Source: an uncultured Lachnospiraceae bacterium
Lineage (GTDB): Bacteria > Bacillota > Clostridia > Christensenellales > UBA1242
DNA: 64,000 bases
Direction: 5' to 3'
NCBI GenBank assembly: GCA_964432825.1
Contig: CAYSOX010000002.1
Span: forward strand, 16,188-80,187
The translations under genes were made by a program, and so were the position numbers. This document shows, one piece after another, positions 1-64,000 of the stretch. The notes under the pieces are model-generated. The model ran no database searches. It had not been told where the DNA came from and worked only from the letters and a program-made list of their open reading frames with translations. Each line of letters opens with the position of its first letter. Within the stretch, counting starts at the first letter, position 1.

Positions 1-824
1 TTATTGATCAAAAATTTTCCGCAAGAAATGCACAAATTTATAAAATGCATGTTGGCTTAGGATATCCAAAGCCTTACTCTCTTGACGAAATCGGAAAAAT
101 TTTCGGTTTAACCCGTTCTAGAATAGGTCAAATTATTCAATCGGTAGATTATAAGTTAGAAATTTTTATGCGTTTAAATTTTGACACCTATTATCCTGAG
201 TTTTATCCAGAAAATTCCAAACACTTAACCTTTTCATCCATCGAAGAGAGAAATTTGTATATTTATGAATCTTATTATGGTTTAAACGGAAGAACGGCAA
301 AGTCCACTCGAGCACTATCAATAGAAACTTCATTTAGTCAGCAAACCATTAATAGAATTATTAGACTTATGAGTGATCAAAAACAACCTTTTTTTCCATT
401 CTTTGATGAACATGAAAAAGCTTTAGGTAAAAGTATTTTACAAGCATATTATGGAATTGATTGCACCCCACAATCGCCTGAGGAGATTATGGCAAAGTTC
501 AATGTTTCCGACCGATATTTACAAAAAGTCCTAAGAAATTATTCTAAATATATTTCACCTGAAACAATTAAAAAAGCACGAGAACAAAAACGCATTCAAC
601 TTGCTGAAGAAAAATTATTGTTTTGGGCAACTCTTTATTGTAAATCAAAAGGAATCAACGGCTATCAACCTTCTTGCTTTAAAAGTCTTGCAATGGAATA
701 TCGGGTTTATCCAGCAACTATCGCAAAATATATTAACAATTTCAAAAATTATTATGCTTCTCTTACAAAAGGAGAACAACTTGATTTGCTTGCAAAAGTT
801 CGTAATAATCCAGAAAAAGATTAG
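1..824 (+). CDS. Protein with four tandem sigma-70 region-4-like HTH repeats; 5' end cut by the window edge
   Basis: The frame is open from nt 3, with no stop upstream of the listed Met at 45, so the gene starts outside the window. The first repeat, ARNAQIYKMHVGLG..YSLDEIGKIFGLTRSRIGQI, fits the sigma-70 r4.2 pattern. Three weaker copies follow: YYGLNG..SQQTINRII; YYGIDC..SPEEIMAKFNVSDRYLQKV; YRVYPATIAKYI. Confidence 0.55.
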   Translation, partial: IDQKFSARNAQIYKMHVGLGYPKPYSLDEIGKIFGLTRSRIGQIIQSVDYKLEIFMRLNFDTYYPEFYPENSKHLTFSSIEERNLYIYESYYGLNGRTAKSTRALSIETSFSQQTINRIIRLMSDQKQPFFPFFDEHEKALGKSILQAYYGIDCTPQSPEEIMAKFNVSDRYLQKVLRNYSKYISPETIKKAREQKRIQLAEEKLLFWATLYCKSKGINGYQPSCFKSLAMEYRVYPATIAKYINNFKNYYASLTKGEQLDLLAKVRNNPEKD

Positions 825-1559
825 TTTACTTTATATTTATTTTGTACCCTAAAAAATTACTTTGTCCTTCTCTTTAAACCTAAAAGAACTTAGTTTTCGC
901 GTGATTACTAAAATTTTTAACTTAGTTTATTTTCTAAGTTTAAGATAAACTTGCCGTTCACTTATTAACTTAAAAAGAACTTACTTTCTGTTTTTAATAA
1001 AAATTTTAACTTGATTTTCTAATTTACACTTTTGAGCCAAAAACTGATTTCATTTACACTTTAATGTAAAATTTTATCTTTTTCACTTTTAAACAAAAAT
1101 AAAAACTTACTCAAAATTATTATTTTTTCAGCCCCGAAAGTTTTTAAACTTCTAGGGTTAAAAATTTGATTTGAGTAGTTTTTTTTATTGTTTTTTTGCA
1201 CTTACATTTTTATCTTTTTAACTTCTAAAATTAAAAACTTTGATTCTAACCCGTAGGGTTAATTTACTTAATGTGTTTTTCTTTTTTGTTATCCGTTTTA
1301 AGCAAACTTGCCCTTCGCTTAAGTTTTTATTTTTTTCGCTTACACGGCTTTGCCTTTTAATCTTTTAACTACATTATTTGTTTTGTCTTTTTAATTTTTA
1401 ATTTTAAACTAGTTTATTTATTTTACCCTTTTTAATCCTTTAGCAGTTTTAATCCTTTACTATTTTTAATCTTTTGCTATTCTATTAAATAAAAAATAAA
1501 TTGTTTCACATTTTTAAATCTAGTTTTAATACTAATATTTATATATTTTTGTTGTTGCC

Positions 1560-2240
1560 AATACCAAAACGGATATGTACATATATATTATTTAAAATTA
1601 TATTTATAATTATATTGATACTTATATTAATAATTATATATAATTTTTTTATAATTAAATAAATATTTATATATAATTATATTTATAATAATATTAATAT
1701 ATTATATATATCTTTATTTATAATCAAATTAATATTTATATATAATTATACTTATAACAATATTAATATATTTATATATATATTTTTTTATTAATAATTT
1801 TTTTATAATTATATTTATATTTCAAATTATATTTATATTATTTATATATTTAGTTAAATTTGTTATAACTAAATATGCAAGCACATTTGCAATTTAATTT
1901 GTAATTTTTTGTGATGATTTGAGACTATCCTTATAATTATATTTAATATTTTTATAATTATAAAATAATACAATATTTGATATTTTAATTTTATATTACT
2001 ATTTAATAACTAAATATTATAATATTATATAATTATAAGTTATTTAATTATATAATAAATATTAGATATGCAAAAATGTCTCAATTGTAATTTTTCTTGA
2101 TTTAACCATTTATTTTATCTAATTTATTATAACTTTTAATTAGTTATAATAATTATAAAAATAACTTTAATGAATTTAATATACCACTTGCAAAAGTTCT
2201 CAATTTCAGTTATAATATTAGGTGACAAAATTTAATTAGG
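1560..2240. repeat. Hyper-AT block upstream of dnaA built from degenerate TATAATTATATTTATA-type units; candidate unwinding region of oriC
   Basis: I count 8 G/C in the 280 nt from 1581 to 1860 (about 3% GC). The unit TATAATTATA(T/C)TTATA recurs near 1597, 1672, 1741, 1804, 1826 and 1932. Three slightly GC-richer islands (about 1871-1925, 2062-2100, 2181-2210) share TGCAA...CAATT strings. Confidence 0.8.
2188..2216 (+). promoter_or_regulatory. Candidate sigma-A promoter of dnaA
   Basis: TTGCAA (2188-2193), a 17-nt spacer, then TATAAT (2211-2216), 35 nt upstream of the dnaA ATG. Confidence 0.5.
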
Positions 2241-2250
2241 ATAGGTGTAT

Positions 2251-3651
2251 ATGAGCAAACAAAATACATTTGACACTTCTTCTGAGCCGGATTTTGTTAA
2301 TATTTGGGAAGAGGCAAAAAGTTATCTTCAATCAAAAATCACCGCTTTTGAATTTGATATGTGGATAAAAGGGCTAGAACCCTTAATGATTAAAGATAAT
2401 TGCTTAATTTTAGAATCAAAAACGCAAGGCAATAAAGCCGTTGTTATGAAAAAAGCGGATATTATTGAAGATGCACTTAAAAAAGTTTCTAGAGTTGTAA
2501 CCAAATTTAACATTTTTGTTGAGAACGAAGAAGAATATTTAGAATTAAAAAAAGAAAAAGAGGATGTCGATAAAGGATTTGACCTTCCAAAAAAAGCCCA
2601 AAAACGCACTTCTTTTGCATTTAATCCTAGATTCACCTTTGATAACTATGTTATAGGTCCATCCAATGAGTTTACTGTAGCAGCGGCGAAAGCGGTTGCA
2701 GCACGCCCTGGAACAAATTATAACCCCTTATTTATTTATGGCGGTGTAGGACTTGGAAAAACTCATCTTTTGCATGCAATTGGCAATGCAATTTGCGAGT
2801 TACATCCAGAATTAAATGTAGTTTATGTAACAATTGAAGAGTTTACAAACGAATTTATTGAAACGGTTAAACAAAATGAACTAAGTTTTAATATTGGTTT
2901 TAGAAACAAATATCGAACAGCCGATGTCTTAATTATTGATGATATTCAGTCAATTATTGGCAAAAATCGTGTTCAAGAGGAGTTTTTCCACACATTTAAT
3001 GCACTAAAAAGCCAAAATAAGCAAATTGTGTTAAGTTCGGATAGACCACCAAAAGAGTTTAAAACTTTACTTGAAGACCGAATAGTTAGCCGTTTTGAAG
3101 ATAGTCTTTTCACCGATATTGGAATACCTGAAATTGAAACTCGAATTGCAATTTTGAAGAAAAAGTGCTATATGGATAGACAAGTTGTTGACGATGACGC
3201 ATTATATTACATTGCTGAAGGAATGACTTCTAATGTCCGTGAACTTGAAGGCTTTTTATCTAGATGTGTATTCTATGCCGGGCTCCTTAAAAAGCCAAAA
3301 GTTACCTTAGAAATTGCAAAAGAAGCCTTAAAAAACTACATAACAGCAAAAAAAGTGACTTATGATAGCGATAAAATAATTGAAAAAGTGTGTTCGTACT
3401 TTGAAGTTAGTAAAAATCAACTTTTAGGCAAGGATCGTCGCAAAGAACTTTCTTATGCTAGGCAAATTGCAATGTACCTACTTGACGAATTGATGAATAT
3501 GCCGTATACTTCTATTGGTAAGATTTTCGGAAAAGACCATGCTACCGTAATTTACTGTAAAAATAAGGTAAGTTCTGAACTTGAAACCAATAAATTATTG
3601 GAAGTCCAAATTAAAGATTTGAAAGGTCTTTGCGGAGCCAATGTTGAATAG
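2251..3651 (+). CDS. dnaA: Chromosomal replication initiator DnaA
   Basis: Walker A GGVGLGKTHLLHAIG, the AAA+ core, and a C-terminal DNA-binding domain (ARQIAMYL..SIGKIFG.DHATV). I prefer the ATG at 2251 (AGG 5 nt upstream) to the GTG at 2245 in the ORF track. Confidence 0.97.
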   Translation: MSKQNTFDTSSEPDFVNIWEEAKSYLQSKITAFEFDMWIKGLEPLMIKDNCLILESKTQGNKAVVMKKADIIEDALKKVSRVVTKFNIFVENEEEYLELKKEKEDVDKGFDLPKKAQKRTSFAFNPRFTFDNYVIGPSNEFTVAAAKAVAARPGTNYNPLFIYGGVGLGKTHLLHAIGNAICELHPELNVVYVTIEEFTNEFIETVKQNELSFNIGFRNKYRTADVLIIDDIQSIIGKNRVQEEFFHTFNALKSQNKQIVLSSDRPPKEFKTLLEDRIVSRFEDSLFTDIGIPEIETRIAILKKKCYMDRQVVDDDALYYIAEGMTSNVRELEGFLSRCVFYAGLLKKPKVTLEIAKEALKNYITAKKVTYDSDKIIEKVCSYFEVSKNQLLGKDRRKELSYARQIAMYLLDELMNMPYTSIGKIFGKDHATVIYCKNKVSSELETNKLLEVQIKDLKGLCGANVE

Positions 3652-3664
3652 TAGTAAATTTAAC

Positions 3665-3778
3665 TTTTCAACAGGTTTTAAACAGGGTGTTAAAAACTTT
3701 TCAAAGTTTTCAACAAGTTTTTAGTCTCGTTTTTCCCTTTATTTTAAAGGATTTTAAACACTTTTCAACTTTTCAACA
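3665..3778. promoter_or_regulatory. Cluster of DnaA-box-like 9-mers TTTTCAACA in the dnaA-dnaN spacer
   Basis: TTTTCAACA occurs at 3665-3673, 3707-3715 and 3770-3778, and TTTTCAACT at 3762-3770. Degenerate copies are TTTTCAAAG (3697-3705) and an inverted TGTTAAAAA (3689-3697). The main copies share one orientation. Each differs from TTATCCACA at 2 positions. Confidence 0.5.
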
Positions 3779-3845
3779 CCCCCTACTACTACTATTACTA
3801 TCTAAAAAATAAAAATAAATAGTTATATATAAGGAGAAAAACCAC

Positions 3846-4949
3846 ATGAAACTTATTTGTGATGGGTTTGAACTTAGTGAAGCAGTAAACACTGTTTTAA
3901 AAGCTACTGCTATTAGGTCTACAAATCCAATTTTAGAAGGCATTAAACTTAAAGCCGAAAATGATGTTTTAACTTTACAAGCAACTGATTTGGAGTTAAG
4001 CATTGAAAAGCGTATTGTCGCTGATGTTAAAATAGAAGGTGAAGCCGTTGTTGCGGGTAGATTCTTTGCCGAACTTATCAAAAAACTTAATAATGAGAAA
4101 ATTGAAATTACAAAAAATCCAGATGAAAATAAAATTAAAATCAAATATACCGACTCTGAAGGATATCTTCAAAGTTTACCAGTAAGTGAATTTCCTGAAA
4201 TAAAGCAAATTGAAAGTGCTGATTCTATAAAAATCAAACAAAATGATTTTAGAGATTTGATTTCAAAAACCATTTTTAGTGCATCTTACGATGATGCAAG
4301 GCCTATTTTAAAGGGCGTTTTAATGGAAGTAACCGAAAATAAAATAACGGGAATTGCGCTAGATGGCTACAGAATGGCTGTTTGCTCAAAGCCAATACAA
4401 AGCACTTCTTCATTTACATATATTTGTCCAGCAAAAAGTTTGGCAGAAATAAGTAAAATTATTGGCGACGATGATGAAGAGTTAGAAATCTTCATTCAAA
4501 AGAACTACATTTTAATAAATGTAGATGAAACAAAGATTATTACAAGACTTCTTGATGGTGACTTTATTAATTATAAGCAAGTTATTCCAGTTTCTACTTC
4601 TACCATTGTGACGGTAGCAAAGAGATTTTTGGAAGAAGCGATAGAGCGCGCAAGTTTGCTTGCAAGATTAAATAAAAACAATCTTATAACTTTTGATATA
4701 AAAGAGAACTTGATGAGCGTTTCTAGTTCATCCGAACTTGGAAATATCACCGAAAAAATTTCTATTTCTGCAAAAGGAAAGGATTTGACTGTTGCATTTA
4801 ATGCAAGATATTTCAGCGAGAGTTTAAAAAGCATAAGTGACGAGTATGTAAATATTAACTTTACCTCTCCAATTGCACCTTGCACAATAACCGCTACCGA
4901 AAACAGTGAATATTTATATTTAATTTTACCAGTAAGAATTGTAAACTAA
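3846..4949 (+). CDS. dnaN: DNA polymerase III beta sliding clamp
   Basis: About 367 aa with three-domain clamp-like sequence (MKLICD..L..AV..V; LDGYRM; ..YLILPVRI at the C-terminus). RBS AAGGAG. Canonical position after dnaA. Confidence 0.97.
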   Translation: MKLICDGFELSEAVNTVLKATAIRSTNPILEGIKLKAENDVLTLQATDLELSIEKRIVADVKIEGEAVVAGRFFAELIKKLNNEKIEITKNPDENKIKIKYTDSEGYLQSLPVSEFPEIKQIESADSIKIKQNDFRDLISKTIFSASYDDARPILKGVLMEVTENKITGIALDGYRMAVCSKPIQSTSSFTYICPAKSLAEISKIIGDDDEELEIFIQKNYILINVDETKIITRLLDGDFINYKQVIPVSTSTIVTVAKRFLEEAIERASLLARLNKNNLITFDIKENLMSVSSSSELGNITEKISISAKGKDLTVAFNARYFSESLKSISDEYVNINFTSPIAPCTITATENSEYLYLILPVRIVN

Positions 4950-4966
4950 AAATTATTTAAATTTTA

Positions 4967-5020
4967 AAAACAGGTTTTAAGTTAGAAGGACACTTCAATT
5001 AAAAACCTGTTTTATTTTTG
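4967..5020 (+). terminator. Intrinsic terminator after dnaN
   Basis: A perfect 12-bp stem, AAAACAGGTTTT (4967-4978) paired with AAAACCTGTTTT (5002-5013), followed by a T-rich tail. The loop is rather large (23 nt). Confidence 0.55.
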
Positions 5021-5058
5021 TCTTAAAAAAAATATATTTTTAACAATTGTTTAACTGT

Positions 5059-5753
5059 TGTTGAAAACCAATTAAAAACTATTAAAAAAAATTTAAAAAT
5101 TAGAGTAATTTATAAATAACATCAATCTGAAATATTATTTCAAAACCTATGTAAGTTTAAAAAAACTAAAATAAAAATTCTAAACTATCAAATATAATAA
5201 TTTCAAACGGTGTTTTATGTGATAAGATGCTAGTTTGAAAATCTAAAACAAATAACTGGAAAAACGTTAAAAATAAATTCACTCCGCAAAAAGTTAAAAT
5301 AAAATTAAAAATTATTCAAAATATAATCAGTTTTTAAATAATCAAAAAATATTCTAAAAAATTAAAACTTAAATTTAAAATTTATATAACGATTGACTTG
5401 CATATTAAACCTAAAAAACAAAAAACTATTAAAAATGTGTAATAGATTTAATCTTTGAAGTTAAAAATTTTGACAATTGAACTAAAAAAAGACTAAAGGA
5501 GGTGTTTTGTATCTATAAAAAATAGTAAATTTTAGTTTATAAGACATTTTTCCAAAAAATAAAAGTCTAACTTTTATTAAACTCAAAAATAATAATCACA
5601 ATTTGTGCATATAAAATATATATAAATAATATTAAAAATTCTGTTACAAATCGTCTGAGAGGCTTGAAAAGTTGAAAAGTGGTAGGTTTTTAACTTTTTT
5701 AAAATCATTGTTGAAAAAGTGTTGAAAACTTCAAAAAAATTTATTTGTCAACA
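5059..5753. promoter_or_regulatory. Second, opposite-orientation cluster of the same 9-mer (TGTTGAAAA) downstream of dnaN
   Basis: TGTTGAAAA at 5059-5067, 5709-5717 and 5720-5728. AGTTGAAAA at 5670-5678 and CTTGAAAA just before it. An inverted TTGTCAACA at 5745-5753. Confidence 0.4.
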
Positions 5754-5972
5754 AAAATTTAAAAATTTTTTAAAAATTGGAAAAATTTGTATATTTTAAC
5801 AGAAAAAAAATTTGTGTTCAAAAAGTACTTTACAAAAATCGCGTTTGGGTGTAATTTATTATTACACTAAAATTTTAATGGGTTAATAGCAAGTCTTGAC
5901 TATTATAAATTTAGTGTGGCTTATTATACTAAAATAAAATGTTGTAACACAAAATAATAGAGGAGTAAAAAG

Positions 5973-6662
5973 ATGAGTAATCGCAGTTTAAGAAAAGATG
6001 AACGCTTGTTTGAACCGTCTGAAATTGTTTTATTAACAATTTTGGGGCTTTTGCTTGTGTTAAATATTTTGACTGCAATTATGAGTCAAGTCGCGGTGAA
6101 CTCGCATATAGGGAATCTATTTTCTGCCAATATGATAAAGAGTTTTGTATATTCAATCATTACGGCACTTTGCTTATACCTAGTTGGAACGCTAATAAAA
6201 AATCAAAAAATTAATCTTAAAGATTGGCTTGCAATTTCCTTTTATGCAGTTGTGTTTTTGCTAGTAAATGTGTACAACTTATTTGGGCTTTTTAATTACT
6301 TGATTTTGAATATATTTGCCGAACTTTTAATCGGTGTAAGTTTTGCAATTATAGGAGTTTCGGTATATTATAATTATTTAAAAAATGAGAACAATCGTGT
6401 AAAAGCGAAGGCAATTGTGGTTTGTATTTTTGCATTAACTTTTTCAATTGCGGGAGGCTTTTTGATTGAATTGTTAAAATATCTGGCTTCGCTAATTTTT
6501 GGAAATACCTTTTATTCATTTGGAAAAGTTGCATTAAATGTTTTGTATGCAACTGTTGGATCGCTAATAATAGATACCATCTTCTTCTTTTCGTTGAAGG
6601 GAAGCAAAAAATTAATCAATGCATGTTTAATAGATGTTGAAATGGGTGAATATGAGGACTAG
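5973..6662 (+). CDS. Hypothetical polytopic membrane protein
   Basis: RBS GAGGAG. 229 aa with about 6 hydrophobic segments. I recognise no family motif. Confidence 0.7.
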   Translation: MSNRSLRKDERLFEPSEIVLLTILGLLLVLNILTAIMSQVAVNSHIGNLFSANMIKSFVYSIITALCLYLVGTLIKNQKINLKDWLAISFYAVVFLLVNVYNLFGLFNYLILNIFAELLIGVSFAIIGVSVYYNYLKNENNRVKAKAIVVCIFALTFSIAGGFLIELLKYLASLIFGNTFYSFGKVALNVLYATVGSLIIDTIFFFSLKGSKKLINACLIDVEMGEYED

Positions 6663-7075
6663 AGAAAAGGCATTTATTAGAGAGTATGCTAATTAAAGTT
6701 TTTTGCGAACAGTTGGTTTTTAAAAAATAGTAATATTGCATTTTCAAAAAATAATTAAAGCCGTTGTTTTAAAAAAGATGCTAAAAGTTACTAAAAATTA
6801 AAAAAATTAAACTATTGAATTAAACTCGAAAAGTCGTTTAACTTTTTGAAATTATACCCCATTTTATTAAGATTATTTTTATGTAACAATCGATGCAAAT
6901 TTTTTATTTTTAAATAAAAAATAGAAATTTATAAAATGAGTTTTTAACAAAAAAGAAGTTTATTGTTAAAAACTATTGATTGCCAAAATTTAGTTTTTAA
7001 CATAATTTAAAAACTTATTAAAAACAAAATTTGAATATATTTGCAATAATTAATAAAACTAAAATTAAAAAAATT

Positions 7076-7102
7076 CTATCACGGCAGAGTGATAGTTTTT
7101 TT
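7076..7102. terminator. Intrinsic terminator, possibly bidirectional
   Basis: Stem CTATCAC (7076-7082) pairs with GTGATAG (7089-7095), loop GGCAGA, then T7. An A-run lies upstream. Confidence 0.6.
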
Positions 7103-9649
7103 ATTTGCAAAAAATTTTTTACTAATTTTTTAATTAAACAATGCAAAAACAATATCAAAATTTTATTGGAAAAAATTTTTATAAGTTTAAATTTTTAGTT
7201 TTTTTAAACCTAAAAGTAAAGTTAAAACAAAAAAAAATATTTTAAGAAAGAGGTGATTTTTTATAAAAACAACTTTATATAAACCCAGCAAAAAACATAT
7301 TTATAAAGGTCAAAAAAAGTCAAAAATATCTAGTGTTATCCAAAAACAATTTTAGTTAATTATATATTTATTTAATAATTTTATAAATTGATTTTTAACA
7401 AGTTAATATATATATTGTTAAAAAATAATTAAACAAAAAGTTATTATTGTATTAATAATCGCTTCTGGCAACTAGTCTGTTGTGATTAAAATTTAAAAAC
7501 AGAAATTTAAACAAATTGTGGTGGTTGGTTTTTTTAAAGTGGAAAAAAAGTCTTAAAACTGATGTTGAGATAAATTGCAATGTAATGTGTTTTGATATGA
7601 TAAGACAAATTTAATCCCCTAATTATACATAGACTGGATATTATCGTTTGAAGTGGAGAAAAAAACCTAAAAACCAATGTTAATACAAATTGTGATAATA
7701 GAGATTATTGTAGGTTAAGTTAATTAGTTTTTAAAAAGACAAACAAATAAACTTTTTGCATAACGAAAATAATATTCAAGGCAGAAAGAGTGCGAATCTG
7801 TTGGGTGGTGTGTTTTAAAAGTGAAAAGCGATACTAATTGCGATATTTAATAATCGGTCTGTGGTGGTAGTGAATAGTAGCAAAGTTAGTTAAACTTTAA
7901 CACTGTGTAGGATATAAACCTCAAAGTGAGAGAATTGTTGCAAATGTTTATATATTCAAAAATTGAAGGATAATACACGGTGTGATAACTTGTGACCACT
8001 AGCGTGGAGTGAATGCGATTATAACCAATAAACTTTAAAACAACGATTTATATATTGCTTGTTCGCGGAAGGTGAACTGAAGGCATTTTTTTATTTTTAG
8101 CGATTTTAGTAACTTAAACTATGAAGATAAGATTTTTATTTTGTAGTGGTGACGGCACTAAATTTAAAGAAATGTAAAAGAATTGCTTTGTGGATGTGTG
8201 AATAAATAATCAACATTGTTAAAAACTACTTTATTAAAACTATTTTTTTAAGAGAATATTATAAAATAAAAACAAAATGGCGATTGGAAAAATATTAAAC
8301 TGTTCCGCAAAAAAGATTAATTTTAAAGTTGGATAATATTTATAAGTTTAAAAAATATGATTAAGTTTTTGTTTGGTGATAAATTAATTTTTAAGTGGAA
8401 ATAAGTGGATTATATGCCCACTAAAGGGTTAAAAATTTAAACAAAGTAATTTATGCTTTAGTGTTTAAACTGTCAAATTTGGACGGAATAAGGCATTAAA
8501 AACTACCCTATTATAAAATATTTAAAAAAATTAATTTTGCGGTCTTTGCCTTTATTTTTAAGAAGTTTAGTGGGGTTAAAATTTGCAGGCTGTGACACAA
8601 AATCGTGCAAAGCAAAAATTTATAACTTATAATAAAAGTAAGCTTAAAAGAAGGAGGAGAAGGCTATAAAACAAAAAAAACATAAAACCAATCAAAAAAC
8701 TTATAACAGATTACTTGAGGTTGTAAGAATTCAGCCCGAAGGGATAAAACACTACAGCAGATGGTTTTACATATAGTAAAAACAAAATTTTTAATTTTAT
8801 AGGTGCAAAAACAATAAATTTTGAGGATAACAAAAATTTATTTTGCTAGTACATGTTATGTGATTAAAAGCATAAAGAAATTAAACTTCTGGTTGAAACA
8901 TGGATTCCCTACAAGTTGCCCCAAAGGGTCAAAATATGAAAAATTTTACATTTGTTTGATGTTACACAATTCTGCCCCTGCGTAATAAGGCAAACGCTTT
9001 ATTTTTATATTAAGAAAGTAAAATTTTCGCGTTGTTTAAAATTTGGTGTTATTGAACCGAAGAGTTAAATTTTGACAGTTAGTGTATGATCCTTAACGCT
9101 ATGAATTTACTACTGAATATGTTTAATTTTCCCGCTTATGATAATATGTGGTTATGTGGCATAGAAGTTTAAATAAAATAAACTTTTAGTTGTGGCTTAG
9201 GTTTTTACAAGTTGTGCTAAGTTGTTGCGGAAACTATTGCCATTAACCACTTTAAAAGGTGTAATTGCGTCACTAAAAGCTATCTTATGCCAATATATCA
9301 AAATTAAGGAGAACGAATGAAAAAGAATAAAAAAATCAAAATTTATAACGACAGCTAAATTGATGTTGTGAGTGTATTATATAGCACTAAAAAAAGACTT
9401 AAATAAAGCATAAAGTTGCAAAGAATAAAATAAAATTTACAACGACAATTGAATTATTAATGCGGTTAATTTTAGAAATATGAAATAAAGATTGTAGACA
9501 AGGCTTTAATGCTTGTACAAATTTAAAAATTCAAACATTAAAAAACAAAATGTTGGATAAAACATGGGGTACATTTACAAGATTGGACAATGTTAATAAA
9601 TTAACCAGTTATTAATTTACAAATCAATTTTTATTTGAAATAAAACCAA

Positions 9650-9960
9650 AAATGCGGTTTTAACAAATTTTATTTTAACTGTTAGAAATTAAAGGTTTTA
9701 GGGATAGACATAAATAACTAACACAGAAATATAAAGAAAACAAGTGTAAATCCTCTAAAAACTAAACAACTTTATTAGCTTCACTTAAATATATATTACG
9801 AAGCCGTTTTTATCTGAAGAAAACAAAAAATTTTTAACAGTTTTTTAGTAGACTGAAATTAAAGGTTTTATAAAAAAACAAAAAAAACAAACGCAGAAAT
9901 AGAAGGCGAAATCAATCATAAATTCACCGAAATAAAAAGTAAAAACAGCCACAAAATCTA
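9650..9960. repeat. Diverged tandem duplication of about 170 bp
   Basis: The exact 16-mer GAAATTAAAGGTTTTA occurs at 9685-9700 and 9855-9870. AC(A/G)CAGAAATA occurs at 9721 and 9891, the same 170-nt offset. Flanking TTTTAAC(T/A)GTT strings are also shared. Confidence 0.75.
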
Positions 9961-10229
9961 GAGTTTTTTGTGGGATAACCAAAGAGTTATGGAGAGATAA
10001 AAGTTTCAAAAAGGGGCAAATTTGGGGCTGATTTTAAACCTGCCATAAACTCACAAAAAGCAAAAGCACAAAAAAGTGCAGTCAATTTGGAGTTAAAAAT
10101 AAAAATTAGTTTTTTGGAATTAAAAGCATAAAAATTGCTTAATCGCCTAAAGTAAAAAAAATAAAATAACACCTTTTAAGAAAACAAAACCCCAAAATAA
10201 TGAAACCCTTAAAAATTATAAATTAACAA

Positions 10230-10268
10230 AAAAAATAAAAAGTCTAAACAACTTGCGTTTAGACTTTT
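10230..10268 (-). terminator. Intrinsic terminator downstream of jag
   Basis: A perfect 12-bp stem, AAAAGTCTAAAC (10238-10249) with GTTTAGACTTTT (10257-10268), and a 7-nt loop. The A-run on the + strand gives a T-run on the minus strand. Confidence 0.6.
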
Positions 10269-10322
10269 AAATACTTTTAAAAAATTGTTTTGCGCTAAAA
10301 ATTAATTACTTATTTGTAAAAA

Positions 10323-10967
10323 CTAGTCGTTAAAATCGCGGTTGTAGCGTTCATCCATATTGCTTGGGATAATTGTGATATATCTATGAGGTTCGGCATC
10401 ACGGCTAATGGTTTTTACATCTTGACGAGATTCTAGTGCTAAGTGAATGATTTTTCTTTCATACGCGTTCATAGGTTCTAATTTGCTTGGTTTTCGTTCT
10501 TTTACCGACTTGTCTGCCAAGCGATGTGCTAAAACCTTTAATGTTCCCTCTCTTTTTTCGCGGTAGCCCGAGCAATCAAGACGAACTCTTTTGTATTGGT
10601 TGTGAGGTTTATGCTTGTTTATTATTTGATTTAAAAGATGTTCGGTAGCGTCTAATGTGTCGCCCCTCTTTCCGATAACACTTCCTACATCATTTCCGGC
10701 GAAATCGACCAAAATAACATCGTCTTCTTCTTTTACCGTCGCTACGATATCTAGTCCCATCTTTTGAACGAACTCTTGAACTTTAATTTCTACTTCGGTC
10801 ATTTCGGCAAGGTCGCTTTTTAACACAAGCCTTACCTTTGCTTTATCAAAAAGCCCGCCTTCAGAAAGCACTGCCACTTGCACATCTTCCTTTTTTGCAT
10901 TAAGTTTAAATAGCCCTATTTCTATTGCTTGGTCAACATTCTTTGCTGATACTTCAATTGAATTCAT
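10323..10967 (-). CDS. jag: Jag/KhpB RNA-binding protein (Jag_N, KH and R3H domains)
   Basis: C-terminal R3H-like sequence LEPMNAYERKIIHLAL. Located downstream of yidC. Start moved to MNSIEV, which has the RBS GGAGAAAA. Confidence 0.85.
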   Translation of the reverse strand: MNSIEVSAKNVDQAIEIGLFKLNAKKEDVQVAVLSEGGLFDKAKVRLVLKSDLAEMTEVEIKVQEFVQKMGLDIVATVKEEDDVILVDFAGNDVGSVIGKRGDTLDATEHLLNQIINKHKPHNQYKRVRLDCSGYREKREGTLKVLAHRLADKSVKERKPSKLEPMNAYERKIIHLALESRQDVKTISRDAEPHRYITIIPSNMDERYNRDFND

Positions 10968-11083
10968 AATATTTTCTCCTACATTTTTTGTTCTTTTGCC
11001 CATAAATTGTTGTTAAAGTTGTTTTTATACAATAAATTTAAAAATACAAAAATTTTTATAAAAATTGAATTATGGGTAATTTT

Positions 11084-12214
11084 TTAAAACTTTTTCATAA
11101 GTCCTCGATAGGTGGTCATTTGAGGTTTTGCATTCTTTTGCCTTTTTAGTTCGTGTAAAGCCTCTTTTTCAAGATAGGCTAAATACTTCGCTTCTTCCTT
11201 TTTGGTCATCTTTTCTGCAATTAGTCCTAGTAAGTAGTTTGTGATTAAACTCATTATTGAACTTGTTAGTAGATATAATCCGAAAGCCGCAGGGTTGGTT
11301 AAGGCAAAAATTATTGAAATAATAGGCAAAATTAACTTCATAATTTTCATGGTGCTGTTCATTTGCTGTTCGGTTTGAGAAGGCGTTACATTGATTTGTT
11401 TTGCCTTTTTAGACTTGTTTGAAAGGTCGGCAATAATTTGAGATGCAAAACTCAATAAGCCTGAAAGAAGTGCTATGATAAAATATCCATTCCAACCGGT
11501 GTGTTTATCAATAACTGGTGCCATAACCAAATTATATCGGTCGGGATTTATATAATTTTCGCTAGTTTCTACAAAATATGTATTGTAATATTTTTTGTCG
11601 TTTGCAGATTTGGTTGCAGACATTAATGAATCATAATCGGGAACACTTTTTACACTTGAATCATTCTTCCAAATGTTTTTAACCCATAACCAGTGGTTAT
11701 TTTTTGTGATTTCATCGTATTTTTCGTTTAATATTACATTAATTTCTTCATTTGAAAGATTTTTTGCTTCGCAATCGGCATAAGTATCATTTAAAATTGT
11801 GTATTGCTCAACCATTTTATATGCACTTATGTTTCGAAGAGTGTTGAAAAATGATATAAAAACAAAAAGTGTTAATACAATGTTTAATAATGAAAATAAA
11901 CAAGTTCCGACCATATTATAGCCTTCTCGCTTATATAATGCTTGTACTTCACGATTTGCACGCTCTCTATTGTTTGCAAATTTGGTATTAATTTTTTGGA
12001 TTTGTCCAGTAAGGCGTTTTTGAATAAAATTGTTTTTTCTTGAAGAATATCGGTTGTATAAGTCTAGCGGAACCATTATAAGTTTTACAAATATTGTAAA
12101 CAAAATGATTGACCAGCCATAATTTACAACAAAACCTTCAATAGCCTTGTATATAGAAGCCCAAAGCCCAGTTGGGGCTGAAACTTCCGCTAAAAAGTTT
12201 GTTATATTAGCCAT
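11084..12214 (-). CDS. yidC: Membrane protein insertase YidC/SpoIIIJ (Oxa1 family)
   Basis: Multi-pass membrane protein containing KLIMVPL..YNRYSSRK and MKIMKLILPI, in the conserved rnpA-yidD-yidC-jag context. Confidence 0.9.
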   Translation of the reverse strand: MANITNFLAEVSAPTGLWASIYKAIEGFVVNYGWSIILFTIFVKLIMVPLDLYNRYSSRKNNFIQKRLTGQIQKINTKFANNRERANREVQALYKREGYNMVGTCLFSLLNIVLTLFVFISFFNTLRNISAYKMVEQYTILNDTYADCEAKNLSNEEINVILNEKYDEITKNNHWLWVKNIWKNDSSVKSVPDYDSLMSATKSANDKKYYNTYFVETSENYINPDRYNLVMAPVIDKHTGWNGYFIIALLSGLLSFASQIIADLSNKSKKAKQINVTPSQTEQQMNSTMKIMKLILPIISIIFALTNPAAFGLYLLTSSIMSLITNYLLGLIAEKMTKKEEAKYLAYLEKEALHELKRQKNAKPQMTTYRGLMKKF

Positions 12215-12441
12215 TTAAAGTCTCCTTTTATATTTTGAGGTGGTTTATCCACCAAGATTTGTTTTGACCCCGAACAGCGAAAAAGTCGCTTTAAAGATAA
12301 AATTATTCCGTAAAACACACCAAACCGCGAAATGCAAATTTTTGCATATTCTGAGCAAGTTGGGTAAAGCCTGCACTTGTTTGGTCTAAAAGTTGAAAAT
12401 TTTTGGTATAATTCAATCATTTTTATACAAAACTTTTTCAT
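12202..12441 (-). CDS. yidD: Membrane protein insertion efficiency factor YidD
   Basis: The motif CRLYPTCSEYA is the YidD signature. Start moved to MKKF after the RBS GTGAGGG. The 3' end overlaps the yidC start. Confidence 0.85.
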   Translation of the reverse strand: MKKFCIKMIELYQKFSTFRPNKCRLYPTCSEYAKICISRFGVFYGIILSLKRLFRCSGSKQILVDKPPQNIKGDFKWLI

Positions 12442-12492
12442 GGAAGCCCTCACTTATTTTTAAATAACAAAAAAAATCTACTACGCTAAAAA

Positions 12493-12837
12493 TTATTGAA
12501 TAATTAGCACATTAGATTTTTTTAATAGTTCTTTTAAGCACTTTGTGATTTTTTTGTAATCCCATTGATCAATACCCACCCTTGCAACCAAGATTAAATC
12601 TACATCTTTTTTTACAAGGTTTAAATTAGATCGTATGGCTTCACGCAAAAGCCTTTTCGTGCGATTTCTTGTGACACTATTACCAATTTTTTTGCTAACT
12701 ACTACACCTATCTTTTGTTCTTTAAACTTTTTCTTGTTGGTAACTAAAATTAAGTGTCCAATACATTCGGAGTGACCATTTTTAAATGTGTAGTTAAAAT
12801 GGGTATTGCGTTTCATTCTTAAAGGTTTACTTAACAT
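12493..12837 (-). CDS. rnpA: RNase P protein component
   Basis: A 114-aa basic protein with VSKKIGNSVTRNRTKRLLREA (the RNR motif), immediately downstream of rpmH. Confidence 0.9.
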   Translation of the reverse strand: MLSKPLRMKRNTHFNYTFKNGHSECIGHLILVTNKKKFKEQKIGVVVSKKIGNSVTRNRTKRLLREAIRSNLNLVKKDVDLILVARVGIDQWDYKKITKCLKELLKKSNVLIIQ

Positions 12838-12863
12838 ATTTACCCCTTGAATTTTTTAAGAAA

Positions 12864-12998
12864 TTAGTATGTTAATCTTTTGCGACCTTTGTTACGGCGT
12901 CTTTGTAAAACATTTCTTCCGCCCTTGGTTGACATTCTCTTTCTAAAGCCGTGAACTTTATTACGAGTTGCCTTTTTTGGTTGGTAAGTTCTTTTCAT
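12864..12998 (-). CDS. rpmH: 50S ribosomal protein L34
   Basis: Not in the ORF track because it is under 60 aa. My translation: [54 protein letters not shown]. Confidence 0.9.
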
Positions 12999-13070
12999 AA
13001 TATCCTCTCCTTGAAATTGTATTTATTAAGTATAAGGCAAAAGCCTCATATTAACAGTTTAAACAAAGTT

Positions 13071-13099
13071 ATTATAATGGACAAATTGATTTTTGTCAA
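13071..13099 (-). promoter_or_regulatory. Consensus sigma-A promoter of the rpmH operon
   Basis: On the minus strand: TTGACA (13099-13094), a 17-nt spacer, then TATAAT (13076-13071). Confidence 0.7.
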
Positions 13100-13290
13100 C
13101 ATATTTTAAATTAAAATATTAATAAATAATTGACATAAAGGCAAAAACCAATTACACTTTAATAGTAAAATACTAAACAAATTGCAAAAGAAACAAAAAA
13201 ATTCAAAATTTTTGGTAAATTTTGGTGAAATATTGAAAAATTTATAAGAAAATGTTAAAATTTAACTAAAAATGGTAAGCAGAGGGAAAA

Positions 13291-14643
13291 ATGATTGATA
13301 ATTTTGGATTAAAAGATACAATAGTTGCCCTTTCCACTCCGGTTGGAAGTGGCGGGATTGGAATAGTTCGGTTAAGCGGTGAAAAAGCCATAAGTATAGC
13401 CGATAAATTATTCTGCTCAAAAAAGGGAAATTTGCCCTCAACATTTAAAAAAAGAGAGTTGGTTTTAGGTGAATTTAAGGGAGAAAATGTTTCAGATACC
13501 GCACTATGTGTGGTTTTTGATAACAAAAGTTTTACGGGTGAAGAAACGGTTGAATTTCAATGCCACGGCGGAGTAAAATTGACGGATAAAGTTATAGAGG
13601 AATGCATAAAAAATGGCGCAAGAATGGCAAGAAACGGCGAATTTTCACTTCGAGCATTTTTAAACGGCAAAATGAGTCTTTGTGAAGCCGAAGCAATGAT
13701 TGGGTTGATAAATGCAACATCTGAGGCTGAAATTAAGGCAAATAAACAGATTATGGATGGCGGACTAACTAAAAGAATTGAAGAATTTCAAAACAAAGTG
13801 GTTGACCTAATGAGTGAAGTTGAGGTTAGTTTTGACTACCCCGAAGAAGATATTGAATACATTGCACAAAATAAAATTAAGAAAACATTAAACGAGTTGG
13901 TTGAGGAAATAAATGGCTTAATCAATACTTTTTCACAAGGTGCAATAATCCAAAACGGGATAAATGCCTGCCTAATTGGGAAACCGAATGTTGGAAAGTC
14001 ATCCATATTAAATGCTTTGTTAAATAAGGATAAGGCGATTGTTACCGATATTGCTGGAACCACAAGAGATGTTATTGAAGACGCTTTTGAAATTAATGGT
14101 GTTAAGGTGAATATTTTGGATACTGCAGGCATTCGAAACACCGATAATGTTGTAGAAAAGATGGGTGTTCAAAAAAGTATAGACCTAATTAGCCGTGCGG
14201 ATATAGTTTTGTTTATTGTGGATGAATCTAGACCTAAAGACCAAGAAGATGCACAAATTTTAGCCTTACTGGACGGGAAAAAGTATATCACTATTCACAA
14301 TAAGATTGATTTAACGGATAAAGTTCGAAAAAATGAGGCAATTTATACATCTTGTAAAACGGGTGAAGGAATTGACCGCATAAAGCAAAAAATATATGAT
14401 ATGGTAACCGGTGGTGTGATTTTGGGTGATGGATTGGTGGTTACAAATATAAGGCATAAAAATGCTTTAGAAAGTGCAAAGAATTCCTTTGAAAATGCCT
14501 TAAAAGCGATAGATAACACCACACTTGATGCTCTTTCGGTGGATTTGATGGACGGCTACACTTATTTAGGTCAAATAACCGGAAATACCTCCAACGAACA
14601 AATTTTAGATAGTATATTCAGTAAATTTTGCTTAGGAAAGTAA
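13291..14643 (+). CDS. mnmE: tRNA modification GTPase MnmE
   Basis: N-terminal TIVALSTPVGSGGIGIVRLSG, G-domain GKPNVGKSS..DTAG, and the C-terminal FCLGK motif. Confidence 0.95.
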   Translation: MIDNFGLKDTIVALSTPVGSGGIGIVRLSGEKAISIADKLFCSKKGNLPSTFKKRELVLGEFKGENVSDTALCVVFDNKSFTGEETVEFQCHGGVKLTDKVIEECIKNGARMARNGEFSLRAFLNGKMSLCEAEAMIGLINATSEAEIKANKQIMDGGLTKRIEEFQNKVVDLMSEVEVSFDYPEEDIEYIAQNKIKKTLNELVEEINGLINTFSQGAIIQNGINACLIGKPNVGKSSILNALLNKDKAIVTDIAGTTRDVIEDAFEINGVKVNILDTAGIRNTDNVVEKMGVQKSIDLISRADIVLFIVDESRPKDQEDAQILALLDGKKYITIHNKIDLTDKVRKNEAIYTSCKTGEGIDRIKQKIYDMVTGGVILGDGLVVTNIRHKNALESAKNSFENALKAIDNTTLDALSVDLMDGYTYLGQITGNTSNEQILDSIFSKFCLGK

Positions 14644-14673
14644 ACTAAAATAGATTAGATAAGGAAAATAAAG

Positions 14674-16524
14674 ATGGAAGAAAATGAATTTGATGCAATC
14701 TGTATAGGCGGCGGACATGCGGGGGTTGAAAGTGCGTTAGCCCTTGCACGAATGAATAATAAAACCTTGCTTATTACCCTAGATTTTGACGGGGTAAGTT
14801 TTTTGGCATGTAATCCAAGTATTGGCGGAACGGCAAAAGGTCAACTTGTAAGCGAAATTGATGCACTAGGTGGCGAAATGGGAAAAACCGCCGATAAAAC
14901 ATGCTTGCAACTAAGAATGCTTAATGGAAGTAAAGGCCCTGCCGTTCAAAGTTTACGCGCACAGGTGGATAAAGATAAATATCATCAAACTATGTTGGAT
15001 GTATTAAAAACCCAAGAGAATTTGGTGTTAACCGAGGGCGAGGCAAGTGAGATTTTGACTGACGGAGAGAAGGTTACGGGTGTTAAAACGGCGGATGGAA
15101 GAGAGTTTAAAGCCAAAGCGGTGGTAATTTGTACGGGAGTATATTTAAACAGTAGAACCATAACAGGAGAGGAAATTAAAGATTCGGGTCCGGCAAACTT
15201 TAAAAACAGCAAAAACTTAACTCAAAGTTTGATAAATTTAGGCTTTAAAATTGTTCGCTTTAAGACGGGTACCCCACCAAGACTTGACCACGATTCTATA
15301 GATTATTCTAAGTTTGAAGAGCAAAAGGGCGAAGAAAATATTCAAACATTTTCATATATGAGTAACATTAAGCCTAAAAATATTTTGAGTTGTTATTTGG
15401 GTTATACTAATGAAAATACCCATAAAATTATTTTGGATAACCTAGACAAAGCCCCAATGTATAGCGGAACTATTGTGGGTGTGGGTCCAAGATATTGTCC
15501 GAGCATTGAAACAAAGATTGTTAGGTTTAAGGACAAAAACCGCCATCAACTATTTTTAGAACCCGAAACAATTAAAAATGATAGTATTTATCTTCAAGGG
15601 TTTAGCACATCCATGCCAAAAGATATTCAAGAGCAGATGGTTGCAAGCATCTTAGGATTGGAAGACACTAAAATTTTAAAATATGGCTATGCTATAGAAT
15701 ATGATGCTATAGATTGTACCGATTTGTATCCTACCCTAGGCTTTAAAAAGATTAAGGGGATTTACACCGCCGGTCAGATAAATGGTACCAGTGGTTATGA
15801 AGAGGCGGGTGCACAAGGAATTGTTGCCGGAATTAATGCCGGACTATATATTAAAGGTGAAGAAGAACTTATTTTAACAAGGGATTCAAGCTATATTGGT
15901 GTTTTGATAGATGATTTAGTAACTAAGGGCACCAATGAGCCATATAGAATGATGACCAGTCGGGCAGAATATCGTTTATTATTGCGTCAAGACAATGCCG
16001 ATATGCGACTTACCGAAATTGGACGCAGGGTTGGATTGGTTGATGATGAAAGATATGCAAAATTTCAAAAAAAGTGCGAAGAATTACAAAAAGCACGCGA
16101 AATATTGCCAAAAATACTAAAACCAACCACTCAAATGAATAAATTTTTAGAAAAGCATAACGAAGCCACTATTGTAACCGGCAAAAGTGTAGAAACATTA
16201 ATAAAACGAACCAATCTTTCAGCCGAACTTTTAAATGAGGAATTTGGTATATTTGGTGATATTTCAAGTGAAGTGATTAAAGAAATCAATATAGAAGTAA
16301 AATATTCAGGATATCTAGAAAAGCAAATTCAAGTAGTTGAAAAGAACAGAAAACTCGAAAATAAAAGAATTTCAAAAGATTTTGACTATTCTAAAGTTAA
16401 AGGGTTAAGAATAGAAGCCGTTCAAAAACTAAACGACTGTAAACCTTTGACTATCGGTCAGGCATCAAGAATTTCGGGGGTTAGTCCAGCCGATATCAGT
16501 GTTTTATTATTCAATTTAAAGTAG
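14674..16524 (+). CDS. mnmG: tRNA uridine 5-carboxymethylaminomethyl modification enzyme MnmG (GidA)
   Basis: FAD-binding motif DAICIGGGHAGVE. 616 aa. Adjacent to mnmE. Confidence 0.97.
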   Translation: MEENEFDAICIGGGHAGVESALALARMNNKTLLITLDFDGVSFLACNPSIGGTAKGQLVSEIDALGGEMGKTADKTCLQLRMLNGSKGPAVQSLRAQVDKDKYHQTMLDVLKTQENLVLTEGEASEILTDGEKVTGVKTADGREFKAKAVVICTGVYLNSRTITGEEIKDSGPANFKNSKNLTQSLINLGFKIVRFKTGTPPRLDHDSIDYSKFEEQKGEENIQTFSYMSNIKPKNILSCYLGYTNENTHKIILDNLDKAPMYSGTIVGVGPRYCPSIETKIVRFKDKNRHQLFLEPETIKNDSIYLQGFSTSMPKDIQEQMVASILGLEDTKILKYGYAIEYDAIDCTDLYPTLGFKKIKGIYTAGQINGTSGYEEAGAQGIVAGINAGLYIKGEEELILTRDSSYIGVLIDDLVTKGTNEPYRMMTSRAEYRLLLRQDNADMRLTEIGRRVGLVDDERYAKFQKKCEELQKAREILPKILKPTTQMNKFLEKHNEATIVTGKSVETLIKRTNLSAELLNEEFGIFGDISSEVIKEINIEVKYSGYLEKQIQVVEKNRKLENKRISKDFDYSKVKGLRIEAVQKLNDCKPLTIGQASRISGVSPADISVLLFNLK

Positions 16525-16532
16525 GGATAAAC

Positions 16533-17774
16533 ATGGTTAAATTTGACTTAAAGCCAACAGATATTTTTAAATTTATTAAAGAGGGCGAAGAAAAATTTAT
16601 AAAAAAGGTTGGAAAACAACCTCGCACTACACCAAGGAAACGCCACAAACAAGGTTATTATTACAAAAGAAAGGTGCACAATAAAACAAAAGCGGGTCAA
16701 AAACTTGCCGAACAACGAAAAAACTTTATTGCCCGTGAAATTCCAAAGTGTGAGTTGAATATTTTTCGCAACAAAAACCTACTTGAAAGAAATAAAAAAG
16801 AATTTGAAAAAGAAAAATTATATTATGATATTAAGCGTCAGGCGATTTGCAAAGAGTGGTACCGATTAAAAAATAATATTAAAATTTTAAATGAAGAACG
16901 ATGCCGATTACAAGAAAATTATTCGGATATACAAGCCTTGCAAAAGTCAATTAATGAAGATACAAAACGAATAGAAAAACAAAAAAAGCAGATTGAAAAA
17001 TGGGACTCTTCACTAAAAGAAAAGACTTTTAACAATGCAAAAGCGGTTTTGGAATTGATTAAGCGGTGTGATAATGAGTATGTAAAGACCGAAAGACTTG
17101 CATGGTTAGATGATATTAGAAGTGTGGGAAAAGAAGATAGTCAGGTATTTTTAGCAGAAGAAGAAAAACGCGTGTCGGGTGAATCGAAACGCGGAAAATA
17201 CAAAAAAGTGAGTTATGATGATTGCTTGCTGTTTGAATTGGATGAAAATGGAGAAATCCCCGATTACGGAATTAAAAGGCCATTTAAAATCAATAATAGA
17301 CGGGTTGCGAAAATATTTGATAAGGACGGAAATGTTCTTATAAATCCAACGCAAGCATTAAAATTGGGACTTACTATGCCACGAAGATTTTTCAATTTGG
17401 ATAGCGAATTTTTAACAATTTTAGTGGAGAATCAAAAGACAAAGTCTGCCAACGAAAGTTTTAAAATTGCTTTGCCATACATTAGAGAACGCGTTGAGAA
17501 ACTGGCAGACGAAGAGTTGATGTGCTATGCAAGTTACAATATTAGAAAGGCAAATTATTATGCAAATATAGTGGATAATTCGGCTTCAATTTGGATTGGG
17601 GATAAATGGGTTCGGCTAGTGTCTCAAAATGTAAAGTTTGAAAGACGGGCAAGACAAATGTTGACAGCCATTGCATGCAGGTTGATAAACGAACGAAAGG
17701 TCGACAAAAAGAAGGGTGAACTGTATTTTGAATATGTAAATATGCTAGATGATAATAAAAAAACCGAAGAATAA
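16533..17774 (+). CDS. Hypothetical basic, K/E-rich coiled-coil protein
   Basis: Starts 8 nt after the mnmG stop. The N-terminus is very basic (QPRTTPRKRHKQGYYYKRKVHNKTK). It occupies the position where rsmG usually follows mnmG. I recognise no family. Confidence 0.6.
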   Translation: MVKFDLKPTDIFKFIKEGEEKFIKKVGKQPRTTPRKRHKQGYYYKRKVHNKTKAGQKLAEQRKNFIAREIPKCELNIFRNKNLLERNKKEFEKEKLYYDIKRQAICKEWYRLKNNIKILNEERCRLQENYSDIQALQKSINEDTKRIEKQKKQIEKWDSSLKEKTFNNAKAVLELIKRCDNEYVKTERLAWLDDIRSVGKEDSQVFLAEEEKRVSGESKRGKYKKVSYDDCLLFELDENGEIPDYGIKRPFKINNRRVAKIFDKDGNVLINPTQALKLGLTMPRRFFNLDSEFLTILVENQKTKSANESFKIALPYIRERVEKLADEELMCYASYNIRKANYYANIVDNSASIWIGDKWVRLVSQNVKFERRARQMLTAIACRLINERKVDKKKGELYFEYVNMLDDNKKTEE

Positions 17775-18012
17775 TAAGCAAAAAATAAAATATAAGCATT
17801 AATAATGAGAAAAAACCAAAGTTATTAAACTTTTAAGTGATAGTCTCATAAATTAATTGCTTATATTTTATTTATGATTTTAATTGTTAAATGTAACCCG
17901 AAAAAAATAAAATTTGCCTAAGATTTCGTTCTTTTCGTGTAAAAATTTTTTAAGGTAAATAAAAAGGATTGAAAAGAGGATAGCGTTTCTCATCTATAAT
18001 TGATACAATATA

Positions 18013-18363
18013 TTAAATTATATTTTTTTCTTTTAATATTTGATTGTATAAACTTGAAAGGTCGAGGATATATTTTTGTTTTGCTGAGGCTTCAAGTTTG
18101 TCGTATTTTGAATGATTTATAAGTCTAAATATAGGGTCGGTACAATTAGGGTTGCTTTCTAAAAGTCGGTCTATAGCAGATGTTAGTTCGGTGTACTCTT
18201 TCTTCCGATTTAATTCCAAAAAGGTATAGCAAGTTGAGGGAATTGAAGGTTCGCTTGCCTGTTTAGGTTTTTGAAAATCTTCATTATGCGACAATTTCCT
18301 TTTTGCCTTCAAAAGAAATTTTGAAAGAAATTCTTCCGTTTGTGTATTTTTTTGATTTGCCAT
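18013..18363 (-). CDS. Hypothetical protein
   Basis: 116-aa ORF with a strong RBS (AAGGAG). No recognisable motif. Confidence 0.5.
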   Translation of the reverse strand: MANQKNTQTEEFLSKFLLKAKRKLSHNEDFQKPKQASEPSIPSTCYTFLELNRKKEYTELTSAIDRLLESNPNCTDPIFRLINHSKYDKLEASAKQKYILDLSSLYNQILKEKNII

Positions 18364-18663
18364 ATATTACTCCTTAAAAAAGTTGTTACAAAAATTGTAA
18401 CACATTAGCAGAAAAATAATTAGCGAAAAAACCTAAAATTTGTGTAGAAAATGTACGAAGTTTAATATCTAAAGGTAATTTATGTCAGATTTCTTAATTA
18501 AAAAATATTTTGAATTAATTTTACGATTAAAAATTAGAAATTGACAAAAAGGTATATTGGATGTAAAATAAGATTGTAAAAAAAGAAGATATTAGGATAA
18601 AAAATTTTCTTACAGCGGTATTCATTAAAAGATGATATAATTTTTTTATATTAGGGGGTAAAA

Positions 18664-19038
18664 ATGACAAAAGAACAATTGCTAAAAACTTTAGGTGTTG
18701 TGTCGGTTGCCGGGCTAACATTGACACTATTTTTGCTAGAGTTGACCGATATAAAAATGGCAGATGTATATATGCTAATAATAATGTTTTTTGCACTATA
18801 TGTATTTGTAGTAGTGTATTTTGTTGTAAACTATTATAAAAATAAAGAAAATGTAAAGGCATTACAACGAGAATATATTGAAAGTTTGAAACCTAAAACG
18901 CCTATAAGGTTTGTGGCAAGCGATGAAGAACTTTTAAAAACCTATGACGAAGCGGTGAAAACGGCGGACCCAAAGAAATTATTAAAGGTAATTGCAATAG
19001 AAGAACGAGAAGCCGAAGATGGAAATGAGAGAGAGTAA
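18664..19038 (+). CDS. Hypothetical small membrane protein
   Basis: RBS GGGGGT. Two hydrophobic segments followed by an acidic tail. Confidence 0.5.
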   Translation: MTKEQLLKTLGVVSVAGLTLTLFLLELTDIKMADVYMLIIMFFALYVFVVVYFVVNYYKNKENVKALQREYIESLKPKTPIRFVASDEELLKTYDEAVKTADPKKLLKVIAIEEREAEDGNERE

Positions 19039-19387
19039 AAATAATGGCATTGTTTTAAGGGCTAGCAAAATTTTGTAGATATTTTAGTTAACTTTTTAAA
19101 ATGATTAAAAATTTAATGATTAAAATGAATCCTTTTGGGGTTGCATTGAATAATTTAGGGAGAAAGATTTAGTTCTTCCTATTTTTTAGTCTTTTTTAGC
19201 AAGAAAAATAAAAACATTATCAAATTTTAGGATAAAAACAGCAGGCAAAATTGTTGGGTTGTTCTAAAAATTTTTAAGTTGCCATAAAATTTATTAAAGA
19301 TATCCGCCATGTGCCAAAATTCGTCAAAACTTTGAATAATTCTATGGTGGAGAAATTTTAAATCTATTTATAATTAAGAGGTGTTAG

Positions 19388-20155
19388 ATGAAATTTGTTT
19401 GCATAAATACAAGACCATTTAAAATATTGATTTGTGTGGCAATTTGTTTGGTTGTGGCATCGTGTATGGTGTATACAACGGCAAGTGCGAGCGTTTACGC
19501 GGGCTACACAAATAGATTACTTCCAATTTATGGTGTCGAAACGGATAAAAAGGAGGTGGCAATAACTTTTGATGCGGCATATGGAAGTGATGAAACGGTA
19601 AAAATTATAAATATTTTAAAGGAAAAAAATGTAACGGCAACCTTCTTTTTGGTTGGTTTTTGGGTGGATAAATATCCTGAACTTGTAAAAACTTTGGATG
19701 CAAGCGGGATTGAAATTGGAACACACTCAAACACGCACCCATATATGTCAAAACTTACTGCCTCCCAAATGACGCAAGAGCTTAGTACATCTATGGAGAA
19801 AATAACGGCACTTACCGGCAAGCCTGTTACATTGTTTCGTCCGCCATATGGGGACTATAACGATACCTTAATTAAAGTTTCAGAAGAACTTAAGATTTTC
19901 CCTATTCAGTGGAGTGTGGATTCATTGGACTGGAAGGGGTTAAACACCTCCCAAATGATGGCAAGAATTACACCAAATGTTGAAAATGGTAGCATTATTT
20001 TATTTCACAACAACAGCGACCACATTGTAGAGGCCTTGCCTGTGATAATTGATACCCTAACCGAGCAAGGATACACCCTTGTGCATGTATCGGAATTAAT
20101 TTATCACGAAAACTATACAATTAATAATAACGGCATACAAATCAAAAATAATTAA
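19388..20155 (+). CDS. Polysaccharide deacetylase (NodB homology domain)
   Basis: ITFDAAYG, THSNTHPYM, LFRPPYG, WSVDSLDW and LFHN are the NodB motifs. There is an N-terminal signal/anchor sequence. Confidence 0.85.
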   Translation: MKFVCINTRPFKILICVAICLVVASCMVYTTASASVYAGYTNRLLPIYGVETDKKEVAITFDAAYGSDETVKIINILKEKNVTATFFLVGFWVDKYPELVKTLDASGIEIGTHSNTHPYMSKLTASQMTQELSTSMEKITALTGKPVTLFRPPYGDYNDTLIKVSEELKIFPIQWSVDSLDWKGLNTSQMMARITPNVENGSIILFHNNSDHIVEALPVIIDTLTEQGYTLVHVSELIYHENYTINNNGIQIKNN

Positions 20156-20180
20156 AAACACGATTTAAAGGAGAATTTTT

Positions 20181-20852
20181 ATGAACACAATTTATGAAAA
20201 AAACAATATTGCAAGATGCACGGGCAAAATTTTAGAGGAGCCAAGGTTTAGCCACTTAATTTTAGGCGAGGGGTTTTATGATATGACTCTTGCAATACCA
20301 AGGCTATCAGATGAAGAAGATAAAATACCAATAACTGTTTCTGAACGGCTTTTGGGCGGAGTTAAAGCGGGTGAAAAGGTCACGATTGACGGAGAGTTTA
20401 GAAGTTATAATAAGTTGATAGATGGCAAAAGTAAACTTGTTTTAACACTTTTTGCTAAAGAACTTACCGAAAACTCCGACGACGATTCAACAAACGAAAT
20501 ATTTTTGACGGGATTTTTGTGTAAACCTCCGGTGTTTAGAACCACCCCATTTGGTCGAGAAATTTGCGATTGTTTAATAGCGGTAAACCGCTCATATAAT
20601 AAAAGTGATTATATCCCATGTATTGCATGGGGCAGAAATGCAAGGTTTGTGAATGGTTTAAGTGTTGGAGAAAAGGTGACCTTGCAAGGACGAATTCAAA
20701 GCCGAAATTATACAAAAAAATTGGATGATGACACAATAGTAAACAAAACCGCGTATGAAATCAGTGTTTCAGCCATAAAACTAGCCGACGAAGATGATTG
20801 TACACTTTCGCCATCCATCCTTCCAAATTTAAAAGCGGGTATTACTCAATAA
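20181..20852 (+). CDS. Putative tandem OB-fold, SSB-like protein
   Basis: Two internal repeats resemble SSB OB folds (..EGFYDMTLAIPRLS..IPITVSE.. and ..REICDCLIAVNRSY..IPCIAWG..). The assignment rests on pattern only. Confidence 0.45.
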   Translation: MNTIYEKNNIARCTGKILEEPRFSHLILGEGFYDMTLAIPRLSDEEDKIPITVSERLLGGVKAGEKVTIDGEFRSYNKLIDGKSKLVLTLFAKELTENSDDDSTNEIFLTGFLCKPPVFRTTPFGREICDCLIAVNRSYNKSDYIPCIAWGRNARFVNGLSVGEKVTLQGRIQSRNYTKKLDDDTIVNKTAYEISVSAIKLADEDDCTLSPSILPNLKAGITQ

Positions 20853-21135
20853 AATAATATTGCAGAATAAAAGCGAGCGAGTGGTAAATTTGAACTTAAT
20901 TAAAAAACAAATTTATAAATTAAATTTTTGGTGATATTACCATTAAAGTTGAGTTTTAAAAAAAATATTTCTAGCCAAGTTGAAGAAAAATTTCTAAAAT
21001 AAACGAAAAATTAAGCAAAAACTTGAAATAATTCAATAAACAGCGGGTATTATCCAGAAAATCGCAAAAAAAGAAGAGTGAATCCTTGAAATAATGGGTT
21101 CGCTCATCTTTTAAATTTTAGCATTATAAATATAA

Positions 21136-21909
21136 TTAATCTATATAAGGATTTTCAAAGGTTTCATTTGTTTTATAATTTCTAAGGGCTCGTGCAAGAG
21201 TGTCTGGAACAAATAAATTTGAAAAATATTCGTCATAATTTTTGTAACTTTTTATACTAACCTCGGTTGTGTTTTTAAGTGAATAAACCTTTGTGTAATC
21301 TTTTGAAAATTTTTCGATTGCTTGACCGTGAATTGTGCGGAAAATTTCCATTTCGCAAGCCGATGTTAGGCTATCACCAATAATCTTTTTTAATGTTTCA
21401 ATTGAAATATTCCCGTTTTCTGCCAAAAGTCGGATGCTTTCATTTTGTAAATCTTTAATTGTTGGGTGGCACCTTGAAGCATTTTCTAAAATTAAAGCAC
21501 TTGGAGTGGTGCTATTGGAGTTAAGTGAATTATTCAACGAAAAGTCTTCAATAAATGCACCGCGTAAATGATAGTTTGTGTCTTTTAGTAGGTCGGCTAA
21601 ATCTTCAGCGGACGCAATGTGTGAGTCTGGGAAAACACTCAAAAGTTCGAAAAAGGTATTTTTTAAATTTTTATATTCGGGGTTGGTTTTAATAAGTCGT
21701 TGCAAAATAAAGGCTTTTTCGTCTGAAGTTTTTGAGATTGCCAAACAAGAACTGAAAACATCTAGTTGAAATTCTCGAGACTTGTTGTGTAACAACGAAA
21801 AAATTTTGCCAAAAGTTAAAAGTCGAAGGGTTGCTGGTTTTTCGTTTGGTAGGCTAGATTTTGTAAGATTATATATTGAATTGAAAAGGTCAAATGTTGA
21901 ACACTTCAT
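21136..21909 (-). CDS. Hypothetical protein B2 (paralog of 21909..22799)
   Basis: Shares the block AISKTSDEKAFILQRLIKTN with B1 (EISENAKEKAFILQQYLKN). Its ATG overlaps the B1 stop (TAATG). Confidence 0.6.
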   Translation of the reverse strand: MKCSTFDLFNSIYNLTKSSLPNEKPATLRLLTFGKIFSLLHNKSREFQLDVFSSCLAISKTSDEKAFILQRLIKTNPEYKNLKNTFFELLSVFPDSHIASAEDLADLLKDTNYHLRGAFIEDFSLNNSLNSNSTTPSALILENASRCHPTIKDLQNESIRLLAENGNISIETLKKIIGDSLTSACEMEIFRTIHGQAIEKFSKDYTKVYSLKNTTEVSIKSYKNYDEYFSNLFVPDTLARALRNYKTNETFENPYID

Positions 21910-22799
21910 TATTGTTTATCTCCTTCATTTTTTGATGAATTGGTTGCTTGTTGTTCAATTTCCGTCATCATACCAATGCAACAAGGTACAATACAAGTTT
22001 GAGTAAAAAAGTCGTCAAAACTGTCATAAGGTGTAATTTTAATTGCTTCGGATACCTGATGATTCATTCTAACTTTTGGTGGATATGTTTCTTGGATTGT
22101 TGAAGTTATAACTTCTTTAATATACGGAGCATCGGTTGGGGTGATTGCAGAAGACAAATAAGGTAAAAAATGATTATGCAATTTTGTCTGGTAAAGTTCT
22201 TTATTTGTTTTTAATAGTTTATAGGAATTATGCTCATAAACTTTACTCCACTCTGGGCGTCTTCGGTCATGATAATTAGATGAGTACACTGCCCCGCCTA
22301 TGCCATGAATTTTCACAAAGTGTAAACTTTTAGCGCTTACACCATCGGTTAATATTGTGTCATCGGTTAAGCAGTTTTGTTTAAAATCTTCTTCATAAGT
22401 AGAAGAAAGTCTTTTGGTTAGTCTAGCGTTTTTAAGATATTGTTGTAAAATAAATGCTTTTTCCTTAGCATTTTCAGAAATCTCCAAAAGTGCCGAATAA
22501 AATGCAAATTCTTGGTCATATAAAAAACTTTCGTGTTCAGACTCTTCACCCGGAATGTATAATACATCAAATTTAGATTGAAAATTATTTATTAATATTT
22601 TAAATGCCACCAATCTTGAGTTGTTTTTAGCATTCTCAATTTCGGCGCGACGATTTGCGAGGTTTGTACGGTTTAAGCGGTTGTGTTTATCGGTAAGAGT
22701 GCTATATTTTGCCATAATTTTATCTAGTGAAGATTGAAAATATGCGTCGGCAAGTTCATTTATTTTTATTACATACTTTTCTTTCATAGATTGTTTCAT
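21909..22799 (-). CDS. Hypothetical protein B1
   Basis: I start it at MKQSMKEK (ATG at 22799), 5 nt after the stop of the upstream gene and preceded by AAAGGAG. The longer 387-aa track ORF would overlap that gene by about 270 nt. Confidence 0.6.
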   Translation of the reverse strand: MKQSMKEKYVIKINELADAYFQSSLDKIMAKYSTLTDKHNRLNRTNLANRRAEIENAKNNSRLVAFKILINNFQSKFDVLYIPGEESEHESFLYDQEFAFYSALLEISENAKEKAFILQQYLKNARLTKRLSSTYEEDFKQNCLTDDTILTDGVSAKSLHFVKIHGIGGAVYSSNYHDRRRPEWSKVYEHNSYKLLKTNKELYQTKLHNHFLPYLSSAITPTDAPYIKEVITSTIQETYPPKVRMNHQVSEAIKITPYDSFDDFFTQTCIVPCCIGMMTEIEQQATNSSKNEGDKQ

Positions 22800-22803
22800 A
22801 TTT

Positions 22804-23445
22804 TTACTCCTTTTCGTCGGGGGTATAATTATAAAGGTCGGAATATAAAGTTTCCATGTTGGCTCTTTCGTTTGAGGTAAATGAAGTATTTGTTCGTCTT
22901 TTAGGGTCTTTTGGTTGATGGTTTCTAGAATAACCGGACTTTGTTCGTTTAAACCCGCCCATCTTTTTACCGCGACTAAATGCTTCTGTTTGTGCTTCGG
23001 TGGCTCTTGCGCGTTTTTTAGTGTTTGCAAGATAGATTCGTTCTTGTTTAAATCGGTTTGCATATTTTGCATGGTTTACTGTGATGGTTGTTACAAGTTG
23101 CGACTTTATTGAAGAAAGTCTAACATTTTCTTGCGGGTTATCTTGCTCTTCAAAATCTAAGTTTCGTGCATAATGTACACAGGATGTTAGTCGCTCAAGT
23201 GTTTTCACAATTTGTTTGTGATTGCCATCTTTTTTGCGTTGGTGATTATCTGTTGCATTTGTAAAGCATCGCCCAGCTTCATTTCTTGATTCGCAATAAA
23301 AAATATTGCAAAGTGTCTTGTAAAAATTTTCAACGATATCAATAAAATCATCATCGCGAGAAAGAATATTTTCTAAAACCATAATTAAATTGTCGTATTC
23401 TTCGGCGGTTATTTCAGAACCTGCCTTTATTTGTTTGTCTTCCAT
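22804..23445 (-). CDS. Hypothetical HTH-like basic protein A2 (paralog of 23451..24074)
   Basis: VRLSSIKSQLVTTITVNHAKYANRFKQ aligns with IRLSTTKNKLATMFCVSRAKFYSRFKE of A1 and looks like a helix-turn-helix. Both also share N-terminal EYDxL and C-terminal SxNERxN blocks. Confidence 0.6.
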   Translation of the reverse strand: MEDKQIKAGSEITAEEYDNLIMVLENILSRDDDFIDIVENFYKTLCNIFYCESRNEAGRCFTNATDNHQRKKDGNHKQIVKTLERLTSCVHYARNLDFEEQDNPQENVRLSSIKSQLVTTITVNHAKYANRFKQERIYLANTKKRARATEAQTEAFSRGKKMGGFKRTKSGYSRNHQPKDPKRRTNTSFTSNERANMETLYSDLYNYTPDEKE

Positions 23446-23450
23446 ATTAA

Positions 23451-24074
23451 TTATTGCTCCTTTTCATTATTTTGTAAATTGTCACCGTCTAAACTGTCAA
23501 TAAAACCCGACAAACTTAGGGCGTCTACAAGGTTATGCCTTTCATTTGGAGAAAGTCTAGTCCTTGTGTTTGCTTTTGGTACTCTTTTGGCACGGGCGGT
23601 GAATTTGCTACCGGAGTATTGTTCTTGAGTGATTCTTCGGGAAATATTGTTATTTTTTTCAAAATATCTATCAAAAACCTTGGTTTTTGATAGGGTTCTA
23701 TTGATTTGCTCTTTAAAGCGTGAATAAAATTTCGCCCTACTTACACAAAACATCGTGGCGAGTTTGTTCTTTGTTGTGGATAGTCGGATTTTGTCACTTT
23801 CTAAAAAACAATTGCCGTAGTCTAAAGTTTCGACCATAGATAAACATTCGGATAACATACAATAGGTAAGTGTGATATCCTTTAAAGAGGTATTGTTTCG
23901 CTCATGGTTTTCAGCAAGACTGATAAAATAGCGTTGCAAGTCCTCTCTTTTGGTGGAGTCGTGTAATTCTTTGATTTTGTCGTAAATAGAAACGACAGTT
24001 TTATCAAATGGCAATTTTGCCGATAAAACCTCATAAAAACTACCGACTAGTGCATCGTACTCGGTATGATTCAT
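23451..24074 (-). CDS. Hypothetical HTH-like basic protein A1
   Basis: First gene of the four-gene operon. RBS GGGGGA. See A2 for the shared blocks. Confidence 0.6.
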   Translation of the reverse strand: MNHTEYDALVGSFYEVLSAKLPFDKTVVSIYDKIKELHDSTKREDLQRYFISLAENHERNNTSLKDITLTYCMLSECLSMVETLDYGNCFLESDKIRLSTTKNKLATMFCVSRAKFYSRFKEQINRTLSKTKVFDRYFEKNNNISRRITQEQYSGSKFTARAKRVPKANTRTRLSPNERHNLVDALSLSGFIDSLDGDNLQNNEKEQ

Positions 24075-24120
24075 ATTGTCCCCCTAAAATTTATTTTAAG
24101 CCCCTTTTTATAGTTATTAA

Positions 24121-24149
24121 ATAATAACACAAATTGTGTAAAATGTCAA
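24121..24149 (-). promoter_or_regulatory. Candidate promoter of the A1-A2-B1-B2 operon
   Basis: On the minus strand: TTGACA (24149-24144), a 17-nt spacer, then TATTAT (24126-24121) preceded by TGT (extended -10). Confidence 0.55.
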
Positions 24150-24193
24150 TACCTGCCGTTAATTTGCCCTATTTACCGCCGGATTTAGAAAGT

Positions 24194-24235
24194 ATAAAAA
24201 AAGAAGTTTAAGATGAAAAAATCATTAAACTTCTT
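24194..24235 (-). terminator. Intrinsic terminator, probably for ndk
   Basis: An 11-bp stem, AAGAAGTTTAA (24201-24211) with TTAAACTTCTT (24225-24235). The A-run on the + strand gives a T-run after the hairpin on the minus strand. Confidence 0.55.
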
Positions 24236-24517
24236 AAATTAATATTAAAATTTGTTTTTTTTTGCTTATTACTATTTATGGCTTTTATAACCCAATAAAA
24301 TTTTATAAAATATTAATTTTTCTATTTATAAAATTATATATGCCCCAAAATTTCTAAAAAATCAAAAATTAAAGATTTGAAGGGTTGTTAATTATTGCCA
24401 TTAAAGTTTTAACCAAATTTTAATACTCTAAGTGTCTGATTGATGTATATACATAGTATATAACAATAAACAAGATATAAAATACCAACAGCAAAATGTT
24501 TTGAGTAAACTTAAAAA

Positions 24518-24955
24518 TTAAATATTGTGGTTTTCTGCAAAAACGCTTTCGCCAAAAAATCTTTTAATTTCTGCATTTGCGGTGTCTCTTGCATCTGAAG
24601 CATGGATAACATTTGCCGAAGACGATGCACCTTCGTGCATAAAGTCGCCACGAATGGTTCCTTTTGGTGAATTTTTTGTAGGTCCGACAATTTCACGAAT
24701 CTTTGCAATAATACCTTCGTTTCCGGCAATAAGCATAGCGTAACACTCGCCACTTAGCATATAACTTTCAACTTCTGGGTAAAAAGGCTTATCTGCAATA
24801 TGTGCATAATGCTCTTTTAGGGTATCCCTTCCAATGTTAATAACATTTTCTTTTAAAATGTGCCCGCCAATAGATTCTAGTCTTGCTTTAATTTCGTCTT
24901 TGTGCTCCAAATATCCAGGCTTGATCATAACATAACTGTATTCTTCAAATTTCAT
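24518..24955 (-). CDS. ndk: Nucleoside diphosphate kinase
   Basis: YVMIKPG, GPTKNSPKGTIRGDF and NVIHASDARDTANAEIKRFF (active-site His region). Confidence 0.9.
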   Translation of the reverse strand: MKFEEYSYVMIKPGYLEHKDEIKARLESIGGHILKENVINIGRDTLKEHYAHIADKPFYPEVESYMLSGECYAMLIAGNEGIIAKIREIVGPTKNSPKGTIRGDFMHEGASSSANVIHASDARDTANAEIKRFFGESVFAENHNI

Positions 24956-25206
24956 AATTTATCTCCATTTATTAAAAATTCCTAAAAACATAATACCCGA
25001 AGAGTGCACCCTTTGTCAAGAAAAATGTAATCGGTTGAAAATTTCATAAAAAAACAATAGATAATCTGTAATTTTAAACGGGGAAATTATTGCTTAACAT
25101 AACTCTTTAAAAAAATAGATTTTGTAATAAAAAAATAACCTCAAGCGGAGTTGTTATAAATAAACTTAGGGGCAAAAGCCCCCTAAAATGGTTTTTGGGG
25201 TTAAGT

Positions 25207-25422
25207 TTAGTAGCTTGAAAGCCCCACTAGTTCATCTAAACTTACATCAAAAAACTTTGCAAGTGCAATAAGTGAAGACATATTTGGTTCCCTTAGTCCA
25301 TTTTCCCATAAACTAATTATCCCTTTGCTAACATTTATTGCTTTTGCAAGTTCTACTTGACCTATTCCTCGCTCGGTGCGTAATTCTTTTAAATTGTCTT
25401 TAAATAAGTTTTCATTTTCCAT
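25207..25422 (-). CDS. XRE-family HTH transcriptional regulator
   Basis: LKELRTERGIGQVELAKAINVSKGIISLWENG is a classic Cro/C1 HTH. Confidence 0.85.
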   Translation of the reverse strand: MENENLFKDNLKELRTERGIGQVELAKAINVSKGIISLWENGLREPNMSSLIALAKFFDVSLDELVGLSSY

Positions 25423-25567
25423 TATTATCAGATGTTGTCGGCAGGTAACCTTAAAATATCTGCCACCAGTTCATTTATTCAAAACCTAAGTGCCGAAAAT
25501 TTTAACGGAAGTTGTGACCAGCAACTGATAATCACTTAATGGTTTAGTTAACAATATATTCTCACAG

Positions 25568-25611
25568 TTGTAAGAAAATTGCTCGACTTCTTACAATTGT
25601 AAGAATATAAT
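25568..25611. promoter_or_regulatory. Operator-like palindrome overlapping a promoter between the XRE gene and the TM2 gene
   Basis: A perfect 18-bp palindrome, TTCTTACAATTGTAAGAA (25588-25605), abuts TATAAT (25606-25611). A third half-site, TTGTAAGAA, lies at 25568-25576. The -35-like TCGACT is at 25583-25588. Confidence 0.5.
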
Positions 25612-25647
25612 AAAAGTGAAATTTTTGTTAAAAGGGAGGAAATACAA

Positions 25648-26040
25648 ATGGATGAAAACACAAACTCGCAAAGTGTAAACATTCAAGAAACTAAATTTTG
25701 TAGAGAATGTGGGCAAAAAATTGCAAAAAAGGCTGTAATTTGTCCTCATTGTGGGTGTCAAGTTGAAAATGTTACACCATCTCAACCACAGGTAGTAATC
25801 AATAATTCAAATCAAAACCAAAACACTAACTCTATCGCTCCGCAAGGCGTTAGAATGTGTAATAAGTGGGTTGCACTTTTATTGTGTTTATTATTAGGCT
25901 GCCTTGGTGGACATAGGTTTTATGAGGGTAAAATTGGTAGTGGGATTTTATATTTATTTACGGGCGGATTTTTCTTTATTGGCGTATTGATAGATTTCTT
26001 AACAATCATTGTTAAACCAAATCCTTATGCAGTATATTAA
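25648..26040 (+). CDS. Zinc-ribbon plus TM2-domain membrane protein
   Basis: CRECG..CPHCG zinc ribbon, then ALLLCLLLGCLGGHRFYEGKIGSGILYLFTGG (TM2 domain pattern). Confidence 0.75.
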   Translation: MDENTNSQSVNIQETKFCRECGQKIAKKAVICPHCGCQVENVTPSQPQVVINNSNQNQNTNSIAPQGVRMCNKWVALLLCLLLGCLGGHRFYEGKIGSGILYLFTGGFFFIGVLIDFLTIIVKPNPYAVY

Positions 26041-26053
26041 AGGAGAAATTATT

Positions 26054-26476
26054 ATGAAAGTTGAAATCAATGATAATAATATGAATGCAGAAATTGGTTC
26101 AAATAAAACTATATCAAGCAATTCACCAAATATTGAAGTGATAAAGCAATTCAATTTGGAAGCGCCTATTATATTTGGTATTGTAGCATTTATTACATCG
26201 GTTATAAATCTTCTAATTGGGCTATTTGTAAATTTTGGTACAAAAACAATAACTGGAATAATTGGAGAAATACCTTATTATTTGGTTGCTGTTCTAGTAG
26301 TGTTTATGGTGATTATGATAGTTTTATCAGTAATATTTGGCGTGTTTTCTGTAGTATTTTTTGCCAAATCGAAGAAAAAAACGATGGATATAATGGGTTT
26401 TATACTTGCGATTTTATCTTTTGTTACAACTTGCACTGGTGCTATTTTTAGCGTTCTAGGTGTAGTTGTTTGGTAA
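26054..26476 (+). CDS. Hypothetical membrane protein
   Basis: Start moved to MKVEIN after the RBS AAGGAGA. Three to four hydrophobic segments. Confidence 0.55.
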   Translation: MKVEINDNNMNAEIGSNKTISSNSPNIEVIKQFNLEAPIIFGIVAFITSVINLLIGLFVNFGTKTITGIIGEIPYYLVAVLVVFMVIMIVLSVIFGVFSVVFFAKSKKKTMDIMGFILAILSFVTTCTGAIFSVLGVVVW

Positions 26477-26583
26477 AAGTAAAAAAGGCTAAACTAAAAA
26501 AAATGAGATTTTAAAAGGGGGTTGCAATTACAACACCCTTTTAATGTTTTGTAATTATAAAAACAAATTATCTGCATCTAAAC

Positions 26584-26624
26584 AAAAAAAAACACCGGCA
26601 ATTAGGTAGTCCTAGTTGTCGGTG
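26584..26624 (-). terminator. Intrinsic terminator of the parAB operon
   Basis: Stem CACCGGCAA (26593-26601) with TTGTCGGTG (26616-26624, one mismatch). The A9 run on the + strand gives T9 after the hairpin on the minus strand. Confidence 0.6.
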
Positions 26625-26766
26625 CTTTTGTTATTTATTAAAGTCGTAAATTTGTGAATTGCTTAGACTAATTATATAAAATAGGAAGTGTTTTTTAACA
26701 TTTAATGAAGTATATGCTAGAAAGAAAATGTGTTTAAAAATTGTAATTTAATTTGAGAGTTAAAAT

Positions 26767-27819
26767 TTATCTATGTAAAATGTTATAAATTCGGTCTAAG
26801 TCGTCTTTTGAAAAATATTCTATAATAATTTTCCCTTTGCGGTCGGTTCCTTGAATGGTTGCTTTGGTTGAGAAAATGCGTTGCAATTGTGCGGAAAAAT
26901 CTTGCAATTCCAAACTTTGAACATAGGTTGCTTTACGCTTGCGGGCTTCGGTTAAGTTGGACATATTTTGGATGTATTTTTCCAACTCTCTAACACTAGC
27001 CTTGCTTTGCACAGCCATTAAAGCCGTTTTTAATTGAAGTTCGCGGTCCTCTATTCCGACTAAAATTTTTCCGTGACCAGCAGACAACTCGCCACGCTCG
27101 ATCATTTTAACAATTTCAGGGCGAAGTGCCAAAAGTCTTAGGGTGTTTGTGACTGCCGTTCGGCTTTTTCCGATTTTTTCGGCAATTTCTTCTTGGGTTA
27201 GGTTAAACCTTTCCACAAGTTCACGAATTGCGAAAGCCGATTCAATTGGGTTTAAATCTTCTCTTTGAAGGTTTTCAATTAAAGATATTTCGGCAATTTC
27301 TTGTTCGGTGTAACGCTTTATGATTGCAGGAATGGTTTTAAGCCCTGCAAGTTTGCTAGCCCTAAAACGCCTTTCACCCGAAACTATCATATAGCGGTCG
27401 CCATTTTTAACCAAAATGATTGGTTGAATAACTCCGTGTGCTTTAATGCTTTGAGCAAGTTCGTTTAGTGCACCTTCATTAAAATTTTTACGCGGTTGAC
27501 TTAAATTTCGGTCAATTAAAGCAAGAGGAATTTCGCGTGGGGTTGGGTCGCCGGTTGGAACTTCAACGATTTTCTCGACAATCTTTTCAACGGGTTTTTC
27601 AACGATTTTCTCGACGATTTTTTCAACTGGCTTCTCGACGATTTTCTCGACGATTTTTTCTACCGGTTTTTCAACAATCTTTTCAACAACCTTGGTTTCA
27701 ACAATCTTTTCAGGTTCGTTTTTGTCGTTTGTTTTCTTTTTTGGGGTAAGTGTTAAGTCTTCCGGCTCATCGTCAAGCCCTCCAAAAAGTGAATCTAAAC
27801 CTCTTCCGAGTCTTGCCAT
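26767..27819 (-). CDS. parB: Chromosome partitioning protein ParB/Spo0J
   Basis: N-terminal LGRGLDSLFG, the ParB box SQPRKNF..GVIQPIIL..GERRFRA, and an HTH (EIAEKIGKSRTAVTNTLRLL). Confidence 0.93.
   Translation of the reverse strand: MARLGRGLDSLFGGLDDEPEDLTLTPKKKTNDKNEPEKIVETKVVEKIVEKPVEKIVEKIVEKPVEKIVEKIVEKPVEKIVEKIVEVPTGDPTPREIPLALIDRNLSQPRKNFNEGALNELAQSIKAHGVIQPIILVKNGDRYMIVSGERRFRASKLAGLKTIPAIIKRYTEQEIAEISLIENLQREDLNPIESAFAIRELVERFNLTQEEIAEKIGKSRTAVTNTLRLLALRPEIVKMIERGELSAGHGKILVGIEDRELQLKTALMAVQSKASVRELEKYIQNMSNLTEARKRKATYVQSLELQDFSAQLQRIFSTKATIQGTDRKGKIIIEYFSKDDLDRIYNILHR
27558..27715 (-). repeat. In-frame tandem repeat (12/36-nt period) encoding (VEKI/VEKP)n in the ParB N-terminal linker
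   Basis: The protein reads VVEKIVEKPVEKIVEKIVEKPVEKIVEKIVEKPVEKIVEKIVEV. In the DNA, GATTTTCTCGAC and GATTTTTTCAAC units repeat. Confidence 0.85.
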
Positions 27820-27825
27820 TTTCTG

Positions 27826-28623
27826 CTAGCCCTCCTTTTTTCCTGATTTTTTATATTTTATCCCATTTTTTGCTAGGATTTCTTCGGCTAAACACATATA
27901 ACTTTTTGCGCCAACGCAAGATTTATCGTATAAACAAATTGGTAGCCCGTGGCTTGGTGCTTCTGCTAAACGGATGTTACGCGGTATGGTTGTTTCATAA
28001 ACACTGTTTGTAAAGTGTTTTTTAATTTCAGCGGCAACTTGTTGACCTAAACTAGATCGCTTGTCTTTCATTGTTAGTAAAACGCCTTCAATTTGAATAT
28101 TTGGGTTAAGTTTTTTCTTGATTAATCTTATTGTGTTCATAAGTTGGCTTAATCCTTCTAGTGCAAAAAATTCACATTGGATTGGTATTAATACCGAATC
28201 GGCACTAGTTAAAGCATTAATAGTCAAAAGCCCTAATGATGGCGGACAGTCAATTGTTATAAAATCATAACTATCACGAACCTTATCTAAAAGCCTTTTA
28301 ATGATTTTTTCACGAGATTCCATATAAACCATTTCAACTTCAGCGCCGGCGAGTTCGTTGTTGGCGGGCAAAATATCAAATCCTTCAACGGGGGTATGCT
28401 GAATAACTTCATCTATACTAGCCTCCCCAACTATTAAATCATAAACCGATTTCATTTCGGTGTTTTTTCTAACCCCAACACCACTGCTGGCATTTCCTTG
28501 AGGGTCAATATCTATAAGCAAAACCTTTTTGCCAAGGTTTGCAAGTGACGCGGAAGTGTTTACGCAACTGGTTGTTTTTCCTACGCCACCCTTTTGATTT
28601 GCAAATGCGATTATTTTTCCCAT
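27826..28623 (-). CDS. parA: Chromosome partitioning ATPase ParA/Soj
   Basis: Deviant Walker A, NQKGGVGKTT. 265 aa. Directly upstream of parB. Confidence 0.95.
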   Translation of the reverse strand: MGKIIAFANQKGGVGKTTSCVNTSASLANLGKKVLLIDIDPQGNASSGVGVRKNTEMKSVYDLIVGEASIDEVIQHTPVEGFDILPANNELAGAEVEMVYMESREKIIKRLLDKVRDSYDFITIDCPPSLGLLTINALTSADSVLIPIQCEFFALEGLSQLMNTIRLIKKKLNPNIQIEGVLLTMKDKRSSLGQQVAAEIKKHFTNSVYETTIPRNIRLAEAPSHGLPICLYDKSCVGAKSYMCLAEEILAKNGIKYKKSGKKEG

Positions 28624-29283
28624 TTTCTGCTCCTTACATTAGTAATTTATATAATTATATTATAACAGACTTACCTCAATGTGCAAACACTTTGTTAAAT
28701 TTTTTCAAAATTTTTCGCCAAAACAAGCAGAACAAAAAGAAAAACACGGAAAGGTGATTGGATTTTACAATTTTTTATTTTAAATACACAAAAAATAAAA
28801 TTAAGTCATTTATAAAGTAAAAAGAACAATCATTTTTGTGATAAAACCTATTTTAATAAAAAAACTTATTAATAAGTTGCAAGATTGTCGCTTTTTTATT
28901 CCGTTTTATGTATTAATCTTAAATGGATAAACCTTAATTTTCACAAAAATATTCAAAATTTTAGATTATGCATATTTACATTGCTTAGAAAAATTAATTT
29001 TGAAGGGTGAAAAGATAAAAAACAGTTTTTTAATATAAAACCATATAAAATTGTTAGGGCTTTTAAGTGGTGTTTTTAAGTGCGGATACAAAGGTTTATT
29101 AAACTGCAAATTACATTCAACGAAATTTGCTAAATTGGTTTACTTTTTATTTTTTAAGTGATATAATTATTTTGCTAAAGATTGAAGGTTTTAAATAAAA
29201 AACCGATAAATTAAGCGATAAAATGTTCCATAACGGGTTTTAAACTTTTAAAATAAAAAATCTTTGTATAATAATCAGAATTT

Positions 29284-29360
29284 GCTCTCGTAGTTCAACT
29301 GGATAGAGCGTTCGGCTTCGAACCGAAATGTTGCGGGTTCAAGTCCTGCCGAGAGCGCCA
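29284..29360 (+). tRNA. tRNA-Arg (anticodon UCG) with encoded CCA
   Basis: Folded by hand. Acceptor stem GCTCTCG/CGAGAGC, D stem GTTC/GAGC, anticodon stem TTCGG/CCGAA with loop CT-TCG-AA, T stem GCGGG/CCTGC with loop TTCAAGT, discriminator G, then CCA. An extended -10 (TGTATAAT) lies at 29265-29272. Confidence 0.9.
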
Positions 29361-29363
29361 AAA

Positions 29364-29402
29364 AATCTCACCATAAGACATTGTTTTGTGGTGAGATTTT
29401 TT
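29364..29402 (+). terminator. Intrinsic terminator after tRNA-Arg
   Basis: ATCTCACCA pairs with TGGTGAGAT, followed by a T6 run. Confidence 0.75.
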
Positions 29403-29700
29403 ACTTATTAACTATTAATTATTCATTTTTCGCTATTCGCTATGAACTACTCACTAGTTACTTATTTATTATTTACTATTTACTATTCGCCGTGCACTAC
29501 TTACTGGTTACTTATTCGCTATTCATTATTCGCTATTCACGCTTTACTATTTGCCATATGCTACTTACTAGTTACTTCTTCACTATTCACTATTAACTAT
29601 TTGTTACATGCTACTCACCATTTGTTTATTCATTATTCACTATTTGTCTATTCATTATTTGTAACTTACTATTCACCATTCATTGTTTGATAAACCATTA
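29403..29700. repeat. G-poor degenerate heptamer tract (about YRCTATT, about 40 units) with a higher-order unit of 55-60 bp
   Basis: CTATT/CTACT/CTAGT/CTTAT strings recur every 7 nt (for example 29433, 29440, 29447, 29454, 29461). I count 22 G in 29401-29700. Two overlapping reading frames stay open (track ORFs 29381..29596 and 29442..29690), which is typical of a repeat rather than a gene. Confidence 0.8.
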
Positions 29701-29917
29701 TTAATTGTTGTTCGAATTTTAAAGTTGTATCTGATAGTGAAAAATTAAATGGTTTTTATAATGATTTTTTCGGGTAAAAATAAGATTATTCTCAGCACAA
29801 TATAAACTATAAAACCCGCTTTACAAAAGCCCTTTAATTTCAACACTGTTATTGACAGAGGGTTTTTATTATGCTACAATTATTTTTGATAATAGTTTGT
29901 GTGAGTGAGGGTGTAAA

Positions 29918-30613
29918 ATGAAAATTTATAAAATTAAAGACGCAAATTGCAGTAAATCTCAAAATTTTATAGGAAACGAGAATGAAGACGTAAAAGAAAT
30001 TTCTGCAATAAGGTTATCGTTTGCTTCGCTTGAACCATTTAGAAGTTATGCTACAGGGGAATTGAAAATTGGTCAAACATATTATTTTTCAACCCCGTTC
30101 AGATTGCCAAAATTTATGTCAATTGCGGATGCTTGTAAGGTTGTCTCCTATTTATCGGATAGGGTTGAGGTGGAAAACGATTTGGTGCCCGTTAGTAAAG
30201 AAAGCGTTTTGATGGTAAGTGATATTTTAGAAGATTATGGATTTTCGAAAATAGAAGGGAAAGACAAAATAAGTGTTCACATGGTTTCAGAAATCGGTTC
30301 TTCTAAAAAAATAGAGGCGACTTATCCATTTTGTGGCGAAATTAAAGGTGTAGCGGATTTATTTACGGTGGGCGGAAATTTTGAAGTCTTCAAAAAGTCG
30401 GATTTATACGACAGATATTTTAATTGGTATAGTGCGGGTGTAACCGAAGAAGAGGTTTTGGATATTTATAAAAAAGTTGAAAGAGTAAAGGAAATTGTCG
30501 ACAATTTTCAGAAAAATTTTCAGTCGATGTCTTATGAAGAACGCGAAGCCTATTTAAAAGAGAGTGGTTTTAATTTTGGGACTCCAGACGAAGAACAATT
30601 GTCGAAAACATAA
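29918..30613 (+). CDS. Hypothetical protein
   Basis: RBS GAGGGTG. 231 aa. No recognisable motif. Confidence 0.6.
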   Translation: MKIYKIKDANCSKSQNFIGNENEDVKEISAIRLSFASLEPFRSYATGELKIGQTYYFSTPFRLPKFMSIADACKVVSYLSDRVEVENDLVPVSKESVLMVSDILEDYGFSKIEGKDKISVHMVSEIGSSKKIEATYPFCGEIKGVADLFTVGGNFEVFKKSDLYDRYFNWYSAGVTEEEVLDIYKKVERVKEIVDNFQKNFQSMSYEEREAYLKESGFNFGTPDEEQLSKT

Positions 30614-30766
30614 TACAGAAAAAGAAATATTGTGGAAGTTATATATTTTATATAAAGTAAACTTTTCGCAAAGTTCAAATTCGGTGCTGTCGCATCTGCA
30701 AAATTTAAATTTTGTCTTTACGGATTAAATAACCATCATTAGAGGGGGAACCTTACGGCTTGTTTG

Positions 30767-30937
30767 TTAACAACTTCTAACAATTGGATAGAAATTTGCA
30801 GGGGTTGAGGTTTCGGGGGTGATAAAGCCCGAACTTGTGTAACCTACAAATTTTAAGTTGGTATCCAATACTGTCGCATCGTCTTGAGCATAAACTCCGC
30901 CTATATGCCAACCAATTTCATAATAAAAAATCGAATC
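30767..30937 (-). pseudogene. Possible gene relic: a 56-codon protein-like open frame without a start codon
   Basis: The minus-strand frame reads DSIFYYEIGWHIGGVYAQDDATVLDTNLKFVGYTSSGFITPETSTPANFYPIVRSC*. It has no ATG or GTG at its head, is bounded upstream by TAA, and coincides with a locally GC-richer patch. Confidence 0.25.
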
Positions 30938-30965
30938 TTAGAAAAACTAAGGCTCGATTTTTTTG
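30924..30965. terminator. Bidirectional intrinsic terminator between convergent genes
   Basis: Stem ATCGAATCTTAG (30930-30941) with CTAAGGCTCGAT (30947-30958): 12 positions with one mismatch and one G-U pair. It is flanked by an A-run and a T-run. Confidence 0.6.
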
Positions 30966-31054
30966 TTATGTAAAATTGTGGTTTGCTTTAAAAGTAAAAA
31001 TTTTGATTTGAACGATAAGCAAATTGTTAAAAACGATGTTAAAAATGTTTAAAA

Positions 31055-31867
31055 TTAAAGAATTGAATTTTCTTCCAAGTGGTTGGTAGTTTTAATAAAA
31101 TTGTTTGTTGGAATAATTTTTGCAAGATTGTTATTTAAAAATTCGATAATTTCTTGGTCGTCTTCACGGATTTTAGAATTATTGAAAGAGGCGTTAAATC
31201 TTTGTGCAAGTTTTTCAAGTTTTCCGCCACCCATTGCTTCTTTGCGATGTTCAACTTTTGGGTTTGTAGAGTTTGTAGTGTAATAAACTGGACTAGTTTG
31301 TAAGGCTTCTTGATAACTTTTGAAACGATTTTTGCCTAGAACCATATGCGAAGAAGTTATTTTTTTAAATAGTTTATAATTTGCGAATTTGCTTTCGGTG
31401 GCGTTTAAATATAGTCGTTCATCCGTTTGTAATTGAATGTCAAAATATTCAAATTTACCGAAGCGGTTTCTGGTAAGCCCGCGGTAACTAATTTTTTGGG
31501 TTGTTCCATACATATTGCCGTTATTTAGTGCTGGAGTTTCGGTACTTTCGATGTCTACCACAAAAGGGACACCTTTAAACATTAATATATTCTGCTCAGA
31601 GTATTGGTTTGCGCCGTTTTTGTGACTGTTTTTTAATGCGAACTTATTTTCGGCATTTAAATAATTTTCGATATAGTCGGCATATCTTTCTTCGGCGGTT
31701 GTTTTAATGTGGATTGTTTTTTCATCCTCGGTTGCTTCCTTAACTTTTTGTTTAAAAAATTTTGGAAGAATTCCGCCTTCAATTCTTATATTTGCAATGC
31801 TTTTTATAAATTTATTTTTAAACAAGCTATTGTTATAACTTGCAAGTCTTTCTTCTTTCTTTTCCAT
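31055..31867 (-). CDS. Hypothetical protein
   Basis: RBS AAGGGTG. 270 aa. No recognisable motif. Confidence 0.6.
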   Translation of the reverse strand: MEKKEERLASYNNSLFKNKFIKSIANIRIEGGILPKFFKQKVKEATEDEKTIHIKTTAEERYADYIENYLNAENKFALKNSHKNGANQYSEQNILMFKGVPFVVDIESTETPALNNGNMYGTTQKISYRGLTRNRFGKFEYFDIQLQTDERLYLNATESKFANYKLFKKITSSHMVLGKNRFKSYQEALQTSPVYYTTNSTNPKVEHRKEAMGGGKLEKLAQRFNASFNNSKIREDDQEIIEFLNNNLAKIIPTNNFIKTTNHLEENSIL

Positions 31868-32132
31868 AATTGTTCACCCTTTATTAATTTTAGGGTTCGA
31901 TTATATCATACCAATTTAAAAATTTCAAGATGTATAACCAAATTTACATCCAAACAATGTTTAAAATTGAAAAAAATAAACAAAAAAAATATTGCTGTTT
32001 AATCAACAACCTGCCAACTTTTCGCAAAATATACTAATTTCAAAACAGCCTCAAAATTGCCCCTTTTTGGCAGTTTAATGTTTTTATGAATAAACTATCG
32101 ACGACTACCTAAAAAGTGGCGAAATTTTATTC

Positions 32133-32150
32133 TTCGAACATATGTTCGAA
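32133..32150. promoter_or_regulatory. Perfect 18-bp palindrome TTCGAACATATGTTCGAA (candidate protein-binding site)
   Basis: Read directly from the sequence. It lies in the ORF-free stretch about 190 bp before the first parS site. Confidence 0.4.
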
Positions 32151-32340
32151 AAGTAAAAGGGCTTGCAGTTGGTCTTTTCTGTTTCAAAACCCGTTGTGTT
32201 TTAGGTGATGTTTGGTGTTTGGCTTATATAATTCGAAGCGATTTTACGAATGGTTTTATAGATTTTGCGACCTGCCTTTTTAAGTTTTTGATGCCATTAT
32301 TTAATCCGTGAAGTGCCGAAAATTTTGGATGAAATAAAAA

Positions 32341-32356
32341 TGTTTCACGTGAAACA
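32341..32356. promoter_or_regulatory. parS: parS site, perfect 16-mer TGTTTCACGTGAAACA
   Basis: Exact match to the palindromic parS consensus bound by chromosomal ParB/Spo0J. Confidence 0.9.
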
Positions 32357-32383
32357 TTTTGTTCTGAGACGACAACTTACTTG

Positions 32384-32399
32384 TGTTTCACGCGAAACA
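32384..32399. promoter_or_regulatory. parS: parS site with 1 mismatch (TGTTTCACGCGAAACA)
   Basis: 15 of 16 positions match the consensus. It lies 43 bp from the first site. Confidence 0.8.
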
Positions 32400-32672
32400 A
32401 TTTGGCGGGTTCTTGTAGGTATGTGACAATTAAAAGGCTTAAAAGTATCAGGTTGGATATTGCTTTAATGTTTATGTTGGGTTCGTTTACCCATGGCCGA
32501 AAGAGGGCTTATTTATTAGTTACCTTTCATATGGAGTTTTTATTTAATTAAAATTATCCCATATCCCCTACCTTTGGTTGTTTCGTTACAGAATGGCTTA
32601 CTGGGGCATTTTCGCTAATTTAAATTAAACCCAAAGGGCTTTAAGATGCATTTAGTATTGTATTTAAGTAAA

Positions 32673-32688
32673 TGTTTCACGTGAAACA
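32673..32688. promoter_or_regulatory. parS: parS site, perfect 16-mer
   Basis: TGTTTCACGTGAAACA with the palindrome extended by flanking AA..TT. A left half-site (TGTTTCACG) follows at 32716. Confidence 0.9.
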
Positions 32689-32995
32689 TTTTGCATATTT
32701 GTTGGTAAATAAAGGTGTTTCACGATTGGATTTACCTTTTAAAATAAGCGATTTGCTGTGCGAGTAAGCGGTTTAGTGTAAATGTTTACATTGTATATAT
32801 AGATAATGTTATTGATTTATTTGTAGCAAGATATTTATTATTGTAAGACTTATAACCATTAGAGGAATTGGTTAATATGTAGCAAATTGTTAAAAAGTAT
32901 TTTAATAAGCCAACAAAAAAAGTTATTAAGCAATATTAGATTTTGCAAATTAGGTGAATTGTGAAACAATAGCAAATAAGTTAAGCAAAAGCCAA

Positions 32996-33011
32996 TGTTT
33001 CACGTGAAACA
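32996..33011. promoter_or_regulatory. parS: parS site, perfect 16-mer
   Basis: TGTTTCACGTGAAACA. A right half-site, GTGAAACA, lies at 32961-32968. Confidence 0.9.
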
Positions 33012-33273
33012 TTGGCTTTTGATGTGTAAAGTAGTTTAAATGAATAAATGTATAAATTGATAAATAAATAACAGCAAGCAATTTTCAGTTTAAAAACCAT
33101 CTTGTTAAAAAGCATATTTAAAAAATATGTGGCATATATTGTATTCGAAATAAAATGCGACAAATTAAACAAAAATGTTATGATAAAACCATAAATACAA
33201 AAAACAAAGAATGTGGCTTATAAAATTATGCCCAAAAGTGAAACATCTAACCAATAAAAGAATTTAGTAAAAA

Positions 33274-33289
33274 TGTTTCACGTGAAAAA
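33274..33289. promoter_or_regulatory. parS: parS site with 1 mismatch (TGTTTCACGTGAAAAA)
   Basis: 15 of 16 positions match. A right half-site, GTGAAACA, lies at 33238-33245. Confidence 0.75.
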
Positions 33290-33540
33290 CTAGTTTATTT
33301 AAAATTTAAAAACTGAAAAAGCGAAGTGTGAGATGTGCCCAAAATTGAAGCAAACAAAAAGCAATTTAAACAATAAAATCTTAAACAAAAAATTTAAAAA
33401 GTATTAAATTATTAAAAAATGCAATGAAGTGCCAGATATCAAAAAGTTGAATTTTAACAATTAAATATTGATTGCCAAATAAATAGTTTTTAACAAAAGT
33501 TGAACATTTGTTAAAAGCCAAAAATTATAATATTCCAAAA

Positions 33541-33556
33541 TGTTTCCCGTGAAAAA
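33541..33556. promoter_or_regulatory. parS: Degenerate parS-like site with 2 mismatches (TGTTTCCCGTGAAAAA)
   Basis: 14 of 16 positions match. It is the last member of the cluster. Confidence 0.55.
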
Positions 33557-33728
33557 TTGTTAAAAAAGCAAAAAAATTTCACAAGAAAAAAACAACATAT
33601 TCCTTTAAAATAAAGCCATTTAATTTTAACTATTCGCAAAATATTATAAACTAAACACAATAAAAATCGCAAAAAAATAAAGCCTGCTAGATAGATTTTT
33701 TGCAGACTTTATCTATTTATTTTGATAA

Positions 33729-34490
33729 TTAACGAGTTGCAATCCATTCATTGATGGTGGCTGAAATATCATAATTTTTATCAATTAATTTAAAGGCAAA
33801 TTCGCTTATAGGTTTTCCTAAAAAAGATTCGTTCAAACGATTAAAAAAACCGTCAAACATTGATACGCCTCTAAAGATTGATAAAACCAAGCAAATTGTA
33901 AATAAAAGTTCAACCGCCGACAATAGTCCAACCAATCCGCCCAAAGTTCGGTCAATTTTGCTTAAAATTTTGGTTGATTTTAATATTTTTCGTTCAAGTC
34001 TATTTAATATCCAAATTATAATTGAAAGAATAATAAATATTGCGATGAAAGTGCATACAATTAATATTAGGGTGGAAAGTGATTTGCCGACTATTTCAGC
34101 AAGGGTGATGGATTCGGTATTTGCCAAAGAATCTGGTGTTATGTTTAATAGCCCCGAAATTAATCCGCGGAAAATCTTTGGAATATTTGCTTCTCCCAAG
34201 GCGGTTTTAACAAACTCATTCAAATTTTCGCTAGGTATAGTTTTTAGGTTCACGCTAAAATTTTCGCCTAGTCCCACCGCCCAATCGCTACATTTTTCAA
34301 ACACGCTGGTTCCAAGTTTGGTTTTGTTTGCAAGAAAGTTTGCTACCGGCTTACTTAAAAAAAATGAGATAGCAAGTTTCACAAAGAAACCGCAAAATCT
34401 AGTGAGTGACCGAATAAAACCACTAAAGATGCCTATAATTATCGATAAAGCAACAATAACAATAATAATTATATCAATATATGTAAACAT
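33729..34490 (-). CDS. CvpA-family membrane protein
   Basis: The N-terminus YIDIIIIVIVALSIIIGIFSGFIRSL and the multi-TM layout resemble colicin V production protein family members. It is longer than typical members. Confidence 0.65.
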   Translation of the reverse strand: MFTYIDIIIIVIVALSIIIGIFSGFIRSLTRFCGFFVKLAISFFLSKPVANFLANKTKLGTSVFEKCSDWAVGLGENFSVNLKTIPSENLNEFVKTALGEANIPKIFRGLISGLLNITPDSLANTESITLAEIVGKSLSTLILIVCTFIAIFIILSIIIWILNRLERKILKSTKILSKIDRTLGGLVGLLSAVELLFTICLVLSIFRGVSMFDGFFNRLNESFLGKPISEFAFKLIDKNYDISATINEWIATR

Positions 34491-34645
34491 TTTTCTCTCC
34501 TTTTAATTAATTTTAACAAAAAAATGCAATATAAACAATGAAATTTTAGCGAAATTTTAAAATATTCACATTAATTTGATTGAAACTAAATTAATAATAT
34601 GTTAATATATAATATGTTATAAAACAAATTCTGGAGGTTAATTTT

Positions 34646-36724
34646 TTGGAAAACAATATGAATTCGGGAGAGCGATCAAGATATCAACAAAAATCTCCCC
34701 TTTTAAAAAATATTTTAAGCATTGCATTTTTGCTTTTGATATGCGTGTGCTTATTCTTTTTGACAACGTCGGCGGGCAAAAAGGAAATTGGCGAGGCGCA
34801 GTTCCGCGAAGATATCAAGGCGGGCAAAATTGAATGCGTTGAGTTTACATCAAACTATATTGCCGTATATTATAAAAATGATGCAGGCGGAGATGTTTGC
34901 TATTTAGGTCCGGGGCTAAGCGAGTCGGTAAATGAAATAGTTGACAAATATAATTCTGAAAATCCGCTAACTGATGTAGATAAAATAAGCCCAATTGTTT
35001 CAGATTTTTCGTGGAGTTATATATTATTCCCTGTAATAATGATTGGTGGAGCAATTTTAGTTATATTTATTTTCAGCCGACAAATTGGAAAGTCAAACAA
35101 ACAAAGTATGGATTTTGTTAAAAACCGTGCAAAAATAGCACTAAGCAATGTTCGTTTTGCCGATGTTGCAGGTGCAGACGAAGAAAAAGAAGAAGTTCGT
35201 GAAATTGTGGAGTTTTTGAAAAATCCTCAAAAATTTACCCAAATGGGTGCAAGAATCCCAAGAGGCGTGCTGATGGTTGGACCTCCTGGAACGGGTAAAA
35301 CCTTGCTTGCAAAAGCAATTGCCGGTGAAGCAAATGTTCCCTTCTTTACAATAAGCGGTTCAGATTTTATGGAACTATTTGTTGGTGTCGGTGCAAGCCG
35401 TGTTAGAGACTTGTTTGACAAAGCAAAGAAATCGGCACCATGTATTGTATTTATTGATGAAATTGATGCTATTGGTCGTCAACGCGGAACGGGAATGGGT
35501 GGCGGAAACGACGAAAGAGAACAAACTTTAAACCAACTACTTGTGCAGATGGATGGTTTTGAGACCAACGAGGGTGTTATAATAATTGCGGCAACAAACC
35601 GTGTAGATATCTTAGACCCAGCATTGTTAAGACCGGGAAGATTTGATAGACAGGTGCATATCCATGTTCCAGATGTTAAGGGAAGAGAAGAAATATTAAA
35701 AGTGCATGGCAGAAATAAACACTTCGCAAGTGATGTAGATTTTAAACAAATTGCCAGAGTTACAAGTGGCTTTACTGGTGCCGAACTTGAAAATTTATTA
35801 AATGAATCGGCAATTTTAGCAGCGCGTGACAATAAGCCATTTATTGATATGCGAGATATTAGCGAGGGTATAGATAAAGTTACAATGGGACCTCAAAAGA
35901 AGAGTAGAATTGTGACAGAAAAGGACAGAAAGATAACAGCCTTCCACGAATCAGGTCATGCCGTTGTGGGTCGTCTTGTAAAAAATTCCGACCCTGTGCA
36001 CGAAGTTTCGATTGTTCCGCGTGGTAGTGCTGCAGGTTATACGGTTAGTAGGCCGGATTCAGACGACACACATATTACAAAATCTAAGTTAAAAGATGCA
36101 ATAACAATGATGCTTGCAGGCAGAAAGGCAGAAGAAATATTTATTGGAGATTACACAACGGGTGCATCTAATGATATTGAGCGTGCTACAGGTATTGCAA
36201 GAAAAATGGTTGTAGAATGGGGAATGGGTGAAAAAACCGGACTTATGCATTTAGGTAGTGAAAACTCATACTTTTTGGGTAAAGATTATATGGAAAGGGT
36301 CACTTACTCCGACCATTATGCAAACATTATTGATGATGAAGTAAAACAAATTTTAAAAGAATGCGAAAAGAATGCTGAAGAATTGATAGAGGGTAACAAA
36401 TCGGTAGTTGAGACAATGGCAAATGTGTTGTTGCAAAAAGAAACAATATATTCAAACGAAGTTGACTTAATTATGAAAGGTGCAAGCGTTGATGAAGTTG
36501 TTGAAAAAATAAACCAAACACTTGCAAAACCTACTGAAGAAAAGATTGAAGGCGACGACGATGTTGTGGACGGGCTAAGAACCAACCGTATAAAGACAAC
36601 ATCTTCACCAAAAACTTGCGGAGAGGAGAAACTTTCACCGTCAGACACCTTAAAAAGTGATGAAATTAGCGAAACATTTTCTGACGCAATTGAAAAGACC
36701 GAAAAAGATAAAAGGAAAAAATAA
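34646..36724 (+). CDS. ftsH: ATP-dependent zinc metalloprotease FtsH
   Basis: [18 protein letters not shown], the SRH segment, and the zinc site HESGHAV. The start is TTG at 34646 (RBS GGAGG) or ATG at 34658. Confidence 0.95.
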
Positions 36725-36729
36725 AACAG

Positions 36730-37308
36730 ATGAAACATAAAATTATACTACCAATAATCGGGGCAATAGCGGTTGTAGTGATTGCAAGTTTAATTGTTTT
36801 TGCAAGTCGCTACACCGCGTCAAACATTGCATTTGCAAACCCACAAACCATTAATATTTATTATAAGTCCCAGACAGCAAAAAAGACAATTGCAGAAGAT
36901 TCGGACGAATACAAAAGTATTGTAGATGCTTTTAGTGATACATTTAAAAAATCCCACCTTGCTCAAATTGCAAGTGATGATTTTATCAATCCTACCGTTG
37001 AAGAAGATTTAACGGGTGTAGTTTGGACGGATTATAATTTAGACGAAGGATTGTTTTTAGAGTTTGAGTTTGAAAAAGCACAAAAAATGATAATAAGCCG
37101 AAAGGGTAACACTCGAACTATTTATATAACAAAAATAATTTTTAAAATTGACGAAAGCGCGGGTGTAAAAAATAATTACTTGTATTATGCAATTGATGAT
37201 AAATATGTTAACGACCCTAAAGATACGGGTGATAGTGAAATTTATTATCCACTAGTTGCACAGGGCGAAACCGTAAAACTTTATAACATAATCAAGGAGT
37301 TATTATAA
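36730..37308 (+). CDS. Hypothetical membrane-anchored protein
   Basis: One N-terminal TM segment. The stop overlaps the next start (TAATG). Confidence 0.55.
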   Translation: MKHKIILPIIGAIAVVVIASLIVFASRYTASNIAFANPQTINIYYKSQTAKKTIAEDSDEYKSIVDAFSDTFKKSHLAQIASDDFINPTVEEDLTGVVWTDYNLDEGLFLEFEFEKAQKMIISRKGNTRTIYITKIIFKIDESAGVKNNYLYYAIDDKYVNDPKDTGDSEIYYPLVAQGETVKLYNIIKELL

Positions 37309-37619
37309 TGAAAAAAGAAAATATATCTAAAATATTAATAATAAGCGGTGTGGTGGTTTTAATAATTGCAACAATTTTGGGAATAATCACATTGGTTGAG
37401 TCGGTGGCTTATTCTAATACAATTATCCCAAAAGCCGAAACCGAATTCAGTGTAAGTGGGAATGGCAAGGTTTTTGAGGCTCAAAACTTAAAGCAGTCGC
37501 ATCTTGATGCATGCTTAGGATTAATCCCTTGGGGTGTGTCAATTATGATTGCGGGAGTTGTTATTCTTGGAGTTGGGCTAATCTTGCAAATTAAGAGAAA
37601 AGAAATAAAGGTAAGATAA
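37308..37619 (+). CDS. Hypothetical small membrane protein (2 TM segments)
   Basis: RBS AAGGAG. Two hydrophobic segments. Confidence 0.55.
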   Translation: MKKENISKILIISGVVVLIIATILGIITLVESVAYSNTIIPKAETEFSVSGNGKVFEAQNLKQSHLDACLGLIPWGVSIMIAGVVILGVGLILQIKRKEIKVR

Positions 37620-37622
37620 TTA

Positions 37623-38948
37623 ATGAGTAATAAGTTGAATGCTGGAGACAATCTTTTGTCTCCAGTGGAAAAACTTAATAGCGAAGGAAATGTAAAACCA
37701 ATAGATGAGTATTCGTCTGTTGATTTTACCTTTTCTAAAATTGAAAATAACGAAAGGGTTGATAAAAATATTCAAGATTCAGCCAAAAATCACTCTGGAG
37801 ATATTGGGGAAGAAAAACAAGCATTAAAAATAGAAAAAAACGCGAAATATAATGAGTATAAAGGTGAAAACGATTACAATTATATAGATTCTTTTGCAGA
37901 CGAAGATGTGAATGGCGAGTGTGAAACCGGAAATTATAACCAGCAAACGGAGTCGCAAGGTGGTGAAGCCAATAATATTTTAACTGCCGAAGATTATAAC
38001 ATTGACCCCGAATTTAATGTTTATCATGGCAATCAAATGAATTTTGGAGATGACCGACCGCAGATTGACGGAGAATCGGAATATAGTTGGGATAATTTTG
38101 AAAATCCATTAATTAATGAAAAAACGATTTTTTTTGGCGAACCTAAAACAAAACCAACTAGTTGGTGGCTGGTGTTTACCATAGTATTTGGGATATACTT
38201 CATTACTAGTTTATTTACCTTTAATGTGATGTTAATACCTTTTAAGGTTGAAGGGGCAAGTATGGAGCCAACCATAAATAATAATACCGATACTTATTAT
38301 GATGTGGTGTATTTGCAACGGTCGACTAGTTTTTTTAAAAGTGATATTGTAGTAATTGACGCTAAAAATTATGGCGAACCCGGAAAGTCTTATATAAAAA
38401 GGGTTGTTGCGACGGCTGGAGATCGTGTTCAGTTTGTTAAATATAGCACTAAAGAATATTGGGTTCCAATCAGTCGGGGTTCGCAAGCCGGGTTAGAAAA
38501 TGGTATAGCCTATGGCGAATATATGTTAAAAATTAATGGCGAATTACAAATTGAAGATTACATTACATCTAGTGCCAATTCAATTATAAGTCAGGCATCA
38601 AAGTCATATAATGGCAACATTTATGAACGGGATAAGCAAAAGGATGAAGGTATCCACGACCATGTTGTTGATTTGCAAAATTTAGAAAGTGTGCCCGGTG
38701 TAATGATTTTATACACGCAATCTTCGGAGGCATTTTATAACCGATATGTCGTCGGTGGGGAAGAATTTGTGGTTCCCGAAGGAAGTGTATTTGTGTTAGG
38801 TGATAATCGTACAATCAGTAATGACAGTAAATTTTTTGGGGCGGTAAAAATTGAGGATGTTATTGGTAAAGTGCGAATTCATAAAACTTATGATAGTGGT
38901 TTAGTTCAAGCGATTATTTTTTCAATAAAAAAAGGATATTTATTTTAA
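37623..38948 (+). CDS. lepB: Signal peptidase I with a roughly 180-aa acidic, Asn-rich N-terminal extension
   Basis: S26 motifs GASMEPTI (catalytic Ser), YIKRVVATAGDRV (catalytic Lys) and VLGDNRTISNDSKFFG. Confidence 0.8.
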   Translation: MSNKLNAGDNLLSPVEKLNSEGNVKPIDEYSSVDFTFSKIENNERVDKNIQDSAKNHSGDIGEEKQALKIEKNAKYNEYKGENDYNYIDSFADEDVNGECETGNYNQQTESQGGEANNILTAEDYNIDPEFNVYHGNQMNFGDDRPQIDGESEYSWDNFENPLINEKTIFFGEPKTKPTSWWLVFTIVFGIYFITSLFTFNVMLIPFKVEGASMEPTINNNTDTYYDVVYLQRSTSFFKSDIVVIDAKNYGEPGKSYIKRVVATAGDRVQFVKYSTKEYWVPISRGSQAGLENGIAYGEYMLKINGELQIEDYITSSANSIISQASKSYNGNIYERDKQKDEGIHDHVVDLQNLESVPGVMILYTQSSEAFYNRYVVGGEEFVVPEGSVFVLGDNRTISNDSKFFGAVKIEDVIGKVRIHKTYDSGLVQAIIFSIKKGYLF

Positions 38949-38960
38949 GGAGAACAAATT

Positions 38961-39824
38961 ATGAAGATAAAAATAACAACCGATTCAACAGCAGATGTTA
39001 ACAAGGAGTTTTTTGACAAGTGGGATATTGGATATTTGCCAGAAATTGTAAATATGGGCGGTGAAGAATATTACGACACCATAAACATCAAAAATGACGA
39101 TATCTATAAATACATTAAGGAAACTAAAAAGTTGCCAAAGTCGGCAGCACGAAGTGTGGAAGATTTTAAAGAATTTTTTAATGGCTTTTTAGACAATGGA
39201 TACGATGCGGTAATATTTGTATCCATTTCAACACATTTATCTTGTATATATAAAAATGCACTAACTGCAAGCGAGGAGATTGGTAAAAATAAAGTATTTG
39301 TAGTTGATGGAAGAGCATTGTCTTCGGGGACTATGCTTCTTGCAATGAGTGCTAAGGAACTTGCGGACGCGGGTCGTTCAGCAAAAGAAATTGCGGAAAT
39401 TATTACACATCGAGCATTCACCGGGCAAACTTCTTTTGTTGTGGATACTTTGGATAACCTTTATAAGGGTGGAAGATGTTCTATGCTTGCAATGTTTGGG
39501 GCAAATCTTTTAAAACTAAAGCCAAAACTACAACTTGTAGACGGAAAAATTGTTCCTCAAGAAAAATATCGTGGCAAATCTTCGGTAGTTTTAAAGAAAT
39601 ATATCGATGACACGCTTGCGTTGTATAACAACCCAGACAAAAAAAGATGTTTTTTAACTCATAGTGATTTAGAACCTGAAGTGTTAAATGAAATTGTTGA
39701 ATATGTTAAATCAAAAAACATTTTTGAGGAAATTTATGCTTCAACGGCAAATTGTGTGGTTTGCACTCATTGTGGAAAGGGAACTTTGGGTATACTTTAT
39801 ATTAACGATGGGGGAAATTTCTAA
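38961..39824 (+). CDS. DegV-family fatty-acid-binding protein
   Basis: N-terminal KITTDSTADV and an overall length of 287 aa, typical of DegV. Confidence 0.85.
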   Translation: MKIKITTDSTADVNKEFFDKWDIGYLPEIVNMGGEEYYDTINIKNDDIYKYIKETKKLPKSAARSVEDFKEFFNGFLDNGYDAVIFVSISTHLSCIYKNALTASEEIGKNKVFVVDGRALSSGTMLLAMSAKELADAGRSAKEIAEIITHRAFTGQTSFVVDTLDNLYKGGRCSMLAMFGANLLKLKPKLQLVDGKIVPQEKYRGKSSVVLKKYIDDTLALYNNPDKKRCFLTHSDLEPEVLNEIVEYVKSKNIFEEIYASTANCVVCTHCGKGTLGILYINDGGNF

Positions 39825-40405
39825 TGAAAAAGTTTATAAAGGGCATTTTTGCGGGTCTTTGTGCTTTATGTTTTTCGATAGCGCTTGTGGGCTGTGGGGA
39901 GAAAAACCAAAAGCCAATAGACAATAGTTGTTATTTTGAAGAAGAAGTTCAATATACAGTCTATCCTAAAACAAGTGTTACCACGGGTAGTTTAGCCAAT
40001 TTGTTGGCAGAAGATGTTTCTATGGCATACACAAACATCACATTAAAGGGTAAGAAAAAGTGGCTTGCTTACATGACGGTAGAGCGAGTTGTTTACACTT
40101 TTGTTGCAAATAAAGATTGCGCACTTGATTTAACCTTTACAATTATGCATATAGATGGCGAGGGTGAGAACTTTAAGTTTGATAGTAAAAACGATAAATA
40201 TTATTATACCGACAAAGGAACATTGGAATTATATAAAGATACTCCGTTTTCAATAGAGTTTTATGTTGGCGGTTCAATGCAGGATAAAAAGGATATCACC
40301 TTTAGTTTAGATATTGATAAAACTATTTACATTGAAGAAGAAAGTGTTGACCCTAAAATGAGTATAAGATTACAAAAAATTGAAGTTTATGGCGAGCATA
40401 AATAA
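39824..40405 (+). CDS. Lipoprotein of unknown function
   Basis: A signal peptide ending in the lipobox LVGC (IALVGCGEK). Confidence 0.7.
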   Translation: MKKFIKGIFAGLCALCFSIALVGCGEKNQKPIDNSCYFEEEVQYTVYPKTSVTTGSLANLLAEDVSMAYTNITLKGKKKWLAYMTVERVVYTFVANKDCALDLTFTIMHIDGEGENFKFDSKNDKYYYTDKGTLELYKDTPFSIEFYVGGSMQDKKDITFSLDIDKTIYIEEESVDPKMSIRLQKIEVYGEHK

Positions 40406-40600
40406 TTAAGGCAAAACCCAGAATGGTTTGTGGATTAATTGCAAAAACAGTGTCTTTAAAATTAAGAAATATAAATAAAAGAATAACATTGTTTTAACTA
40501 TAAAGCATTTTAATCAACAAAAGAAGATTTAAATTATAATTACTATTTAGACTCATTATCATTAGAAAGGTAAATACATTTCAAATATTTACCTTGTTTG

Positions 40601-40636
40601 AAAAATTGTTGTGGAGAAGCAACAATTTTTTCTTTA
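40601..40636 (+). terminator. Intrinsic terminator downstream of the degV-lipoprotein genes
   Basis: An 11-bp stem, AAAAATTGTTG with CAACAATTTTT, then a T-run. A second hairpin (AAGGTAAATA/TATTTACCTT) lies at 40567-40595. Confidence 0.6.
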
Positions 40637-41124
40637 TTGATAAAAAACACGGGTTTTTGAAGTACCCCCTGTAGAGGCTGTGTTATGATTGGGGTTGTTT
40701 TTTAAATTAAAAAAATCCGCCAGTAGAGTAAATTTGCTCGGTTGGTGGATTTTTTATTGATAAAAAATTAGCGTGCTTTAATTTTTAAAATTTTAGTTAT
40801 TTTAAGTTGTTAATAATTATTCAAATATGCGTTAAAACTAAGCATTTTAATATAGAAATTAAGCAGTTTAAATATGTTTTTGAAGTTATTAAGCATTGTA
40901 ATATAAAATTTAGTTGGGATATGTTTTTTTAACTTCAAGCACAATAGTTTAAAATTTATGTTTTTTATATGTAAATTAAAAAATAAATATTGGAACAAAT
41001 GAATTGAAAATTTTTAAGGTCGGTGTAAAAATATATTCTAAGAAGTTGGGTTTTCCAAAGTGGGTGTTTTAAAAGGTGGGTTCTAAAAGAATGTGTTTAA
41101 TTAACCTTTTTCTGTTTTTGGATT

Positions 41125-41676
41125 TTAATTTGCATCACTTGGTGGGTTTTCGCTTTTTGGGGATTCTAGGTTTTCTTGTGTTTCAACTGTTTTGTTGGTG
41201 CTATCAGGATTTTCGTCGGTGTCAAGCAATTCTTCTTCGATAAAAGTGTTGGGCGAAGATTCTTCATCTTTTTTGTTTTGGGTTGAACTTGTGGAAGTGC
41301 TTTCGGTGGTGTTTTTATCTGTGTTTTGTGAGGTTTCATTTTTGCTAATTTTTGTGTTAATATCATAGGCGGATGCGCTTGCAAGTTTAACCAAAACCAA
41401 AACAAACCCTGCAAGTGGGATAAAAATAAAAAATAGGTATTTTCCAGAGGTGTCGGCATCGTGCAGTCTTCGAACACTCATTGAAATTATTGGAAATAGT
41501 GATACAAGTGAATACAAAAGGGTGGGAATCATCATCCAAATTGTTATAAGGCAACTTATCCACAAACAAAGGTTGATGATTGCGCTTAAAAGAATTGCCA
41601 TCCAAAAATCTTTTCGTCTTTCTAGTGAGTAAAAATTAAAGGTGTATTTCCACATAGTTTTATATGCTTTAAACAT
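41125..41676 (-). CDS. DUF805-family membrane protein with a low-complexity T/S/E/N-rich tail
   Basis: YSLERRKDFW...MSVRRLHDADTSGKY matches the DUF805 pattern. Confidence 0.75.
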   Translation of the reverse strand: MFKAYKTMWKYTFNFYSLERRKDFWMAILLSAIINLCLWISCLITIWMMIPTLLYSLVSLFPIISMSVRRLHDADTSGKYLFFIFIPLAGFVLVLVKLASASAYDINTKISKNETSQNTDKNTTESTSTSSTQNKKDEESSPNTFIEEELLDTDENPDSTNKTVETQENLESPKSENPPSDAN

Positions 41677-41766
41677 TTTTGCCTCCTAAATTGCAATTAT
41701 TGATTAATAGTTAATTAATTATAGCATAATAATGGTGTACTTTCAAGTTAAATTAGGTGGGGTTAT

Positions 41767-43578
41767 ATGAAAAAACTTTTACAAAATTGGAAAAAATTAT
41801 GCACCGTAGAGGGTAATGTGTTGGCGGTTAGCATTTTAACTCAAGTGGTTATAATAATCTGCTCAATCGTGGAACCGGTTGCACTCTCCTCCTTTATAGA
41901 ATGTGCAACTATTCATTCGACGGCACTTGCGGTTATTTGGCTTTTTATTAACTTAGGACTGGTTATTATTGAACATATTTCGTGGCATATAAATTATTCA
42001 AATTACACCAAATTAATTTCGCCAACATATATAAATTTGCAGTCTAGAATAACTAAAGCCACCTTGGTTGCATCAAAAGATATGATTGACAACACAAAAT
42101 TAAATTATTGCATAAACAGTGATATTTTTGGAATTGCGACATTTTTGGATAGTTTAATATTAAGGCTTGCAAGTTTTGTTAAGTTTTTGGTGATTTTGAT
42201 AATCATTTTCGTTTATAGTTACACGGTTGGTGTTATGCTTGTTGTGATGAGTGCTGTAGGATTTTCCTTACTTATGATGTACAACAAGTTAAAAAGAAGA
42301 AGTGGGATTGTGCTTAGAGAAAATGAGATAAGTGCGGACAAAAAGACACACGAAATTATAGAAATGGGCGAAGTGGTAAAAAAGTATAACTTGGAGAATC
42401 CTATGCTTTTAGAGCAAGAACGCCGACTTGTGGGTTATGTGAATAGTTACAACAATCTTTACACAAAAAAATCAATAAAGGATAATTTTATCCAAATTTA
42501 TTGGTACACTATGCTTTCGGTGATATTTTTGGTGTGCTATTTTGAGTTTAATGCTTTGGCTATGAGTTTGGCGGTGTTTTTAATTTTGATAGATTATTCT
42601 TCAACCTTTGTAAAGTTGACCGAAAATGCCTTTGATTTTACAATTGAAATTACAGATTTAGAAGAAAAGGTGAGCCGAACTTATGAAATTTTGGAATTTG
42701 AAAAAAATTCGCAAAAGAATGAAAATTTTCAAGATACGGAAAATTCACTTGTTTCAGACTTTGATGGGAACAAAACGAGTGGGAATATTGAAAGTGTTTC
42801 ACAAAATTTTGCAAAAAACGGAAAAAAATCCCCTCAAAGTATACAAAATAGCCATAATGAAGAAATATTGAAAGATAAAAAAACAAAAAGATTAAAAAGT
42901 TTTAGTGAAGAGCGGGCTGATTGTTTAAGTTTTGAGGTGGCGAGCGAAAGTGCCAATAATTTGCAAAATAAAAATACATTACAAAATATTGACTCGGATG
43001 AAAAGAATAAATTGTTAACTATAGAGAGTCAAAAAACCTTTTATCTTGCAGGGACGGGCTGTAAAAAAATGAAACTTATGCCCGCTAATGTATATATTTT
43101 TCAGTCGGATAAATCGCGTATGATTTTTTGCGAGGCGGGTGAAAATAATCCTAAAATTGAGTATGGTGACATTGAATATTCTTCAATTTACAAAATACCC
43201 GAACTGCTTTTGGTTAAAAACCAAAATGAGATGTTTGCCGATAGTATTATCGAAAATTTGCAAATTGTTAAAAACGATGTTGAATTAATAACTGCAATAA
43301 CAGAAAGTTTGGGAATTGATGAAATGTTAAATTGTTTAGACGACGGCGATCGCAAAAGAGCAGATAAAATAAAAGATGAAAAAGTTATAATTTTATTAAA
43401 TATTGTTCGTGCCATTTTATCCGATGCCGAAATTGTTTATTTTAAAATGGATGCTGAAGTGTTTGATTTTGGTAAAAATATAATAAAAACCTTTTGTAAA
43501 TTTGGTAAAAACAAAATAGTCTTGGTGTATGACCCCGCAAAAATGTTGAGTGGCAAAAGGGGAATATTTGTCGAATAA
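41767..43578 (+). CDS. ABC-exporter-like protein: type-I exporter transmembrane domain plus a degenerate C-terminal domain lacking Walker A
   Basis: The N-terminal 300 aa look like an ABC_membrane domain. In the C-terminal half I find no GxxGxGK(S/T), only a Walker-B-like remnant (RAILSDAEIVYFKMD). Confidence 0.55.
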   Translation: MKKLLQNWKKLCTVEGNVLAVSILTQVVIIICSIVEPVALSSFIECATIHSTALAVIWLFINLGLVIIEHISWHINYSNYTKLISPTYINLQSRITKATLVASKDMIDNTKLNYCINSDIFGIATFLDSLILRLASFVKFLVILIIIFVYSYTVGVMLVVMSAVGFSLLMMYNKLKRRSGIVLRENEISADKKTHEIIEMGEVVKKYNLENPMLLEQERRLVGYVNSYNNLYTKKSIKDNFIQIYWYTMLSVIFLVCYFEFNALAMSLAVFLILIDYSSTFVKLTENAFDFTIEITDLEEKVSRTYEILEFEKNSQKNENFQDTENSLVSDFDGNKTSGNIESVSQNFAKNGKKSPQSIQNSHNEEILKDKKTKRLKSFSEERADCLSFEVASESANNLQNKNTLQNIDSDEKNKLLTIESQKTFYLAGTGCKKMKLMPANVYIFQSDKSRMIFCEAGENNPKIEYGDIEYSSIYKIPELLLVKNQNEMFADSIIENLQIVKNDVELITAITESLGIDEMLNCLDDGDRKRADKIKDEKVIILLNIVRAILSDAEIVYFKMDAEVFDFGKNIIKTFCKFGKNKIVLVYDPAKMLSGKRGIFVE

Positions 43579-43641
43579 TGTATATTATTTAGTGAAAAAC
43601 ACAAAATATTATTGCCAAAGAAAACTTTTAGGAGGTAAAAT

Positions 43642-44274
43642 ATGGCAACAAAAAAGTGTTCAACTAAAAATTGTAAGGCAAGCACAAAAAAACAAACCAA
43701 AGCCAAAGCCGTAAAAAATTGTTCGGCAAAAACAAGTGGCGGACGCGGAGTGTCTAAAACAAAAGGGTGTTCAGCGGAGCATTCCGCACGAGTTACAAAA
43801 AGTTGTTCGGCGCGTGCGTATTCTACAAAGTCCACAACAGGTTGTGGCGCAACTCAGAAAAATGGGAAAATATCTAGCAAAACTTGTTGCAAACAGTTGT
43901 CCTCAACGGGCACACGGGGGAGTGGAGCAAAGTCTTGCGGGGGTGGAAATTGTAATAAAAGCACCAAAACTTCTGCAAACTTAAAAAGTTCTAGCAGAGA
44001 AAAATCTTGCGGATGCGGTTGCGGTTCGGGAAAAAAATCTTGCAAAAAGTCAACCGAAAATAGGTTAAACACAAAATCCAAACCTGCGCAAAAGGAATCC
44101 CTTAAAGTTTCCAGTTCAGTCTCGGCAAAACTTGGTAACCGGAACCGAACAGCGGGAACTTCAACCAACCAAACAAAATCTAAAAAATGCAATTGCACTT
44201 CTAGTTCAAGACTCTCTGGGGGAAAGAGTTTAAAAACTCCAAAGTCTAGATTATATGACGCTTCAATGAAATAA
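43642..44274 (+). CDS. Lys/Ser/Cys-rich low-complexity basic protein
   Basis: Strong RBS TAGGAGGT. Of 210 aa, I count about 39 Lys and 16 Cys. The K-x-C motif recurs (KKCS, KNCK, KNCS, KGCS, KSCS, KSCG, KSCK, KKCN), plus CGCGCG. There are almost no hydrophobic or aromatic residues. Confidence 0.6.
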   Translation: MATKKCSTKNCKASTKKQTKAKAVKNCSAKTSGGRGVSKTKGCSAEHSARVTKSCSARAYSTKSTTGCGATQKNGKISSKTCCKQLSSTGTRGSGAKSCGGGNCNKSTKTSANLKSSSREKSCGCGCGSGKKSCKKSTENRLNTKSKPAQKESLKVSSSVSAKLGNRNRTAGTSTNQTKSKKCNCTSSSRLSGGKSLKTPKSRLYDASMK

Positions 44275-44600
44275 ATTTAGATGTTTCAAATTTGATTATA
44301 TCAGCCAACACTCAATGCAAAATGCTTAAATTTATGCGTAAAAGTTAATATGTGGTTTGTATAAAAATTTGTGAATTTAATTGTTCAAAACTTTATTTAA
44401 TCAAATTTTCAAAATTTAATGATAAGTTTTTAAGGAAATTTTTTAAAAAGCAGTGATATTAAACTTTTAACAAAGTATATATTTGATGATAACTATCATT
44501 ATTTTAATTTGTTAAAAGTTGATAAAACGGCATCAAATTTGGTTAAAATAAATACTATAGTTGATGGTTTCTGGTATAAACTTTGTGGGGTTTTACCACT

Positions 44601-44635
44601 AAAAAAAATCTTTCGCTTATGCGGAAGATTTTTTA
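44601..44635. terminator. Bidirectional intrinsic terminator
   Basis: A8, then the stem AATCTTTCGC/GCGGAAGATT (10 bp, one G-U pair) with loop TTAT, then T5. Confidence 0.65.
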
Positions 44636-45046
44636 AGTGTGAAATAGGTTTACATTGTTTGCCTCGGTAAATAAAATTTTAGCAATATTTATAATTTGAA
44701 AATATTGCACTATTAAAACAAAAGTTTTGCCTTTTAATATATGCCACTTTAGGCGGTTTAAATATGTCTTGGGCGGTGTCTGTGCTTTAGGTCGGGGGTT
44801 TTGTCAAAAGGGGGAGACTGAACCTCAATCTTTTGCAAAATGAGGCAATTTAAAGATTTAAAAATTTTGACATAATTAAAAATTAAGTGGTAATATGAAG
44901 ATTTAAAAATTTTAAACATAAATACAAATTAAAAAAATAAATATATTTCATAAAAAAGTTAAAGGGCTTATGGAAATTGAAAGAGAGTTTGAGTTTTTAA
45001 CAAATATATAATGATAGAGTTAATTAATTTATTGATTGGTAACCAA

Positions 45047-45075
45047 TTGACTTTTAAAGTTTTTATAAGTATAAT
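45047..45075 (+). promoter_or_regulatory. Candidate promoter of ychF
   Basis: TTGACT (45047-45052), a 17-nt spacer, then TATAAT (45070-45075). The palindrome ATTGGTAACCAAT abuts the -35 element. Confidence 0.6.
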
Positions 45076-45105
45076 TAAAATATATTATTTTTAAAGAGGT
45101 TTTTT

Positions 45106-46203
45106 ATGGAATTAGGACTAGTAGGCCTACCAAATGTAGGAAAAAGTACATTGTTTAATGCCCTTACAAATGCAGGGGCGGAAAGTGCAAATTATCCATT
45201 TTGCACAATTGAGCCAAATATTGGGATTGTGGATGTTCCGGATTCTAGGCTGGAAGTTTTAGGAAAGATGTATAACACTCAAAAAATCACACCGGCAAGC
45301 CTAAAATTTGTTGATATCGCAGGGCTGGTTAAGGGGGCAAGCAAGGGCGAGGGGCTTGGCAATCAATTTTTGGCGTCCATTCGTGAGTGTGATGCTATTG
45401 TTCAAGTCGTTCGTTGCTTTGTGGATGACAACATTATACATGTGGATGGTTCAATAAATCCAATCCGCGATATTGAGGTTATAAACACCGAGTTGTTGCT
45501 TTCCGACCTTGAAAGTTTAACAAAACAACGCGTAAGGTATGAAAAGGGTGCGAGAGCCGGCGATAAAGAATGTGCAAGCCAATTAAAGATTGTGGATAAC
45601 ATTATTGCAACTCTAAATGATGGAAAACTTGCAAAAACTATAAATTTTACCGAAGATGAAAAGGTTTTTGTTAAGGGTTTATTTTTGATTACCGACAAAC
45701 CGGTGATTTATGCGTGCAACATTGCAGAATCCGACCTTAAAAAACCTGAAAATGAACTAGAATATGTAAATATGGTAAAAGAATATGCAAAAAAAGAGGG
45801 TAGTGAAGTTTTGGTAATTTCTGCAAAGGTTGAGCAAGAACTTACCGAACTTGACCCCGGCGACCGACTTATGTTTTTGGAAGATTTAGGGCTTACCGAA
45901 AGTGGATTAAACCGAATAATAAAACTAGGTTACAAACTTTTAGGGCAAATTTCATATTTAACCGCGGGCGAGAAAGAAGTTCGTGCGTGGACAATTATCG
46001 ATGGAACCAAAGCCCCAGGTGCTGCGGGAAAAATCCACTCAGACTTTGAAAAGGGCTTCATAAAAGCCGAAGTTGTAAGTTATGAAGACCTTGTAAAATA
46101 TGGCGGAATGCAAGGTGCTAAAGAAAACGGAAAGGTAAGAATTGAAGGCAAGGATTATATTGTAAAAGATGGCGATGTAATGTTGTTTAGGTTTAATGTT
46201 TAA
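45106..46203 (+). CDS. ychF: Ribosome-binding ATPase YchF
   Basis: GLVGLPNVGKSTLFNALT. 365 aa. TGS-like C-terminus (DGDVMLFRFNV). Confidence 0.95.
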   Translation: MELGLVGLPNVGKSTLFNALTNAGAESANYPFCTIEPNIGIVDVPDSRLEVLGKMYNTQKITPASLKFVDIAGLVKGASKGEGLGNQFLASIRECDAIVQVVRCFVDDNIIHVDGSINPIRDIEVINTELLLSDLESLTKQRVRYEKGARAGDKECASQLKIVDNIIATLNDGKLAKTINFTEDEKVFVKGLFLITDKPVIYACNIAESDLKKPENELEYVNMVKEYAKKEGSEVLVISAKVEQELTELDPGDRLMFLEDLGLTESGLNRIIKLGYKLLGQISYLTAGEKEVRAWTIIDGTKAPGAAGKIHSDFEKGFIKAEVVSYEDLVKYGGMQGAKENGKVRIEGKDYIVKDGDVMLFRFNV

Positions 46204-46355
46204 AATCTGCTTGTGAAAAATTTTACTTTTATTAATTTTTTGTAAAAAGATTGTTTGTTAACTAAAATGAAACTTATAAAAATTGGTTGTTTTTAGTATT
46301 TAAATATAAAAGAATGCAATTTTTGGGTAAAAAAATAAAATTTTAAAGGAGTGTT

Positions 46356-47072
46356 ATGAGAAGATTTTTTGTGTCTGAAGAGGACCTAAAAAGTGGAATT
46401 ATTCAAGGCGATGAGTTTAACCACCTAAAGAATGTACTTCGCATGCGAGAAGGTGAGGAAATTATTGCAATAACGGGTGACGAGTATGATTATAGGTGTA
46501 AAATTTTAAGTTTTTCAAAGAATTCAGCCCAAATAGAACTTTTAGAAAAGACCTTAAATAAAGCAAATCCCAACATTAAAATTTCGCTTGTTCAAGCACT
46601 TTGCAAGGCGGACAAATTGGAACTTATCACTCAAAAAATCAGTGAAATTGGTGCAAGCGAGATTCAGCCGGTATATTTCAAAAATTCCGACGTGAAGCAA
46701 AATACTGGGAAAATTGCAAGGCTTGAAAAGATTGCCATATCTGCCACCAAGCAATGCAAAAGGAGTACCATTTTAAAAATAAATGAGTGCATTACAATAA
46801 AGGAGTTGCCCGAATATTTAAAACAATTTGATGTAAGTTTGATTTGCAACACAAGAGAGGATAATTTAACCATTCATCAAATTTTGAATGATTTTAAAAA
46901 GGTAAAGTCGGTGGCGGTGATTGTGGGTCCTGAGGGTGGTTTTGATGAAGCCGAAGTCCAAAAGTTAACCCAGTGTGGGGCGGTTAGTGTTAGCCTTGGC
47001 AAAAGGATTTTAAGAACCGAAACAGCGGGAATCTATGTTCTTAGCATACTTTCAGATTTTTTGCAGGTGTAA
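46356..47072 (+). CDS. rsmE: 16S rRNA (uracil1498-N3)-methyltransferase RsmE
   Basis: N-terminal MRRFFV and the C-terminal IVGPEGGF..E motif. Confidence 0.85.
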   Translation: MRRFFVSEEDLKSGIIQGDEFNHLKNVLRMREGEEIIAITGDEYDYRCKILSFSKNSAQIELLEKTLNKANPNIKISLVQALCKADKLELITQKISEIGASEIQPVYFKNSDVKQNTGKIARLEKIAISATKQCKRSTILKINECITIKELPEYLKQFDVSLICNTREDNLTIHQILNDFKKVKSVAVIVGPEGGFDEAEVQKLTQCGAVSVSLGKRILRTETAGIYVLSILSDFLQV

Positions 47073-47310
47073 AAAGGCTAAAATGCAATGGTTTAATAGT
47101 AAAATTATTAAAGTTATTAAGTTAAAAAAAATATATATAATTTTGCTTTATAAAAACATAAAAATTGGGTTTGGTGAGGCTTTTTAAGATTTAAAAACTT
47201 TTTGCAATTAGTCGGATAAAAATATAACAATATTTTTTAACCCCTAAAACAATTGACTAAAAACAGTTAATTAAATTATTAACAAAAAACAAAAGTTAAG
47301 GAGAGGTTTT

Positions 47311-47682
47311 ATGGAAAAAGTTAAAGTGACTTATGCGGATATGGTGGAGTATATTGAAAAAGTGGTTGAGGACTTAAATGCCAAAAATATTAAGCCTACT
47401 GGGGTTTATGGGCTTCCACGCGGAGGGCTTATGTTTGCTATTATGCTTTCATACCGAATGGATATCCCCTTGCTTTTAAATGCGTCCAAAGGCTGTGTTA
47501 TTATTGACGATATTGCCGATAGCGGAAGAACTTTGGTGCACTTTACCGAAAACGACACACAATTTAATAAGTATTACATTACCACAATGTATTATCATGA
47601 AAGAAGTATGGTAAAACCCGATTTCTATTTGCATTTAAAAAAGGGTAGATGGATAGAATTTCCGTATGAATATGGAAATTAA
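47311..47682 (+). CDS. Small phosphoribosyltransferase-domain protein (Gpt-like)
   Basis: PRPP-binding loop VIIDDIADSGRTL and the C-terminal WIEFPYE. Confidence 0.7.
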   Translation: MEKVKVTYADMVEYIEKVVEDLNAKNIKPTGVYGLPRGGLMFAIMLSYRMDIPLLLNASKGCVIIDDIADSGRTLVHFTENDTQFNKYYITTMYYHERSMVKPDFYLHLKKGRWIEFPYEYGN

Positions 47683-48421
47683 ATTGATTTATTGGAAATT
47701 AAACATATATAGATAATTTGATTTTTATGGGGGTTTTGTAGAAATAATCAAAGGCTATGTTTGGTGTTTTTGAAACCGGTGTTGGTTTATTAAGGTTTTT
47801 TGTTTTAATTTTTAGTGACCACTACGGGGTTTGATTTGCATATGCGTATATATTTATTGATTTTTTGAAACTTTGGTGGAATTGTTGATTTTTTGCATTT
47901 TGCTGAAAAAAATTTAATATGTACATATTGATACAAATATATATGCATATTGATGGATTTTTAGGTGTATATTTTGATATAATTAGCAGAAAATTTATAA
48001 TTTTTTGCTGAATTTTGTAAAAAATTGATGAAAAATGTGGGAAAAATTGTTAAACAAAGCAAATTTGGTTGACAATTTTTTTATTTAGTTTAAACTTAAG
48101 ATTTCACGGGAAAAAACTTTGGCGAGAGGGATATGGTGGCAGTTGTAGGTTTTTCCGTGAGGGCAGAAAGGAGAATGTAGTCAACTTGTTTTAATTTTTT
48201 ATATTTTAGTGTAAATAATCGTAAAAAATTTAAACTTTTTGGGTAAAATTTTAAGTTTTGGTGTTCAAACGAAAAAATAATTGTAAAAAGATAAAGGGTT
48301 TAACTATAAAACAAAAAATTAAGAATTAATCGAAAAAATTTGTTAAAACTTATATTTGAGAGATTTTAAAGCAGGTAGACAAAGTTTGCTTTTTGTGAAA
48401 ATATATTTTAAGGAGAAAAGA

Positions 48422-49327
48422 ATGGATAAAGTAGTTTTAATTGGATGTGGAAATGTGGGGGTAAGTTATGCATATAGTTTAATCAATAGTTCGGTACACG
48501 TTGATGAATTTGTGCTTATTGATGTTTTTAAAGAGGTTGCTGAGGGTCAAGCCTTGGATTTGTCGCACGCATGCAGTGCATTAAATAAAAGAATGAAAAT
48601 TTATGCGGGAGATTATTCGGATTGTGGTGATGCGAAAATTGTTTGCATCTGTGCCGGTCGAGGACAAGCGGTGGGTGAGACTAGAATGGATTTGATTAAT
48701 AAAAATTATGAAGTTTTTAAAAGCATTATTGGAGAGGTCGGCAAGACAAAATTTGATGGAATATATTTGGTTGCAACCAATCCGCTGGATGTAATGACGG
48801 CAATCACGCAAAAACTTTCAGGCTTCCCTAAAAACAAGGTTATTGGTAGCGGAACAACACTAGACACTGCAAGACTAAGAAGCCTTATAAGTAAAGAATT
48901 AAACTTAAACCCAAAAAATATTCATGCATATGTGATTGGTGAACATGGTGATAGTGAATTTATTCCATGGAGCAATGCAATAATTGGTTTAAATAAAGCA
49001 ACCGACTTTTTAAACAAGACTAAAAGAAATCAAATTTTAAAAGATGTTCGCCAATCCGCTTATGAAATTATTCAAAAGAAAGGCAATACTTGTTTTGGTA
49101 TTGGGGTATGTCTTAGAAACATCACAAAGGCAATCTTGGAAGATACCAATTCAATTATGACAGTTTCGTCTTTTGATGGTGTATATGGAACCTATTTGGG
49201 TCAACCCACCGTTGTTGGTTCGGACGGTGCTGAAAAGGTTATGCATTTGGAGTTAACCGAAGAAGAACAAACCGAGTTAAATGCTTCGGTTTCGGCTATA
49301 AAAAATGCATTAAAATCTTTAAACTAG
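48422..49327 (+). CDS. ldh: L-lactate dehydrogenase
   Basis: VVLIGCGNVGVSYAY (NAD-binding fold) and IGEHGDSEF. Start moved to the ATG at 48422 after AAGGAGAAAAG. The track ORF begins at an upstream TTG. Confidence 0.9.
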   Translation: MDKVVLIGCGNVGVSYAYSLINSSVHVDEFVLIDVFKEVAEGQALDLSHACSALNKRMKIYAGDYSDCGDAKIVCICAGRGQAVGETRMDLINKNYEVFKSIIGEVGKTKFDGIYLVATNPLDVMTAITQKLSGFPKNKVIGSGTTLDTARLRSLISKELNLNPKNIHAYVIGEHGDSEFIPWSNAIIGLNKATDFLNKTKRNQILKDVRQSAYEIIQKKGNTCFGIGVCLRNITKAILEDTNSIMTVSSFDGVYGTYLGQPTVVGSDGAEKVMHLELTEEEQTELNASVSAIKNALKSLN

Positions 49328-49595
49328 GGTAAAATTTCATAATATATCGACTTTTTATCTATTTTGGCGAAGAAAATATTGACAAATTAGTCATTTTGGT
49401 GTAGCATTTACAATGTAAAGCAATGGGAAGAGTCTGGGTGGTAAACGGTTGAAAAAGTTAAACTTTTAAGTTTTCTAGATTAAAACTTTAAAAAGCGTAA
49501 ATCAACTAGGCTTCAATTTTAATGCCCTCTAGTGCCCCCAAAAAGCAAAAATCCAACTTTTGGTAAATAAAAAAGGAAAATAAAAGGAAATTATT

Positions 49596-49652
49596 ATGTT
49601 TCAAACACTAAATAATAATAACAATAATAATTTAAACGCACAAAAATTTTAG
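49596..49652 (+). CDS. Candidate asnS leader peptide MFQTLNNNNNNNLNAQKF (8 Asn in 18 codons)
   Basis: SD AAAGGA lies 8 nt upstream of the ATG. There are seven consecutive Asn codons (AAT/AAC) plus one more. The stop codon lies 29 nt before a strong intrinsic terminator, and asnS is the next gene. Confidence 0.6.
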   Translation: MFQTLNNNNNNNLNAQKF

Positions 49653-49680
49653 TGGGTTCCTTTTGAGTTAAAAAAAATTT

Positions 49681-49720
49681 AAGTCACTTTTTAGGAAAAC
49701 ACTAAGAAGTGACTTTTTTT
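49681..49720 (+). terminator. Attenuator terminator in the asnS leader
   Basis: A 14-bp stem, AAGTCACTTTTTAG (49681-49694) with CTAAGAAGTGACTT (49702-49715, one G-U pair), loop GAAAACA, and a T7 tail. Confidence 0.8.
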
Positions 49721-49934
49721 AGGAGGGAATTATGGCAAGACGAAACGCCGTGGCGGGCGAAGGGATAAAATTAAATTAATAAAAAATGTAACAATTAAAC
49801 TTGTAAAATTGATATTATTTGTGCTAAACTAAAAAAGTAAAGAAAAACACAGTTTTATATAAAATAAGCCGAATTAATAAAAGGTGTTTTAAATGGGCAC
49901 AAGAAAACTTAAAAACTAAAATTAGGAGTAAATT

Positions 49935-51323
49935 ATGAAAAAAATTGATATTAAAATTTTAAATGAAGAATTTGAAAAGCATTCGGGAGAAATAGTAAAA
50001 GTTGCGGGCTGGGTAAAAAGTGTTCGAAATAGCAAAGATTTCGGATTTTTAACCATCACCGATGGTACATGTTTTAAACCTTTGCAAATAATTATTGATA
50101 CCACACTTGAAAATTTTGAAGCCGTTTCAAAGTTGATTGCCGGCTCAACGGTTATTGTAGAAGGTGAGGTTAAGTGTACTCCAGAAAATAAGCAACCTTA
50201 TGAACTTTTGGCACGAAATGTTGAAATTTTCTGTGCTACAGATAATGAATATCCTTTGCAAAAGAAGGGGCATTCGGTCGAATTTTTGCGTAAAATTGCT
50301 TATTTAAGACCTCGCTCAAACCTTTTCCAGGCAGTTTTTAGAATAAGAAGTGTTGCAGCACAGTCAATCCATAACTATTTTCAAAAGAACGGATATTTAT
50401 ATGTAAACACTCCACTTATCACAACTGCCGATTGTGAGGGCTCGGACCAAATGTTTAAAATCACCACACTTAAGTTTGATGATTTGCCAAAAACCGAAGA
50501 CGGAAAGGTTGATATGACTCAAGACCTTTTTGGAAAACAAGCATTTATAACGGGTTCTGGGCAACTTCATGGTGAGGCTTTTGCTTTGGCATTCAACAAA
50601 ATTTACACCTTTGGGCCTACCTTCAGAACGGAAAATTCAAACACAAAATATCATGCTAACGAATTTTGGATGATAGAACCAGAAATAGCCTTTTGCGACT
50701 TAGACGAACTTATGGATATAGAGGAAGATATGCTAAAGTCGGTGGTTGGTGATGTTTTAAGGGATTGTCCAGATGAATTGGCGTTTTTGAATCAATTTAT
50801 AGACAACACTTTACTTGAAAAACTTAACAAGTTGGTAAATAGCAAGTTTACCCGTATTGACCATAGCGAAGTTATTGATATCTTGCAAAAAGCCGATTGT
50901 AAGTGGGAATTTTATCCTGAACAAGGCGGAGATATCGCAAAAGAACACGAAAAATATATAACCGAATATTTCAATGGCCCGGTATTTATCAAAAATTGGC
51001 CAAAGGATATTAAGGCTTATTATATGAAGCAAAACGCCGACGGAAAAACGGTTGCTGCGGTAGATTTGGAAGTTCCGGGTGCTGGCGAACTTATGGGTGG
51101 AAGTCAAAGAGAAGAGTCTTATGAAAAGATTATGAAAAGGTGTGAGGAAATGGGTGTAGACACCTCTTCAATTGACTGGTATTTAAATTTAAGAAAATTT
51201 GGTTCTTGTGTTCACTCGGGGTTCGGGATGGGCTTCGAAAGATTGGTTATGTACCTAACGGGTGTAGATAACATTCGTGACACTATTCCATTCCCAAGAA
51301 CACCATTAAATTGTGCATATTAA
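49935..51323 (+). CDS. asnS: Asparaginyl-tRNA synthetase
   Basis: Class IIb synthetase: FGPTFRTENSNTKYHANEFWMIEPE (AsnRS-type motif 2 region) and GFGMGFERLVMYLTG (motif 3). Confidence 0.97.
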   Translation: MKKIDIKILNEEFEKHSGEIVKVAGWVKSVRNSKDFGFLTITDGTCFKPLQIIIDTTLENFEAVSKLIAGSTVIVEGEVKCTPENKQPYELLARNVEIFCATDNEYPLQKKGHSVEFLRKIAYLRPRSNLFQAVFRIRSVAAQSIHNYFQKNGYLYVNTPLITTADCEGSDQMFKITTLKFDDLPKTEDGKVDMTQDLFGKQAFITGSGQLHGEAFALAFNKIYTFGPTFRTENSNTKYHANEFWMIEPEIAFCDLDELMDIEEDMLKSVVGDVLRDCPDELAFLNQFIDNTLLEKLNKLVNSKFTRIDHSEVIDILQKADCKWEFYPEQGGDIAKEHEKYITEYFNGPVFIKNWPKDIKAYYMKQNADGKTVAAVDLEVPGAGELMGGSQREESYEKIMKRCEEMGVDTSSIDWYLNLRKFGSCVHSGFGMGFERLVMYLTGVDNIRDTIPFPRTPLNCAY

Positions 51324-51325
51324 AA

Positions 51326-51366
51326 TATTGCCGACAGCAAAATGCTGTCGGCATATTGGTTTTTAT
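51326..51366 (+). terminator. Intrinsic terminator after asnS
   Basis: A 10-bp GC-rich stem, TGCCGACAGC (51329-51338) with GCTGTCGGCA (51344-51353), followed by TATTGGTTTTT. Confidence 0.7.
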
Positions 51367-51374
51367 TTTAATAT

Positions 51375-51680
51375 TCCGCCCGACATTTGCGGACGGGCGG
51401 AACGAATTTTCCGTATCTTTGTTCATCTTTTCGGTAAAATATAAAAGGAATAGGTTTTTCTATAATATATTCTTTACTTATAAACAAAACCAACATCTTA
51501 TGCATTTCCACTTTAGTGAGTTATACTAGTAGATTTGCTTGAATTTTGAGAATAACACACCCAAAACAGATTCCCGATCTAGGTGACCCTGTCGGGGTTC
51601 TGTTTTGGGTGTGTTAACTCAAAAGGCAAGTAAAGATACGGACGACCATTTCCGCTCATCCGGTAAAGGTCAAGCGGAGT
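51375..51680. repeat. Structured GC-rich modular repeat, copy A
   Basis: Alpha module at 51375-51440: hairpin CCGCCCG..CGGGCGG followed by TCCGTATCTTTGTTCATCTTTTCGGTAAAAT. A long hairpin at about 51546-51622 with a perfect 15-bp core, ACACACCCAAAACAG/CTGTTTTGGGTGTGT. An inverted beta module at 51618-51680. The reverse complement of 51530-51645 matches 63660-63775 at about 90% when aligned by eye. Confidence 0.8.
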
Positions 51681-51740
51681 CTCACTTATAATCGATGCTG
51701 TAATCTTTTTGTAATTGCTCCAACTGGGCAATTGCCAAAA

Positions 51741-52415
51741 TTACTTCGTATAATAATCGGTGTCGTAATCTCTATTAAAGTGCTTTTGATATAATTCTTT
51801 TAATAATTTTTGACTAGTTTCAGAAACTTTAGGGTCGGAAGGGGTCGAAAAAACTCTAGATGAAGGTGGCAAATTTATTCCGTGGATACGCTTATAAATG
51901 TCAATAGAAGATTCGGTTGGATGAATCATTCTCTCCATTCTAATCACTTCAATTTCGGCATTTTTCGTTTTTTCGGCATTTTCAATTTTTGCCTTTTCAA
52001 GGGCAATTTCGTTTATATATGCACGCATAATTTTTTCGGATAATTGTGTTAGTTGTTTAGAATTTCCTACGGGTTCATTTAAAATTTTTAATATTTCTTC
52101 ATCAGAAAAATAATTTTCGTTGGGATTGCTTTTAGAAATTAAAATCCGCCAAGATTTTGGAATTTCATCAAAATATGAGTTTTCCATAATGTGTTTAAAA
52201 GCGGTGCTAGGGTTATAAATGCGGACAAATTGCAAGTGTTTGTTTAAAAAGAAAAAATCTTCATCATACTCATAATTATGCTCAATCTTTTTAAAATCGG
52301 GCAATCTTATAATCAATTGATTATCCGTGGTTTTGTAGGGAAGAATAAATGTTTTTCCTTCAAGTTCAAAGCACGCCCATTTTATATCTTTAAATCTTAA
52401 AACTTTTTGTTTCAT
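51741..52415 (-). CDS. Hypothetical protein
   Basis: RBS GGGGGC. 224 aa. No recognisable motif. Confidence 0.6.
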   Translation of the reverse strand: MKQKVLRFKDIKWACFELEGKTFILPYKTTDNQLIIRLPDFKKIEHNYEYDEDFFFLNKHLQFVRIYNPSTAFKHIMENSYFDEIPKSWRILISKSNPNENYFSDEEILKILNEPVGNSKQLTQLSEKIMRAYINEIALEKAKIENAEKTKNAEIEVIRMERMIHPTESSIDIYKRIHGINLPPSSRVFSTPSDPKVSETSQKLLKELYQKHFNRDYDTDYYTK

Positions 52416-52717
52416 ATATGCCCCCGCTTAATTTAATAATTTAATGGTATAACGAAAATTAAAAATTGTCAATACTAAAGCCAAAAATTGGTGGGGTATA
52501 CTAAAATTTGTCAATATAAAAGCACTAAAATTTCCCGTGTATATAAAAATTATGGGTAGAAAAAATTAAACTGCAGTGCAATTATTTGTGGAAAAGTTCG
52601 AAAAAAATGTATAAAAAAAGAAATAAATTTCATTAATTAGTGCAATTAACTTGAAATTTTTAAAAGTTGTGATAAAATAGTTAAATAGTAAATTAAAATA
52701 TACAAAGGAGTAAATTT

Positions 52718-53353
52718 ATGAAAAAATTTTTTAAAGAATTTAAAGAATTTATCAGCCGTGGCAATATTGTAGATATGGCTGTCGGTGTTATTGTCGGCGG
52801 TGCATTCAGCACAATCGTAACCGCATTAACAAACAAAATCATTATGCCTTTTATTAACTGGATTCTTTCTGCTGGTGGAGAGGGTGAAAATGGTTTAGAA
52901 AAAGCCTTCACCTTTTTAAGAAAAGTGTATGATGAAAACGGTGCAGTTGACCTTGAAAAGAGTATTTACATTGATTGGGGTTCATTTATCACTGCAATTA
53001 TTAACTTCTTCTTAATAGCACTTGTTCTATTTATCATCCTAAAGGCTGTTATGAAGGCAAATGCACTTATGAAAGAAGCGGTAGACGAAGCAAAAGACAA
53101 GTCTAAGCGTGAAGAAAAACGCGAATGCCGTGCAAAAGCAAAGGCTGAGGGCAGAAAGTATAAAGAGGTTTGGGCAGAACTTCAAGCCGAAAAGAAGGCT
53201 AAAGCAGAAGAGTCTGCAAAACTAAAGGCTGAAGAAGAGGCTAAACGAAAAGCCGAAGAAGAGGCAACCAAGATTGCTACAAGCAACAAAGAAGAAGAAT
53301 TGCTTTCTCAAATTAGAGATTTGCTAGCACAACAAATCGTATATAAAAAATAA
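52718..53353 (+). CDS. mscL: Large-conductance mechanosensitive channel MscL with an inserted K/A/E-rich segment
   Basis: FKEFISRGNIVDMAVGVIVGGAF and the C-terminal EELLSQIRDLL. About 60 extra residues of KAKAE-type repeats lie before the C-terminal helix. Confidence 0.9.
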   Translation: MKKFFKEFKEFISRGNIVDMAVGVIVGGAFSTIVTALTNKIIMPFINWILSAGGEGENGLEKAFTFLRKVYDENGAVDLEKSIYIDWGSFITAIINFFLIALVLFIILKAVMKANALMKEAVDEAKDKSKREEKRECRAKAKAEGRKYKEVWAELQAEKKAKAEESAKLKAEEEAKRKAEEEATKIATSNKEEELLSQIRDLLAQQIVYKK

Positions 53354-53539
53354 GAAAAAACACTAATTGCGGTTTTTATATCCCAAAAGTTGGATAAAAA
53401 TTTAATAATAAAATTGTTTATTTTGAGTTCGGTATTTTATCGGACTCAATTTTTTTATTCGGAATTTTTTAAAACAGAATTTTCACATACTGTTACAGCC
53501 CCTCATATATTGAATTAACTTAAAAATTGGGGGAAGAGA

Positions 53540-54856
53540 ATGGCAAAATATTTCGGAACGGATGGAATCCGCGGAGAGGTGGGAAAGGTTGTTAATTTCA
53601 AACTTGCAAGAAATTTAGGGATGGCACTAATAAAATATCGACCAAATGCAAAAGTTGTCGTTGCAACGGATACTCGTCCAAGTGCGGTGGTTTTAAAACA
53701 AGGATTGTTTTTGGGATTAGTCAATGGCGGTGCTGAAGTGGTGGATGTTGGGGTGTGTCCAACGGCAGGCGTTTCCTTTTTGACTGAGGTGTTAAATGCG
53801 GATTTTGGTGTGGTGATAACAGCATCGCACAATCCTCCAATGTATAATGGCTTAAAAGTTTTTAATAAAAATGGCGAAAAATTATCGGTTGCCGAGGCTG
53901 AAGCCATAGAAATGTTGATGGAAGAAGAGTTTGAATTAAATTATTTTTCCACAGGGATTGTAAAAACGCGTTTTAAACTTGTGGAACTATATATTGAATA
54001 TTTAGTAAATGCAACAGATGTGTCGCTTGAGGGCTTAAAAATAGTTCTAGACTGTGCAAACGGCGCGGGTGTTGTGGTTGCTAAAAGGGTTTTTGAAGAT
54101 TTAGGGGCGGAAGTTTTACAGATTGGCGGAAGCACTAATGGAGTTTATATAAATGATGGGTTTGGGGCGTTGCACCCTGAATTGCTTTGCGAGGAAGTTA
54201 AAAATAGAGGTGCCAATTTGGGGCTTGCGTTTGATGGTGATGCCGACCGCCTAATTGTGGTAACATCGGACGGAAGCATTTTTAATGGTGACCAAACGCT
54301 CTTTGTTTTGGCAAACTATTTGAAAACTCAGGGAAAATTAAAGAAAAATTCGGTGGTTGTTACGTTGGAAACCAATCAAGGAATAATTATTGCCTTAAAA
54401 AATTTAGGGGTTAATTGTGAAGTTGTTTCGGTGGGTGACCATTTTGTGGTTGAAAAAATGGCAGAGAAGGGCATAAGTCTTGGCGGTGAGCGGTCGGGAC
54501 ATATCATTTTGGGTGATTTTGCAAAAACCGCCGATGGGATTTTGGCGGGTGTTATGCTTTCTGGTATTGTAAAACAAACGGGTAAAAGTTTAAACGCACT
54601 TTCGTGTAAAAGTTTACGAAAATTTGCCGAAAGAAATTATAAAACTTGTAAAGCCGACTTTATTCTAAAGAATAAAGATGTGGGTGAGGTTGTAAACTTT
54701 GTGTCAACAAGTCTGGGTGATTTTGGGCGAGTTTTGGTTCGAAAAAGTGGAACGGAGGATGTTGTTCGGGTTTTGGTGGAGTCTGAAAGTATGGCACTTG
54801 CAAATTGTTATGCCGACCAAATTTTAACTTGCATTAAAACCGTGGACGAAAAATAA
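53540..54856 (+). CDS. glmM: Phosphoglucosamine mutase
   Basis: YFGTDGIRG, the active-site ITASHNPPMYNGLK, and the metal site FDGDADR. Confidence 0.95.
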   Translation: MAKYFGTDGIRGEVGKVVNFKLARNLGMALIKYRPNAKVVVATDTRPSAVVLKQGLFLGLVNGGAEVVDVGVCPTAGVSFLTEVLNADFGVVITASHNPPMYNGLKVFNKNGEKLSVAEAEAIEMLMEEEFELNYFSTGIVKTRFKLVELYIEYLVNATDVSLEGLKIVLDCANGAGVVVAKRVFEDLGAEVLQIGGSTNGVYINDGFGALHPELLCEEVKNRGANLGLAFDGDADRLIVVTSDGSIFNGDQTLFVLANYLKTQGKLKKNSVVVTLETNQGIIIALKNLGVNCEVVSVGDHFVVEKMAEKGISLGGERSGHIILGDFAKTADGILAGVMLSGIVKQTGKSLNALSCKSLRKFAERNYKTCKADFILKNKDVGEVVNFVSTSLGDFGRVLVRKSGTEDVVRVLVESESMALANCYADQILTCIKTVDEK

Positions 54857-55378
54857 GCCTATTTTATCCCATTGCCCGATATAATAAATGGTTTTTTGAT
54901 GTAAGGGTATAACACAATTTGGTGTTAATTGAGGGCGATGTGGGCTTGTAAACACAAATTTTTCAGTGTCGAATTTTTATAGATATTAAAAAATACTTAA
55001 TTTAAAGCCCAATTAGGATAATTTTCGCCGGTAATTTGCTTAAATTTTTTTAAAAACCCATGCTGGTTCAGTGTGCAAAAATTTTTGAAAAACCTCCGTC
55101 GGTAGGGCAAGTATAAGTTTATGAATAGCGCTTCCGAGTTCAGTGTGTATATATTTATGATGAACTTTTACTAGTAAGGTATAATTAAATTTTTTGAAAG
55201 ACCGCCGTCGGAACGATATGCTTAAATTTTCGCAAAAATAATACAAAAACCGGATTTGTGTAAGTAGGGTTTACGCGTGTATTTGGTTTTGTTGTGTTTT
55301 TACAAAAAAATAATGACAGTGGGGTTGATTTCTCTCGCATTTAGGTGGGTGGATGGGTGGAAATTTAACAATTTTCTC

Positions 55379-55407
55379 TTGTAAAAGTCTTTTAGTTTTG
55401 TTATAAT
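55379..55407 (+). promoter_or_regulatory. Candidate promoter ending 10 nt before the ABC-F start codon
   Basis: TTGTAA (55379-55384), a 17-nt spacer, then TGT-TATAAT (-10 at 55402-55407). The ATG is at 55417 with no SD between them. Confidence 0.6.
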
Positions 55408-55416
55408 ACTGTTGTT

Positions 55417-57351
55417 ATGAAGATAAGGCTAAACGATGTGAGTGTGTCCTTTGGCGAAAACACCGTGTTGTCGCACATCAATTTTGAAATTAATGAGGGT
55501 GACAAGGTTGCATTAATTGGAAGAAATGGATGCGGAAAGTCCACCTTAATTAAGGTGATAACAGGCGAACAAGATATAGACAAGGTGGAAGAGGGAACTC
55601 ATATAAATAGAATTGAAAAAACGGGTTCGTTTAAAATTGGGCAAATCAAACAGATTACCTTTGATGACGACAGCGCAACCCTAGAAGATGAGGTGCTAAA
55701 AGCATACTCATATATTTTTGATGTTAAAAATAAGATGGAAGAGTTGGAGCGAGTTCTTGAGTCGGGTGCTAGCGAAAAACAAATTGAAAAGTACACCAGA
55801 CTTTGCGAAGACTTTGAACGGATTGGCGGGTATACATATAAAAAAGAATGCAACAAAGCCTTAAAAAACTTCGGATTTACCGAAGAGGAAAAACAAAAGA
55901 AAATTTCGGAATTTTCGGGCGGGCAACGAACAAAAATTGCTTTGATAAAATTGCTTCTTTCAAAACCCGATGTTTTAGTTTTGGATGAGCCAACCAACCA
56001 CTTGGATATTCTTGCAATTGAATGGCTGGAAAATTACCTATTAGAATATAAAAAAGCCGTGCTTGTTGTGTCTCACGACCGTGCATTTTTAGACAAATTC
56101 GTAAATGTGGTTTATGAAATTGAGCGTGGAAAAATGAAACGCTATGTTGGAAATTATACTAAATTTACCGAATTAAAAGAAGCGGAGTATCAAAAACAAT
56201 TAAAGGAATACAATGAGTATAAGTCGGAAGTGGAGAGACTTCACTCGCTTGCCGATAGGTTTAGATATAAAGCCACCAAAGCCACCATGGCGCAAAGTAA
56301 ATTAAAGCAAATAGACCGAATGGAGGTGGTTGAAAAGCCAGAAAGTGCCGACGATAAAGCCTTTCACGGAAACACCGAACCACTAAGGGAAAGTTCAACC
56401 AGTGTATTAAAAGTGGATGAACTAAAAATTGGGTACACCAAACCTTTAAGTGAGGTCACTTTTAGAATAAACAAGGGTGACCGCTTGGGGGTTATTGGCG
56501 AAAATGGAACGGGTAAATCTACACTTTTAAAAACCATTATGGGCAAAGTTCAGCCACTTGGTGGGAAAATAACTTTTGGGACAAATTTAGATATTGAGTA
56601 TTTCGACCAACAGACGGTCAGTGCCAATTTATCCGACCAAACAGTTTTTGATAATTATTCGCATGAGTTTCCCGAACTTTCCATAACCGAAGCACGAACG
56701 GATTTGGGGTCGTTTATGTTTAGCGGAGACGATGTTTTTAAAACCATCAAAGAACTTTCGGGTGGCGAACGCGTACGGCTTGCACTTTGTAAGATTTTTA
56801 AAAAGCGTCCAAATTTTTTAATTTTGGATGAACCAACAAATCACCTAGATATAGTTGGCAAAGTTGCACTTGAAAATATGTTAACGAAATATAAAGGAAC
56901 CATTCTTTTTGTTTCGCACGACCGTTATTTTGTAAAGAAAATTGCGACCACATTACTCAGATTTTCGGGCGGAAAAGCGGAGTTTATTAAGTCCAACTAT
57001 GAAGAATTAAAGGCGAAAGAATTGAGGGATGCTGTAGACCCTAAAGTATTAAAAGCAGAAACTATTGAAGAAATTAAAAATAAAGACATCGAACCCGAGG
57101 AAGAAAAACCAAAGGTTAATGAATATTTGTTAAATAAAGAACGCGCACGAAAGGAAGCCCGCGCAAAGCGAATAGAAAAAGAAATAAATGCCCTAGAAAC
57201 AGAGATTTTAGTTTTGCAAGATGAATATAAAAATCCGCAAATATGTAGTGATTTTAAAAAACTTATGGAGATTGAAACGGCAATTGTTAATCGCGAAACT
57301 AAAATTGAAAGTTTAACCGAAGAGTGGTTTGAATTAACCAGCGAAGAGTAG
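55417..57351 (+). CDS. ABC-F family ATPase (two nucleotide-binding domains, no membrane domain)
   Basis: Two Walker A motifs (GRNGCGKST, GENGTGKST), two signature motifs (FSGGQRTK, LSGGERVR), an interdomain linker and a C-terminal coiled coil. Confidence 0.93.
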   Translation: MKIRLNDVSVSFGENTVLSHINFEINEGDKVALIGRNGCGKSTLIKVITGEQDIDKVEEGTHINRIEKTGSFKIGQIKQITFDDDSATLEDEVLKAYSYIFDVKNKMEELERVLESGASEKQIEKYTRLCEDFERIGGYTYKKECNKALKNFGFTEEEKQKKISEFSGGQRTKIALIKLLLSKPDVLVLDEPTNHLDILAIEWLENYLLEYKKAVLVVSHDRAFLDKFVNVVYEIERGKMKRYVGNYTKFTELKEAEYQKQLKEYNEYKSEVERLHSLADRFRYKATKATMAQSKLKQIDRMEVVEKPESADDKAFHGNTEPLRESSTSVLKVDELKIGYTKPLSEVTFRINKGDRLGVIGENGTGKSTLLKTIMGKVQPLGGKITFGTNLDIEYFDQQTVSANLSDQTVFDNYSHEFPELSITEARTDLGSFMFSGDDVFKTIKELSGGERVRLALCKIFKKRPNFLILDEPTNHLDIVGKVALENMLTKYKGTILFVSHDRYFVKKIATTLLRFSGGKAEFIKSNYEELKAKELRDAVDPKVLKAETIEEIKNKDIEPEEEKPKVNEYLLNKERARKEARAKRIEKEINALETEILVLQDEYKNPQICSDFKKLMEIETAIVNRETKIESLTEEWFELTSEE

Positions 57352-57446
57352 GTTAGAGGTTTTATGAACAAAAAATATGAGACAAAATGTAGACAAGTTA
57401 TATTTTCACCTCGCAAAAATTACAAAAAAAGGAAAAATTAAAGATT

Positions 57447-58313
57447 ATGGCAAAAGAATTTACACGGTGTGGAGAGATAGAACACACCCTTCAAACGACC
57501 TATAGAAGAAAGATTTGGACACCTTTTGTTAAGGCGGTAAAAGATTTTAACCTTGTGCAAAAGGATGATAAAATCGCCGTTTGCATTTCGGGTGGAAAGG
57601 ATTCAATGCTTATGGCTAAACTTTTTCAGATGTTTCAAAGGATATCAAATGTACCATTCGAAATTGTTTATCTTGTTATGAATCCGGGTTATAACGATGC
57701 AAATCTTAATCGTATTGTAGAAAATGCAAAAATTCTCGAAATTCCAATAACCGTTTTTAACACTAAAATATTTGATGCTACTGTTAAAATAGATAAAAAC
57801 CCTTGCTATATTTGTGCAAGAATGCGAAGAGGATATTTGTATTCCGAAGCAAAAAAGTTGGGGTGTAACAAAATTGCACTTGGTCACCATTACACCGATG
57901 TTATAGAAACCACGCTTATGAGTATGTTGCATGGCGGACAAATTCAAGGGATGTTGCCTCGTATAAAAAGTGCAAATTTTGAAGGTATGGAGTTAATCAG
58001 GCCTCTTTATTATGTGCATGAAGATGCAATAATCAATTGGAAAAATCGGAACAATTTAGAGTTTATTGCGTGCGCTTGTCGGATGACCGAAAAAAATGAA
58101 GAACTTGGATATAATACGCCGTCAACACGCCAACAAATCAAATATTTAATTAAAGAACTCAAAAAGACAAATGAGTTTGTTGAAGATAATATTTTTATGA
58201 GTATGCAAAATGTCCAACTAGATACTTGCAGAGGTTGGAAGATTAAAGATAAAAAGTTTTCGTTTATGGAGCGGTTTAATGAGTCTTCAGACGACACGCC
58301 AAAAAATTCTTAA
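57447..58313 (+). CDS. ttcA: PP-loop ATPase of the TtcA-like tRNA thiolation family
   Basis: PP-loop CISGGKDS and Cys motifs (CYICARMRRG, ACACRM). Confidence 0.75.
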   Translation: MAKEFTRCGEIEHTLQTTYRRKIWTPFVKAVKDFNLVQKDDKIAVCISGGKDSMLMAKLFQMFQRISNVPFEIVYLVMNPGYNDANLNRIVENAKILEIPITVFNTKIFDATVKIDKNPCYICARMRRGYLYSEAKKLGCNKIALGHHYTDVIETTLMSMLHGGQIQGMLPRIKSANFEGMELIRPLYYVHEDAIINWKNRNNLEFIACACRMTEKNEELGYNTPSTRQQIKYLIKELKKTNEFVEDNIFMSMQNVQLDTCRGWKIKDKKFSFMERFNESSDDTPKNS

Positions 58314-58341
58314 ATTTTAAAATACATTTTAAGGAGAAAAT

Positions 58342-59604
58342 ATGAAATATTGTGTATACACCTTGGGTTGCAAGGTCAATTATTACGAAAGTGAAGCAAT
58401 TGCAAGCAAACTAAAAGATTTTGGCGAAGTGACGCACTCATTAGAATTTGCTGATGTATACATAATCAATAGTTGTGCTGTTACAAATGAAGCCGAGCAT
58501 AAATCTCGCGGGGTGATTGCAAAAATAAACAAATTAAACCCAAATGCAAAAATTTATGTTTTAGGTTGTTCGTCCGAACTTCACCGCGAAAGTTATTTGG
58601 GTCGGCAGAATGTGGAGGCGGTTTTCGGAACGGAAAATAAGCAATTGGTGTTGGATGTAATTTGCAAGGGGTTAAAGGGGGATTTTGTCCAACCAATTTC
58701 AAAAGAATATTTGGATAATGCAAAAATTTCGGGAGAGCGAATCCGTTCGTTTATAAAAATTCAAGATGGGTGCAACAACTTTTGTACCTATTGCATAATT
58801 CCCTACACTAGGGGAAGAGAAAGAAGTCGCGACCTTAAATCAATAGAACAAGAGTTAGGTGAGGTTGCAAAAAATTCAAAAGAAATAGTTTTAGTTGGCA
58901 TTAACATCGCGGGCTACGGAAAAGATTTGAAGCCTCAAAAAACCTTGGTGGATGTGGTTAATTTATTTAAAAATTACCCCCAAATAAGGCTAAGATTTTC
59001 ATCTTTTGAAATGGGTGTAATAACCGATGAATTACTTTCAACGCTTGCAAAAATGCCTAATTTTTGCCCGTTTTTTCACCTTGCATTGCAGTCGGGTGAC
59101 GATGAAACACTTAAAAAAATGAACCGAAAGTATACAACAGAAGAATATCTTTTGGCGGTGCAAAAGATTAGAAAGTATTTTAAAGATGCAACAATTTCAA
59201 CCGATATAATTGTTGGTTTTCCAACTGAAACAGAAGAACAATTTAACAATAGTTTAAACTTTGTTAAAAAGTGCAATTTTGCATTTATGCACATCTTTCC
59301 ATACAGCAAAAGAAGTGGAACGGTTGCTGAGCGTTTTGGAATTTTAAATGGCGAAATTGTAAAAAATAGGGTTCTGCGAATGAAAGAAGTAGAAAAAGAT
59401 TTGAAGGCTAGATTTTTGCGGTTAAAACTCGGCAAAGAAGACGAAGTTTTGGTGGAAAATTATCAAAAAGGACTTTTAAAAGGCTTTACAAAAGGTTATG
59501 AAAAATGCTATATTAAAAGTGACAATCTAAGTTTGGTAAACCAAATTGTGAAGGTTAAAATAATAGAACCGTTTGCAGATGGCGTTAGGGCTGAAATAAT
59601 ATAG
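58342..59604 (+). CDS. mtaB: Radical-SAM methylthiotransferase, MtaB/MiaB-like
   Basis: N-terminal UPF0004 cysteines (TLGCKVNYYES..NSCAV..GC), the radical-SAM motif CNNFCTYC, and a TRAM-like C-terminus. Confidence 0.85.
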   Translation: MKYCVYTLGCKVNYYESEAIASKLKDFGEVTHSLEFADVYIINSCAVTNEAEHKSRGVIAKINKLNPNAKIYVLGCSSELHRESYLGRQNVEAVFGTENKQLVLDVICKGLKGDFVQPISKEYLDNAKISGERIRSFIKIQDGCNNFCTYCIIPYTRGRERSRDLKSIEQELGEVAKNSKEIVLVGINIAGYGKDLKPQKTLVDVVNLFKNYPQIRLRFSSFEMGVITDELLSTLAKMPNFCPFFHLALQSGDDETLKKMNRKYTTEEYLLAVQKIRKYFKDATISTDIIVGFPTETEEQFNNSLNFVKKCNFAFMHIFPYSKRSGTVAERFGILNGEIVKNRVLRMKEVEKDLKARFLRLKLGKEDEVLVENYQKGLLKGFTKGYEKCYIKSDNLSLVNQIVKVKIIEPFADGVRAEII

Positions 59605-59947
59605 TCATTAATAATTAAAGAGAATTAGTGCAAATTTTACTAATGTGTAAATTTTAAACTTTTAAGCAAGTTGGTACAACTTTTAATTTTAAACCCAGCC
59701 AGTTTAATATTTTAAACTTTTAAGCATAATTGTAATAAGTTTAAACTTTTAACTATTTTATTGCGAAATTTTTATACATTTAATCCCAATTAGCGTAATA
59801 ATTTCAACTATTTAAGTAATTAGTACAAAACCTTTGAATTTTAACCTAAATTAGTACAAAACCTTTAACTTTTAGGTTGTTTAACACAAACTTTTAAGCA
59901 AGTTTTGGTTCTAAACGAAGATGTTTTAATATTTTAAGGAGAAAAAT

Positions 59948-60340
59948 ATGGATAAAGACTGCATTTTTTGTAAGATAATAAAGGGAGAAATTCCAAGTGC
60001 GAAAATTTATGAGGATGACCAGACTATGGCATTTTTAGATGTTTCAGCCGAAACTTTGGGACACACATTGGTTGTTAGTAAAACGCATACAAAAAACTTT
60101 GCTGAAACGCCGACCGAGGTTTTAAATAGCGTGATTTCAGTTGTTCAAAAAATCGCAAATCACTATTTAAAATGTGGGTTTGACGGCTTTAAAGTTGTCA
60201 CCAATAATGGCGAAAGTTCGGGGCAATCGGTTATGCATTTGCATTTTCACATTTTGCCAAGTGTGAATAGTGAGAACACAAAGTTTTCTGGGTTAAAAAA
60301 AGAGGATTTAAAATCTGTTTGTGAAAGACTTAAGTTTTAG
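59948..60340 (+). CDS. HIT-family hydrolase
   Basis: CIFCKII and the histidine triad HLHFHILP. Confidence 0.85.
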   Translation: MDKDCIFCKIIKGEIPSAKIYEDDQTMAFLDVSAETLGHTLVVSKTHTKNFAETPTEVLNSVISVVQKIANHYLKCGFDGFKVVTNNGESSGQSVMHLHFHILPSVNSENTKFSGLKKEDLKSVCERLKF

Positions 60341-60471
60341 GTAAAATTTTGGATATTATACAAAAGCCAGCAATTAGCCGGACTGATTTTGTATAGCGGT
60401 ACGCTTAAAAATAAATTTGTGACAAAAAACATCAAAAATTGGAAAAATATTGCTAAATCGCTGTGAAACCC

Positions 60472-60500
60472 TTGACAAATAATGGTTTGAGTGATAAAAT
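60472..60500 (+). promoter_or_regulatory. Candidate promoter of rpsU
   Basis: TTGACA (60472-60477), a 17-nt spacer, then TGA-TAAAAT (-10 at 60495-60500). Confidence 0.65.
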
Positions 60501-60538
60501 ATCACAAGAATTTTACAAAAAGCGGGGTGAAAACAGTA

Positions 60539-60721
60539 ATGAGTACCGTAAAACTAGGTGAAAATGAATCTCTAGACAGTGCTATCAAGCGTTTTAAAAG
60601 AAAATGCCAAAAGGACGGCATTATCGGTGATATCCGTAAAAAAGAGGCTTATGTTAAGCCAGGCGTTAAGAAGAAAATGAAATCAGAAGCCGCAAGAAAG
60701 AGAAACCGTAAGAACGGTTAA
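60539..60721 (+). CDS. rpsU: 30S ribosomal protein S21
   Basis: MSTVKLGENESLDSAIKRFKRKCQKDGI..RKKEAYVKPG. Start moved to the internal ATG after GGGGTGA. Confidence 0.9.
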   Translation: MSTVKLGENESLDSAIKRFKRKCQKDGIIGDIRKKEAYVKPGVKKKMKSEAARKRNRKNG

Positions 60722-60729
60722 TTCAAATT

Positions 60730-60756
60730 AACTTCCCCCAAAAGGAAGTTTTTTTG
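60730..60756 (+). terminator. Intrinsic terminator after rpsU
   Basis: AACTTCC pairs with GGAAGTT, loop CCCAAAA, then T6. Confidence 0.75.
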
Positions 60757-60822
60757 TTATTAAAAACAAAACAAAAAGAACAAGAAAATAATATTGTGAA
60801 TACAATATAAAAGGAGGAGTTT

Positions 60823-61263
60823 ATGTTAGATGTTAAAAAACCATGGATTAAACTTATTATATGGGTGTCTGCATTTGTAAGCCCAATAGTTTATGCATTA
60901 GTTGGCGGATTTATATTTTTAAGTGTAGAGGACGAAGAGTTAAGAGAGGAGAATAAAAAAGTTTTTAAAATAGGATTAATATTTTTATGTTGCTCAATTT
61001 TAATGTCTGTTTGGTCGCATATCTTAGGAATGGTTGAATACACCTATGGTTCGCACCGAGCATACACAGTGGCTTCAAATGTTGTTTCATTAATTAAGAT
61101 TTTGTGCTTCGTTGCCTTTGGAATGGTTGCATTATTTAAAAAAACTGAAAAATGTTCGTGTTGTTGTGGACATTCGCATGAGTGCGGGGAGCATTCAAGC
61201 GAAGAAGATTTTGACGAAATGCATGATGATACACTAGACGGTTCAGACGAAGAAGAATTTTAA
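60823..61263 (+). CDS. Hypothetical membrane protein with a Cys/His cluster and acidic tail
   Basis: RBS AAGGAGGAG. Four hydrophobic segments, then KCSCCCGHSHECGEH and a D/E-rich C-terminus. Confidence 0.6.
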   Translation: MLDVKKPWIKLIIWVSAFVSPIVYALVGGFIFLSVEDEELREENKKVFKIGLIFLCCSILMSVWSHILGMVEYTYGSHRAYTVASNVVSLIKILCFVAFGMVALFKKTEKCSCCCGHSHECGEHSSEEDFDEMHDDTLDGSDEEEF

Positions 61264-61546
61264 TAAGATTACTTTTTAGAACAGATTTTCAAAATGTAAA
61301 AAATACAAGCAAAATAGCGAAGTGGAATTTTATTTGCCAAAGCAAAGTAAGATTCGCTTCAAATAGTTGCTTGTATTTTTTTGTTAAAATTAAAAATTTT
61401 AAATAAAAACTATACATTTTTTACAACAAAACAATTTTATAAAATGTTATATAGCAATTTGATAAGCAGAAAAATTGCTAAGTTATTAAAATTTAAAAAG
61501 ACAAAAATTTAAGTTTGGTTAAGATAAAAATACAATAATAAAAGCA

Positions 61547-62770
61547 TTATATCAAACCCACTGGTATCAAGGAGTGTTGTTCATTTATTGGATGAAGTTT
61601 ATCTATTAGACATATTATCCCACCATTTTTAATATTTTTCCCCGTTTTTTCTAGAACTTTAAATTTTTCTATGTCTCGTTTATTTGGATTTGCTGAAAGT
61701 TTTACTTCAAGCGGTGTTATCCCCTCTTGGTCTTCAATTAAAATATCAATTTCATTTTGGTCTATGTCTCTATAAAAGTATATATTTCTTTCGTACGAAC
61801 TTAATGAATTTTTTATCATAAGTTGGTTCATTACAAAGTTTTCAAAGTATGCACCTGCAAGTGCAGAAGATAACAAGGTTTGTTTTGATGGAATTTTTGC
61901 AAGAAATGAACATAATCCGCTGTCAAAAAAGTATAATTTTGGGGATTTTGTAAGTCTCTTTAACCCGTTGTTAAAATAAGGTTGAACTAAATATACAATG
62001 CCTATTCCTTGTAGTAGTGCTAGCCACTCTTTTGCTGTAGGTTCGGTAATGTTTGATGCTGTTGCAAGGTTTGTATAGTTTACAATGGTTGCATTTTGAG
62101 TTGCACAAGCAGTTAAAAATTTCTTAAACTTTACGGCATCGGTAATTTTTCCCAGTTCAAAAACATCTTTCATTAAAAATGTATCCACATAAGATTTGAA
62201 ATATTCATTTCGCATTTCCTCGGTATAACCAATGGTTTTAGGCATTCCACCATTAAAAATATATTCGAACACTTCATTTAATTCTAGTGTTTTACAAAAT
62301 GTTCGGTTTTTTAGTGTGTCAAAATTAAAGTCTGAAGGTAAATCATACAAGTTTTTACTAAATTCGCAGGGTGTAAGAGAATAAATATTCATAATTCCTA
62401 CACGCCCAGCAAGGGATTCGGAAATGTTTTTCATAATTTTGTAACTTTGCGAACCGCTCAACCAAAATTCGCCCGCTTGTTGGTGATTATCCGCCATTAA
62501 TTTAATATACGAAAATAGGTTTGGTGCATATTGTATTTCGTCAATTAAAATAGGTGTAGGGTATTTTTGAAAAAATAATTTGGGGTCGTTGATTGCAAGG
62601 TCTCTATCATCCAAGTCGTCTAAAGTAACATATGTTCGGTTAAAATCTTGTGCAAAATGTTTTAGCATAGTCGTTTTCCCGACTTGTCGGGGTCCACACA
62701 CAAGAACAACTTGAAACATTGAATTTAATAATTTAAATTTTTTTTCTGCTAGTCTATTAAGATAATCCAT
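61547..62770 (-). CDS. AAA+ ATPase with a DUF4143-type C-terminal domain
   Basis: Walker A VCGPRQVGKTT and Walker B ILIDEIQ. 407 aa, typical of the COG1373-like family. Confidence 0.85.
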   Translation of the reverse strand: MDYLNRLAEKKFKLLNSMFQVVLVCGPRQVGKTTMLKHFAQDFNRTYVTLDDLDDRDLAINDPKLFFQKYPTPILIDEIQYAPNLFSYIKLMADNHQQAGEFWLSGSQSYKIMKNISESLAGRVGIMNIYSLTPCEFSKNLYDLPSDFNFDTLKNRTFCKTLELNEVFEYIFNGGMPKTIGYTEEMRNEYFKSYVDTFLMKDVFELGKITDAVKFKKFLTACATQNATIVNYTNLATASNITEPTAKEWLALLQGIGIVYLVQPYFNNGLKRLTKSPKLYFFDSGLCSFLAKIPSKQTLLSSALAGAYFENFVMNQLMIKNSLSSYERNIYFYRDIDQNEIDILIEDQEGITPLEVKLSANPNKRDIEKFKVLEKTGKNIKNGGIICLIDKLHPINEQHSLIPVGLI

Positions 62771-63007
62771 AATTCCTCCGAGTAATCTAAAGTCGACTTT
62801 ATTTTACTCGGATTGATTGTAAATGTCAACTTCATCTGTGCGGTTTTTTGTATTTTTATATAAAAGTTTGAAGGAAATGTTGATAGATGTCAGAGTTTTT
62901 TTGGTGTATAGGAATATACTGAAGTTAAGAAAGGGTGGGTTTTAATTTGACAATATATGACAAAATATGTTACCTTTAATTGTGGAAAACTAAAGGAAGG
63001 TAATAAT

Positions 63008-63526
63008 ATGCTAACAGGAAAAGAAATTTTAAAAAATATTGATAATGGGAATATAGTTATAAAGCCGTTTAACTTAAAACAGTTAAACCCAAATAGTTAC
63101 AATATTACGCTTAATCGTGAATTATTGGTTTACGACTGTGATGTTTTAGATATGAAGCAGGCAAATCCAACAAAAAAGATTATAATTCCAGACGAAGGTT
63201 TGGTTTTGGAACCAAATAAACTATATTTAGGGCGAACCAATGAATACACCGAAACACGAAATTTGGTTCCGTGTATAGACGGCAGAAGCAGTGTAGGAAG
63301 GTTGGGGCTTTTTATCCACGTAACTGCCGGTTTTGGCGATGTGGGGTTTAGAGGCACATGGACGCTTGAAATTCAGTGCATACAGCCTATCCGGATTTAT
63401 CCTAATGTCGAAATTGGACAACTTCATTATGAGTTGGTGCAAGGTGAATGCACCGAATATAAAGGGAAATACCTAAACCAAGTAAATGCAACACCAAGTA
63501 AGTTCAACCAAGATTTTGATAATTAG
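63008..63526 (+). CDS. dcd: dCTP deaminase
   Basis: GRSSVGRLGLFIHVTAGFGDVGFRGTWTLEI. Start moved to MLTGKEIL after AAGGAAGG. Confidence 0.9.
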   Translation: MLTGKEILKNIDNGNIVIKPFNLKQLNPNSYNITLNRELLVYDCDVLDMKQANPTKKIIIPDEGLVLEPNKLYLGRTNEYTETRNLVPCIDGRSSVGRLGLFIHVTAGFGDVGFRGTWTLEIQCIQPIRIYPNVEIGQLHYELVQGECTEYKGKYLNQVNATPSKFNQDFDN

Positions 63527-64000
63527 TTCCGCCCCGCCGAATAGAAAGGTTCCGCTCGACATTTACCGGATGGGCGGAAGTGATTGTTCGTATCTTTGTT
63601 CATCTTTTCGGTAAAATTTAATATCCCGCCCGTCTAAACCGAACGGGCGGAACAAATTGTCCGTATCTTTGCTTGCCTTTTGAGTTAAAACGCCCAAAAC
63701 AGAACCCCGACAGGGTAACCTAGTCGGGAGCCTGTGTTGGGTGTTTTATTCTCAAAATTCAAGCGAACCTACTGGAAAGTGTCACAGCGGGAGAAAAGTT
63801 TAAATGTTAAAGTTTTGATGCCCTATATTAAATTTTAGGGCAACCTATTCCTTTTAATTTCCCTCGAAAATTTAAACAAATCTACTAGGGTAATTTTCTA
63901 TATATGGCAAGGTGGTGGTGATTTGTTTTTGAATATATAAAATTGCACCACAAAATTGTGGTGCAATGTAGGGCGGTTTACAACCGCCCCCGCCGAACCT
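63527..64000. repeat. Structured GC-rich modular repeat, copy B (inverted relative to copy A; runs to the window edge)
   Basis: Alpha module at 63551-63618 and beta module at 63625-63687, in tandem. A long hairpin at about 63677-63760. Further GC hairpins follow: TTGCACCACA/TGTGGTGCAA at about 63943-63967 and GGGCGG..CCGCCC at about 63971-63989. The string CCGCCCC(C)GCCGAA occurs at both 63529 and 63985. Confidence 0.8.

Follow-up and report, generated by a model that had tools for sequence, protein, structure and literature searches.

Two inverted, hairpin-rich intergenic elements of a low-GC Firmicute-like chromosome as a candidate composite palindromic repeat

Two hairpin-rich stretches of non-coding DNA, element A (positions 51367–51685) and element B (63527–63997), lie in opposite orientation about 12 kb apart in a 64,000-nucleotide (nt) stretch of bacterial DNA (the window), each just 3′ of genes. 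Their resemblance raises the question of what they are: recombination sites that flip the DNA between them, mobile insertions, genes for a structured RNA, regulatory switches or a repeat built from palindromic units. The window has a GC content of 32%, and nearly all of its genes carry AGGAG-type ribosome-binding sites. It includes dnaA, dnaN, jag, yidC, mnmE, mnmG, parB and parA, and therefore represents the chromosome origin region. The nearest named homologues of dcd, the gene next to B, come from ‘Clostridia bacterium’ metagenome-assembled genomes (64–68% identity), and spoIIE is present in relatives. Between the elements lie the housekeeping genes glmM, tilS, a miaB-like gene, rpsU and dcd, and homologues of a 224-amino-acid protein encoded beside A form no more than four clusters in a set of 5.8 billion proteins.

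Anatomy of the two elements

A and B are a real, non-random repeat outside every described family. They have in common a 115-nt rod-like hairpin (89% identity, inverted), a 73-nt module that occurs four times and a 15-nt island, none of which appears in shuffled controls (Table 1). A repeat search of the window recovered a direct 73-nt family of three members (A+, B1 and B2) together with inverted matches between 51528–51678 and 63551–63773 at 77–88% identity. A 25-nt module pattern matches the window four times (51411, 63588 and 63661 on the plus strand, 51617 on the minus strand), against 0.00 matches expected and 0 in 100 shuffles; a hairpin-core pattern also matches four times (0.14 expected), and the island AACCTATTCCTTTTA occurs exactly twice (0.08 expected). 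The predicted fold of B as a whole reaches −174.8 kcal/mol (z = −9.2 versus shuffles). That of A reaches −151.5 kcal/mol (z = −13) and forms a single rod, in which inverted module arms of about 65 nt (77% identity) are paired with each other.

Table 1 Features of elements A and B and their immediate flanks (positions in the window)
Feature	Position	Strand	Description
Bidirectional asnS terminator	51329–51353		Left bound of A; loop flipped in strain L090/L095
Module A+	51367–51439	+	H1 at 51374–51402 (−16 kcal/mol); S box at 51411–51439
15-nt island AACCTATTCCTTTTA in A	51442–51456	−	69 nt from long hairpin
Long hairpin of A	51526–51641	−	116 nt; −55 to −65 kcal/mol depending on strand
Module A−	51613–51685	−	H1 at 51650–51679; S box at 51613–51641, the 5′ strand of the long hairpin
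Pseudo 3′ end of the 224-amino-acid gene, GATTACAGCATCGATTATAAGTGA	51682–51705	−	Adjoins H1 of A−; real stop codon at 51741
Last 27 nt of dcd	63500–63526	+	Adjoins B; stop codon ends at 63526
Left direct repeat TTCCGCCCCGCCGAA	63527–63541	+	Like one H1 arm and part of the loop, without a partner arm (half-H1)
Module B1	63544–63616	+	H1 at 63550–63579 (TTCCGCTCG..TGGGCGGAA, −11 kcal/mol); S box at 63588–63616 (TCGTATCTTTGTTCATCTTTTCGGTAAAA)
Module B2	63617–63689	+	H1 at 63624–63652 (−16.4 kcal/mol); S box at 63661–63689, the 5′ strand of the long hairpin
Long rod-like hairpin of B	63661–63775	+	115 nt, about 42 bp; S box paired with imperfect inverted S′; 89% identity to A
15-nt island AACCTATTCCTTTTA in B	63842–63856	+	66 nt past long hairpin; predicted mostly unpaired; spacer on both sides not conserved
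Degenerate inverted S box	63861–63890	−	58% identity to the reverse complement of the A+ S box
Hairpin ATTGCACCAC..GTGGTGCAAT	63942–63967	−	Followed by TTTTATATATT on the minus strand, terminator-like there; kept in distant relative L100
GC hairpin GGGCGGTTTACAACCGCCC and right direct repeat CCGCCCCCGCCGAA	63971–63989, 63984–63997	+	Overlapping; end of B

All of the sequence features that the initial annotation had read from the letters of B are borne out by these comparisons. The tandem modules it placed directly behind the dcd stop codon are B1 and B2, with a 73-nt period, and the long hairpin is predicted at −56.9 kcal/mol. The inverted match to A, put at about 115 nt and 90% identity, spans 116 nt at 91–92% by blastn, and in a MAFFT alignment the S box and long hairpin agree at 105 of 118 positions (89%), compared with 44% over the following 66 nt; the longest exact identity, read off the alignment of A and B, is 24 nt. 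The patchy similarity noted beyond the hairpin includes the island, which is exact in both copies, and the further GC hairpins are present. Its CCGCCCC(C)GCCGAA motif does occur at both ends of B, where the core 10-mer CCCCGCCGAA has its only window matches (63532 and 63988; 0.05 expected). These alignments establish B as a genuine relative of A, inverted and rearranged.

The two copies differ in the order of their parts, as had also been claimed: A carries one module per strand, facing inwards, and B carries two in direct tandem. Along its minus strand A runs from the pseudo gene end through H1, S, apex, S′, the spacer with the island, inverted S and inverted H1 to the asnS terminator. B runs from the dcd end through half-H1, H1, S, H1, S, apex, S′, the spacer with the island, a degenerate inverted S and two hairpins to a second half-H1. 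The degenerate box at 63861–63890 is, to judge by its similarity, what is left in B of the inward-facing module, which A retains.

Two contigs carry the sequence past position 64000. L002, one of five Logan contigs that encode dcd and found through the Dcd protein, is 100% identical to the window and extends 1.5 kb further on the right; L095, found through an identical HIT protein, takes in 20 kb of a 42-kb contig from a strain at 97.6% identity; it runs from asnS through A, the 12-kb segment, dcd and B to 6.8 kb past B. B had been thought to run on past the window edge. In both contigs the second CCGCCCCCGCCGAA is the last of the GC-rich hairpin sequence, so B ends at about 63997, and because it does end there it is reasonable to take the 13–14-nt direct repeats, which bracket the hairpin-rich 443 nt of B, as element boundaries. 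This direct repeat in turn resembles one arm of H1, the hairpin of the module. About 400 nt of unrelated AT-rich non-coding DNA follow B in L002 and L095, then small open reading frames (ORFs) of no assigned function. In L095 the first 20 nt of the dcd-end segment are duplicated 97 nt apart, and the second copy adjoins B. On the left, an attempt at extension with the protein of the first ORF in the window found no record.

A and B are not coding sequence, since no ORF is conserved between them and gene callers placed nothing in the B region of L002. A small protein or type I toxin was considered and set aside: A and B do not have their short ORFs in common, and in one strain a start codon has disappeared. 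A mobile island to the right of B was likewise discarded after searches of Pfam, PHROGs and NCBIfam gave a MazG-like pyrophosphatase, a PAP2 protein, a helix–turn–helix repressor and unassigned proteins, and no integrase.

Units, exchange and conserved pairing

Each 73-nt module is made of H1, a 9-bp GC hairpin (TTCCGCYCG-N10-12-CRGGCGGAA, −11 to −16 kcal/mol), and S, a 28-nt box consisting of CCGTATCTTTG and YTYRYCTTTTSRGTWAA. The further units are the 115-nt rod, the AT-rich spacer with the 15-nt island and the second H1–S module that faces inwards. The rod is an inverted doublet of S and S′, its 3′ strand being an imperfect inverted S (A− and B2). A weaker alternative hairpin, H2, pairs the 3′ arm of H1 with TTCCGT of S (GCGGAA..TTCCGT, −3 to −8 kcal/mol) and is followed by AUCUUUGUUCAUCUUUU; the 3′ arm of H1 doubles as the 5′ arm of H2 in four of four modules, and a U-rich tail, AUCUUUGYUYRYCUUUU, comes after H2. 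A consensus scan counted five terminator-like sites in A (0.3 expected) and five in B (1.1 expected). H1 itself has no U-tract and is therefore no canonical terminator.

The halves of the modules tell different histories. Past their common CGTATCTTT core, the S tails group A+ with B1 (95%) and A− with B2 (86%), whereas the H1 halves group B1 with A− (82%) and B2 with A+ (74%). These incongruent relationships indicate that units have been exchanged between the copies and confirm the modular rearrangement that had been suggested.

H1 occurs at five intergenic sites, four in the window and one in relative L105, with a conserved stem base. A covariation analysis, as had been recommended, used ten variants: the four modules, the strain variants (L090/L095, L091, L092 and L104) and L105. 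In these, 94% of the cells of the H1 stem are paired, compared with 34–50% in slid registers. Double changes affect three of the nine pairs (C–G, U–G and U–A, with U–G intermediates), a covariation score that 2 of 500 shuffles reach; the stem base TTCCGC/GCGGAA is conserved and the inner pairs covary. In the long hairpin, pairing is kept across a C–G to A–U double change and A–U to G–U changes, both between A and B and between strains. The hairpins have thus been maintained, in a manner compatible with a role at the DNA or the RNA level, and palindrome events can also yield such ‘compensatory’ changes. The two strands of the element are predicted to fold about equally well, and the count of non-canonical pairs from the aligned sequences, seven on the module-sense strand versus three on the other, is not a significant difference. 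At the asnS terminator the loop has changed from AAAAT to ATTTT between strains, which shows that palindrome-driven DNA rearrangement is active at this locus.

Occurrence in relatives and sequence collections

At orthologous sites, relatives have simpler intergenic DNA. In L099, whose 224-amino-acid gene homologue is 83% identical, the glmM–mscL/225-amino-acid gene/asnS synteny is kept, and the 727-nt AT-rich spacer holds neither the element nor a GC hairpin. Relatives with dcd at 78–80% identity have a plain terminator and no element after the gene; in a 91% dcd relative, the 69 nt that its short contig shows past dcd are unrelated. The element is absent in L099, L088, L083 and L087, and their flanks are not alignable with the window. 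In L105, a 52% relative, the stop codon of the orthologous gene is followed by 2 nt, H1 (46 bits by cmsearch), 20 nt and the counterpart of the asnS terminator; these parts make up the whole interval. That H1 stands alone there indicates that it is the old, native part and that S, the rod and the inverted module are additions in the species of the window. The right end of B also has an outside counterpart: the hairpin TTGCACCAC..GTGGTGCAA, followed by TGTAGGGCGG, recurs downstream of tilS in L100 (89% over 38 nt, E = 3 × 10−7), making this W-hairpin/GGGCGG unit older than B. L100 is another 52% relative, distinct from L105.

Searches for further copies returned the two known loci, both within roughly 71 kb of sequence from this species. 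An exact IUPAC pattern written to accommodate the four modules matched 38 loci in 185,579 GTDB species genomes, 37 in JGI metagenome contigs and 2 in IMG/VR viral contigs, each an isolated chance match within an unrelated gene. The hairpin core and the W-hairpin/GGGCGG composite had 0 matches in viral contigs, blastn of B against plasmid and phage collections gave no match, and the spurious ORF of the element, translated and used as a protein query, yielded no candidates. A covariance model of H1–S (R1), run over 170 kb (the window, 6.8 kb beyond it and about 100 kb of relatives), found its training copies only, and blastn found no third copy in the contigs past the window or those of relatives.

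Known RNA families, among them 6S RNA, riboswitches and the T-box, were ruled out, as A and B have no Rfam match at the gathering threshold, which one tRNA alone reaches in the window. The best Rfam matches at E ≤ 10 are miRNA-precursor models (27 bits against a 70-bit cutoff), and these reflect generic long hairpins. No RAYT or other transposase appears among the scanned ORFs of the window and L095, a scan that covered all but about ten of the window ORFs. We know of no matching consensus or partner gene here for an integron attC site, an oriT or rolling-circle nick site, or dif. A Bacteroidetes-type promoter, suggested by the likeness of TATCTTTG to a TAnnTTTG −7 box, was rejected because of the strong AGGAG sites on nearly every gene, the Clostridia kin of dcd and spoIIE in relatives. 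Contig ends inside the hairpins were considered as a sign of a multi-copy or flip-flop element; because breaks are also seen in unique sequence and coverage of GC hairpins is poor in AT-rich genomes, they are uninformative.

Origin and possible roles

The reading that we favour, tentatively and with slightly less than even confidence, is that A and B are diverged, rearranged copies of a lineage-specific composite palindromic repeat, built by duplication and palindrome events and transcribed as part of 3′ untranslated regions (UTRs). The H1 after the stop codon of the 224-amino-acid gene is the old unit, native to this site; the remaining units were added in the species of the window, where units have been duplicated, some as direct and others as inverted copies, and exchanged between A and B. 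This growth was probably driven by events common in palindromic DNA: duplication through fold-back or template switching, gene conversion and perhaps transposition. The modules stand 3′ of genes and in gene sense (B1 and B2 after dcd, A− after the 224-amino-acid gene and A+ after asnS), and no evident promoter precedes any of the four H1–S modules; from this arrangement they are probably transcribed as 3′ UTR. Stable hairpins in such a position would be expected to block 3′ exonucleases and read-through, and H2, competing with H1, could act as a weak terminator and give partial termination.

Of the readings that involve movement of DNA, inversion had been put forward for the pair: A and B would be inverted recombination sites that flip the 51.7–63.5-kb segment. 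Their relative orientation and the 116 nt at 91–92% identity fit such a role, yet every spanning contig has the orientation of the window: L095 across A, the segment and B, L090 across A, and L002 and L004 across B (four stretches, of which L090 and L095 belong to one contig of the 97.6% strain). The junction of asnS, A and the 224-amino-acid gene is common to L099 and L105, at 83% and 52% protein identity, and the asnS/224-amino-acid gene junction is therefore ancestral. No recombinant junction occurs in contigs found through asnS, the 224-amino-acid gene, the HIT gene or dcd; an exact match of at most 24 nt is a poor substrate for homologous recombination; the scanned ORFs include no invertase or recombinase; and the segment is full of housekeeping genes. 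On present evidence A and B are not an inversion switch, a role that we regard as extremely improbable, and the contigs would leave room for a rare inverted subpopulation. Insertion is a somewhat better account, albeit one that we consider quite improbable. It would make B a non-autonomous, MITE- or REPIN-like insertion behind dcd that duplicated the 13–14-nt target CCGCCCC(C)GCCGAA, and A a sister insertion by the native H1, with H1-type GC hairpins as preferred targets, much as REP hairpins are for some insertion sequences (ISs). The direct repeat brackets exactly the hairpin-rich part of B and its 10-mer has no further match in the window, the orthologous sites of relatives lack both A and B, A folds into one rod between its inverted module arms, and several Logan contigs terminate within the elements. 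Against insertion, no empty site with matching flanks was found among the relatives, and the direct repeat is H1-like and not the arbitrary sequence expected of a target. The outer ends of B are unconvincing as inverted repeats, and A, read off its sequence, has no flanking duplication. There is no nearby transposase among the scanned ORFs, the collections and the covariance search gave no further copies, and the contig breaks, which also fall outside repeats, may reflect poor coverage of GC hairpins.

Other readings place the function in RNA. A and B could be paralogous genes for a structured small RNA (sRNA) of about 200–250 nt, read from the plus strand of B and the minus strand of A. Such an RNA would have the 115-nt rod at its 5′ end, a variable linker and an accessible, pyrimidine-rich CCUAUUCCUUUU that resembles an anti-Shine–Dalgarno sequence and may pair with AAAGGA-type sites, and would end at a weak terminator in B or at the bidirectional asnS terminator in A. 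Conservation is selective in a way that suits it: the hairpin is kept at 89% and the island at 15 of 15 positions and at similar spacing (66 versus 69 nt), compared with 44% in the spacer, a contrast more suggestive of functional constraint than of neutral decay of a repeat. The UUCCUUU core of the island is predicted to be accessible (probability of being unpaired, 0.6–0.9), the stems have compensatory and G–U changes, and the host genes use strong AGGAG-type ribosome-binding sites. Nevertheless, we find no sigma-70-like promoter upstream of the hairpin on the relevant strand, the terminator candidates are weak, both strands fold nearly equally well, and the 7:3 bias in non-canonical pairs is not significant. 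A nearly perfect 42-bp duplex is also unusual for a trans-acting sRNA, template switching can create compensatory palindrome changes without selection (compare the asnS loop flip), and the element is missing in relatives at 78–91% protein identity; we rate the sRNA reading, the main rival of the composite repeat, as unlikely, while still giving it serious weight. A more specific version, in which A and B encode an undescribed structured RNA with a rod and then an exposed CCUAUUCCUUUU, H1 and H2 couple its synthesis to read-through and the module variants are functional, appears improbable. We are more sceptical still of the H1–S module as a cis-acting switch, in which H1 would serve as anti-terminator against a terminator formed by H2 and its U-rich tail, triggered by a hairpin-binding protein or by a ribosome that melts the 5′ arm of H1 at a stop codon 0–5 nt upstream. 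The overlap of the H1 and H2 arms in all four modules, followed by the U-rich tail, would allow such a competition; in L105 H1 begins 2 nt past a real stop codon, a half-H1 lies directly past that of dcd, and the stem base is conserved while inner pairs covary. However, H2 is weak, H1 stands without H2 in L105, stop triplets are common near any site at 32% GC, and there is no obvious downstream target in need of regulation.

As a composite palindromic repeat, the pair belongs to no described family and, by analogy, fits a well-known kind of bacterial non-coding repeat. Two papers describe the REP and BIME units of Enterobacteria and Pseudomonas as short, GC-rich imperfect palindromes that lie extragenically, 3′ of genes, in mosaics of direct and inverted units and further short motifs, and inverted REP/REPIN doublets as long hairpins in single-stranded DNA or mRNA with reported effects on mRNA stability and attenuation (PMC3116915, PMC3049150). 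A and B are similar in having short GC palindromes 3′ of genes, direct and inverted mosaics, and inverted doublets that fold as hairpins; both an extragenic conserved palindrome (H1) and an inverted hairpin doublet (the modules of A, and S/S′) are present. REP/REPIN families are dispersed over the genome in tens to hundreds of copies and come with a cognate RAYT (Y1) transposase. Unlike them, A and B are known from two loci, have no RAYT among the scanned ORFs and show no sequence similarity; the host is low-GC and Firmicute-like, whereas REP hosts are proteobacterial, and the 73-nt and 115-nt units exceed the 35–40 nt of REP.

BOX elements of Streptococcus pneumoniae are presented in PMC3049150 as composites (boxA–boxB(n)–boxC) with variable tandem modules, co-transcribed with their neighbours and found in one species and its closest relative. 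A and B are likewise Firmicute-hosted and composite, with tandem modules that vary and extensive secondary structure. They differ from BOX, which we compared by its description, in that their modules join a hairpin and a box in nested inverted repeats, and they have no match in plasmid or phage collections. MITEs, in the same source, are typically AT-rich and have clear terminal inverted repeats matching an IS and short target duplications (PMC3049150). Like Correia, RUP and Nezha elements, A and B are non-coding and highly base-paired, with inverted arms and a possible flanking duplication, and are absent at the corresponding sites of relatives. Unlike MITEs, they are built on GC-rich signature units, B is bounded by direct repeats at its outermost ends, and we know of no IS partner; inverted modules lie near both ends of A, and in B the extreme ends are direct and the inward module is at 58%. 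With multi-copy sRNAs they share a structured domain, a perfect short single-stranded motif at similar spacing and a divergent linker, and they differ in lacking an evident promoter or clean terminator, in their far longer stem and shuffled modules, and in their absence from relatives.

If the composite-repeat reading is correct, the pair would bring to light a composite palindromic repeat in a Firmicute lineage with almost no sampling and would be a small, clean example of how one grows: a native 3′ hairpin, alone in one relative, would have been elaborated here by duplication and module exchange, with compensatory changes between strains. The elements would then be useful for studying palindrome dynamics; they would have regulatory interest only under the sRNA reading. 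For annotation, they illustrate that such hairpins break short-read assemblies and draw spurious ORF calls.

Duplicated gene ends beside elements A and B

In the 97.6% strain (contig stretch L095), the final 20 nt of dcd (AAGTTCAACCAAGATTTTGA) are present in two copies, 97 nt apart, which are separated by 77 nt of unrelated sequence; the second copy adjoins element B, the hairpin-rich repeat that follows dcd. This 20-mer is single-copy in the window; the difference could stem from a deletion that ran from one repeat to the other, or from replacement of the allele in which one end was illegitimate. At element A, the inverted counterpart of B, a pseudo 3′ end (..DYSIDYK-stop) lies 35 nt past the real end of the gene for a 224-amino-acid (aa) protein (..DTDYYTK-stop; stop at 51741), immediately adjoining H1, the 9-bp GC hairpin of the 73-nt module. 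In L105, a contig from a relative with 52% identity in this protein, the corresponding stretch forms the true 3′ end of the gene, with H1 after it. The pseudo end and the dcd end in L095 follow the same pattern, that of a duplicated gene end beside the element.

Coordinates of features in the window and in related contigs (-, minus strand)
Feature	Window	Other contigs
dcd-end 20-nt copies	63500-63519 (equivalent)	L095 13552-13571 and 13649-13668
Pseudo 3′ end of 224-aa gene	51682-51705 (-)	
224-aa gene	51741-52415 (-)	
Minus-strand hairpin pair	63942-63997	L002 2385-2519; L100 1-60 and 6728-6769
Operator-like repeats	about 64267-64361 (window numbering)	L002 2718-2812
asnS bidirectional terminator	51329-51353	L090 about 11390-11425; L095 1434-1468
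15-codon ORF	49732-49779	
ldh to dcd	48356-63526	L088 1-1163
Replication-origin genes	2251-4949, 10323-16524, 26767-28623	

Hairpins and repeats at and beyond the right end of element B

The right end of element B carries a canonical terminator on the minus strand (TTGCACCAC..GTGGTGCAA, then TTTTATATATT), preceded by a GGGCGG/CCGCCC hairpin. Upstream of this terminator, L002, a contig that is identical to the window and runs 1.5 kb further, has a promoter-like site (TTGCAA-18-TATATT) at 2519 to 2490, from which a minus-strand transcript of about 95 nt would arise. A 52% relative (L100) keeps the hairpin pair, at a contig end. The arrangement could mark a gene for a small RNA, or a terminator whose gene has been lost. 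All four contigs L100-L103, each from a different sequencing run, end exactly 103 nt past the 224-aa homologue, within ..CCCACCACAAAATGTGGTGGGCGTGCGGGACGGG; this common end suggests that a repeat has its boundary there or that coverage is interrupted at the GC hairpins of that genome.

Downstream of element B, operator-like repeats (two copies of AGTCAAACAATTTT and an inverted GTTTGACTTTT) lie 5′ of a 119-aa open reading frame (ORF) with a strong ribosome-binding site. They are deleted in part in L095.

Chromosomal setting and neighbouring genes

The window spans the chromosomal replication-origin region, as dnaA, dnaN, jag, yidC, mnmE, mnmG, parB and parA are present. Here ldh and dcd are 13.6 kb apart, with housekeeping genes from asnS through the AAA_14/DUF4143 gene between them; in L088, a relative with 91% dcd identity, dcd directly follows ldh with no genes between.

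The 224-aa protein is conserved, with an invariant HPTESSIDIYKRIHGI motif, and no Pfam domain was found in it. Among 5.8 billion proteins its homologues form just four clusters, and its lineage is very rarely sampled.

Within the 600-nt region 5′ of asnS, where an Rfam search found no T-box or other leader, a 15-codon ORF (MARRNAVAGEGIKLN-stop) with a strong AGGAGG site is located directly past a terminator. The bidirectional terminator of asnS shows a hairpin-loop inversion between strains: its stems are identical, but the loop is AAAAT in the window and ATTTT in the 97.6% strain.
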